A stretch of 64,000 nucleotides of DNA. Source: Blasia pusilla (Eukaryota). This document shows positions 1-64,000 of this stretch, piece after piece (within the stretch, counting starts at the first letter, position 1; every line of letters begins with the position of its first letter). The translations under genes and the position numbers were made by a program. The notes below the pieces were generated by a model, which had not been told where the DNA came from, ran no database searches, and saw nothing but the letters and a program-made list of their open reading frames with translations. Location of the stretch: positions 19,158,001 to 19,222,000 of the forward strand of contig CM114271.1 of NCBI GenBank assembly GCA_050084515.1, given 5' to 3'.

Positions 1-880
1 GGCACCGCCCTAGTACCCGTAGCAAACCCCATGGTGCGGTCGCGCTCATTTGCTGTAGGCTCCTCCAATGCTCCGGTCACCTCATCCCAAATCATGCTTG
101 GCCCTCCCTGACAAAAGGCATGGGATGTTGGGAAGCTCACCATCGTAGGTAAGGCTTCCCTCAACTCCCCCACCCTATTGGCCATCGCCAACGGTGGTCT
201 ATCATCCCGTGTCACCACCTGAGATTGATGCCTTGAGCCCAAAATAGCATCCACTGTGAGATGTGGTGCTCTTTGACTCCATCGTATGCTCGACTTAGTT
301 ACTCTGATGGTATTAGGTTTGTCCACCATAGTCGTGGACGATGAGCACGTGATCCAACTCTCGCTGCATCTAACAACACAGCAAGTCCCAACCAAGACCT
401 CACCTGATGCACACTCGTCATCACACGTGCACGAGTGTCTCCCAACAACGGCACGTTCTCCAAAATGTACGTTGGAGAACATGTATGACTCTCCTGCAAG
501 TGTCGTACTACTCGTAGCATCTCCCAAAACATCCCTGACCTCCGATCCTGCAATCCAAGTCCTCGGCCAGTTGATGAATGACCCTAACATGGCCATCCAG
601 CAATCACCAAATGAATGGTGCCAACTCTATCCAAATCTTGCGCCCCCATCAAAGAAATGTTGGCGGGTAGTGTATGCTCATATCTCCGTACTGTCAGATG
701 CCGACAACAACTCAAGATACCTCTGGACCAATCTTGCCACGTGACGTAATGATACTCACCGCGCGGTCTCATCTCTCTCCACATAAAGGTACTGATGCAC
801 CTATATGCCGCCTGCAATACTGCAGCCAATCCGGTGCTAATTCCTCCAAAGAGATCTAACACCCTAATACCCTCCTCTTG
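1..880 (-). pseudogene. DNMT3-like C5 cytosine methyltransferase domain of copy 1 (disrupted)
   Basis: Motif I IRVLDLFGGISTGL, motif IV HLVIAGWPC* (CAG>TAG just after the catalytic Cys), motif VI YILENVP, motif VIII AHRPRLWWTNL, motif IX EPTANERDRTMGF at 20-62. Confidence 0.88.
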
Positions 881-3800
881 GCACTGCCACACAACATGTG
901 TGATATCCAGTGGGGTCAGCATCTCCACTCCAAGAGCTCGATCACCACGTGACTCTCGCTGCTCTGGGATAAAAGCATGACTCCACGCCTGCCTCACGAG
1001 GTCGTCGACACTCCTCTGTAGCTCTCGAGTCGTACCCCACGATGGTGAAGAGGTCTCGCCAACATGGGAAGAGACACCCGCCAAGGCATGTCTCTCTATG
1101 GGACTATCCGCTACTGGGACATGCTCCGCATGTGCATTCCCCTCCAACAACTCTCCTGGCCAGCTAACACTACGTGTAAAAGCTGCCAACGTGGTCATAG
1201 ACTTGCCTCGTGATCGACCACCTCGTCCCGCAAACTGCACGGGTAACCGACTAATCTGTCCTTTACCTGACCGCCACCCTGGCCGATAAGCAACGGTCTC
1301 CTCCTAAGTCGAGGATGAATCCTAGGGGATATAACACTGTACTCCCCACCAACACATCGTACGACTCAGCTGGTGTCGTAATCGCACGTGTGCGCACCAT
1401 AGCACTATCCGTCGCATGCTCTGGCTAGACTCGAATAACTATCTCCTGTCGAGTCATATACTGCGTGGGTGAAACGCCCCCAATCAAGGTCTGTATCTAA
1501 AAGGGACAAGGCTCAATGTCGGCCTTCCGTAACCCCAACGTTAAACAGGCCGCCTTCCCTAACATCAAGGGTTGCACTCCCGAATCAAGTAGGATGCGCA
1601 GTGGGTGGTATACTGTCCCCGTGGGACTAACCAAGCGAAATACTCTAGCTCGGTTATCCAGTCACACTACTCCAAGTGTCACCACTGCTCGCTCTATGGC
1701 CGGTCGAGCTGGCATATCTACCAACTCGCCGTCATGCCATGACTCTGTGGGGAAAATGGCTCGAGTGCAAGTCCACCACCTCCTCAACTACCTCTCGAAC
1801 AAGAAGCGCTTATCTCTCCACGCCACACAACCTGGCGGGGCTAGAACACCTCAGCTGGTCCAACTCCCAACGTCGCCAACTGTATGGCGAAAAAATAGTG
1901 GAGTGTGACTCACTCTCGTGGCCACCTCCAACACTATGGTCGACACTGACTCCACTTGAGCCGGCATAGGAGTTGTCACTCCAACTCCTCGTGACGTCGA
2001 CGTAGGTGCCTGAGCTGTAGGCATCGCTGGTCATCGAGGCACCATTGATGGTGTGTGTAGTGCCTCCAACAATGTGAATGACTGTGGAACCCCGGCCTGC
2101 CGCCCATCGGTCCCCTCTGGTGGGTCAATCTCAACTCCACCTCTCGAATGCCTCGGTGCCTCTCGCAGCACCTCGAGTCACCACTGCAGCTGCCCCTACG
2201 TGGGTTGCACTACACATAATACTGGCGAGATCCTCACTCGGGTGAGGGTAAGAGGTAGAAGCTGGAGTCACACTAGCTACTCGCAGCTCTGTGCCTTCCC
2301 TAAGCTGCATCATCATCATGGCAGCAATCCTCTGCTCCAACTGATCGATAAGTGAGAGAAGTGCCGGCTCTGGTGCTCCCGCTCCATCTCCCTCCGGCCT
2401 GGTGGTGGTGCTCTACCACCACGTCCAGGAAGGACTCCCCGACCTCCTCCAGGATGACCGCCCCCAGGCCCTCGGCCTACCTCTAGACGTGCCTCTCGGC
2501 GAAGGTCAAAACACCTATCCCTAGTGTGACCATATCTATGGCAATAGTCACACTGGTGCTGTGGTGGGGCCATCCTCTATGGCTCCTGAGCAATCGGAGG
2601 CGTTCGTGGTCCTCTCCCATATTGTGGCCAGTCCCTCTGCCTATGGGCCCCTCCACACATCCAACAAGACCACATCGGTCCCTGCTGGGCAATATATGTA
2701 GGTACGGGTCGTTGCCTCATAGGCTCATGGTACCCGCCCTGCTCTCTGGGCACACCGGCCCGCTCTCGTGGTACCGCTACTCGCTGTGGCACCACGGGAG
2801 CCGTATGGGGTCACCGTCGCTCATAGACCCTTCGACTCTCAAGAAAATCCAGCGGTCACTACCTGCTCCTCACTCATGTTGAGCTCAATACGCTCAGACA
2901 ACTCAAAGACCACCTTCAATGTGGGCTTCGCTGGGTGAATCAGCACCGCATCTCGGATTCTCCTCCATAGTTCTTGGTCCAGAACCCTGTACCAATACTG
3001 GACTGACCGCGCCTTAGTCACTCCATACGTAGCAATGATCAACCTCCTCATGCGTGTGAATGCCTCTCTCAGACTCTCACCCGATCGTCGCTGAAAATCC
3101 TGTAGACTCTTCAGCTTGTCTATGCGTATGCCCTAGTAGCTCTTCCCCAACTGTCAGAAGAACTCCACTGTGGGGCTCAAGCTAGGTGGCCCTCTACCAC
3201 CAGAGGTCTCTGCCACATTGCTTGTCTCACTGCCCTTCTCTCCATCTAATCTCCGGGCTGATGGTGTGGGTCTCTCTCCTCTCACAATCCCATCATATGC
3301 CTCGCGACCACTAGTGGACACATACCCTGGAGCCCAATACATCCTCTAGGCATCAATCTCTACTGAATATAGTGATCAAAACTCCATATAATCATCCATC
3401 GAAGCACACTCCAAGTGCTGGAACAACCCCTTCCATGCCATGAAAGGGTTAAACCGTGTCCGGGTCCGTATCTCCTAGAAGTTGCACCACGTGTCAAACT
3501 CCTGGATAAAATTATCTAGGTTGATGGTGCCCATTGCACCCGAGAAACGATGCATACCTCGATAGCCCATGTCGTCCATCTCCTGCCAAGTGATACTGCC
3601 TCCATCTGCGATCTCATCACCAGACCGTGTCTAGTGATGACGATCAAGCCACGGATGGATGTTGAGGTAGCTCCTCACTCGTAACTCCTCGGTATCTCAC
3701 TCCACTCTGTGTCACTCCACTAATACTACTCGCACTACCCCGTTCTTCCAAGCCGTGGAAGAACACCGTGATGACAACCCTATCGCACCCGCTCAAGCAC

Positions 3801-4650
3801 TCAGACTCACCGAGAGTCTCCCATACTCCTCACTAGCTCACCTATGCTAACGTCAATCCCGTGATGACACACCCGGCCTCACGCACACTCAACACTCGGG
3901 CTCATCATAAGCCTCCCAATTGACTCACCTAACCTAGCGACACTCTCGATTCATACATGCGACCCCTATGCGGTAACCGCCGTATATCCACCAACATGCT
4001 ACACATGAACAGAATCTACACTCACAAGTGCGGGAAAAGAGACTCGAATGGGTAACCTGATCACGCCCCCAACCTGGTGTGCCGTCAACATGCACTCCTC
4101 CATGTGACACAAAAACGAAAGCAACACAACACTCTCCTCGACCAACACGTCGATTCTCGCGTCAACAGATGCGAACAACCCGTCGGCATCATGCGCACTG
4201 ACACTCCATCAAGTAACACCCCATCGCAAGGTGTCGGTGTAACTGACCCACCTCATCACTTAGTGCAGTCTTCCAACAATAATGTTATATTTTTAAAAAC
4301 ATCTAATTTATTCCCCATTAGGTAAGAGTCGGTGTCAGGAGAGAGAAGAAAAGGGCAGGTTTGGGTCTTGCAGCTGCCGGGGGCTATCAAGTAAAGGCGA
4401 TTAGGTTAGGTCGTGAAGGCTAGGTTTAGGGGCGGTGACGGGCGCGGCGACAAGCAAGGGGCGCGCACGGAGGACGGGCGCGGCGAAGCAGACGAGCGCG
4501 GAGGCGGACGGAGTCAGGGCCGTCCCTTACCTTCCCCTCCGCACTTTGGGGAGGGCCGCATATCCCCCCGACATTTAGTACCCCACAGGGGTGCGGACCG
4601 GAAGACCCCCGCATTTACTACTTTTTGCGAACGTGGTTGGATGGCAACGT
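1..4650 (-). mobile_element. Gypsy family B (DNMT-carrying) copy 1, 5' half: leader, gag, zinc knuckles, protease, DNMT; runs off the left window edge
   Basis: Minus-strand gag starts at ATG 3579 (MDDMGYRGMHRFSG...FNPFMAWKGLFQHL; RRSGESLREAFTRMRRLI). Two CCHC-type knuckles (CWMCGGAHRQRDW, CDYCHRYGHTRDRC), protease ILLDSGVQPLMLG near 1560-1595, then DNMT motifs. Leader near 4030-4065 matches copy 2 at ~13160 (tcaggttacccattc). Cut at 4650 by a family A LTR. Confidence 0.88.
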
Positions 4651-5768
4651 TGTCGTGTCGAGAATCTTTCTTTGAGCAAGGGCGGGCCTTCTAGCTGCGG
4701 TAGATGCGGTCGATGCAAGGTGAACTCTCCAATAAGTTCTCCTTTTTCAATACAAAATTATGATGTACACTCTCCATTCTCTCACGACAGGTATCACAAA
4801 TGGAAGTGCCGACGCGATCACTTCTTCGTAACATCGGACCCCGAAATTCCTAACTATAAAATCCCTATAAACTATTTTACGGTTGAACACGAGGAAGATA
4901 GCACAACTAGTGTTAAACCCTACTTGACCAGGCCTATTGACATCCATGGATCGCTATATAGGACATAAAAAGTACAATCCCATGTCCTTCCATATGTGAC
5001 GATAGGAAGAATCACGGAGTTGGAGATTGCATGACCTGGTTCATGAACGCCCCAAAGTCATAAACTAAATAGCGAGTGAACCAGTGCCTATCTACAAAGA
5101 GTACCTTGACATGGTAAGGATTGAGGAAAGGAAAGTCGGGCGCAGCCTCGTGCTCCACCCCTATCCATGTTTGAAGACATTCTCTACTCTCCTCAAGAAT
5201 GGGTTTTGGCGGAGTTATTCTCCCAAGAGGGGTAATCCACTCTCATTGGGAAAGTAACAAGCCAAAACGTCCGCTATTTTAGTATGACTAAACTCCTCTA
5301 CGGTGACAAACCTCTCATCCCCCCCACACACACACACCACACTCTAGAAACCTCTCAAAGAATAGACCATGATCAAGTTACTCTCCCAAGAGGGGTGATC
5401 CACTCTCATTGGAAGAGCAAGCAATCCCAAAGCCATACACTCAAGAGAGACACGAGAGACTCAAGATGTGGAATAGAAGGTGATGAACCCTTGAAGGTCC
5501 CTCCTCTTTATATACTCACAAGGGATCCACAAGAGTACGAAATAGAGCTTATCTTATCTTGTGCCACATGGCTTCCTCTCAAGGCTTAGCCAATCACATT
5601 TTGACACAAGTAGATTTCCTCTTATCTCTTCCAAAATATCCTCTTTTACCCACTTGATATTTTCCAAATTACCCCAACTAACCTAGCCACCAACCAAGAC
5701 TACTTTTCCTTTTCATTAAAATAACTACTTTACTTTTATAAAGTCATCTTTTATTTATTACCTCCTTT
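4651..5768 (-). repeat. Family A Gypsy LTR, truncated
   Basis: Begins tgtcgtgtcgagaatc and closely matches 30328-31455. The match stops at ~5768, where it abuts family B RT sequence. Left flank is ACGT. Confidence 0.9.
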
Positions 5769-8557
5769 GGATGCGGTAGGGCATGCAAAGATCTTTAGTA
5801 CTTTAGATCTCCGGCTGGCTATCATCCGCTTCCTATCAGGTTGGAGGATAGGGAGAAGACAACATTCTGAGGGATAGATCGGTTCGGGAGAGATTGTTTG
5901 TATCAGTGGCGGTTCTTACCATTTGGGTTGAAGAACGCGCCTGCAGAGTTTCAGAGAGTGATGGATAGGATTCTGGCTGGCTTGGATTTTGTACAATGTT
6001 ACATAGATGATATTCTTATCTTCAATTTCACGGTTGAGGAGCATGAGCGACACTTGGAGGAGATGTTCCGGAGATTGTAGTTAGTCGTTCAGCACACGAA
6101 GGTAGAGGATATTGCGCAGATTCCACGCCCTACAGATGTGAGTTGAGTCCGAGCATTTCTTGGACTGGCAAACTTCTATCGATGGTATGCCAAGGGTTTT
6201 AGTGCCATCGCAAAGTCTTTGACCTTGTTGACGAGACTTTATCAGGTTTGGTTGTGGGGAGATGATCAGGAGCAACCATTTCAGGAGCTTAAGGACAGGT
6301 TGACGTCCTCATCCATTTTACACAGACCGGTTAGGGGTTGCCCATTCCAGTTACATACGGATTGGAGCATGTTGGGTCTAGGAGCAATGCTTACTCAGAG
6401 GGATGACGAGGAGAAGGAGCTCGAGTTCATTGTGGCTTAGGCGAGCCGTTCGAACAACATTGCAGAGGCGAAGTACAGCTCCTACGAGGGAGAGTACTTG
6501 GCTGCAGTGTGGGCCATGGCACATTTCAGGTGCTATTTATTCGGCAACCCTTTCACTGATCATCAGCCGTTGAGGTTGTTGATGCAGTCCGACAAGCTTA
6601 CGGGAAAAGCTTGCCAGGTGGGATCTATTACTACATGAGTAAGAGTTTGAGGTGGTTCATAGGCTAGGTTGGCCGAATCAAGATGCGGATGGGTTGAGTC
6701 GTAACCCATGTCTCAATCAGAGAGACGACACAGGAGCTCGATGGAACGGAGAGAGTGATGAGGAGATGATGCACGGTTGGCATGCATCTGCCTATCTTTG
6801 TTGGTTGACTATGGCAGGTTAGCCACAGGTGATGACTCGAGTGGTGGGGTTGGATGATGAGTCTTTGGATCCGGAGGTCAGTGAGGAGGCGACAGGTGGT
6901 CGTGATATCCATGACGACGTGGAGGTTCTGGAGTTCTTGCGCACTAGTGTCATAGCGAGCACAATGAATGCTAGGGAGCGGGATCGGATCCTATATAGAG
7001 CCAAGAGGTTCAGGTCAAAGGGGACTCACATTTTGCGGGTATGGGGAGATGGTAGGATACGAGTGGTACCTCATCCTTCCCAGCGAGCACGTGTAGTGCG
7101 ACATGCCCATGAGGAGTTGGGAAATTTTGGAGTAAAGCGTACTTACAGCTTACTCCAGGTTCAATATTGGTGGCGCGGCATGCATACTAGGGTGCAGCCG
7201 TTTATGGCTAGATGTATGGTATGTGACAGAGTGCAAGCATCCTTCAATGCTCCCACTCTCAGTTACATCCTTTGCTGATTATGGGTTTAGGTTATTAGTG
7301 GAGTTTAGACTTTGCGGGACCTTTGCCATTGACGGGGCGTCATTATAGGTACGTGTTGGTCATGATGGAGCATTTCTCCAACTAGATAGAGTTGGTGGCA
7401 CTACCAAACAAGGCAAGCAAGGGAACAGCTTATGCATTTCTAGATCGTGTGCTTAGTCACTTTGGTGCACCGGTGGAGGTGTTGATTGACCAGGGTATCG
7501 AGTTCAAGGGAGAGTTTCAAGCCTTGTGTGATCAAGCGTTGATAAATCACCGCACCACGTCTAGAGATCATCCTGAGGCGGATGGGTTGGCGGAGAGAGT
7601 GGTACATACGGTGAAGAGAGGATTGCGCAAGTATGGCTTGCAGCGAGGACAGTTGAGGGAGTGGGACCTACAGTTGCCATGGTTGGCTATGGGTTATCGC
7701 TTTAGTCGGCAGGCATCCTTGGCGTCATTTTCACCGTACTTTTTGCTCTTTGGGAGAGAGCTAGATTTACCTGCAACCATTTGACGTGACATGGCGGAGG
7801 TGTTAGATCTTGATGATCCGGATGTGTGGGTACAAGCATGGTCTCAGAGGGCGGAGGTTTTTTGTAGAGTTATGCCTATGGCCTTAGAGAACTTAGCTAT
7901 TGCTCAACATAGAGATACTTTGAGGTACACGACCATTCGTGGAGGAGGTTATCGGCCAGGGATTAGGAGGTTTCATCCTGGGGATTACGTGCATTCACAG
8001 CAGGTGGCACCCACGATGCTAGATGTCACTACAGCGCGCACGATCCTACGTATGCGCAAGGTATTACCGACGGGAGTCCTCATGTTGGAGGGACGGGATG
8101 GTATGGTTTGGAAGGATCATGTGTGCAATTGTGCGCCATGTCATCTTCCAAACATAGATGGGACAATGGATCCAAGCTTGGCAGTGGTACCTGCAGGCTT
8201 GAGGTGTATGTTGTGCAGATCTGCGAGGGGTGCAGCCACCATGTTGGTATGTGATGGTTGTTCTCGAGGGTGGCATATGTCATGTCTAACCCCCTCTTGA
8301 TGTGGTTCCCAAAGGACGATGGATGTGTCCGAGATGTGTATAGGGTAGTAGGTCATGTCAAAGAGATGTGATATTTTCTATCTGGAGTTGGGGGGATCCA
8401 ACTGCCAACTAGGGGGGCGGTTGTGTGATCTCCATGTATATGTATGAGTTGATTTTTGTACATGTGTGGATCGACCCGTGTGTGGGGAATATCGGTGTTG
8501 TGTGGTGTAGTTGTGACTGGCGATGTATGTTGTGTAGCGATATGTATGCGCACGAAA
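5769..8557 (+). mobile_element. Gypsy family B 3' fragment: RT-RNaseH-integrase-PHD plus terminal B repeat
   Basis: RT DAVGHAKIFSTLDL..LPFGLKNAPAEFQRVMD..YIDDILI; RNaseH LHTDWSMLGLGA; integrase HHCC (HAHEELG..CMVC), core IDQGIEF..ADGLAERVV; PHD 8205-8337. Ends tatgcgcacgaaa, like the cacgaca terminus of other copies. Confidence 0.9.
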
Positions 8558-10589
8558 ACATTGGGGATGTAGAGGTGGTCAAGGAAACTTATCTGAGCAC
8601 GCATATATTCCCTTTGAGTACTAAACCCTAAACCTAGATCCGCCGTTACATCATTTATGCTTGTGTACATTGATCGAGCCATTGTTATACTATCACCAAT
8701 TGTTATCTTTTTGGTAGTTCCTAATCTCCGCCTTTAGATTTCTTTCGTTGGTTATATAGGAAATCTTCTTATCTTCTTCCCCTGAGCTATATATATGTTT
8801 AGTGGGATTGAGTCATCGAGGGCGGGAGATAGCCGAATGAAGTCTATTGATAGTGCCAAGAGGCAAAGAGTCAATTCAAGGAATGACTTTAACATGGCTA
8901 TAAGAGAGGCATGGTTAGACTGGTTTTTCTAGGTTAAATTAGAGAAGACTCAAAAGAACCTTTATTTTGAGGGATATGGATGGTTTCCATGACCATGCCT
9001 TGGAATTACAAAGATTCTCTCTGAGAGTTTCAAAGGCATGGAACTAAAAAGTTGGTGCTAAGGAGGCGGAAAGGTTAGGTGCATTTGATACCCAAGAAGG
9101 TGTTCATTTTGAGAGAATCTATGTCGATCTTAAGATATATAAGAAGGAGAAGCCCATCTTTGAAAAAACAACTCTACTAGAAAGATTTAGTGTAGAGTTA
9201 AAAAATACTTAACGTCTTTTTAAGAGACGTAATTATAGTGTGATGGGGAGGATATTGGTAGCTTCACATGGATTTATGTGGATTTTTAACAACGATGTAG
9301 TAATATGACATGATCTTGAGGATACTTTGGGCTCAGGTGTATACGAAACCGTGTATCGTTATAAAGTAAACCAAACCCTTGGCTTTAGTGAAGATATTAA
9401 ATTTCATGAAGTTGTTTAAGAAAGCATCGCAATTTTATTCAAGACAATCAATGATGCGTGAGGAGATTTTTGCTACTCTGTTACATCGAGGGATGGTACC
9501 CATGTTGGAAAGGTTGATTGAGGATTGAATGCTTGCCATTGAATACTAGAATGGTGGGCACCTTGAAAATTAAATGCAAGCATGCCACACCTTAAAGAGC
9601 AGAGGGACGCGCAAGTTTAGGAGAGTTACAGAAGATCATATGTCTCACGATGGCATCAAACATCATTCAGCTCATGATTGCCTTGCTTTTTACCATGGGG
9701 ACTGTCCATAAGTGTGGAGTTTTTCATATTGACCTTCATGCTAGGAACATTTTCATCCTTACAACTTAGAGCATAAAAAAGAGGGGAAGAACCCCACAAT
9801 CCACCAAGATGGCCAACGCTCGCAAACATGGGCAAGAAGACACTCTCACAATTCGTCACTGAAGATGAATTGAAGGCGCACTTGGACAACGCCATCGACC
9901 AAGATATTCTTAATGTAGGGTTCAAGAAGTTGCGGCTCAAGAAGTCGGATCGTGCGATTAGTAGATTTGCAAGGAAAGTGGGAGAAGATGAGTGGAAGAG
10001 GGATTGGGCCTTGTTCAATGGCATTGCAAGTTATGAAGACCTCTCAGCAAAGAAGAGGAAGCTAGTGAGTTTTTAATGGTGTCAATATAAGTCATAATTG
10101 AGTTTTTATGGGCCTAGAGAGAATTTTGATCGTCTTGTACATATCAGCGTTGTTCCCACAACCTTTTGTGGGGAGAGTGCTCAAAAAAATAGCAAGGTTA
10201 TGTCTTTTCTCTCACAGTTGGAGAGTTTAATAAAAAGATTCCCAACATACTTTTGATTTGGAAGCTGAATTTAACATATTAAAGGGGAAGCACCAACAGT
10301 TTTCTGAAGAGCACGAGAGACTAAAGAGAGAGATGGAGAGGATCATGAACGAGTCAATTTCCAGAGATGATCTCCATAGAAGATAAAGAGTTTTAATTGT
10401 GGACCATATAGAGCAATGGAGGAGAGCATTCCAAACCATCATGGCAAGATGATGACAAGAAATGCATGAACTATTACGATAGAGAGCAAGGGGCAATATG
10501 GGAGAACTCACTCCCAAGAAAACTTTGCATGAGGGTCATCTCATGAAATAGGCTGATAGGATCTTATTTCATCCTATTGAACAATTTTG

Positions 10590-11218
10590 GCCGCGTGCTC
10601 TACGTGCGATATAGGAATAGATCCAAAGGCTGCCAACTATGCTTCTTTGATGTTGGCACCAACACCTCTCAATCCGAGTAAACTTCATCAAAATATATGT
10701 CATTGGTTGAAGGCAATCGCTATAGCTAAAGGAGGGGCCCTCACGCCAAAAAAATGGCTAAAATACATGATTTGCGTCAGCCCCCATTTCCGTAGAAGGT
10801 TGCTACGTGTCAAGCACATGTAAAGCTTGCTATTGGAATCCAGAGCAGCAATGATGCAGTTGAATGAAGCATTAAAGTCACCACCATTTCTACGATAAGT
10901 GAGCTATGAATGTGGAAGACTTATAATCATCATAGTAGACACTAATCCTATTGCTATCGGGTGGGGAGTTGGGATGATGCGGAAGGAAGAAGGTTTGCAA
11001 GAAGGTTTGGAGCTGGTACATTCACGAAACGACAAGGAGGTACCATATCCTCAGGTCAAGAGAAAGCTTTGGGGAGTGACTGTAGTGAAAGCTGAGGGGG
11101 AGTACCTTATGGAAGCCTATGTATTGCTTGAGGTTCATTCTCTACCTCTGTTAGGTATGATTGCAAATTGTACAACTCAAGATATAGCCATTTTACGTTG
11201 GATAGCCTACATTAGGTC
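10590..11218 (+). pseudogene. Family A Gypsy pol fragment (RT-connection/RNase H), left part
   Basis: IIIVDTNPIAIGW..YPQVKRKLWGV..ILRWIAYIRS continues at 23283 as LNPQLRHIARKENSIVDMLSR once the family B insertion is removed. Confidence 0.75.
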
Positions 11219-11722
11219 TATCACGACTTTTAGGATAGATCGGCAAGATCTAGTAGAGTTCCTTTAGAGATATAAGAGGCCTCAGAAGGTCAAGGATGAC
11301 CTGTTGAGGCCACGGGTAACCTGTGAGAGCAGGTTTCCCCTTCGTTTCGGCTCATTTGGAGCCATATAGAGAAACTTACTATTTTTGGTAAGTTTTCATT
11401 TGGAGTATAGTTGACTTTCCACTTTGAAAAGTGGCCCTTGATCCGCTACAGCAGGTCAAGAGCCAAGGAGGTGACTTGCGAGCATAAGTTATCGAGGAGA
11501 GAGCTTGGGAGAGGGAAGGGCGTATACCTCCAAGAGAGAGAGCTTGAGAGCTCATTCTCTCTTTGTTGAACCTCTTTGGCATAATGCGGCGGAGCTATGG
11601 TCTTGCTTGCCTTGTGTATGTAATCTAAGCCTTTCATTAGGAGAGTGGGTTTGGTTTGACATGAGAGAGAGTGCACACCATGGAGAGATTGGTGTGAGAT
11701 GTTGAGAGAGATCCACTTGATT
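11219..11722 (+). repeat. Family B terminal repeat A1 (5' end)
   Basis: Direct repeat of 22636-23140 and 36005-36435. Homology ends at gagatccacttga and is not followed by the B segment or a TGG-type PBS. Confidence 0.88.
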
Positions 11723-14700
11723 TACAAAGAGAGAATGAGGATTTTAGAGCTATGATGGAGGAGCTTGCTAGTGTTTGCTGTTTGTTGTAGGTTGGGGAAT
11801 TTTGTTCCCCACTTCATGGCTCACGGGAGTGCTCATGGGAGCAAGAGCCATTCGTTTGATGTCATTTCTTATTGATTTTTCGTACGAGAGGGTGGCGCGC
11901 GGAAGCGCTACCCAAATTTTGGTACAGATATAGTATGGGGGCAGATTGCTCTATATTGGTACTCTTGGGAGCACCATGTAGCTTTCTGATTTGTGATTTT
12001 ATAGGTTGAAAGTTTTTCGTTGGAAGAAATCAGCGCGGAAGCGCTGCCAAAATTCCTCTAGGAGAAGAGACGTTGGGCATTACGACAATCCAAGTCAATT
12101 TTTATTGGAATGTCCGATTCAAAATACTTTTTGACATTGTCGTAGATTGTTAAGCTCTACACGTTGTGCAATAGACAATGTGCAATTTGGAGCTATGAGC
12201 AGAAAGTTATGGCCAATTTTGTAAATTTCCAATTTTTAGGGTAAAAATTTCCAAACCCTAAACTAGCTGCCCCTATCACCGTCCACCTTCACCGTCAGTG
12301 CCGTCACCATCACCATCACCGTCCGTAGTCCGTCGTCCATGCTGTTGCCGCTTGCATTTCTGCCGCCGCCCTTTGCCATTGCCTCTGCCGCTTCCGCCGC
12401 CACTTGTCACCTCACCGTGGTTTGTTGCCGTTGTCGGTATTAGTTGCTACTACCGCCGTGGCAAGTTGCTGCCAACATGAGTTGTCACCGCCGCCATTTT
12501 CCCCCACCGACGTCTCTACCGTAGCTGCTTGCCATCTCGTCGCCACGACCGCCACTATCAGCTGCCGTTACCGCCGCCAACACGAGTTTTCGCCGCCGCC
12601 GCGGCTGTTCAAGACGACCACCAGACAGCAACACTGATTAAGGCCAGGTAGGGCCCCCGTTGCCGTACTTGGGGAGTCTGTATGAGTCATTCCCACTCAT
12701 TAACTCGCAACTTCGATTGTGTGACCTTTTTGGATTCATGGGATCATAGTTTCTTTTCCACTTTGCTATGTTATGATTGGTAGCCGCTCGACGACGATCG
12801 AGTACCGTGTCGTGACGCCCGTAGCCGCAACACGCTGCTGATTGCCGTGCCGTGCCGCTTGTGGCCACACCGCACCGTCTCGATCGCGGAACCACACCAT
12901 CATTGGGGAGAAGAGTATATGTTACTATTGAGGAGGGTATGCCGCTAAGTGCCACATCCGTTAATGAGTGTCGTGCCATTTGTAGCCGTTTCGTGCCGCC
13001 AGTGTTGCACCGGACCGCTGGAATTGCACCGCACATCGAGGAGATTTGAGCATCATCAGTACCAAAGGAGTACGACGTGCTATTTGGAGGATTTTTCTTT
13101 ACGAGCGGGTTGGGGTCAAGATTTACAGTTGTTGAGGAGCGACATTGACATTTATTGTCAGGTTACCCATTCTAGTCTTTTTCTCTACACGTGTTAGGGA
13201 TTTTCGGGTATTGGGAAGTTATTTGGGATATTGGGTTTCATGCTGACGTTGAAAGCATTGATGATGGGATGTCCAAAGTTGAGGATGTCCAGAGTTGGGG
13301 ATGGTTTGTCGATGAGACGATAGATCATTAGATTTGCTGCATCACGTCGCTTGTTGCCGCATAGCACACGCCTTAGTGAGAGAGTGTAGATTAAGTGCCG
13401 CATGTTTAGTTTGAGTGATTGAGGGATTATCACGAGATTGAGATTGATCATGTGAGAGGAGCACGAGGTTCATCACAGTGTCCTTTCAGGATTTTGAGAG
13501 GCAAGGTAGAGGACCTGAGAGTAGCTCTGGAGGGTTTACCCGGAGTGGCGTGAGGTTTCGAGTGTCTCCACGTGAGAGGCCACCTTGATCTCCTTCTGCG
13601 TCGTCTTCAGACGAGGGGGAGAATGTACATGAGTGTGTTAGTGATCCACCGCACATATTGAGTGGTCCTACTTGTTTGGCATACAAGATTTTTGCGACCC
13701 TCATAACCAAACAAACACAAAATAGGCACCAAGCGGAACATCATACAGAGTGGACTTTGTACGCCACACTTGGATTCCAACCCGTGATTCATTTTGTGTG
13801 AGTCTCGGTTAGGGACTCATTGGATTTCCATCGGATAATTGGAACCGCCAAGCGCAAAATGCCGTTTGAGGTTCCTAAACCGACCAGAAAGTCTATCCCA
13901 AGTCTTTCGAGACTTGCCTGTGTTGTAAACCGCGAGACTAGGAAGGTTGAGCTTGATGGGAGACCGAGACGAGAACTCAGAAAGTTAGCCCGCTGATTGA
14001 TCCAAGACCCCACTAATAGGAGTGCATGTTTGGATGCGGATCAACGTTGAGAGCGTGACCTAGTGAACGCACGCTTCCGCAATAACAAAGATTAACGTTT
14101 AAGGAGAGTAGGCGCACGAGAGAGATGGACGACCGGGATAGAGGATTGCGTAGGTTTTTTGGGTCATGTAAGCACTATAGAGTTAGAGGACTTCATTGCA
14201 GAGTTTAGGAGTTGGTGTGACTCATAGCGGGCTAGGAACTCAAGAGAGTTCAACCCGTTTACAGCATCGAACGGTATGCTCCAGCATTTGGAGGGGGCGC
14301 CCATGGACGATAACCATGAGTTTTCCCACATATATGCCTAGGAGATTAAGGAATGGCAAATATACTATGACCCACATTATGTGTCATGGACTAAGCCGTT
14401 TCTCGATGAGGAGGAGGAGTCAAGAGAGGCCTCTTCGTCTTCCGCGAGTGATGTTTCAGGAGGGGTCACTCAAACTGGAGCAGTCTAGTCAGTTTTGCCC
14501 TAGGTTCAACCCCATGGTTGAGTTCTTTGCTAAGTTGCAGAGGAGCTACCATGGGGTACGGACGGAGAAGTTACGGAGCATCGAGGACTTCCAGAGGCGC
14601 CCGGGTGAGAGTTTGCGTGAAGCCAGAATTCCCTTACCTACTTCCTTATGTAATGTACAACTCTTCGCACAAAGACTACCTTCAGTCTTCTTTTGCAAAG

Positions 14701-15692
14701 AAGCTTTTCCAATCTTCGTTGACAATCTTCACCACTATTCCTACTGCGGTCTTCCTTACAAAGTACCCGCGCTTCTTGTTCTAGCTTATTTTCCCCTCCT
14801 CTCCTACTTTTACACAATTCTCACTCTTCCAAGATAGTCCTTAATCTCTTACTACTTCTTGTCTTTTCATCAGAGTTCTGGCATCCCATGTTGTCACACC
14901 CCTTTTTGTAAAGTAAACATCTTTACTTCTGATATTGAGTCTTTTAGTCTTCACTCAAGGGAGGCTTCACTACAATTTTTTACAAAAATTGATCTTTATA
15001 CCAAAATTTCAAAAATGCGGGCACTACATCTCACTCCGTGATAGTTCCTCCCCAACTCTTGGAAGAACTCAACCAACGAGTTGAACGCAGGTGGTACGCG
15101 GTTGGTCATACTCGTAAGACGTGGGTCGACAACTCCTCCAACTAGGGTGGGCCTAGAGGTCGTGCGGTAGGCGGTTCCGTTGGGGGATGAGGAGCTAGAG
15201 TTTTCGGAGGGGTTGGTGGAGTTGCCCGTGGAGGAGGTAGAGTCCCACCACCTAGATGCGTCGAGGGAGACGCCAGGCGTGAGGCTCGGATGGCTGCTTA
15301 GATACAGCAGCAGATTGCTCTATGGAACTTAAGTTACCCGATGCCAGATCGGTGGCATCAACGTCATATGGAGCAGCCACAGATATAGAGGATCCTAGTT
15401 GGATGTGCGGGATTGCCCAGATGGAGGTCACCATAGTTGTTACGTGTGGATTAGCCGTACATTTGGATCCATAGCAAGAGGAAGCCAGGAAATAGACCAC
15501 GCTTCCTCAATCTTTCACGTTGTCCGAGGCGATAAGGATCCCATCGATGGGTCTTGATCAGAGTTCCCAGAGAGTTGGTGATGTTGTTAGTGTGCAAGCA
15601 CGGAGGGCGATGGGAGAAGCAAGTGCAACGACTCTTATTGCTCATGCTCAAAAGGAGCATGTGTCAAGCACGTTGTTGGGGATGGCCACCGT

Positions 15693-16974
15693 TGTCGTGT
15701 CGAGAGCCTTTCTTAGAGTAACGGCGTACCTTGTAGCTGTAATAGTCGTGGTTGATGGAAGTCGAACTCTATAAGAATTTCTCCTTTTTCAGTACATAAT
15801 TATTATGTAAACTCTCCATTCTCTCATGACAGGAATCACGAATGGTAGTGCCGAGTCGATCACTTCTTCATAACATGGAGCCCCAAAATTCCTAACTATG
15901 AAATCCGTATTAACTACTTTACGTTTGTACACAAGTTAAATAACACAATTAGTGTTAAACCATACTCGAGCAAGCCTATTGACGTCCATGGATAGTTATA
16001 TAAGAACATACAAAGTGAAATCCCATGTCCTTCCGTACGTGACTATAGGAAGAATCACCGGTGTTAGAGATTGCATGACTTGACTCCTGAACGCGTCCCC
16101 AAAGTGATAAACTAGATAGCAAGTGAACTAATGTCTATTTATAAAGAGAATCTTGACGTGGTATGGGTTAAGAAAAGGAAAATCCGGCACAACTTGTGCT
16201 CCATCCATATCCATACTTGACAAACATCCTCTACTCTCCTCTAGAATGGGATTTGGCTTAGTTGCTCTCCCAAGAGGGATAATCCACTCTCGTTGGGAAA
16301 ATAACAAGCCAATCCATCGTTTATTTCTAGTATGACTAAATTCATCTAAGGTGACAAGTCTCTCATCTCCACACATACCACACTCTAGAAACCTTTCGGA
16401 GAATAGACCAAGGCCAAGTTATTCTCCCAAGAAGGGTTATTCACTCTCATTGGAAGAGCAAGAAATCCCAAAGCCATACAACTCAAGAATGACACGAGAG
16501 ACTCAAGATGTGAAGTAGAAGGTGATGAACCCTTGAAGGTCCCTCCTTTTTATATACTCACAAGGGATCCACAAGAATACAAAATAGGGCTAATCTTATC
16601 TTGTGCCACATGGCTTCCTCTCAAGGCTTAGCCAATCATATTTTGACACAAGTATATTACCTCTTATCTCTTCCAAAATATCCTCTTTTACTCCCTTCAT
16701 ATCTTCCAAACTACCCCACCAACCCTAGCCACCAACCAAGACTACTTTTGCTTTTATTTTATTAAAGCACTAACCCCATTTCTTTACTTTTCTAATCCCA
16801 TCTTTTATTTATTATCTTTTTTCCTTAAGTTGGGCCCGCGAAAATGAGTCACCCTAAAGAGGTTTAAACATGAGAATTTCATTTTCCTAGGCTAATTTAC
16901 TTAATACTAGTAAAACTCTCTCTAACACTTAATGATAGAGGAGTTTATATAACACGTGATTTTACTATATGACA
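15693..16974 (-). repeat. Family A solo LTR inserted into family B copy 2
   Basis: tgtcgtgtcg...ctatatgaca, 1282 bp, TSD CCGT (15689-15692 / 16975-16978). The empty site accgttgtgt is visible in copy 4 at ~61421. Confidence 0.95.
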
Positions 16975-18039
16975 CCGTTGTGTACCGGGCTCCTTTATTT
17001 TTTGCTTCCGATGTTATGACGTTGGGAGGAACGTCCGTCGAGGTTTTTTCGGCTGCCCGCTAGGTTATGTGAGCATGGAGTTGGAGTTCTTGCATCACAT
17101 TCAGAGGTGATTCCAAAGGAAGTGATGAACCTGCCATTGGAGCCTATGCTCAGGTCGTCCACGTCAAATTCATGGCAGAGCTACGGTTGCTAGGATGGCG
17201 AAGATTCCCGCTAGACCCGCGATAGAGTGTGCGATGGCTTCTCCTGGTGTTGTGTTGCTGTATAACCGAGGAGAGGTCTTCCAGTTGGTGAGTCCATGAG
17301 GTAGAGTTTTTAGTCCACACCGCGTCTTGTTGGATTCAGGAGCGCAACCCCTAATGCTGGGTAAGCGGCATTCAGAGGATTGGGCTTGATGAGAGCCGAT
17401 GTGGAGCGTTATCCATTCCAGATACAGACATCCTTGGATGGAGCAAGTACCACACAATATATCACCTGAGAGGAGATCGTGGTGAGGATTTGCTTAGGAC
17501 ACCCTACAGATGAGTCCGTGGTGCGAGCCAAGGCGATAGTGACCGATGTAGAGTCCTATGACGCCTTGGTTAGTGGAGCAGTGTTGTATCCGATGGGGTT
17601 TTTCCTAGATTACTGGAAGGAGTCAGCGTCCTCCAACAGACTAGGATGGCATTAAGGTGATAGGCGCCTTAGCTCATTACCCGTTTGATTCATCGGTGGA
17701 TTGATCAAGTGGCGACCAAGAGAGATGGCGACCTTAGCAGCATTTAGCAGCGCCATCATTTGGCCTAGTGATTTGATTGAGGGACATGTCCAAGCAGAGG
17801 ACACTCCCACTCCTGACATTTCTATGGAGAGGAGTGTCATTGTAGTTGCATCATTCTGTGGGGGAGAGGTGCTACTTTGGGGGTTGACTGAGGAGCTTCT
17901 ACGCTTAGCCACTGAGCATGTGCAGACCGTGGGGAGCGAGGTGTTTGCACCAGAGTGTGACGGGTTAGAGGAACCGGAGGTAGCCATGAGTGCTACTATG
18001 ATCCCTTTGGACACCAACCCGATTGTCTGGTGCATCCTA

Positions 18040-18960
18040 GAGAAGGGTATTCGCGTGCTGGATCTCTTTGGAGGGATAAGCACTGGTTTAGTTATTGTTT
18101 TGCACGTAGGAGTGCGCGTACACCTGTACCTGTATATTGAGATTGATGATGTTGCGAGACGCGCTTCACTTCACCATGTGGCGCAGTTATGCATCCATTT
18201 TCCCGACTTGTTGTCTACGTCCTCTGTCCAAGGATACTAGAGTTCCCTACCGAGGGATATTTCATTGTTGGGGGGCGTAGGTATTGGAGCGGGTAGGGAC
18301 CATAGACTTGGTCATTGATGGTTGGCTGTGTCAGGGCCAATCGAGTGCTAGCGGGTTAGCTGACTCTCAATCCAGGTTATTTTGGGAGATGATGCGGATT
18401 TTGCAACATCTGTAGGAGCATTAGTCTCGTTCTCCAGCATACATTCTGGAGAATGTGTTGATCTTGGGAGATTCGAGGTCACGGGTGATGACGAGTGAAC
18501 ATTAGGTGCAAGCATGGATCCGCCTAGCGTATTTTTGGATGCGGCGAGTGTAGGTTCACGAGCACATCGTCGGCGTCTTTGGTGGACCAACTTGGTGCCA
18601 CATGAGGTTTTGCGTAGGGTATATTCAGGTCATCAATCATAGGCAGTGAGGCACGATGATCGACCGTCGTTGATTGTGGTCAAGAGAATTGGCATGCCAC
18701 ACGTAGCCTTTCCCACATTTGTGAGTTTTCCCACTTCCTATGCATTCAAGGAGGCCGGACCTCGCTTGGTTTGGGATGACCAGGTACAGTGGTTGGTGGA
18801 GCCCAATATCGATGAGCGAGAGCAAGCGATGGAATTCCCCACAAGAGTGATGGGAGTACTATCACTATCACAGGCATCACGACGTCATGTCTTGGGTCAG
18901 GCAATGGACCTGAACGGCTTGACATGGATTTTTAGCTTAGGAGTAGCTGAGCAACGTTGT
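18040..18960 (+). pseudogene. DNMT3-like C5 cytosine methyltransferase domain of copy 2 (disrupted)
   Basis: IRVLDLFGGISTGL (I), YLYIEIDD (II), DLVIDGWLCQG (IV), YILENV (VI), AHRRRLWWTNL (VIII), EREQAMEFP (IX), RRHVLGQAMDL (X), in canonical order. Confidence 0.9.
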
Positions 18961-21900
18961 TTGAGGATGCGACAAATCAGAGCTATTGCGTTGGTGAGCC
19001 CCATGCCTACCAAGATGGTTGAGGCAGTGGCTGGGGACGAGACCCGAGGAGATCGACACACCAGGGGTGATCGGGAGACACATCCTTGGACTTCTTGGGA
19101 TGTTTTGCAGGTACGCCAGGAGATGATAGCCACAATATCGAGCGTGGTTTCGGGTACTGTACATGGAGATGAGAGTTTGCCGTTCGCTGTAGGGGAGCAT
19201 CCAAGTTCTACTGTCCGAGACGGCGTTGTACCATAGCAACCACCAACATCCGTGTTGGAGAGTCTTACCGTAGTCACGATGAAGACTTAGGAGCTAGATA
19301 TGGGCCCTAAGTTGATAGTAGGAGAGCGGCGCCGGATACACGAGTTCCTTAGGAGTTATAGTAGTTGTTTTGCATTTAGCATGCATGATTTGGGTACGCT
19401 TAAGGGCCCAGGGATCCGCATTGAGTTGTCAGTGACACGCCGATCTTCCGACGATCCTAGAGGTGTAGTGACATGGAGAGGGCTTTGATTGAGTAGGAGC
19501 AAAGACTTGGTTGGAGCAAGACTTGTGGAGATGTCGCATGGAGAATATGCATCCGCCACTTTCATGCTCGCCAAGAAGGATGTGCATAGCAACTGGACAA
19601 ATAGGCAATTGTGGGGAGACTACCTACCTATCAATCGGCAGACAAAGTCCAATAGTTATGCCATGCCCACGCTTGAGGAGATCTTTGATGCTATTGGGCA
19701 TGCAAAGGTCTTTAGTTCGTTAGATCTTCGAGTTGGATACCATCAACTGCCTATCAGATTGGAGGACAGGTACAAGACGGTATTTTGGGGCACCAATCCT
19801 CACGGGAAGGATTTCTTGAACCAGTAGTGGTTCTTACTATTTGGGTTAAAGAACGCACCAGTTGAGTTTTAGAGGGTCATGGATAGGATCTTGGCAAGTC
19901 TGGATTTTGCTAGGTGTTATATTGATGACATTGTAGTCTTAAGCACCATGGTTGAGGAGCATGAGCGACATCTTGAGGAGATTTTTCGACGATTGTAATT
20001 ACATGGGCTCAAGCTACATCTAGGCAAGTGCAAGTTCTTCTACGACTAGATTGAGTACTTGGGTCATTCGATATATCCAAGGGCCTTGGTGTCCAGCAAA
20101 CGAACATAGAGGCTATTTCACCCATTCCATGCCCTACAGATGTGAGTCAAGTTCATGCATTCATGGGATTAGCAAACTTCTATCGACGGAACATCAAGGG
20201 TTTTAATTCGATTGCGAAGCCGCTAACCTTGCTGACCAAGGTGGATCAAGAGTGGCACTAGGGGGGCTCAAGCAAGAGAGAGCATTTTAGCTGCTCAAGG
20301 ACATATTGACGTCCGCGCCCCTATTGAGAAGACCAATCAAGGGACGACCTTTCCAGTTGCATACCAATTGGAGCATGTTGGGGCTTGGAGCCGTGCTCAC
20401 CCAGCATGAGGATGATGGTAGAGAGTTTGTGGTGGCTTACGCTAGTTGCTTGAACAACGTTGTAGAGGCAAAGTGTAGCTCGTACAAGGGTGAGTACTTG
20501 GCTGCAATGTGGGTTGTCGCATATTTCATATGTTATCTATTGGGGAACCCCTTTACCATCATTGCAAATCATTAGCCACTTAAGTGGTTGATGAAGTCCG
20601 ACAAGCTTACAAGGAAGCTTGTGAGGTAGGCTCTTTTGTTGCAGGAGTATGACTTCCAGGTGGTGCATAGACCTGGGACGCTCAACTAGGATCTAGATGG
20701 TTTAAGCCATAATCCATGCCTGAGTCAACGAGGTGCGACTGGAGCTCGTTGGCATGGTGAGAGTGATGAGGAGTTGGTGCCAGGATGGCACGCACTAGCC
20801 TATTTGGGCTTGTTGATTATGGACAGCCAGATTGCTGAGACTTTGATGGTGAGGTCAGATGGAGAGTCCTTAGATCCAGAGGCCAATGAGGAGACGACAG
20901 GTGGCCGAGATATTCAGGACGATGAAGTAGTCTTGGAGTACCTGCGTACCCGCAGCATTGCGAGCACAGTGGGTGCTAGACAGTAAAATCGGATCCTACA
21001 GCAAGCCAGACGGTTCCGGCGGGAGAGAACACATGTGTTGCGAGTTTGGAAGTAGTGCCTCATCCTTCAGAGAGAACATGTTTGGTGCGTCATGGCCACG
21101 AGGAGTTGGGTCATTTTGGAGTAAAGCGGATCTACAGCTTGCTCCAAATACACTATTGGTGGCGAGGTATGGAGACTAACGTTCAGTAGTTTGTTTCCAA
21201 GTGCATGGTTTGTGATCGGATCTAGGCATCGTTCAATGCTCCCACTCCACAGTTGCATCCACTTCCGATCATGGGTTTAGGTTAAAGATTGAGTTTGGAT
21301 TTTGCAAGACCTTTACCTTTGACGGAGCGCCATAGTCGTTATGTGTTGGTGATGATGGAGCACTTCTCTAAGTAGATAGAGTTGGTTGCATTGCCTAACA
21401 AAGCGAGTGAGGGGGTAAGGGATGCCTTCCTAGATCGAGTGCTAAGTCATTATGGCACACCAGCTGAGGTGTGTCAGGCCAGGGTACAGAGTTTCGCGGG
21501 GAAATTCAAGCCTTGTGTGATCAGGCGTTGATCGACCACCACACCACTTCGCGAGATCATCTTGAGGCGGATGGACTAGCAGAGAGGGTTGTGGAGACAG
21601 TGAAGAGAGGATTGCGCAAGTACGGCTTGCACAGAGGTCACCTAGGAGATTGGGACCTCCAATTTCCGTGGTTGGCGATGGGATAAAAATTCAGCAGGCA
21701 TCCTTAGCATCTTTCTCACCGTACTTGCTACTTTATGGCCAAGAGCCAGATTTAACTGTGGCGATTTGTTGAGATATTGGTGAGGTGTTGACTCTTGATG
21801 ACCTTGATGTATGGATGCAAGCATGTTCTTAGAGGGCTGAGTTTTTTTGAAGAGTGATGCCCATGGCGTTTGAGAACTTGGCGATTGCGTAGCATCAGGA

Positions 21901-22184
21901 TATGTTGAGGTATGCGATAGGTGGTTATTGACCTACTATCCGAAGGTTTTATCAAGGAGACTATGTCTACTTGCAGCAGACGATACCCACGACGTTGGAT
22001 GTGACTACAGGGCGCATCATCTTGAGAGTGCGTGAGATTTTTCCATCCGGTATTCTCTTATTGGAGAGACGTGATGGTATAGTTTGGAAGGACCATGTGC
22101 GTAATTGTGCGCCGGCTATGTCATCTTCCAAACATTTACTGTACAATTGATCCAAGCTTAGAAGTAGTTCTTGCAGGCTTGCGA

Positions 22185-22319
22185 TGTATGTTGTGTGGTT
22201 CTGCCCATGGTACAGCCACTATGCTAGTTTGTGATGGGTGTTCGAGAGGGTGGCATATGGCATGTCTGACGCCACCTCTCACTAGAGTTCCTCAGGGATG
22301 ATGGATGTGTCCCAGATGT
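22185..22319 (+). other. PHD finger (C4HC3) at integrase C-terminus, family B
   Basis: CMLCGSAHGTATMLVCDGCSRGWHMACLTPPLTRVPQG*WMCPRC. The same domain is at 8205-8337 and ~35555-35690. Confidence 0.9.
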
Positions 22320-22496
22320 ACATAGAGTAGGTAGTTCTAGATTCTGACTTATGTCTGTGACATGGATGATAAGAAGGGGACTAACTATGGGGCCACATGA
22401 GCAACCGGCCTTTCTGCTCTTAGCGTCTGAGAGATGTATGCCATGGTAGGTAGGGATAGATGGCTATCGAGAGTTAGAGGGATCTAACCACCAGCT

Positions 22497-23278
22497 AGGG
22501 GGACAATTGGAGATATTTTGGTACTTCTTGTCTCATTTTTTGGATGCTATGAGTTAGCATGGGATCGTGTGTATTTGTGTGTATGTTTGTTGACAACGAT
22601 GTATGTTGTGTAGCGATGTGTATGCGCACGACAATTGTCACGACTTATAGGATAGACTAGCGAGATCTAGTAGAATGCCTTCAGAGATACTGGAGGGCAA
22701 CCTCAAGACGTTGAGGATGACTTGTTGAGGCCACGAAAAATCTACGAGAGCAGGTTTTCCCTTCGTTGGGGCTCATTTGGAGCCATATAGAGAAACTTAC
22801 TATTTTGGGTAAGTTTCCATTTGGAGTATAGTTAACTTTACACTTTGGGAATTGGCTCCTGACCCGCTACAGTAGGTCAAGAGCCAAGGAGGTGACCTTC
22901 GAGCATAGATTACCAAGGAGAGAGCTTGGGAGAGGGAAGGGATTATACCTCCAAGAGAGAGAGCTTGAGAGCTCATTCTCTCTTTGTCGAACCGCTTGGC
23001 ATGAGGCGGCAGAGCTATGGTCTTGCTTGCCTTGTGTGTATAACCCAAGCCTCTCATTAGGAGAGCGGATTTGGTTTGACATGAGAGAGAGTGTACACCA
23101 TGGAGAGATTGGTGTGAGATGTTGAGAGAGATCTACTTGAGTTGGGGGCAATTGGAGATATTTTGGTACTTCTTGTCTCGTTGTTTGGATGACATGAGTT
23201 AGCATGGGATTGTGCGTGTTTGTGTGTATGTTTGTTGACGGTGATGTATGTTGTGTAGCCATGTGTATGCGCTCGACA
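22497..23278 (+). repeat. Family B 3' terminal repeats B1-A2-B2
   Basis: B1 22497-22633 (agggggacaattggagatatttt...gcacgaca), 2-nt spacer 'at', A2 22636-23140 (tgtcacgac...), B2 ~23144-23278 (gggggcaattggagatatttt...gctcgaca). Confidence 0.9.
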
Positions 23279-23282
23279 GGTC

Positions 23283-24119
23283 CTTGAATCCACAATTGAG
23301 GCATATAGCTAGGAAAGAGAACTCAATAGTTGACATGTTGTCTAGAGCTAGATTTAATCAAGAAGAAGATATAGAGGCAACCATTTGCTTCGATGAATCT
23401 AGAGGCAAATGGCAAGAGCGAAAGGGGGCATCCGCTAATCATTCAAGTTTTGGTAAAAGTGTGTGGAGACCGTTATGTTAATTAGCCTAGATTGCTTCCA
23501 TTTTATTTATGGGCAGATAGAACCACTCACAACACCGTTACAAGGTTTATTCCTACAAAGTTGATGAGGTTCAAAAGCCAATAAGGCCAGCAGAAAGAGA
23601 TATTCCCATTTGGATGGGTTTGCCGTGGGAGGACAAGCTCAATAGCGAAGAGCTCCTAGCGCTTCGAATGCAGCAACTAGAGCAACGTGAAAACGATATA
23701 GCATAAGCATTAGTCGAAATGAAGAAAGCAAGGCTAAAAAACAAGGAGCGCTTGGAAAAAACCCATTGACTTTGAAAGGAGCCTATAAGAGAAGGAGATT
23801 GGGTCTTGGTGCAGGACAATAGCCTTGACAACCAACATAGTACAATTAAGAAGTTTGAACGTCGTTGGTTTGGTTCATATGTTGTAGTCTTTATTTTTTA
23901 CAATGCCACTTATAAACTACGTGAGCTAGATGGCACAATTCTCAAGTTGCCCATTGCAGGAAAAAGGGTCAAGGTTTTCCATGGTCGTGAGGGATTTCTT
24001 GATTTCAATGAATCAATTTAATCTATCTAAAGAAATAGCAAAAATAAGCCTGAGTAAAATAGCAAGAAGTCTTGATATTTCGGCACATGCCAGAGGATAT
24101 ATAGTTCTGGAGGGGTGAA
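23283..24119 (+). pseudogene. Family A Gypsy pol fragment, right part (RNase H end, internally deleted integrase C-terminus) and PPT
   Basis: LRHIARKENSIVDMLSR; GPY/F-like KFERRWFGSYVV..NATYKLRELDG. Purine tract ggaggggtgaa lies immediately before the LTR start at 24120. Confidence 0.8.
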
Positions 24120-25000
24120 TGTCGTATAGTAAAATCATCCACTATGTAAACTCCTCTCTCATTAACTGTTAGAAAGAGTTTTATTAGTATTAAGTAAATT
24201 AGCTTAGGAAAATGAAATTTCCATGTTTAAACCTCTTTAGGGTGGCTCATTTATGCGAGCCCAACTTTAGGAAAAGAGGTAATAAGTATTGAAGATTGAG
24301 TTACAGTCAAACTCATGAAACACATGAACTCCTACATTTGGTACTCACACAAAGTAGGGAAGCTTAATCTTGGTTAGTCATTTAAGCGCGATTATCTTAA
24401 CTAGGATTAGTTAATCAGAGTTAGTCTAACTCGAGACGATGGTTAAGGTAAGGGTTAGGGTTGCTTGTACATACCCTATATAATTGAGAAGGGGGGCTGT
24501 CTCCACTAATTCTTTCATTACAAATTTTGATCTTCATGGTGGTGTGTGAGTGTGAGAGTTGTTTCCCACTAGTTATGCTTTTTTAGTAATTTTCCACATT
24601 GTATCAGAGCAATAGGAGAACATCATTTAAAATTCTTAGTGTTTGAGGAGAGAAGAGAGGCAAGAGAAGGCAAAATTTCAGTCTGGGAGAAGGAAATTTT
24701 GTTCAGAGCTCAATGGGTGCAGATTTCAGGTGGAGCTTTGACGGTGATAAAACTTTGGAGGCATTTTTTAGGGCTTTTCAGGTCAATTTAGCCATCGGGG
24801 TCCGCAGTGGCTAGAATGATGCTAGAGGATGCTTCTAGAAGTCTTGTAGAGCTGGTGGAGAGCTTTCCAACGCATCTAAAATCGCTTGATTTTGACATTC
24901 TGAGCTCATGCAATAGCAATTTTAGTGTAGGAAAGTGCAATTAGGAGGTCTAGTATTCTAGCAAGGAGAGGAAGAGAGGAGAGTCTCTCTAAAAAAAAAA

Positions 25001-27385
25001 GGGCCAAATCCTTAAACTCTCTTCAATTTTTGAGGTTTTATCCCTACTTAAAATGAAATGAATTTTTCAAAAAGAGTAAGAAGTGCACCATAGTGGGCTC
25101 TTTATCCAAGACTCCCACCCTCATCCCCAACACTTCGTGAGAATCTAACAACCAGTCATAATAGACTTGTGATTCTAACGGGACTACAATGAAGGAAACG
25201 AGGCTGGGAGTTGCAAAGAATGAATTGAAAATTATGGTAATAAATTATGAAAAATGACAATGTTAAGATTTCATTTTTGCAAGGGAATTACAGTATCTAA
25301 GCTTGCAACCTCTCAGAAAATCAGATACTCCAAAAGTATGCTTTGAAGAAAATGGGGGAGCAAGATCAAATGATATTAGCATTCTTCTCAGCTTGCATGC
25401 CAGCTTTCAAAGTTTTGGAACCTTCACATCCATTTGAAGAAGGATCTTGACAAATCCTTCTTCAAATGGATGTGAAGGTTCCAAAACTTTGAAAGATATG
25501 AGAAATCCATGGTGCAAATGAAAACAAAATCAGTAAAAGCGTTTAGGTTAGCGTTGCAGCCTGTTGAAATCCGACACCTTGCAAACACTCTCTTTTTTGT
25601 GTTTATCTTCCAACCCATCGGAATCCGACAGGTTTCAAGATAAAGAAAAAAAAGACAAAGTTGTTACCAGGGGTTTCCTCTGACAAGTTTGAACCTATGC
25701 AACCTCTCTGAATCGGACTTGTTGCCAGACATGGCATCAATCAAGAAGATGTTCCAAGAGTCACTTTAGAGTAGGCATGCATGGAAGAGTTGGGCTAGTA
25801 TTGTGGTAGATTTTAGGAGTGTAGAGGAGGACGTCAAAAGTGGAAGATGCAGAAGAGCCAAATGAAGAATAGAAAACCCAAAAAATGAAATGCTCATAAG
25901 GGAATCAACCTGAGTCATGCAACCTGTCAAGATCCGACAGGTAGTAGGAATCCAACAGGTCTCTGAAATAACGTGTTAGAGAAGAATGGTGTGACGATAA
26001 TGGGGGAACAAGGCGAAAGTGAAGAAGCCTGCCAGAATGCCTGAAAAGTTGGACTAACAGGAAAAGAGAGGGATCACTCAAGTAGCCCACCTGTCGGAAT
26101 CCGACAAGTTGCCTGAATGGGGTTTAAAGAAAGGTAGAAAGAGTCTCGGTAGTAACTTCGTCAACCTGGTCTACAAATATAACAAGACACAAGAATTTAT
26201 GCATACATTTGTACTCATCCAAGTTCCATTTTTGGCTTCCAACTTGTCGACGTGTGACAGGTTCACGGAAAAAAAATCACAGACCATTCAAATCAATGAG
26301 GAAAAAATTACAGACATGCCCAAGAGAAGAAAAAATTTCAACTCCACTCGCTACCTGTAGAAAAAAAACCCATCGGAAACGGACGGGTTGCAATAGCAGG
26401 CAATCATCAGTTTGCAATTTCTCGGAATTCCACATGTCGCAAACTTAGTTCTTGATTTGCAACCCGTCGATTTCCGACGGGTTGCAAACCTTGTCCAGGA
26501 ACTGCAACTAGTCGGAATCCGAGAAATTCCAAACTCGCTCATTGGTCCCTCATTTTTATGGTTGCAAACCACAGCCCCAATTTGCAACTAGATCGTAATC
26601 CAACAGTCCCTGGTTCCCTGGTTTGCAACCCGTCGAAATCTGAAAGGGTTGCAAAATAAACAGCATCGAGTAGATAGACCAACACAATCGACAAGAACGA
26701 AATATAATTCAGCAAAATTTTACAAAAACCATCATGGTTCAAAAACTTCTTGTCCTTTATTACATCCGAGGGAAGCTTGAAAATATATATTTGATCTAGT
26801 CTATGATTTCTTTAGCCTCGTCATCTACAAATTTATTCCTAACTCTCCTATGTTCTTGTACAAAAGGAATGTCTTGGGATACAAATGGCTCCTCTGGCTG
26901 ATTGTAGACGGGGATTGTAAATTTTGGGGAATTCGAGAGCCTTGGCCTCCCCTTAGGTACACCATAGCGGTTCCATGTAACATGATTTGAGTCCCAACGC
27001 CTTCCTCGACAGTGAATCTTGTATGCTCTGCAAGGTGACATCCATCCAGTATCAATATGTGTTCCATCCTTGGAAACCACTAAATCCCAACTCCAAAACG
27101 CTTTAGTCAAGTTGGGTCTGATAAATCTTTAAACTCACTTGTCATCTCCGAGAGCTCTTCCAGAATTAATGTCGACTTTGCCCTCCCGATTTTTGGAATA
27201 GTAGGAAATGACGATGGTGTCACTATGAATGGTGGTTCTGGAACTGGAGCAGTTGGCTTTGGAGGAGAGTTTTATACTCCCACTAGCCTCTCGTAATCCG
27301 CCTTTGCCTCTTTGCAAAGGTCAAAGAGTTCTGGCCTTCCCTAAAGGCAGAGAATGTTTGCAATTGTGCTCACAAGAGATGACAC
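25001..27385 (-). mobile_element. Probable Mutator (MULE)-like fragment replacing Copia gag
   Basis: No Copia gag is recognisable here. Starts gggccaaatcc after an A run; minus-strand SCEHNCKH (SWIM-like end) and PKGRPR; repeated palindromic motifs. Second TIR not found. Confidence 0.4.
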
Positions 27386-30300
27386 TCAACATCATATCAC
27401 GCATATCGGTAAGTTCCAATAGCATCAGATGGTCTTTGTGCTCTTGGAAATGTTCTCTATATTCCTACTATTGCAAGAAACTTAATCTCTATAGGACAGA
27501 TAGTAGAGCAGGGTTATCAAGTGAAGTTTAACACAGATGGTTGTCTCATTGAAACAATGGATGACCAAACTACGATAGCCAAAGGAACTAGATCTGGCAG
27601 AATGTTCAAATTAGATGTTTCTATGCCAAAGATTCAAGCAACAATGTATGGTCAAACCGGCCAACAAGTCACGGATCTAAATGTGTGGCATAAGAGAATT
27701 GGACATATGAATCTTCAAAGATTACAGAGTCTTTCATAATCTAATACAGTAATAGGACTTCCTAAATTAGCAAGTCCTGCTACATTAGAGATATGTCATG
27801 CTTTCCAATTTGGAAAACAAGCTAGATTTCCTTTTCCAAAACAAGGTAGAAGAGCATCCAAGATATTGAAGTTGATCCACAATGATGTATGGACAGCATC
27901 ACAACATAGCCTTAGTGGTTGCCAGTATTTGTTTCATTTATTAATGACTTCTCTTGGTATATATGGGTATACTTTCTGAAAGCCAAGTTAGAGGTATTCT
28001 CAGTGTTCCAAACATTCAAAGTTCTAGTAGAGAAGCAGACTGGAGAACACATTCCGAAATTACGTTATGATGGAGGAGGAGAGTATCTTTCAACAGATTT
28101 TCATGACTATTTACGTCAAAATGGCATCCAACGTCAAGTAACTTGCCGTTACACTCTAGAACAAAATCAAGTGGATGAGAGGAAGAATCGATATATTGCT
28201 GAAGTGGCACGAGCTATGCTGAATGAGAAGAACATGCCTAAGGTGTATTGGGTAGAGGTTGTAGCATGTGCAGTCTTCTTAATTAACCAAACTCCAACAA
28301 TAGGAGTTCATGATAAGACTCCATTCTAAGTCTTCACAGGAAGTAAACCTGATTTTTCCTTCCTAAAAGTATTTGGTTGTATTTGGTATGCTCATGTTTC
28401 TTCTGAAAGACGTCATAAATCAGACCCCAAATCTGAAAGATGTATATTCATTGGCTACGCTGATGGAACTAAGGATATAATTGCTACATTCCATCCCTCT
28501 AGGTAGCTTATTATTAGTCGCGATGTTGTCATTGATCAGCTAAAGTCATGGTATGCTCCATCTAAGCCGATTCCACCTCTAAACTTGTCTGTTGAGGGGA
28601 AGAATATGACTGTAAATCAACAGACATTACCTTCAAATTCCCCAAGTACTGGTGTAGGATTAGGGGAGGTCCTAAATTCATCAATTAAATCTATGAGTCC
28701 ATGGACAGGGAGAGTACGTATCTAGTCTGTTGACACTAGTCAGAGCTCGAGTCAGGTGCTAGAGGCATCTACCTATGAACAACAACTTCGTAGATCAAGT
28801 AGAATTACACATCCAGTCCATAGATTCATAAATGAAGGTTTGCTTACGATACATCATGCATATATGATGACTACCCCTTCAAGAACAAGAGTCGAGTTAT
28901 TTTGAAAAAGCTGCAAGTAAAGCCGAATGGATTGAAGCTATGGAGGAAGAGCTTGCTACATTAAGACATCAATAGACATAGGAGCTGGTTGATATACCTT
29001 TCGATAAGGAAGCTATTGGTTGCAAATGGGTTTACAAAATCAAGCGCAATCAAGATGGTACAATTAACAAATACAAAGCGATATTGGTGGCTAAGGGCTA
29101 TGCACAACAATATGGCATCGATTATGAGGAAACATTTAGCCCTGTTGTAAAGATGGCAACTACGAGAACAGTGGTTGCAATTGCAATAAGTAAGAAGAGG
29201 AGATTACATCACATGGACGTCAAGAATGCCTTCTTGAATGGAGATCTATATGATGAGGTATATATTATTCAACCACTTGGATACGAGCATCCCAAATTTC
29301 CATTTCGCGTATGCAGGTTGAAGCTCCAAGAGCTTGGTATGGCAAGATTACATACATCCTACAAGAGTTGGGTTTTAGGGTATGTGATTCTGACTCCTTG
29401 TTATATATCTTGAGAGGAAAAGATCATATGGTTCTCATTGTGTTGTATGTTGACAATCTCCTGATTATTGGGAGTATTGAAGAAATGGTATAACAAGTCA
29501 AGCTTAAGATTACAAGCAGAATTTGATATGAAGGACTTGGGAGAACTCAAGTACTTCCTTGGTATTGAGTTTATCAAGGTTGGAGAGAGCATGTGGTTAT
29601 TATAACGATAATATGCTCTTCATACGCTTTCAAAATATGGTATGACGGCTTGTAAGCCAATCTCTACACCGTTGGACTAGAGTGTGAAGCTAAGAGTGGA
29701 TGAATGAGAGTTGCTTGTAGATTCTGATATGTACATGCGTATGGTTGGAAGTTTGATCTATCTAACTATAACCAGGCCAAATTTAAGCAATGTTGTTGGC
29801 CTAGTGAGCCAATTTATGCACGTACCTTGAAAACCTCATCTTGATGTTGTGAGGAGGATTATGTGGTATGTAAAATTCTCTGTTCAATTCAGGCTTCAAT
29901 TTAAAGCTTCTCCAAGTTTTTAATTACAGGGATTCACAGATGCTGATTGGGCAAGAAGCGTTGTCGTGTCGAGAATCTTTCTTCGAGCAAGGGCGGGCCT
30001 TCTAGATGCGGTAGATGCGGTCGATGCAAGGTGAGCTCTCTAATAAGTTCTCCTTTTTCAATACAAAATTATGATGTACACTCTCCATTCTCTCACGATA
30101 GGTATCACAAATGGAATTGCCGACCTATTGACAAATGGAATTGCCGACCTTGTTGATCTTTGCTCTCCGATGTGAACTCCTACTTGTTGGCTCAACAATG
30201 TTGTCAAAGTTCGGAGAAGATCCTCAGCTCCTATTGATGACGTACTCCCAAAAGTAGTCATCTTGATAAGACTCCAACTTGCAAACACAAACTACCGCCT

Positions 30301-32040
30301 CAAAGAGCTCTCAGTTGAAGCACCATTTGTCGTGTCGAGAATCTTTCTTCGAGCAAGGGCGGGCCTTCTAGCTGCGGTAGATGCGGTCGATGCAAGGTGA
30401 ACTCTCTAATACGTTCTCCTTTTTCAATACAAAATTATGATGTACACTCTCCATTCTCTCACGACAGGTATCACAAATGGAATTGCCGAGGCGATCACTT
30501 CTTTGTAACATCGGACCCCGAAATTCCTAACTATAAAATCCCTATAAACTATTTTACGCTTGTACACGAGGAAGATAGCACAACTAGTGTTAAACCCTAC
30601 TTGATCAGGCCTATTGACATCCATGGATCGCTATATAAGGACATACAAAGTACAATCCCATGTCCTTCCATATGTGACGATAGGAAGAATCACCGGAGTT
30701 GGAGATTGCATGACCTGGTTCATGAACGCCTCCCCAAAGTGATAAACTAAATAATGAGTGAACCAATGCCTATCTACAAAGAGTACCTTGACATGGTAAG
30801 GATTGAGGAAAGGGAAGTTAGGCACAGCTCGTGCTCCACCCCTATCCATGCTTGACAGACATCCTCTACTCTCCTCAAGAATGGGTTTTGGCGGAGTTAT
30901 TCTCCCAAGAGGGGTAATCCACTCTCATTGGGAAAGTAACAAGCCAAAACATCCGCTATTTTAGTATGACTAAACTCTTCTACGGTGACAAACCTCTCAT
31001 CCCCACACACACACACACACACACCACACTCTAGAAACCTCTCAAAGAATAGACCATGGTCAAGTTACTCTCCCAAGAGGGATGATCCACTCTCATTGGA
31101 AGAGCAAGCAATCCCAAAGCCATACACTCAAGAGAGACACGAGAGACTCAAGATATGGAATAGAAGGTGATGAACCCTTGAAGGTCCCTTCTCTTTATAT
31201 ACTCACAAGGGTTCCACAAGAGTACGAAATAGAGCTTATCTTATCTTGTGCCACATGGCTTCCTCTCAAGGCTTAGCCAATCACATTTTGACATAAGTAG
31301 ATTTCCTCTTATCTCTTCCAAAATATCCTCTTTTACCCTCATGATATTTTCCAAATTACCCCAACTAACCTAGCCACCAACCAAGACTACTTTTTCTTTT
31401 CATTAAAGCAACGACTTTACTTTTATAAAGTCATCTTTTATTTATTACCTCCTTTTCCTAAAGTTGGGCCCGCATAAAAGAGGCACCATAAAGAGGTTTA
31501 AACATAAGAATCTCCTTTTTCTAAGCCAATTTACTTAATACTAATGAAACTCTATCTAACACTTAATGACGAAGGAGTTTACACACTGGTTGATTTTACT
31601 ATACGACAGCGTGTCTAATTGACACTCCACATCTAGTTATTCATTTATTTTGGGAAGCGCAGCTATAAGTTAGGCTTCAAAGAAGCAACCTACAGTTGCT
31701 TTATCTTCAACAAAGGCTGAGTACAGAGCAGCAACCAATGCAACATGTGAGGCGGTGTGGCTTCATCGATTACTTGTTGCGATTGGTGTTAGTAACTTAG
31801 GACCTAGTGTAATATATGCAAAAAATATTAGTAGCATCAAGCTTGCTAATAACCCTGTGTTCCATGCTCGTACAAAGCATGTTGAGGTGCACTATCATTT
31901 TATCAAAGAGAAAGTGCTTGCCGGAGAAATTGATCTTGTGTATATAGGTACAGATCAGCAAATTGCTGACATCTTTACAAAGGTATTGTCTAGAGATAAG
32001 TTTGAGATGTTTAGAAATGATTTAGGCGTTAGAAATATTG
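27385..32040 (+). pseudogene. Copia pol (end of PR, INT, RT, RH), interrupted at 29962-31608
   Basis: Domain order INT-RT-RH with many stops and frameshifts. DADWARSV|SN*HSTSSY rejoins across the family A insertion. Confidence 0.9.
29962..31608 (-). mobile_element. Family A element with near-total internal deletion (full 5' LTR, PBS, ~180 bp leader, ~165 bp of 3' LTR end)
   Basis: TSD GCGT (29958-29961 / 31609-31612). Full LTR 30328-31608; PBS-like tggtgcttcaactgagag at 30325-30308 on the minus strand; LTR end repeated at 29962-30124. Confidence 0.92.
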
Positions 32041-33477
32041 ATATAAGCTTGAGGGGGAGTATTGAAGATTGAGTTATAATCAAGCTCATAAAACATCTGA
32101 ACTGCCTATATTTGATACTCACATGAAGTAGGAAAGTTTAATCTTGGTTAGTCAGTTAAGCGCGATTATCTTAACTAGGGTTAGTTAATCATAATTAATC
32201 TAACTCGAGACGATGGTTAAGGTTAGGGTTAGGATTGCTTGTACGTATCCTATATAATTGAGAAGGGGACCAACCTCCACTCATTCTCTCATTGCAAATT
32301 TTGTTCTCCATGGTGGTATGTGAATGTGAGAGCCGTTTTCCACCAATTATGCTTCGTTAGCAATTTTCCATAATAAGTAAGACATGAGAGTACAAAAGTA
32401 AAGTAGTGGGGTTGGTGTATTAATAAAAAAACAAAACAAAAGTAGTCTTGGTTGGTGGATAGGGTAGTTGGGGTACTTTCGAGGATATGAAGTGAGTTGA
32501 TCAAGATATTTTGGAGATAACAGATCATCTATTTGTGTCAAAATGGGATTAGCTAAGCCATAAGAAGAAGTCATGTGGCACAAGATAAGATCTGTCTATT
32601 TTTTATTCTTGTGGATCCCTTGAGAGTATATAAAAAGGAGGGACCTTCAAGGGTTCACGACCTTCTACTTCATTTCTTGAGTCTTTTTTGTTACTCTTGA
32701 GTGGAAGGAATTGCTTTGCTTGCTTTTCCAATGAGAGTAGATTATCCCTCTTGGGAGAGTGACTTGGTTGAATTCTATTCTTCAAGAGTTTCAAGAGTCT
32801 GATATGAGATGATTATTTGGAGAGACTTATCGTCTTAGGTGAGGTTTCTCATAATAGGGATAATATATGATTTTGGCTTGTTATTTTCCAATGAGAGGGG
32901 ATTACCCTTCTTGGAAGAGCAACTCCACCAAAATCCATTCTTGAGGAGAGTTGATAATTTCCGTCAAGTATGGATAGGGATGGAGTATGAGTCGTACCCG
33001 ATTTTCCTTTCTTTAATCCGTACCACGTCAAGGTTCTTGTTGTAGATAGGCATTGGTTTACTTACTATCTAGTTTACAATAATGCCTCCCTAAATAAAAT
33101 TTGGAAGAGAACTTTTATTTGGGGAGGCATTCATGAACCAAGTCATGCAATCTCCAACTTTGATGATTCTTCCTATTGTTACGTACGGAAGGACATGGGA
33201 TTATAGGGTTTAACACTAATTGTGTTATTTTTGTTGTGTACAAGCGTAAAGTAGATTGCACGGATTTCATAGTTATGAATAGTTCGGGATTCGATATCAT
33301 GAAGAAATGATCACCTTGACACTACCATTTATGATTCCTATCGTAAGAGAATAGAGAGTGTATATAATAATGTACTGAAAAAGGAGAAATTCTCAGAGAG
33401 TTTACCTTGCATCAATCACATCTGCCGCAGCTAGAAGATCCATCCTTATTCGAAGAAAGCTCTCGACACGAGAATGT

Positions 33478-35432
33478 TTGTTTGAAGAGACGGACATTGT
33501 CAGAGACTGACGAGGATGCAATTGCACGGACTACTTGTAAGAACTGAGATATTCTTAAATTTTGAATATTCTAGTAGATGATAGCATCCTTTTTAATATA
33601 GTGTGGCTTGTGTTTGATTTAACACTTGGTGCATGGAACGTTTTGGTTGTGAATAGAGGAAGTGAATGTGAACAACAAGATGAAGTCTCCAGAGAAGAAG
33701 TGCAAGACGTGGAGACTTCATTCTGATGTATCATATGAAAAAGATAGTGAGACAAAATGTGGTACATCTAAAAGACAAACCAAGATAAAGTTTGAACATC
33801 CCAAGAACTTTCCTTAAATTCTGATTTATCAAGCACGACTAATCATAATTTTTGTAGATAGTCAATTAATTATGTAGGACTTTTGAAATTTTTATTTCAT
33901 CTACAATCGTGGGGATGGTCCTTCATGCAGGTAAACCAATGCTTTAATCATGAACAATGCTTTGAAGCTTTGAGAGACAAAATCTTGTTTTCTTATCTTA
34001 TATTCAATGGTCTTGTTGTTTGTGTGGTTTCTTTGTAGTTGTGCATTAGCGACCGTATCCTTCTCACAAAACCGAAGTTGAGTAGGATGATGCTTGACTC
34101 CGGCTTTATTTCTGGGATGGAGGCAAGGAAACATTCCATGCAAAGGATATACCCATGGGCATGGTGCAAGCTGATTTAGTAGATGTTACAGATCTTGAGC
34201 ATGACTTGTGCACACTGAATGTCGTGGAGGAACCACCACAATTTACTTTTGGAGATGCATTAGGGTCAAGCATTCTCTGGCCCGAAATGCATATGAAGAA
34301 GGTGCTGCATTAGATCTTTGGTTGTAGACATATGCTCGATTTCTAGACTTTGCAATTACTCATCCCAAGTTTATTTTACATTGTGGAATGAAATTTTGGA
34401 TCCAAGTTTTGTGTCTACTGTTACTGGATGAAGCAAGTTTAAATAGAAATTTTCCTTCTCAAGTATTGATTTATAAAGGAGAACTCTTTGGATTTCTACT
34501 CATGCACCATTCTGAGATAATAAGAATACATAACAAAACCACACTAAAACCATCATGAAATACATCTATTCTAAATGCACTGAAAAAATGACTTCATTAG
34601 TAGTTACACAATGACAAGTTGAATACTACACTATGACTATAGGAGTCATTAAAAATGACTCATTCATTAATGAATGACTACCCAATCATTATAAAATTAC
34701 TAGTTTAGTCATTCTTTCCCAAGAAAAAACTATTTTAGTCATTCAGAGTCATAATTTTGTTGTGACTCCTCCAGTAATAATAAGACAAATCCAGAATACT
34801 TTCCTACTCATAACACAACAACCCAATAAGTCATTCATAGTCATCAAATGAAACTCTCATAGTCATGGCTAGTCATTAAAAGCCAACTCAATCAGTCATG
34901 CATAGTCATAGTGCAAGAACTTCTTCGGTTATATGTAGTTATTCCTTCACCACCAGACTGGTCATTCTCAGTCACTCCCTGATAACATTAGTCATACATT
35001 ACTTACTAAACCATGCTTGTCTACAAGTCTTGACACATTATTGGATATTATAGGATCCTTTCAAATTACTCTACCAAATAAATGACTCGAGTAGTCGTCA
35101 ATAAACAATGCCTACTAAATTTTTCCTCATGTGTTGATATGGGAGTTGCTCACTTTGAAGTGTCATTCATCTTGCTGATGTATCTTGTCCACTTCATATG
35201 CTGACATGTCATTTGTACACGTCATGTTAGTGACATGGCAGGATTCATGGTGAACTGACTATATGTTTGACTCCTCCATGCCATTTGACTAAGCTAGTAA
35301 TCTCAGTCTTTGGCATATATGACTTGGCTTTTGTGTCTTTACGAATAACCAATCATTCCTAGTCATTGATTATAATATATGACTCAGTTCAGTCATATAT
35401 CCGAGTCATAAAACCAAGCTTTTCCTCTAATG
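33478..35432 (+). mobile_element. Probable CACTA (En/Spm) 3' remnant
   Basis: TnpA-like C-terminal peptide FTFGDALGSSILWP (~34240-34285), dense agtcat/atgact subterminal motifs at 34600-35410, and terminus ttttcctctaatg (degenerate TAGTG) abutting family B integrase sequence. Confidence 0.5.
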
Positions 35433-36564
35433 TATTGGAGGGACGTGATGGTATGATTTGGAAGGAAGATGTGCATAACTATGCGCCATATCACCTTCCT
35501 AACATTGACAGTATAGTTGATCGGAGCTAAGCACTAGTTCATGCAGGCTTACGCTGCATGTTGTGGTTCTGCCCGTGGTGTAGCCCCTATGCTAGTCTGT
35601 GTAATGGATGTTCGAGAGGATGGCATATGGCATGTCTGATGCCACCTCTCACTAGGGTTCTTCGGGAAGATGGATGTGCGGCTAGATGTACGTAGAGTAG
35701 GTAGTTATAGATTCCAACTTGTGTCTGTGATATCGATGACAGGAAGGCGACTAACGATGGAGCCACATAAGCACCCACCCTTTTTGCTCTTAGCGTCTTA
35801 CAAATGTATATCATGGTAGGAAGGGATAGATAGCTATGTGGAGTTAGAGGGACCTAACCACCAACTAGAAGGGCGATTGGAGATATTTTGGTGCTTCTTG
35901 TCTCGATATCAAGATTCCATGATTTAGCATGGGATCATACGTGTTTGTGTGTATTTTGATGACACCAATGTATATTGTGTAGCGATGTGTATGGGCACGA
36001 TAGTTGTCACGTTTGTTAAGATATATATTAGATCAACGAGATCTAGTAGAGCGCCTTCCGATATATTGGAAGAAAACCTCAAGAGATCAAGAATGACCTG
36101 TTGAGGCCACGGATAACCTGAGAGAGGAGGTTTCCCCTTCGTTTCAGCTCATTTGGAACATATATATATATATATATATATATATACTATTTTGGGTAAG
36201 TTTCTATATTGAGTGTAGTTGACTTTCCACTTTGGGAAGTTGCCCTTGATTGTAGCAGATCAAGAGCCAAGGAGGTGATCTGCGAGCATAGGTTATCAAG
36301 GAGAAAGATTGGGAGAGGAAACGGGTTATACCTCCAAGAGAGAGAGTTGGAGAGCTCTCTCTCTTGGAGTATACTACATCTCATACAGATGTAGTATGCA
36401 CCTTGTGAGAGATTGTGTGAGAGATCTATTTGATTTATTTGAGATATTTTGGTACATCACTTCTTAATGTTTGGACTCCATGAATTAGCATGAGATTGTG
36501 TATGTTTGTGTGTATGTTCGGTGACAACGATGAATTTTGTGTAGCAATGTGTATGCACACGACA
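35433..36564 (+). mobile_element. Gypsy family B copy 3, 3' end (integrase tail, PHD, B1-A2-B2 repeats)
   Basis: LEGRDGMIWK.., decayed PHD; B1 ~35867-36002, spacer gt, A2 36005-~36435, B2 ~36440-36564 ending cacacgaca. Confidence 0.88.
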
Positions 36565-39500
36565 TTTAAATTGTATCAAGAATTGTTGTTTATAATATCT
36601 TTAACGCACTAATTATAATCTTTTGAATGGCAGTTATGTGTATCAATCTACAATCATAATAAAGAAAGAGATTTTTACCTAGAAAAAAGTTATAGGCGCT
36701 TTGATTAGAGACAAAAGAGTGTCTTTCAATTTAAATTCTATAAAGCCAATTTTTCGGGCTTATGGATGAACTTTAGAGTATCGTCTATGCAAGGGGTGTA
36801 CAAAATAAGATTGAATATGAAACTTGCAAGGAAGGAGAGCGCAATTTTGCGCGGAATGTTAGGGTCTAGTATTATTGCTAGTAACACATGCTTGGTGATG
36901 CACCTATTTGACACCGATAGCAAAGAAAACTATCATCTCGGTGTTACCCAATCCAAAAGTCGTCTTGCCGATATTCAAGCAATAATGTTAAGAGGTCCAA
37001 AATCATTTGATATTAAAAATATAGATACTTTTTCATAAAATGATTATTTGGGTAGCTTTGAGGTTCGTACTCCCAATTTTTTGTTAGCAATAATGGTACA
37101 AGTTAACAATAAGGTAGCAAGAATTGGGTCTAGGAAAGAGACAACAAGTGCTCGTCTAGCAAAGGTTATAGACTCCGCTATAGAGTTTAGGTCAACTATC
37201 ATTATCCAAGAGAACAAAGTCATTGAGCTTGATGCAAGAGGGACCCAACAACTCATTGAGTTTGTGGAGCCCGTAAACAATAGGTTGTGGGAGGAGCTCA
37301 AGAAGTTTTATAATATTCCAAACTCCACTTTGAAAATTTTCCGAATTCAGGTAAAAAAAAATTAACTCTGCCCTCTTGATATGAAAAAGAGGGAGCTTTA
37401 TCAAGAGAGAGTGAATGCTTTGTTGCATAATCTCTCGGGGACTCAGATTAAGGGAGGTGGGCAAGGATCGGCCCGCACATAGCCCTCTTCGGCCCGCCCT
37501 AAGCCCACATTGGCCCGTGGCAAGCCCAGAGTAGGACTATAGGATGGGCTTAAGGCCCACAGAGGGACCTTAGCCAATCCCGAGGGCCTTATGCGAGCCT
37601 GTCGCAAGCCGGTGCGGGCTACAGAAGAGGCAACGGATTCTTAGACTAGGTTTGGGCTTTGCGGGCAAAGTGGGCTCATGTGCAAGTTGCGGGTACCCAG
37701 GCCTGTACGAACATATCGATTCTAGGGACACACATAAGTCCATGGACATGGACATATCTGCAAACATAAACTTTGTCAGTCTACAACCTTACTACAAACC
37801 ATGAAGAAGACACTCAACTATCATTACTGTTGGATCTTCTTTAGCCGCCATTAGAGGAAAATTTTTGGAGGAATATACTCAAGAAATTGAAGTTGGAAAT
37901 GTCTATTTTGAAGATCTTCAAAAAGAATGGTGCAAATGTTTTTTTAGAATCAACGAGAGATCTTAAGTCATCATTTGCAACTAGGAATGTGGCCTAACTT
38001 GTGGGAATGATGTTCAAATTTTATTCATGTCCATGAGAGTATTTCAATCCAAAACATGTCAAGCCCAACAATGTTGGATGATGAAACATTAAAAAGAGTG
38101 GTGGGACCTTTTTGACCAATGGATACTAATCCTTGAAGAAAAAGAGTTGAAAATTTGGGTGATATCTCTGACTTCAAAGAATCTATAGTCATTGCAGTGG
38201 TAGCTAAAGAAGATCTTGTAGGTAAAGTATTTTGGTTGGGGAGAGTAGATAAAATTCTTTCTAAGGTTAATGAAATCTCGAAGAACATTTCCATAACTTG
38301 GTTCAATGTGATAGAAGATGCAATGACATGTTCTTATTTTTTGGAATTCATGAGTAGGAAGGAATAGGAATAAGTTAGATGTAGCACAAAAAAATTTTCA
38401 TTTAATCTTTTCCTCAAGGCAAAAAATGCCATAAAGAAATCAATAGTTAAATTTATGAGAATGATTAATTAAATTATAAATTTTTTTGATCTAGAGGAAA
38501 GAATAAAAGTACTATTGGCATTTTATCCTATGATTGATTAGATTTGCATATAAGGTGGGTGGATACTTGGCCACTCATGATGTTTTATCCTACGAATGAT
38601 CATATTTTGGCAACAACCAATCAGATTTTTTACTTGCTCCTTATGCACAAGACCGATCACTTTACCACTTAAGGAACAAATCTTCTATTCCAAGTACAAT
38701 CACAAGAGACATGACAAGTTGAAAATTTTCACATTTTCTTGACAAATGGAAAATTTACAAGTCTAACCTAAGATCATGTCAATATTAGTTTCTTTTTCTT
38801 CCTCCATGTCCTACTCTTCAATAGGATATTCTTCCTTTTCTTCCTCTAAGTCAACTAAAAAAATCTCATTATGAACAAATTCAATTGGCTCACCAATCCC
38901 TATAGGAGGCATCATTTATTGATTCATGATTAGAGGGTCCAACAAAAGAGTGCCTACATCCCACTTCATCCTCAAACTTAACTACCATTGTTGTGATTCA
39001 GTGTTGGATGAAAAGAACATTTCATTGACTCATCTGTGCCACACAACAATGTCTACCTTGATTCAATGAGTTGACAATAGTTATACTAGTGCCTTAATGT
39101 AGATCCATTACTGAATCGCCTACATGTGACAAATATGAAATAAAACATATCGTAGCCTTGACTAACTTCTGATATGGATTAACTACAGTATCATCTATAG
39201 TATTGACGATTTCTACATACGCTATATTTGATCTACTCTCGGATGCTTCAAAGACATAGAGGTCTCTAGTTATTTTTCCACAAACATGATGGTATCCAAT
39301 GGTCTGCATCTCAAAAGAAAATACCAACCGTTTCCCAAGAAATTTGGCTTTCTATATCTTGCTTCATCCAAAAGAAAAATAAAAAATCTCCAGATCTTGC
39401 TCCTTGTACTCCCCTTAACACTCTCTATCATCTAAAAAATAACTTCCTCTAAAAATGGAACATCATCATTTTGTGCCAAAACATATTAAATTTCACTATG

Positions 39501-42500
39501 TTTGTGCGCAACGTAATTGTTGGTTTTGAGCATTGTGCTAATTAATATTTGGAAAATTTGTTGCAACTACTTTCTTCTCACCGCTACTCGTGGCTTTCAA
39601 AACATACTTTGAGAGCCTCTGAAATTTGGATCCTAGTTGGTATCTCATTATCACCCTCTACCTCCTTCTTTCCATTGCTCTTGCTAAGTAGACCTTTTTG
39701 GCACGTTTTGATCTTCCCAAAGAAAACAAGAGAGTAGAGGTTAAACTCTATTCCTTCTGGATTTATCTTAATGCAATCTTAATCTTGACATTTGCAAGCA
39801 TAAATCCTGAATTAAGTCTTAAAGAATCACTCCGTTGCGCTTTCTGAACGTAGCCAAGAAGCCGCCAAGTACTCATCAGGTTTGAGTCTCCTTAAGTATG
39901 TACAATCTCCCTAGGAAGCCTCTTTCCCTAACCTTGAACAAACACTCCAATTTTCCTTAAGGAAATGATCAAAGCTCTAAATGAAATCGAATGGTTCCTT
40001 TGCTAAAACCTAAAACATGGCCAAACGCTCATCATAGTTAATCCCTTGCTCATCAACTTAAGTGAGTAGGGAGGGAGATTTCTCGCTCCTCCCTAAAGGT
40101 AGTTCTAGGGTTCTCCATGGGAACCTCACCTTCCCCATTATCCACCCTGGGCCTTTGGTTTTGGCCCCCAACCCAATGTGGTTTATGACTTGCACACTTG
40201 CGTTTGATTAGTTACCCTCTAAGGTGGCTAAGATGGCTTGGCAAAGTCTTCCTACAGATTTCTCAATACCAAACATCCCGAATGCATCTTGGAGCTTGGA
40301 CCCACATTGGATGCCCATGTTGACTGCCAAAATTTGGCATCTCACGGTTGTCTTTATATCTTTTGCATTTAGTGACTATTCTCATGGCATCTCTCCTATC
40401 TTGGCTATTCATGTGTTTCTTACTTCTTGATCTTGACTTGGGGCTTGGCTCAAGGGTCCCTCCCCTTGCTTTCCTTGCGCTTATCCCCACATCTAGCTAC
40501 ACCCTTTCTTCCCTAAGGCTAGTCTTATAAATGCGCACCCGTCTCGCCTAGCATAAGTCCCGTTGTGGTTTCTAGTCTCGCAATTATCTAGCCTATGTTA
40601 TGACTTTGGTAGGTCATACCAAGGTCTTTCCTCTTTGGACCCGTAATCATGACTCGCTTCCAGGGCCCCACTAGCACGAACGCCAAAGACTTAGATAGTC
40701 GTGACAACATGTGGCCGATCACTTCCTCTCGAAATATAATTGGTCGGACGACTCAGAGATGTTATGCGATGGATCACAATGGGCCCATCACTTCCGTTCT
40801 CAAGAGAAAGTGATGGGCCACATAAGAAGTAGGAAACTAATTATATTTGAGAGTGAAGCTCCTCCATGTGCAATTGGTTGCATGACGTTACATGCAATCT
40901 TTATGAATCATTTGCATCAACACAAATAAAAAAACATTAAAAATAAGAATAAGGAAAATAAAAATGTAGAAGCAACGTTAAAGAGAACAATTATCTGATC
41001 CCTTAGCACTGGAATGAAAGGCTCCAACATATCCACCTTTGTCTTCTCAAAGTTTATCTCCTTGCAAGTATCTCAATCATCGATTAAAGAAATCTTCATG
41101 AAAAGTTGATAAATTTTCATAAGATTTTGCATGTTCTCTACGTCAATGGCTCTTTGATGATTAAGTTTTTTTTTTATCAAAACTCTTGTCAAAATCTTCA
41201 CAAGGATTGTATCATCTTTTATTCCTTGAAGTGCACACGAATGATTCAACTTCATATCTTCTGCAAGCTTGTTCAGTTTTCATTGCCTTCTTCCCCTTCT
41301 TTGGTGTGCTCTCTACAAGAAATTTAACTTTATTTTAAAGACTGAACTTCAAACATTATTGTAAAAGATCGACATGATATTTTTTTTGGCAAAAGAAGTA
41401 AACCAGAAAAATACAAGTAGATCATGCATAAATACAATCTATCATAGACTCGTGGGACCATTTCTGAAAACTTGCTTTTAGAGATATGAAAAATCCTAGA
41501 GGGCTCTAATTTCAAACTCACAAAACTTCCTAACTTGTGTTAGGACTTTACTCAACGTCAGATGCGGGAAATTCCAAGCATCAACTTAGATGGTTGAGCA
41601 ACGACGGATGTTCAATATGGTCACCTCAACTGCCAGCATAAAATTACTGGTAAATCACTTTTACATGTTATTATTCCATATTGACCTAGTTTCCATAGAG
41701 ACAAAGAAAGAGTAAAAAGCACAACTTCTGAGGAAATTCAACTAAAACTATAGGTTGTGGGATATGTTCCATATAATCCAATTTTTGACTCCTCAAAATG
41801 GCATCAAGTGCATGCAAAATTTGTACTTTCTTAAATTTGTCTTTCCTAAATATATATATATATTGGCTTCTTTCATTTTCTCACTAGCTACAAAATATGA
41901 TGTTAAGTAATCATGCAACCAATCACATCACAATGTTGCTAGTGAAAGTCATTAGTTGTATGACCATGGTGTGGTCATACAACCAATAACTTTCCACCCA
42001 AAGCTCATACAAAGACATTACTCTTATACTAACTTAATTTGCCATGTAATGGATCACCTTACATCATCATTCAATAGAGAGTGAATTTCAAATCACCACA
42101 ATGGTCATACGATCGATCTTTTCCTCCTGACACTTCTATAAAGAAATCAATTACAAGACAAATTTTGCATAAAGCCAATCACTTTACGCGAGAGGAAGAA
42201 CAAAAGGGATCAATTGTAGGAACAACAAACTGATCACAATAAGTGGAAAAATATATCACATCAAATCGTATGAAAAATAAATACACCTTGCACGAAATTA
42301 TGAGTTTCATTGAATTAATCTTGGTGAACTTATGAATTTTGCATAAACCACCAAATCTATATTATTCTTTCAAAAGGTTTAGATATTCCAAAAAAAATCA
42401 TAATCATTTAAAATAATAATTTATTTTATATTTTATAAATGGTAGGGTTTAAAAAAATCCATGTATTCTTTGTTCATCTATATAGGCTATCAACTCCTAT

Positions 42501-45500
42501 CACTTATTTTCTAAGAGAATTTTAATCATAAATATGAATTTTAGAAAAATTAGATATCCACTAAATGTATGTAAATCCCACCACTTGAAGGAGGGTGAGG
42601 AGCTTCTAAGAGTGCTAGTGTATATGCACTTGTAACTTCTGAAAAAGGAGATCCTAAAGAGATAGGAGAAAACTCACCATCTTGCCCCAAAAGTAGACTA
42701 TATCTAAGGCATTTTATTTTGAAGGCCTTCCATGATTGGCAGGTTGAGGGGATGAGCTGCTAGTCATATCTCTACTCAAAGTAAATGCTCGTTTTGAAGA
42801 TGCCCCCAATCATTGATTCGTAATAGTGGGATTGAAAATACTAGGAGGTTTTGTGATGATTCGTCTTATCCCTCTTAGAAGGAGAAGGGATAAGGAGATG
42901 AGATATGCAAGGATGGCAAAGTAGTATGATTTACTAGTAATGGATCGTGATTATGACTAATGAGAATAAATGGAGAGTGGATAAGAGGAGGCTATGGAAA
43001 AAATCTAGTCTAATGGGTATGTGTGTGAATATCAACAAGAAAATGGCAGAATCTTCGATGAGGCTGGAGACGATCCGAGGGAAGAGGTTATGATCAAAGG
43101 AGGGGGTGTAAAACCGGATGAGTGAGGAGATGGATTGTCTAATTTTGTGTCCATTGAACTAGATTTATAAAGACATCTCATTTAAGACAAGTAGGAACAC
43201 AATGAATCGTGATAAAGTGGAAGTATTAAGATAAGAGCCATAATAAGAGGAGTGTGATCCATCCAAACCAGATTCAGAATGGGGAGAGTTACAATTAGAT
43301 AAAGGAAAATTAATCAAAGATTGATAATCCCTCCAAGAAGAATAAAGGAAATTATACTTCAGATAAGGGAAGAGATGGTTATGTTAAGACCATCTTGAGG
43401 AAAGAAAAAAGGAACCTTTTATCCAATTGCAACCTAAAGTTCCACCATAATGAACATATTAAGGACACTATGCATGAAATTATGTCCAGAGATTTATGAA
43501 TGTATTCATGAAAGAAGGAGGTCTAAAGATCCCAATAACTTTGGGAGACATAAGTGTGAAAAATATTGACCAAAACTCACTACACTCTCCCATGGATTCT
43601 GCATAGTTAGGTTAAATGTTTAGGAAGGCGAAAAAAGACCAAAAGAGAATCTTAAATGGATTTAGGATTCTAGAAATGCCACATGTACTTTGCTTAACTT
43701 TCCGAGGTAAATCTTAATAGACCACCCGCTTTTCTTTTTTTATTTCTACTCAAATCCTAACCGAGTAAAAAAATGGGAAAAAAAATATTTAATTTGGAAG
43801 TGAATAATATTCCATTTTGAATCGGCATCCTCAAACCCCATCCTAAGACGGCTTACTCATAAGGTTGCTGGACCCCTAATATATGTGTCGAATAGCGGGC
43901 CCATCATGCTCACGGCTCCGCCCGGCCCGGCTCCGTCACCCGGAATAGCTCCGAGACGCTGTCCCGTTCGATCCACAAAAGCGAAGCACAGTCATCGGTC
44001 CGATCGGAGGGTGCAGCATCACTGCAGGCAGTCTCACTTTATGGGGCACCTATCGTGACATCATCTGTAGCGTTTTAGGGTTGGGGCCTTTTCATCCATA
44101 CGCGAGCGAGAAAGCGTGCGCTCGCTTTATCGGGGGTCCCGATCGGACCTCCACGGCCGCCGCTGCGCGCGCGATCGATACGATAGGCGCAGCAGCACAC
44201 TGGAGGGAGTAATGGCGATCGGAATTCTCCTCTGCCCTAACCCTAGGAGCCCACCCGAAGAGAATGTTGGCCCTGAATCGACCCAGGTGTCGTTTCCCCA
44301 TTTGAATCCAGGGGACAAGGACTACACGGACCGCGCGGAATATTTCGCGGCTGAGTTTAATTATTAATTCATTCAAAGCGAGTATAATTCATAATTCATC
44401 TCTATTATTTATGGGGCGTGTCTCTTCGTTTTGCAACCTTTTGAAGAACGATCCATGAATTTTCAGTTCATGGGATCAATGGTTTTCTAAGTCAATTATA
44501 TTGTTCATTTTCTTGATTAATAGGATAGTTCGACATTAATTTGAAAGACATTCAAGATTTTTGAGAACTAAGTAGCATTTTAAGAGTTGATTTAAATTCG
44601 TGTATGGCACGAATATAAATCAATTATTTTTATTTTTATAATATTTTTATTCAAGATAAAAATATTATATATTGTAAATTAAAATTTTCATTACTTTTAT
44701 CTACATCTATTTATATAATTATTGGCGATCGCATATGCATAATACGACAAAGATAATGAAACAATAAGATAAAATAGGTAATATCTTTGAATTTTTTTTT
44801 AACCCCATTAAATGAGTAGAAATAAAATAAAAAAATGAATAGGGATTTAAATGGAATATATTTAAATTAATTAATAATTAATTTAATATCATAATAAGTG
44901 ATTATTTGTATAAATTTTTTTAATAATTATGATAAATAACCAAAAATTTAGAATTTTTATCTCAATTCATATTTTATGGTTACAAGAAAAAAAATTTAAT
45001 GGAAAAGTAGATTTTGTTTAAATTTTACGAAAATATAAAATTACTTAGTGTATTCGGATATCCTTTAAATTTGAATGGAGTATTGTTATTACTAAGAACA
45101 CTGAAATGTTATTGTTCTTTTAAGATTTTAGAAAATAAAATTCATATTTAAAATTTAAATTAAATAATATGATTATTTTTTGAGAAAATTTTATTAATTG
45201 GCATGTAATATTTTTGGGAAAAGTGAATGAATTTGAATGGGAAAGGAAATAATTTTTTCAATTAAAATTAGTTAAGATTTTGGTTAGTGAATATAATTTT
45301 GGTGGGAATGGAAGAAAAATAGTTATTGTTTGAGCTTGTATTGAAGAATCAAATTATTTAGGGGAGATGGATGTTACTTGAAGGTGAAATTTTCTTACAC
45401 TTTTAAGATTTCAATAAATAAAAATTATATTTAAATTTTAATATTAAATAAAATTTTAAATTTTTAACATAATTAAAAAAATATCATTGACATAAAAAAA

Positions 45501-48500
45501 TTTTGAATTTATATATAACATAATTAATCCTTTCACTGATGAAAATTCTTAAAAATTTATTTATTTTTCATAAATACTTTTTTATTTTCCATGGAATGCA
45601 CGGATACTTACTAGTTAATTCGTAATTAATAACACGGTATTCCAATTTGCGAAATTCTTGTGGGCACAATAAATGTTTCACTGCCGAGCAGCCTTCATAA
45701 ATGTGCGGGGATCGATCGGAGGCCGTTCGCTCGCTCATCGATGGACCCGTGTCGGGCGACTGGGGAGGCGTTTAGGGGTTCGACTTTGGGGTTGGGGAGC
45801 GCCGGGAAACTGGAAACAGCTCCGGCGCGAAGCGAATTCCGCAAGACGGTTTCGGCGACGTGGAAAGCGCGAAATCGGATTTTTTCACTGTACATGGGAT
45901 GGATCTTTCCTTACGGACGAAGGGATGGAAGGATTCTGCATCGGTCCTTGTGGCGGTTGGTCGACTTCGTCAACTGTCGTGTCGATGCATGCACCGACTC
46001 ACCCTAAGTTCCTCCATCCGTCCATCGGTTGTCAATCATACAAGGGAACAACAGTGTGAGCGGGCTCCCATCCACTCGATGGAAAAGTCCCCACAAGAGA
46101 AACGGTCATCCGATGCAGCGGTCGGCAGAAGCGGAGGGCGGTGTCTCCCACTCAACCCATTCGACGTCCATTTCCGAAACCGGCAGTAATGCTTTCGCTT
46201 ATTATAGCCGCCTAGCTGCTTAATTCGGAGAAAGATGCACTTCCTTAAAAACGAGTGATGGAAAACCCATCGGAAGTACAAAAGAGGGGGACTCAAAGAG
46301 TCAAAACCTGAAGGCCACAACACTACCAGAAAAGGAAGAAGGGGGCATTCCCCCCCCTAACGACGAAACTCACCAACAGCAGAGACAATATCAGCAACAA
46401 CAAGAGAGCTATGACTACTACAGAGAGGAGAGGGAATTCGGAGAGGGAAACATTCCACCTTGGCCAGCTCCATCGGGACCGTTTCCCCAGGTGCGAATAA
46501 CTTCCTCCATTGTGCTTCTAACGAGTCCATTGTGCTTCTAACGAGTCTGAATCGAAAAACACTTTGGATCGAGTGGCTGTGAGAGCTCACGAGTGCACTG
46601 CATGTCTATGAGGGGACAAATCTATTAGTGTACTCTATTAGGGACTATCTATATATATTTTTGTTTTTATATATGTATATATATTTATTTATTTATTAGC
46701 ATACCCGTGAGATGTTATTATTTAAATAATTTTGAAATTTCATTTTTAAGATTTTACAAGTTTCATTTAAAATAAATTTTGAGAAATACAAGTGTGCATA
46801 GAATGAACAATCTTATTGCCAAATGGTTAAAAGAGTAAAACGAGAGAAATTTGTAAAATGAAGTGGCATTCTCCAATGAGAATATAAATATCAAAAAATG
46901 GTTCAAATAGGCTGTCATAGGCCTCCTAATATGTATTAACTTGTTCAGGCTAGAGGTGGAATGGGGAGCTCTAGCTCTGGTTTTAAGCTCTAGTAAGGCG
47001 AGGGGCACCAAAGTCTGATTAGTGGGTTTTAGAGAATGAATGAACGTTGCAGTTGTGGCGAGTGATGAACGAAAGAGGAATGTTGTTTGAGATGTTATGT
47101 GGAAGGGATATGCGTCTTCAACACTACGAGGGAAAATCAAGCCATTTTGAGAATTGGGGTTTTAGTTTCATATGAGATCATTGTGGTGAGAACCATTTTA
47201 AGTTGTGAAGCAATGTTGCCAAAGGTTGGAACGATCCCTCCTCCTTGAACTCTACCTAGTCCCAACTAATGGACCTCTAGCATGACATTAAGATGGATTT
47301 CAGTAAATTCCATACCTCCTTTGAGTCTCTCATGGTGTGGATGTGGCATATAAAGCATAGAATTTAGTATTAGTTCTGAAAAATATATATAATTGCCCTT
47401 CATAGTCTTGCAACTAGCTAGTCAAGTTTCGACTTCGATGGATCACACAAAGGTCTCTCCCTCTTGGGTATGCAATCATGACTTGCTTCTTGGGTCCCTA
47501 ATATTGTGGACTCTATAGACTTAGCTATTTGTGGTGATCCTTGTGAAGCCTCCTCATTTTCCACCTTTGCATTCATCATTTTTGGGCTCTAATGCTTCTT
47601 TTGAGTCATTTCTAAATGGAGGAAATGGCAGAGAGCTATCAATTTTATTTTGTCTAAGTGATTTTTTTTTTTCATTTTCTACCTATGGCGAGTGGGACAA
47701 GACGGGAAACCAATCAAAACTGGAGGAGGGAATTGGAGGTTTATCCCTCATCCTAGGGAGAAGGACTCACCCAACTCACTAAGCCAATATCCTTACTATA
47801 GAATCTCATGTGACAATGGGATTATTAACAATGTTCTTGAGATTCCTTTTTAAGTAGTGACATGCACCACATCTACTTGGCCACATGTAGAAGTAGAGGT
47901 AGTGGAGCCATATGCTTCTACAGTAAGTACACATCTATCTAGATGATTATATGGAACACTATATATGTGCTTGCCAAACCACATGAGACGAGTTGTTAGT
48001 TCTATAAACTCCGAATTTTATATGCCATCACTTTGGATAAGTATGTTGTCATTCAACTTTTGACCTCATTTTTCTAAGATGGAATGTTGTTATCTTGTCA
48101 AATTATGAATGCTTTGAACTTTCATGGATACTAATTATTTTTTCAACTACAAAATATATTTACAAGTACTTTTTGAGTCCCCTTGTGATTGCATAGTCAT
48201 AGTTTATTGCAATCATGCATTGCCAAGTATTTGGAGATAGAAATAACTCTCTAAAAATATTGGGAGGCAAAAGTTGGTGTGGGAATAAAAAATGCGCAAA
48301 AATATTCCCGCGAGACAAGTTTGTCAAGGATGGACATGAAAATTATTCTTTTGCAACCTTGATTCAGGGACGGCATGAGATACTATAGCTCATGACTAGA
48401 CTAGACTATGTATTTGGACAATAAGAAGCTAGATAAGAAGATCAAAGAATGTTCTTTACAATGGCTTTGGCATATAAGATATTGCCAAAGCATCCATGTC

Positions 48501-49835
48501 ATTGACAAAACATCCTATTGATTCTTTCATCCAAACAAGTAATTATCAAAATATCTCCAAATGGTTTTAAATTATTCCAATTAACATATTTGAAAAATAT
48601 ATATTCTTCAATTTTTTTTTCTTCCACTAGTTAATTAGTGGGTTTTTTTTCACTTTCAATTAGTACCTTAAGCAACCCAATGTTTTTTTTACCTTAGACG
48701 GATGTAAGAAAAAATTCCTGATCATTCTAATGTACTAGAGGTTGAAATTATCTCATATAACTAACTCTCCAAATTTTCAAGTGTTATTTAAAATCATTTT
48801 TGAACCATCTTATTGGTTTAGAAAATTAAAAATCCTGTTAGCTGAAAGGATGATTAAAACTGCCGAGAGGAGAGGAATTGGCAAATTGACTTAGCACTCT
48901 CCAACTTTGTGTAAATAAAAAGAAACGGGGCGATCGGAAATAGTGGTAGAATGGATTCTAGAAAAGGAGCCTTTCAAAACTAAGACTATGGAATCCCGAA
49001 TAGAGGGAAAAAGACCTCTAGAGAGAACGTCGATATCGAAACGTAGCTTGTGACGAGATATATGTAGCATATGCAAACGTGAGTACCGATCGAATGAGGA
49101 CCTCTAGAAACGATGTCGATGTTTGAAATCTCACTCGCGAAGACGCGTGTCGTAATTAGAATCGACTGATTTCGTGTCGTGTTGCGAGTCGAAGAGGTGG
49201 TAATAGCTGGCTGGCCCCAATATAATCAATCGATCTTGGCCAGTTGGTGGCGCATAGCGAGCTTGGCGGGATCCACATGATAAGATTACCAGGACCCAGA
49301 TTATATGTGTAGGGCTCAGCTACCCTTCGGGCCTCGGAAACCTCCGAGATCTTCCAAGCTGCTTCGATCGATGCAGCTTCGAGGGTTTCGAAGAGGATCG
49401 CATCTTTTGGATTGTGAGATTCTCAGCTTAATAACACAGCTAATAACACTGGGTCGCTCAAAACAATCCGAGAGTCAGCCTGCTCTTGGGATTGGGGCTA
49501 ATCGAACGAGGCAGATCGAAAGGAATTAAACCGCTCGGTTCCTCCTGGGGGTTCGATGTGCAGGGAGAGGCCCAGACCGGGTGGTCCCAGGCAGGGCTCG
49601 GACAGTTATTTTTAGTATATCAGTTTTTTACCGGGACTATTTGAATCATTTAGGTTTTCTGAAATATGCCCCAGCCAACCCCCAAGATTTTTTCCCTTCT
49701 CAGGCTATTTCTTGCATGTAATTTGAATCACCAATTTTTTTATGGGCTTGGAAATGGCATGCCAGTTTTTTGCTGTCAGATTTTCTACCTTTCAGTTTAG
49801 TTCTGGTTATTATGAAAGTCCCCGGTAGCCTTATG

Positions 49836-50017
49836 AGCTCACCTCCTCATTTTCTTACCTCTGGCTGGAGTTGAACCAGAATTCCCCCTCCCAATTGGAG
49901 GCCAGAGGTGCTAAGAACCCTTCTTAGCCTTCTCAGCTCACCTCCTCATTACCTCTGGCTGGAGTTGAACCAGAATTCCCCCTACCAATTGGGGGCCAGA
50001 GGTGCTAAGAACCCTTC
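49836..50017. repeat. Two ~85-bp direct repeats inside the hAT end
   Basis: agctcacctcctcat..acctctggctggagttgaaccagaattccccct..ggccagaggtgctaagaacccttc occurs twice. Each unit has an internal inverted pair cctctggc/gccagagg. Confidence 0.85.
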
Positions 50018-50123
50018 CTACAAGGAGTATTCATAAAATGAACTTTCTTTGTAGGAGGGGTTTGACTACAAAAATAAATAACTAGTAAAAGCATTTGCAA
50101 AATGAAATGAAGTCATAGAGAAA

Positions 50124-52400
50124 CTAGGATGAAAGGTCAGGGTTAAGCTCACCTTCCTCAGCAGCTTCAAGTACAACGGGAGGAACAATGTACAACTCTG
50201 GATTAGCATATACAAATTTGTATTCCTTTGACTGTTTCCATGTGTCCATAGCAGAAATGAGGACCTTATCCACATCAAAATTCTCATTTGGACCCTCCAT
50301 ATTAACCATCAGCAAAGCTTCCAAGTGATAAGAGGTTAAGCTATTTCTTAACCTATTCTTAATGACATTTTGAATGCTAAAAGCTCTCTCACATGATGCT
50401 GTTGATACACATTGGACTCTAGCTATATCACCTAAAATACAGAGATTAGCATACTTAGCCTTCAGGATCGGACTACCACTTACCATACACCATAAGTCCT
50501 TGAAGGACTTCTCCTTCCATTCTGTCATGGCCTGAATCTTGAAGGCCAAGAATTCATTCTTGAGGGCTGCACCATCTAGAATAGGCTTTTTCACCCTGCA
50601 ATGCAAGGTTTTTTCCTGTCCATAGAAAGAGCTCAACATTTCCAAGTCTCTCACACCCCAATCTCTTAAACTAGATATGGTAGAAGGCATTTGGGATGGA
50701 TTGAGGATCTTAAAACCTCCAATGATGTTATTGTCTTCAAACCTTTCTTGCAAAGCTACACATATGGCCTCAAAGCAAAATTCCTCCGAAAAAAAAAAGC
50801 TTCTTCTAAATCCTTTCTGTCACATCCCTATCCATTTGGATTGAATGAAAGAAAGAACCCTTATCTTTGATTGCAAGCGCAGATATCATCACTAGGACCA
50901 TAGTTAGGAAGGAGATGAAAACCGCTAGGCGAGAAATGAGATAGGCATTCATATCTACACTTTCATGTACATAATTCATTCTAACATGTGCTATCTCGGT
51001 CGAACAATAGAAGCAACGCTAGATATATCAACAAACTTCATCCTGGAATAACTTGCTCAACATTGCCATAGAATGAAGGATGTCACCGTAAAGTATAAAA
51101 TGTAAATCATTTTGAAGGACTTTAACCTCTTTAGAAGATGTGACGCTACCCCATCATCTTCCTCGGATTCAGCAGAGAGAAGTAGACCATGACCGATTCT
51201 AAACTATCACATAAAGAGGTAACGGCTTGCCACCTGCTAAGCCATCGACCTTCTCGATCTTGTTTCATGACTTTCCTAGAATCGTGTAGCTCCTCTTGTA
51301 AAGAAGAGAGACAAGACTTCCTCTTAGAACTCTTCTTGAAATAAAATGCAGAATTCAAAATGTTATCAACCTCATCACTAAGTTCCTTGCACCTTGGGCT
51401 CTTTGCTGCTGCAAGAGCAGCTAAGTTTGTCCGGTGTGCCACACAATGGACGTTTGTCATGTAAGGGTTAACATTCCTCTTCAAACGGGCACTTACCCCA
51501 TTCCTACTACCTACCATAGTGTTGGCCCCATCAGACCCAAAACCAACCATCTTCTCAAAATTCAATTCCCATTCCCTAAGTAAGGATACTAAACAATCTG
51601 AAATGGACTCGGCATCCTTGTTCTCAACCTTGATCAATCCTAAGAAGGAGGTGCACACTTGACCTTCATCAAGGTAAGTGACAAAGGCAACGAGGTGTCC
51701 TGTTACTGATATGTCAGTGGATTCATCTACCATTATTCCGTAAAAGGGACTAAGTCTAACCCTAGCTAGAAGCAATCTTTGAATTACCAAACTAATACAT
51801 GTTATCATATGTGCACATGTCTTGTCATCCTGATACATCGATTTTGTGAGCATCATATATCCAGATTTGAGTAATGTACAGAGACCAGGGAATGAGGAAA
51901 ATGCAATATTATACTTAGCCATGAAGTATGCTCCTCGAAAAAGATTAAGCATCGCTAAATCACAGTTTCTATTGGTGCTTGCAATAGCTTTCTGTAGAGT
52001 TTTTCTACCACTATATTGAGCCCAAGCCAGATTTTTTATGTTCCTTGGATTTACCATGGTCTGTGAAGGCAGAAATCTTCACATTGATGGCTCTGGATGT
52101 GGCAAATACAGATTTCCCTCCTGAGTCCTTGCACACTTTACAGAATACCCTCCCCGTGTGAGGCTCAAATTGAATCCATTCAAAAGCTTGATACCAAGAG
52201 TCTTTCCAAAGCCTGTTGTTCTCTTCTATCTTTGAAGAGGCAAGATCTGAAGGAGAATCTATCTCCTCACATGAGTTGGTTTCTACTTGCTGGTTCACTA
52301 ATGATCCTCTTCATAAACCCCATATCAGTAGAAGGGATTTTTGTCTCTTACCCCTACATGCATTGTTGGCTGAAATATCCTCCATAAGGAACTTTGAGAG
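50124..52400 (-). pseudogene. hAT transposase, frameshifted
   Basis: TTF-type Zn finger WYQAFEWI..FCKVCK; catalytic IMVDESTD, FGSDGA, VHCVAHRTNL, RWLSR; dimerisation domain VSTASCERAFS. Split over several frames. Confidence 0.9.
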
Positions 52401-52959
52401 TTCACTACTTTGAAACCCTTTGTAAAGGGTTTAGGCTCAAACGGTTTCAAGGGTTTCTGAGATTCAGAACCAATGAAAGGCTCCCAAAACTTCAACAAAG
52501 AGCGAGAGAGAGAGAGATACAAGAGTGCAACGTAAAACCCAAGTCCCCGACCCCTACTCCCTCGGGCCCCAACTCCCTAACTCCCGAGAGAATACAGAAA
52601 ATAAGCGGCGGCGATTAGGAGGAGAATGCGCAGTGTGTGCGGGTCTCCCCAACTCTCTCCCCACTCCCGAGTCCCAAAACCTGAGTCCTAATAGTAGGGA
52701 TGAGGCTTGGATGAGCGTCTCGAGACTGAGTGAGTTACACTCGCATGTCCAACTCCGGAAGTCAATGAGACACCGATTTCGTCCGATTTCTTCTTTTTCC
52801 ACTTTTTTTCAACACTGAAAGATGGAGCAGCGTGAATTAGGATCGAAAGCAGCAGAGCAATACAAAGATTGAGCGAACATAATAAGAATGAGCAATGGCC
52901 CAAGACAAGCAGAGAGTGCAAATACGCGCCACGACCATTCAGATTCAAGGAGGAGAGAG

Positions 52960-53830
52960 CAGAAATGAGGGAGGAGAGCTCCGATGAGTCCGATCCCTAG
53001 GCGCCCAAGACGACGAGCGAACAAGATAAGCATGAGACGGGTCAAGAACAGAGAGAGCAATCAAGAAAACTTCATAAGGTTGCAATGCGCCCAAGACAAG
53101 CACGGTCGACCGGGTCGACCCTAGCCTCCCTCTCTCCCCAAAGGCTCGACAGATCAGGATCCAAGGTCACCGACCATGGCAGGATTCAAGGAGAGGATGA
53201 GATGAGGGTGCTTGTCAGTCTTTGAGGGAGATTAACGAGAAGGCTGAAGCTCCGATGAGTCCGATCCCTAGGCGCCCAAGGCGACGACGAGCAGACGAGC
53301 AGGGCTGCAAGAGAAAGCACAGACTGCAAGAGAAAGCACAGACGCGAGTCATGCGGCCACGGGCAGAGAGCAGCCAGGGAGGAGAGAGCGAATTTGCTGC
53401 CAAAACTTCAGAAGGTTGCAAATGCCTCAAGCATGGTCGACCGGGCTCGACCCCTACTCCCCTGCCTCCCTCTCTCCGGACCAAGGCTCGGACAGGATCA
53501 GCATCCGAAGGTCACCGAAGCGGGCAGGCCTCGAGACAGAGAGCGCGATGAGGATGAGTCGATGAGGGTGCTTGTCTGTCTTTGCCGCAATGCCGAGAGA
53601 TTAACGAGAAGGCTGAAGCTCCGATGAGTCCGATCCCTAGGCGCCCAAGGCGACGACGAGCAGACGAGCAGGGCTGCAAGAGAAAGCACAGACGCGAGTC
53701 ACGCGGCCACGGGCAGAGAGCAGCCAGGGAGGAGAGAGCGAATTTACTGCCAAAACTTCAGAAGGTTGCAAATGCCTCGAGCAGGGTCGACCGGGCTCGA
53801 CCCCTACTCCCCTGCCTCCCTCTCTCCCGA
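52960..53830. repeat. Three degenerate tandem units (~270-370 bp) inside the hAT element
   Basis: gctccgatgagtccgatccctaggcgcccaag recurs at ~52978, ~53249 and ~53618, with shared downstream sequence. Confidence 0.88.
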
Positions 53831-56086
53831 CTCCTGACTCCCAAGTCCCGAAGTGCCAACTGCCGTCCGATGATTCCGATCATCCGCACCCTAGAAGGGA
53901 CGGCTGGATGAACCTGCACACTCCCCCCCTTGTCCACTACCCTCTTGACACCTGTCGGGCCCCGGCACCTCCTTCCCCCGGTCGGAAAATGCCTGGAAGT
54001 TTGAATACGTCCGGTTACACTGCCGGGAAAGTCCAACCGGCTTCGTCAAGCTGGCCGGCGTTCAAGACTTCAGGCAGCTCCCTGCCGGCGCTACCTCTTC
54101 CCTCTCCGGTTTTGTCCCCGGCCTAAAAGCTGGTCGTCGGTAAATCTTCATTTCTGCCGGCAGCCTTTACAAAGGATGCCGGTACTGTCCGAGCCTTGGT
54201 CCCAGGCTTCATTCACCTGGCCATTAATGGCACAGCTTGGTCGTAGGAAGGTGGAAGTCGGTTCAGAAAAGCTCCTCCCGGAATAGAAATCTGGAAGTCG
54301 AAAGCCATGTGTGATGTGTGTATTGGGAGAAATCGTACGACAAAAACTGAAGCAACAACAAATACGTGAGAACCTCCGAAGCCGTCACGTGGCTACTCCA
54401 ACGTCTCGAATCGAAGCTCTACCTACGATCGTCAGAGTTTCGTCCATCGCTCCAATCCGTCACGAATAGAAAATCTGTCCGTGGAGTTTCGAATGTCTCC
54501 TGCCGCTCCGTAGTCGAACGAAAGAGTAAATGTCCCAGCTCCGTTTTACATAGACCGGAGAGAAGGGACTCTCTCTCTCTCTCTCTCGATCGATCTCTAC
54601 CTGGGTGCATATATCGTCCCCACGATCGACACCGATCGACCAGTACGAGTTCGGAAGAAGAATCTGCATATGCCATTCGTGGGGCTCCAACGTTGGATAG
54701 TTCTTCACATTTCGCTCGATCCTGAAGATAAATGTCATCGCGGCAACCGAAATCCTGTCGCAAGCTAATTATAACAAAAGCCACTTGCTGCGCTCAGGAG
54801 ATCTAGAGCGAGCTTGGCGGGATGCACATGATGATGATAAGGGGCACCCGTGGAGCTATAAATATTATTTGTAAAGCGGGCTTGGGCAGTGGCTCCAAGA
54901 CTTTCCAACCTTTCGAAGGGCACGCGCGCGTGCAGCATCGATCGATCGATCGGAGCCCCTCGATCGCTCCAGTGCTCGCGTCTAGCCAGTGGTGCACTGT
55001 AGAGCATCGAATAATCTCGATTGTGAGATTCACAAGTTATCAGCAACGGGTCGCTTAAAATACGAGATTCTTCCTCTTGGGATTGGGAACCAGATCGAAC
55101 GCACGATATCGATCGAAGCCTCTCTGCTTCAGCATTCGCGATCGAGTTCCACATCTCTACCACTCCGGGCTTCCCCCTCCAAGCAAGGCTACTCACTGCC
55201 TCCGTCTGTGTGCGAATATTCCGCAACCCCTCGTGCTCTCCGATCTTCGAACAGGTTCCCATCGATCATTACCTATATATATATATACAGGCTGACATCT
55301 AATTTTACAAAGCTCTAAACCAGAGAGAAACAAACGATCTGGCCAAGTCGACATACACCTAGCCGCCACAGGCCGCACCTGTCGAAGCTTTTCCTGCTGT
55401 CTCGCAAGCGAATGAGTTCAGCTCCAGCAGGTGGCTGGTGCATATATGCAGACCGTGCTTGCTTGGAGTTGGGGATCGCGCATCGAACAGTTACTTCACT
55501 CGCCGCCTTTCGTTCGACATTCAAAATTCAATTTCGGTCTTCCTGCAGCTGCAGCGTCCGGGCCATCGAGGTCCGCTTGCGTGGGGCTCGAAGCTACAGG
55601 TAGTTCGGGAGCTGAAAGTGCTCGAGCTTTACAGAGCATGACCGTGAAGCAGCAACTATATTTACATCCGTCGATATCGATACGAACGAGTACCCCACGA
55701 GTTCCCGGTCATTTTCCTGTTCCCATATTCAAATATACCAATTCGACACTCTGTTTTTCCGACGCTTCATTCACTCTTCGGTAATCGGGGATTCGTCAAT
55801 TCTGACTGTGTATCTTCGAAGCTAGACCCGTGGGAGTCGAGCTCGAAGTGCCACTGGATGTTTGGATCCGTACGTGCGGAGAGCTCCATCTGTAAACGGT
55901 TCGAAATTCTGAGCGTCTAGAATTGGGTCGAAGTGTACACGAGCGCGCTCGCCTTCAGCTTCTTCCGGTGCGGGCCTCGATAACGCTCGCGGGAGAGCGA
56001 ATTAGCCGGTCTGGATCAGACAGACGGGGCTCGGAAGCTCGTCGATCGTCCGAACGAAAGCAAGCTGCGCGGGTGATCGGTCGAAC

Positions 56087-59000
56087 ATGCCAATGGCGAT
56101 AATCGAGCGGAGGAGGAGAGCTCACATCCTGCTGGTGCCATTGTCGTCGATCGGGCACTTCAAGCCGTTTCTGCAGCTGCTGTACTATCTCAAGGACAGC
56201 CGCTACAGGGATGTTGTGGTGACGGTCATAGCGAACAAGTCGCGCGCAGAAGAGCTGTCGAAGCTGCAGTCGAGCGGCGAGTTCGAGGGGCTCGATTTAC
56301 GATTGGAAGCTGCTTTGGGGGAAATTCCGGTCTTTCCTGATCCCCTCTTTCCGGTCAGAGCGGCGTCGATCAGTGAAGCCATCGAGCGCGACTTCGAGCC
56401 TATCAAGAGGAGGCTGCTGCAGGAGCGAAACGCTTTCGAAGCTCCGACTTGTATCATCGGGGACATGCTGTTCGACTGGCTACAGGTTTGTAGCCGATTC
56501 AGGACTGCCTTTTCGTAGTTCGATTCCTATTTGTGCGTGCGCGATCAGTTTCCGAAGAGTGATGGATCGAGTTTTCGAGCGCTTGAATGATTTTGAAGCA
56601 GCTACTCGGGCCTCGCGTATGAAATCCAAGCTCCATCAGTGTCCGCACAGGTATAGCAGTACGCTTTGCGCAGCTGGAGTACCAGAGCATTGAGTGTCGA
56701 ATTCATTCGCTTACGAGAGTCCGAATTGCGCTTCTGTGCGGATAGAAGTACGTGCTGCAGGGTGGCAGACATCGGATGCACCTTCCGAATCAATCCCCTA
56801 TATAAAAACCCCTACCACGTCCATCAGTCGAACGCCACCAGCGGTTTGATGAACCAGGGCATCGCACAGCTTCACGGAGCCTCACGTTCATCCATCCTCG
56901 ATCGCTTCTGCTCCAGATTTACACCGCCATGTTCGAGCAGGATCTCCGAATCTCAAACGGCTAACAAGGGACTCAATACATTCTATTCCAGTCGATCGCA
57001 TACGATCCCTTGCCTCGTCGATTTCCACTCGAAATTTTCCTGATCCACCCGTCCATCTGTGGTATGCAGGAAATAGCTCACGAGTTGGGGATTTCTTGGT
57101 TCCCCTTGTACTCATGTGGGCCGTCGTTCGGGCTGAGCATCCTGGAGCTGCCCACGCTGATAAGCAAGGGGCTGACCCCCCGAAATCCAGGCAAACTGAA
57201 CGAAAACGTCACCCTTCCCGGCCTCACATACGGTCGAGTACGGGATTTGACCACAGAGCTATTCGAGTACTCCGAGTACTTCGCTCTGCACCTCCAACAC
57301 TTGAAAAGGGCGACTGCAGTGCTGGTGAACACGGCAGAGGAGCTGGACGCGCAGTCGGGATCGGTCATTGCACTTCGGACGCAGCTCAAGCTCATGGCTC
57401 TCGCTGAAAACCGTGAGGTATTGGCTCATTCTTCAGAACTCGCGATTGGTGCATCGATTGCTCAGGACTCTCTGTCGATAGATCGATCCCCTGACTTGTC
57501 GAAGTAGAGCTATGCCATTCATCTGCACTTCTGAAGTCGTCACTGCTGTATTCATGGAATTAGTACAGATTCGCTCTAGATATTGTTCAGTAGATCATGT
57601 CTCACGGAGCTACTGGGCAGAGTAATCGGGTTCGAGCTCAACGACGGGAGTGAGTTTGGAATTCTGGTCCATTCAGCTCAAAAAAAGGCTAGACAAGATG
57701 GACTTGATACGAATCTCCACGATGCGTTCCAGCTTTTGACAGATTCTACTCCCCCCCCTCCAACCCTTAGAGAGCATCCCATTTCTGGTTCGATTCCGCA
57801 CCGAGGGCCCATCACGAACGCACACACACGTTGATGCATCCATACAGACTGGATTCGCCTCCGACACTGATCGAACAGGAATTTCATCGTTGTGTAGGCA
57901 TGAAGATGTTGAAACTCGAAATCTTCCAGAGTCCCGAATACTAATGAAGCCCTTGAGTTCTCAGTTTCTTCCTCGTTCGTGACTTCCGCTGGCATCTTTG
58001 ATCGATCCATTAACGAATGCAGTTCTTGGAATGTGCGGTGGAGCAGGTGCCCAGGGTGTTGACTGTGGGGCCGATGATAACGATGGGCGGATTCACGAGC
58101 GAGCCCAGCAGTTCGATCCAGGCAGCGCAAGGGTCCGAGTGTTTGCAATGGCTGGACAAGAGAGCTGCAGAATCGGTGCTGTATGTGTGCTTTGGAAGCC
58201 ATTGCAACATCACCCACAAGTCCATGTACGAGTTGGCATGCGCCCTGGAGGCCAGTGGAGTGTCGTTCTTGTGGGTCATAAGAATGCCATCGACGAACGC
58301 CACTGCTACGTCCAGCATCTCCAATGTGCTGCCCAGGGATTTCGAGGCACGGATGAAAGGGCGAGGCTTCATCGAAACTCGTTGGGCCCCGCAGTCGGCC
58401 ATTCTCAAGCACCCTGCCACCGGTGGATTTCTGTCCCACTGCGGTTGGAACTCCACCTTGGAAGGAATATGCACCGGAGTCCCGTTTATAACGTGGCCCA
58501 TCAATGCTGAGCAGCCATTCAACGCCAGGTCAGTCGTGCATATTTACATAATCGTGTCATTTGGTCGCTCCCCCTTCGACTCCGGTTATTATACACTCCA
58601 TGGATGCATCCGAAACCCTGCACCCACATTCGTTTCGTCTATGGAGACTCCAAACGCACTCCGATTCGGGAAATAATTCTTTCATGCGTATGCAATATTT
58701 ATAAAGTACGGATACTTTCTGTTCTAGGTAGAGACGTTTGTCGGTCGATCGATGAAGCGAAACTGGATCCTGACGCACGGGGTCGTAGGATTCGAAAGCA
58801 GGGTCAAAGCCAAGTGTAACATGAGATGTGGATTTCTGGTGCAGATTCATCACGCATGGAGTGAAGGTGGGGGTACCAGTATCGACGAGAGAGTCAGAAG
58901 TCGGGGGATATCTCGCAGTGGGCAGAGACGAGATAGAGAAGGCCGTGAGACAGCTGATGTTGGGAGAGGAGGGCAAGGAAGCCAGAAGAAGAAGCCAAAG

Positions 59001-59115
59001 GTTGAAGAAGGCAGCTGCAGCGTCTGTGGCAGAGGGAGGGGCGTCCTACAATGCTCTGCATTCATTTCTCAATGAGATCTCCACCTTCAGCTCAAACTTG
59101 CCCCGTTTTCAATAA
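56087..59115 (+). CDS. Family 1 UDP-glycosyltransferase (plant secondary-product UGT), 4 exons: 56087-56485, 57070-57417, 58047-58528, 58845-59115; 499 aa
   Basis: N-terminal HILLVPLSSIGHFKPF (catalytic His), PTCIIGDMLFDW, VLVNTAEELD, WLD..SVLYVCFGS, and PSPG box WAPQSAILKHPATGGFLSHCGWNSTLEGICTGVPFITWPINAEQ; C-terminal EGGASYNAL. GT-AG introns in phases 0,0,2 give an open 1500-nt CDS. Confidence 0.93.
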
Positions 59116-59226
59116 TAGCATCTATCGATCGACTCGTCGATGATGCGCGTGTACAGAATTGTTTAGGTCCAGGTAGATCTACTTCGAACGAGGCACCAAA
59201 TTGGCCCAGCTCCATCCCTTTCACTC

Positions 59227-59600
59227 ACAAGTTCGATTACATTCTCGAGTTTCATCGATTGTAGCTCACAAGTTCGATTACATTCTCGGGTTTTGATCGA
59301 TTGAAGCTCATAAAGTGCGATTGTATTCTCGAGTTTTGATCGATCGAAGCTCAGAAGTTCGATTGTATTCTCGAGTATTGATCGATTGAAGCTCACAATT
59401 TCGATCTTATTCGTGAGTTTTGATCGATTGAAGGTCGCAATTTCGATTGTATTCTCGGGTTTTGATCGATTGAAGCTCACATATTCGATTGTATTCTCGC
59501 GTTTTGGACTATCGAAGTTCAGAAGTTCGCTTGTATTCTCGGGGTTTCCACCGATTTACGCTACCAGTTCGATCGTAGTCTCGGGTTTCGATCGGCTTAA
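59227..59600. repeat. Minisatellite, ~41-42 bp unit, ~9 copies
   Basis: Unit approx. aagttcgattgtattctcgagttttgatcgattgaagctcac, repeated with decay toward the right. Confidence 0.9.
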
Positions 59601-60569
59601 CCTCTTAGGGGACTAGACAGCCCAGCTGGGTCTCCAAACTCAAGTGTCTCCCCGAGCCCATAAACCTAGATTGCTATACCGAAACTCAACGATCTTCAAA
59701 TCACTTCCATGAAAAATGAAAGTGACTCCATGAATATATACTCATTCCCGTCCTCACCATCCTTTCCAGCTAATTTGAACGCTTATTAAGCATTACATTA
59801 CGGTTTGAGTAGACAATCAGTAGCATCCTTTGAAGAAAAAAAAGTAAAGAAAGCTTTAGGATTTACGTGAGATTTCGAAATGAAGTTAGTTCTCACGCTC
59901 TAAGCATACAGCATCGAACACTCATCTACTTTGTTGGGATCAGTGGAGCATTTGAAATAGAACTTCCCATTGAAAATCCATAGATTTTGTGCAATAAATG
60001 AGGTTTCATTCTAATAAGATGAAACCATCCTATTAGTCGAGTCCTTTGTAACTTGTGAGAGTGAGTGGGAATATGAGTCATTTTGAGAGTAGTGAAAAAC
60101 GAAAGGGGTCGAATGTTAGGAGGTATTTTATGGTTGAAAAGATAGGAGGGAAGGCTTTTAGGTGCCAATTATGGTGACCCAAACTTGTGCCATGGATGGG
60201 AAAGTCATTTTGATATAATTATTTTTTGTTTTCTTTCGTCAATCCTTGAATATTACCTTCACCAACTTATAAGAAAAAGACTTTACCATTCAATGCACAA
60301 GTGTGGCTTGCCAAACTAGGTGTTGGACAAGAAGAAATGAGAATATATAATAGTTTCTCTCCCCATTACCAACATATTATGGGCTTCCTAACAAAGTTTC
60401 CATATCCATCTTGGGTTCCATCAATGAAGTATGTATCCACAACATAAGTCTTTGGAAGTCTAACTTCACTCATCAAGATATTCATTTGTGCAAAATTTGA
60501 GATAACTAGTAAGGGAAAATGATAAAGTGTTTGAGGGCCAATATTATCAATAATGGTATTTTTTATCAC

Positions 60570-63500
60570 GATCCATCGGCGAATGTCGAGGTGGCATGAT
60601 GTCATGTGGATGGGTAGATGGGACTATTAGCAGCCGCTTACGATTACTTGTTAGTCATGTGGTGGAGCCCATCATCAGCGCGATTGAACTCGTCAAGGTC
60701 ATGGACGTGTGCCTCACCATGGTGGAGGAGATGGTGCTGCACCAAGAGGTTATCAGTATGACTATTGTCAAAGGTATGGTCACACACGCGCCAGGTGTTT
60801 CAGTTTACACCATGAGTTACGTCTGGACCGAGGGTCAGAGAGGGCACCAGAGCGAGTAACCGGTCCGTGTGGGCCTAGAGATCGTGCACCAGGTGGTCCT
60901 ATTGGGGGACGAGGAGCTGGAGTTGCCCAACAGGATGGTGGAGCTGCTCGTGGAGCAGGTAGAGTCCCACCACCTAGACACGTCAAGGGAGACTCCGGGC
61001 GTGAGGCTGGGATAGTTACTCAGATACAGCAGCTATAGGAGCAGATTGCTGCTATGGCATTGAGGTTACCCGATGCCGGATCCGTGGCATCGATATCATA
61101 TGGAGCAGCTAGAGATATGGAGGATCTTGGTTGGATATGCGGAGTTGCCCAGATGGAGGCCGCCAAAGTTGTGACGCGTGGAGCAGCCGTAGAGTTGGAT
61201 CCATAGCGAGGGGAAGCGAGGAAACAGACCAAACTTCCTCAGTCTTTCACGTTGTCCGAGGCAATGAGGACCCAATCGATGGGTCCTGATCGAGAGTTCC
61301 TGGAGAGTTGGTGATGTTGTTGGTGTGCAGGCACGGAGGGCGATGGGAGAAGAAAGTACGATGACTCCTATTGCTGATTCTCATGAGGGGCATGTGTCGA
61401 GCACGTTGTTGGGGGCGACCACCGTTGTGTAACATGCTCCTAAATTTTCTGCTTCCGATGTTATAACGTTGGGAGGTACGCCCGCTGAGGTTTTTTGGCT
61501 GGACGCTACGCTATGTGAGCGTGGAGTTGGAGTTCCTGCATCACGTTCAGAGGTGATTGCAGAAGAGGTGATGGACTTGCCCTTGGAGCTGATGCTCACG
61601 CCATCCACATCAGATTCATGGTAGGCTGTGGCTGCTAGGATGGCGAAGATGCCCGCTAGACCCGCGATAGAGCGTGCCATGGCTTCTTCTGGTGTTGTTT
61701 TGCTCGATAATCGGGGAGAGGTTTTCAAGTTGGTGAGTCCAGGAGGTAGAGCTTTTAGTCCGCAGTGCGTCTTGCTGGATTCAAGAGCGCAACCCATGAT
61801 GTTTGGAAAAGCGTCATTCAGAGGATTGGGCTTGACGAGAGCCGATGTAGAGCGTTGTCCATTCCGGATACAGACATCATTGGGTGGAGCAAGTACCACA
61901 CAATATATCACCCGATAGGAGGTCGTGGTGAGGATTTTCCTAGGACATCCTATAGATGACTCCGTGGTGCGAGCCAAGGCTTTAGTGATTGATGCAGAGT
62001 CCTATGACATCTTGGTTGGTGGAGCAATATTATACCCGATGGGGTTTTCCCTGGATTACTGGGAGGAGTTAGCATCCTACAGACCAGGATGGCAGTCAAG
62101 TGATTGGCGCCTTAGCTCATTACCCGTTTTATTCACAAGTGCAGTGATCGAGCGACGGCCAAGAGAGATGGCGACCTTAGCAGCATTTAGCAGTGCCATC
62201 ACTTGGCCTAGTGATTTGATTGATGGACATGTCCATACAGAGGATACTCCCGTTCCTGACATTTCTATGGAGAGGAGTGTCATGGTAGCCGCATCAGTCC
62301 GTGGAGGAGAGGTGCCGCTTTGGGGCTTGATTGAGGAGCTTCGACGCTTAGCCATTGAGCATGTGCAGACCGCGTGGAGCGAGACGTTTGCACTAGAGTG
62401 TGACAGGTCAGAGGAACCCCAGGTAGTCAGGGGGGCTGCTATGACATCTTTGGACACCACCCCGATTGTGTGGTGCATCCTAGAGGAGGGTATTTAGGTG
62501 TTGGATCACTTTGGAGGGATCAGCACTCGATTAGCTACTGTTTTGCACGCTAGAGTGCGCGTGCAGCAGTACCTGTATGTGGAGATTTATGATGTTGCGA
62601 GGCACGCTTCACTTCACCATGTGGCGCAGTTACGCCTCTGTTTTCCCGACTTGTTGTCTGCGTCCGCCATTCAGGGTTACCAGAGTTCCCTACTAAGGGA
62701 TATTTCATTGTTGGGGGCGCAGGACTTGGAGCGGGTAGGGACCATAGACTTGGTTATTGTTGGTTGGCCATGTCAGGGCCAATCGAGTGCTGGACGAGAT
62801 AGCGGGTTAGCTGACACTCGGTCCAGGTTGTTTTGGGAGATGACGCTGATCTTGCGACATTTATGGGAGCATCAACCTCATTCTCCATCATACATTTTGG
62901 AGAATGTGCCAATTTTGGGCGATTTGAGGTCCCGCGTGGTGACGAGTGCACATCAGGTGCGCGCATGGATCAGCTGGCAGTGTTCTTAGATGCGGCGAGT
63001 TTAGGTTCTAGAGCACACCGCCTGCATCTTTGGTGGACCAACTTGGTACCACATGAGGTGTTGCGGAGGGCTTGTGCGAGAGTGAAGCGTCCCTCCGATT
63101 TGTTGGTGGATTCTGTATTGGATCCGGGCGGTCGATCACAGGAAGTGAGGCATGATGATCGACCGCCGTTGACTATGGTCAAGAGGATTGGCATGCCACG
63201 AGTAACCTTTCCCACATTGGTGAGTTTTCCCGCTTTCTATGCATTCAAGGAGGCCGGATATGGCTTGGTTTGGGATGACCACATACAGAGGTTGGTGGAG
63301 CCCAACATTGATGAGCAAGAGCGAGCGATGGGATTCCCCACATGAGTGACGGTAGTACCGTCACTATTGGAGGCATCACGACGTCATGTCTTGGGGCAGG
63401 CAATGGACCTCAACTGCTTCACATGGATTTTCAGCTTAGGAGTAGCTGAGCAACGTCGTTTGAGGATTCGATAGATCACAAAAGTTGCGTTGGTGAGCCC

Positions 63501-64000
63501 CATGCCTACCGAGACGGTTGAGGCAGTGGCTGGGGGCGAGACCCGAGGAGATCGACACACCAGGGGTGATCGGGAGAGACACCCTTGGACTTCTTGGGAT
63601 TTTTTTTGCAAGTACGCCAGGAGATGGTAGCCACAGAATCGAGCGTGGTTTAGGGGTTCTGCAAATGGAGATCCGATTTTGCAATTGGCTGTAGGGGAGC
63701 AGTGAAGTTTTATTGTCCGAGACAGGGTTGCACCATAGCAACCACCAACACCCCCGCCGGAGAGTCCTACCGTAGTCATGATGGAGACTTGGGAGCCAGA
63801 TATGGGCCCTAAGTTGACAGGAGGAGAGCAGCCCCGGATACACCAGTTCCTTAGGAGTTATAGGAGTTGTTTTGCATTTAATATGCACGATTTGGGTACG
63901 GTGAAGGGTCAGAGATCCGTATTGAGTTGTAGAGTGACACGCTGATCTTCTGACCACCCTATAAGTATAGTGATATGGAGAGGGCTCTGATTCAGAGTAG
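60570..64000 (+). mobile_element. Gypsy family B copy 4 (5'-truncated; knuckles, protease, DNMT, start of RT; runs off the right edge)
   Basis: C*SCGGAHHQRD, YDYCQRYGHTRARC, protease VLLDSRAQPMMFG. Colinear with copy 2 15147-19500 without the solo LTR. Confidence 0.9.
62490..63450 (+). pseudogene. DNMT3-like C5 cytosine methyltransferase domain of copy 4 (best preserved)
   Basis: VLDHFGGIST (I), YLYVEIYD (II), DISLL (III), IDLVIVGWPCQGQS (IV), GLADTRSRLFWE (V), YILENVP (VI), AHRLHLWWTNL (VIII), EQERAMGFP (IX), RRHVLGQAMDL (X). Confidence 0.92.

Follow-up and report, generated by a model that had tools for sequence, protein, structure and literature searches.

The window analyzed in this work, that is, the whole stretch of 64,000 nucleotides of Blasia pusilla DNA, is a nest of plant-type retrotransposons. 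The element that concerns us, copy 2 (11219-23278), belongs, in a degraded state, to a Ty3/gypsy family of great abundance; its features, those of the neighbouring copies and those of the sequences nested in it are collected in Table 1. The domains of copy 2 were read in its three forward frames, with X at the stops, using Pfam profiles, and the full order along pol is protease, C5 DNA methylase, reverse transcriptase (RT), RNase H, integrase, and PHD finger. The succession of protease, RT, RNase H, and integrase is the one by which Ty3/gypsy elements are recognized, and the presence of a C5 DNA methylase within a Gypsy pol is what characterizes the Gypsy-Dnmt3 elements. The integrase core (rve) of copy 2, which is a degraded copy, scores E=0.007 and 17 bits, under the Pfam cut-off of 32.6. 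The methylase profile PF00145 is matched in copy 4 (62693-62929) with E=2.2e-9 and 37.6 bits, and the comparison of the methylase with PDB gave weak and mixed matches (HhaI and DNMT3C, 0.007-0.008; DNMT3A/B, ~0.014-0.017; DRM2, 0.1). A scan of copy 2 in its three forward frames (E<=0.01) revealed no tyrosine recombinase (PF00589).

The closest long public proteins also have RT, RNase H, and integrase, with a PHD finger in two of the eight matches and a chromodomain in the third match. The pol query retrieved no relative from viral_contigs and a single metagenome locus (L001), the source of one of these proteins, which encodes an intact polyprotein of 3592 aa in the order protease, RT, RNase H, methylase, integrase, and PHD finger. 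Its rve scores E=2e-10, it has no PF00589 match at E<=0.1, and its methylase, which aligns with that of the window family (E=4e-18), is placed on the other side of the RT-RNase H. Since the flanks of the L001 contig are short (105 and 169 nt) and without repeats, this locus is uninformative on termini; a degenerate pattern of the B end described below had no match in metagenome_contigs or viral_contigs.

Table 1. Features of copy 2, of its nested sequences and of the related copies in the window (coordinates in the window).
Feature	Position	Strand	Basis
Copy 1 end	8411..8558	+	purine tract 8411-8420, then B1-like stretch
Left TSD	11214..11218	+	AGGTC (GGTC if the element ends CA); empty-site joint 11213->23278
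A1, left repeat, TATCACG... to ...CTTGATTT	11219..11723	+	87.2% to A2; TATA-like site ~11524, proposed R-U5
Proposed first transcript bases (self-primer) CTCATTCTCTCTTTGT	11551..11566	+	identical 16-mer in A2 at 22972-22987
Proposed self-priming PBS ACAAAGAGAGAATGAG	11724..11739	+	16-nt perfect complement, adjoins last base of A1
Segment S, foreign to most family copies, piece of another repeat ending GCGCACGA	13685..14121	+	joints 13671/13684->14122, 116 reads
X, nested solo LTR of another family, TGTCGTG...ATGACA, flanks CCGTT	15687..16972	+	joint 15686->16973, 486 reads without X
Protease motif LLDSGA	17327..17344	+	motif in translation; no Pfam match
C5 cytosine DNA methylase, degraded	18055..18910	+	PF00145 E=0.0025; motifs I, VI, VIII, X in translation
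Reverse transcriptase	19609..20073	+	RVT_1 E=3e-22
RNase H	20270..20650	+	RT_RNaseH E=2.4e-22
Integrase, H2C2 zinc domain plus putative DDE core (degraded)	21064..21465	+	Integrase_H2C2 21064-21219, E=3e-12
PHD finger, C-terminus of pol	22185..22319	+	PF00628 E=2e-9
Purine tract AGGGGGACA, proposed PPT	22497..22505	+	homologous tract in copies 1, 2, 3
B1, ATTGGAG... to ...GCGCACGACA	22506..22633	+	self-comparison
Two-nt spacer 'at' between CA of B1 and TG of A2	22634..22635	+	other copies GT, GC, AC
A2	22636..23143	+	self-comparison
x = GGGGGCA, separates A2 from B2 and repeats the final bases of the purine tract	23144..23150	+	absent in copy 3
B2, right end of the insertion	23151..23278	+	self-comparison, reads
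Right TSD GGTC	23279..23282	+	sequence, empty-site reads
Copy 3	35867..36564	+	purine tract 35867-35876, then B1-'gt'-A2-B2

The self-comparison of the window and the direct reading of the joints confirmed the A ... B-A-B layout that the initial annotation had assigned to copy 2, and its B-A-B ending in copy 3, a layout that is real and recurrent. The order in copy 2 is A1 ... B1-'at'-A2-B2: B1 terminates with ...GCGCACGACA at 22633, A2 opens with TGTCACGAC at 22636, a perfect 10-nt palindrome (GACAATTGTC) spans the joint between them, and B2 terminates with ...CGCTCGACA at 23278. The two A repeats (11221-11723 and 22638-23143) share 87.2% identity over 507 columns and the two B repeats (22499-22633 and 23144-23278) 90.4% over 135 columns, values that fit with both pairs having been identical at the time of insertion. 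Copy 3 has the same organization (B1 up to 36002, 'gt' at 36003-36004, A2 at 36005-36436, B2 at 36437-36564), as previously annotated apart from coordinates that differ by 1-2 nt. The window harbors three A copies and four B copies, plus one B-like end (8521-8558), and one 5' end of the family, that of copy 2. The B-like end is that of copy 1 (72% pol identity), whose B1-like stretch stops at 8558, with the final 38 nt being 95% like B1; downstream of this position there is unrelated sequence, without an A behind the B-like end.

The split direct repeats A1...B1A2B2 are arranged as in the DIRS-order PAT and Ngaro elements, and the order A-coding-B-A-B is also the one given for Gypsy-Dnmt3 in the main-text account of PMC5890265. 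Copy 2 does not have equal LTRs at its very ends, with a PBS after the 5' LTR and a PPT before the 3' LTR: its left end consists of A only and its right end of A+B, the candidate PBS is placed behind A, and the purine tract is located in front of B1 and not of A2. The termini T(A/G)TCACG...CGACA, accompanied by a short TSD, have the TG...CA form of Ty3/gypsy elements.

The limits of the insertion were read from sequencing data carrying the same species label (about 1 in 100 of the WGS run X13, the two RNA runs X16 and X17, and one contig set), placed on positions 11000-23400 at 80% likeness. The empty site was found in 127 DNA reads and 174 RNA reads, which join 11213 to 23278 with five shared letters; thus, the exact limits of the insertion are the initial base of A1 and the final base of B2, with GGTC or AGGTC as TSD. 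A duplication of 4-5 bp in the empty-site reads of X13, together with the pol domains, agrees with the description of copy 2 as a Gypsy element with a probable DDE-type integrase. The end of B is joined to the start of A in 145 DNA reads and in 70 RNA reads (X16, X17), and, as read by eye, the spacers of other copies are AC, GC, and GT beside the AT of copy 2, always of two bases and variable. The form of the B1/A2 joint is in agreement with the idea, already put forward, of a right end joined to a left end. A further 1054 reads leave the B end at 22633 and enter unlike sequence (agreement 0.33, AT-rich consensus), and the heterogeneity of these flanks indicates that the B end is a true terminus in many copies.

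The depth on pol reaches 2300-3000 in ~2 Gb of reads, from which the great abundance of the family can be appreciated. The depth is ~1120 at 11680 versus ~51 at 11753, and most of the reads on A do not pass into a leader like that of copy 2. The leader, which is clearly fast-evolving, has a depth of 12 at 12242-12655, and a similar GC-rich stretch exists in the distant minus-strand copy 0.

As for the nested and neighbouring sequences, the loose ends lying behind 14119 in other copies (1015 reads, agreement 0.48) consist of CACG followed by an iMet-type PBS. The segment ending at 14119 was considered as the true 5' LTR end of the family and rejected, since it has only GCGCACGA in common with B and other copies skip it. 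The sequence hosting copy 2 (8559-11218 and 23279-24119), considered as the LTR of copy 1, was also discarded: by eye, it is another Gypsy pol, and it gave no Pfam match.

The window search yielded no TGG-type PBS after A1, as the initial annotation had stated, and TGGTATCAGAGC, with up to two mismatches allowed, has two matches in the window, neither of them near A1. The search for self-priming complementarity that had been recommended was, in turn, successful. Indeed, positions 11724-11739 are a perfect 16-nt reverse complement of 11551-11566 in A1 and of 22972-22987 in A2, and this candidate PBS opens at the first base 3' of A1. When the 60 nt following A1 were shuffled, none of 2000 shuffles exceeded a 12-nt complement, and 177 interior 60-nt windows, used as a control, reached a complement of at most 10 nt. 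When 11551-11745 was folded, pairing between the 5' end and the candidate PBS was present in both the MFE and the centroid structures (z = -3.4), and a TATA-like site kept in all three A copies is located ~27 nt upstream of the self-primer. Copy 2 alone shows the complementarity (in both of its A's), because A2 of copy 3 has lost most of the primer motif. The 16-nt complement adjoins the end of A, an arrangement that recalls Tf1, and the RNA read tables list no transcript start at the proposed self-primer; the RNA runs X16 and X17 gave no usable start or end places within A or B. The start of A2, the end of B1, and the start of B1 were inspected for a second primer site, and nothing longer than 10 nt was found except the palindrome of the joint itself. 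A degenerate B after A1 was also sought and rejected (best match of 32 nt, ~215 nt downstream, z = 3.4, equalled by at least one shuffle).

The position of the 16-nt complement, directly after A1, suggests that A would hold R-U5 rather than being a truncated LTR, and we propose that R-U5 may be contained in A and that U5 may terminate at ...CTTGATTT. As far as the sequence can tell, a tRNA-independent self-priming of the copy 2 family is supported. The case that had been indicated as speaking against the initial interpretation, a complete A+B 5' LTR followed by a tRNA PBS in most copies, with copy 2 having simply lost U5 and the PBS, is not the one seen in the reads. No joint between the B end and a PBS is present among the joints listed (15 of 465), and in 47 DNA reads from other copies a variant A end (the last ~60 nt differ) is followed from 11721 onward by the same sequence as in copy 2.

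A purine tract (9/10 purines) is located immediately before B1 in copies 1, 2, and 3 (AGGGGGACAA, AGAAGGGCGA, and AGGGGGGCGG), and the 12 nt preceding A2 (GCGCACGACAAT) are not purine-rich. The boundary between A2 and B2 differs between copies 2 and 3, as noticed in the initial annotation, and the difference consists of the x stretch, present in the former and absent in the latter. In copy 3, the end of A2, ...TTTGATTT (...GATTT), abuts ATTTGAG, the counterpart of the first bases of B (ATTGGAG); in copy 2, the end of A2 is GAGTT, with one change relative to copy 3, and is followed by GGGGGCA and then by ATTGGAG. GGGGGCA matches the last bases of the purine tract, GGGGGACA, less one base. At the A2/B2 joint, hence, A stops exactly at its end and is followed by 0 or 7 nt of purine tract and then by the first base of B. 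Moreover, 139 DNA reads from other copies leave a variant A end and continue in B from its first base (23151). The composition of the joint and these reads point to a copy difference due to purine-tract bases being present or absent at a joint between cDNA ends. Aberrant retroviral 2-LTR circle junctions resemble this type of joint. Against this reading, an ordinary indel or gene conversion from B1 could likewise explain why x is present in copy 2 and absent in copy 3.

Taken together, the PBS after A, the purine tract before B, and the composition of the A2/B2 joint suggest that the repeat used in reverse transcription would be B+A, and an offset between this frame and that of integration (A...B) is supported by the arrangement of these putative signals. 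On this basis, the following cycle can be proposed. Transcription would start inside A, near CTCATTCTC, ~27 nt past the TATA-like site; the 5' end of the RNA would fold back on the 16-nt PBS after A1 and prime the minus strand, as in Tf1, and the plus strand would start after the purine tract preceding B1. From these letters we infer the start and the end of the RNA and the actual self-priming. The resulting linear cDNA would be (B-nn-A)-PBS-genes-PPT-(B-nn-A), with the repeat B-nn-A at both ends. Its ends would then be joined, the end of A to the start of B, with a few purine-tract bases retained in some cases, to give a 2-LTR circle or its equivalent; the integrase would cut the left repeat at its internal CA-nn-TG joint, where B meets A, and the opened molecule would be inserted with a duplication of 4-5 bp. 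The product, a circular permutation of the linear cDNA, would be A - PBS - genes - PPT - B-nn-A - x - B, whose 5' end is expected to consist of A followed by ACAAAGAGAG..., without B. The CA-nn-TG form of the B|A joint is that recognized by integrases, and the TSD argues for an insertion of the integrase type. Integrase cutting of the LTR-LTR junctions of 2-LTR circles has been reported for retroviruses in the accessible portions of PMC1180852, PMC1905944, and PMC4372172.

The circle and its cutting by the integrase are, in our opinion, the best available explanation of this step, which we put forward with some reserve. An obligate circle route would be costly, since cutting at the other B|A joint, or cutting the linear cDNA at both, would generate dead copies. 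The presence of a single 5' end in the window, the drop in depth after A1, and the finding of the primer motif in copy 2 only speak against the cycle, as do the RNA reads, none of which crosses the listed A-to-PBS or A-to-B joints (versus 47 and 139 DNA reads, respectively), and the rve score under the Pfam cut-off. Overall, the cycle as a whole, i.e., reverse transcription of B+A followed by a circle-type reopening, falls in our judgment just short of probable. The non-canonical route envisaged in the initial annotation is retained in part: a tRNA-independent priming is indicated by the sequence, whereas a special strand-transfer route is not needed, reverse transcription being canonical for B+A. 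What is non-canonical is that the ends used for integration lie inside the B+A LTR.

Different scenarios might account for the same termini. Replication might be DIRS-like, with the DDE integrase intervening at the last step only, B1-A2 acting as a bridging template and A2-x-B2 being copied from the parent. The layout is that of PAT, Ngaro, and DIRS, the repeats of Gypsy-Dnmt3 are called DIRS-type in the main text of PMC5890265, and x, fully read in two copies only, might perhaps be inherited within subfamilies. We consider this scenario unlikely, however, in that the PBS after A and the purine tract before B already make up a complete canonical scheme for B+A, and the x joint corresponds exactly to the end of U5 plus the end of the purine tract, as predicted by end-joining and not required by a bridging template; besides, the element has a TSD and no tyrosine recombinase. 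A different possibility is a mobile unit A-genes-B that ends in TG...CA and lacks any LTR, with A2-x-B2 as an internally deleted second unit placed head-to-tail, copied as a dimer. If the whole stretch from the end of U5 to the purine tract were removed, such a unit would look like A2-x-B2, and the B-like end of copy 1, which borders on unrelated sequence at 8558 and is not followed by an A, would fit the idea. Nevertheless, in the absence of a 3' copy of R the first strand transfer would be impossible, the deletion is bounded, in both copies, exactly by the U5 end on one side and the PPT on the other, unlike random deletions, and the two-nt spacer is as regular as a circle joint, so that we regard this possibility as quite improbable.

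The last scenario we have weighed is that of an ordinary element with A+B as LTR, in which the kin of copy 2 lost the 5' B and the PBS, and B1 is an incidental old duplication. A+B does have TG...CA ends and a TSD, a related repeat ending in ...GCGCACGA is followed in other copies by CACG and an iMet-type PBS, and the 5' end of the family is read in the window from copy 2 only. Yet, the 16-nt complement opens at the very first base after A1, where a deletion should have ended exactly, and the same A-to-leader joint occurs in other copies (the 47 reads mentioned above); the loose ends behind B are AT-rich, with an agreement of 0.33, and do not form a constant PBS; B1 and the purine tract are kept at 72% pol identity, with the last 38 nt 95% alike; and no purine tract precedes A2. 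This scenario appears to us very improbable.

The B+A cycle that we favor can be compared with those of known systems. PAT, Ngaro, and DIRS elements possess a tyrosine recombinase and insert without a TSD. The copy 2 family resembles them in its split direct repeats and in the internal B|A joint formed by the right end and the left end, and differs from them in having a probable DDE-type integrase, TG...CA ends, a TSD of 4-5 bp, and no recombinase domain. The literature on split direct repeats that we retrieved consists of tyrosine-recombinase papers only, and the statement of the initial annotation that such repeats are a hallmark of tyrosine-recombinase elements and not of Gypsy does not hold, because Gypsy-Dnmt3 elements with DIRS-type repeats are described in the main-text account of PMC5890265. 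There, the repeats of KnitGypsy-Dnmt3 from Klebsormidium nitens are defined as "the same as that of a DIRS retrotransposon". Like the copy 2 family, which, judging from the size of the sequencing runs, appears to come from a different organism with a far larger genome, KnitGypsy-Dnmt3 has in that account a Gypsy-type pol containing a C5 DNA methylase and A-coding-B-A-B repeats; neither priming sites nor a TSD nor a mechanism are given in this main-text account. KnitGypsy was named in one paper only within the literature searched, a 2026 preprint contains in its available part a passing mention of "streptophytes (Gypsy-DNMT3)", and nothing relevant was found in the literature on a PHD finger combined with a Gypsy integrase. 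The copy 2 family, therefore, joins the Gypsy-Dnmt3 elements with DIRS-type repeats, a kind that is known but unexplained: a methylase-carrying Gypsy with the A...B-A-B organization had been noted once before, and its mechanism was previously unexplained.

Concerning priming, the REXdb survey, in the accessible part of PMC6317226, predicts self-priming for 12% of plant elements and, among plant Gypsy, only in the Tcn1 clade of mosses and club-mosses. The copy 2 family is similar to Tf1/sushi, plant Tcn1, and TAR, as portrayed in the accessible accounts of these elements, in that there is no tRNA PBS and the sequence adjoining the putative U5 is the complement of an LTR site, the would-be 5' end of the RNA. 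It differs from them in that, according to the same accounts, they have ordinary identical LTRs, with a chromodomain in Tf1 and Tcn1, whereas here the repeats are permuted and pol carries a C-terminal PHD finger. A further parallel is the cutting of retroviral 2-LTR circles, in which, in the portions of the literature at hand, a DDE integrase opens a CA-...-TG joint, as it might do here; there it represents a side route restoring the linear form, and here it is proposed to be the main route and to act inside the repeat. We advance only tentatively the broader idea of a DDE-integrase family having the circle (or joined cDNA), opened at an internal att-like CA-nn-TG joint, as its normal substrate in place of the linear cDNA, which would make it the DDE counterpart of DIRS/Ngaro replication.

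It is a textbook rule of LTR retrotransposons and retroviruses that the ends produced by reverse transcription are those used by the integrase. According to our model, in this abundant family the two sets of ends would be offset by 135 bp. A practical consequence is that LTR finders requiring equal terminal repeats and a tRNA PBS mis-delimit such elements, calling A the LTR and leaving B2 outside. If the circle route is true, it would provide a mechanism for the DIRS-type repeats of Gypsy-Dnmt3 elements, and 2-LTR circles, usually treated as dead ends, would turn out to be productive intermediates in a plant family that has been successful. The possession of its own C5 methylase and PHD finger adds a chromatin side to the biology of this family, one that may be linked to its replication cycle.

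The pol C-terminus of the family represented by copy 2, a Gypsy element whose split direct repeats are designated A and B, is formed by a PHD finger, whereas chromoviruses carry a chromodomain at the same place. The next-best long relative, the public protein P0004, possesses a chromodomain. Just upstream of the PHD finger of copy 2, four bases at position 22114 are missing from 1385 of 1910 reads, and therefore the frameshift at this point is private to copy 2. The pol of this family, as observed in copy 2 and copy 4, also includes a C5 cytosine DNA methylase, which lies between the protease and the reverse transcriptase; in L001, an intact polyprotein relative from a public metagenome, it is located between RNase H and integrase. 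In spite of these differing positions, the two methylase domains are homologous (E=4e-18).

Features of the copy 2 family, its relatives and the surrounding elements (window positions unless residues are indicated)
Feature	Location	Strand	Remarks
PHD finger, copy 2	22185-22319
PHD finger, L001	residues 3192-3236
C5 cytosine DNA methylase, copy 2	18055-18910
C5 cytosine DNA methylase, copy 4	62498-63400
C5 cytosine DNA methylase, L001	residues 2346-2504
Distant family copy	317-4060	(-)	61-66% identity
Segment inside copy 2, skipped in other family copies	13685-14121
Solo LTR of another family	15687-16972		1286 bp; TGTCGTG...ATGACA, CCGTT on flanks
1286-bp LTR, further place	4631-5763
1286-bp LTR, further place	29959-31612
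1286-bp LTR, further place	33474-32370	(-)
1286-bp LTR, further place	24288-24120	(-)
Another LTR retrotransposon	24289-32370		312-bp LTRs at 24285-24596 and 32058-32370
Sequence receiving copy 2	8559-11218 and 23279-24119

The B-like end of the more distant copy 1 meets unrelated sequence exactly where B ends (8558/8559), with no recognisable A behind it; this could reflect an A-genes-B form, a diverged A, or a rearrangement. The distant minus-strand copy, which is cut off at 4631, exhibits a gag start resembling that at 14125 and a GC-rich leader resembling 12242-12655. The self-comparison of the window also disclosed tandem-like direct repeats at 53066-53831 and 59224-59594, unrelated to the A/B repeats.

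The sequence that received copy 2 looks by eye like part of a further Gypsy element, comprising its RNase H and integrase, and no Pfam match was obtained for it; its uninterrupted form is present in 127 DNA and 174 RNA reads. Copy 2 is in turn interrupted by the solo LTR, which is absent from 486 reads derived from other family copies, and the RNA reads on this LTR and those on its host element lie on opposite strands. The neighbouring retrotransposon, which carries TTGTATCAGAGC at 24599, has its insertion site in a copy of the same LTR lying in reverse orientation.

Lastly, the segment skipped in other family copies terminates, as B does, in GCGCACGA. Among 1015 reads, about half show its relatives running on into CACG followed by TGGTATCAGAGC. 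Thus the genome also contains a related repeat in which this terminal motif adjoins an ordinary PBS of the initiator-Met type.
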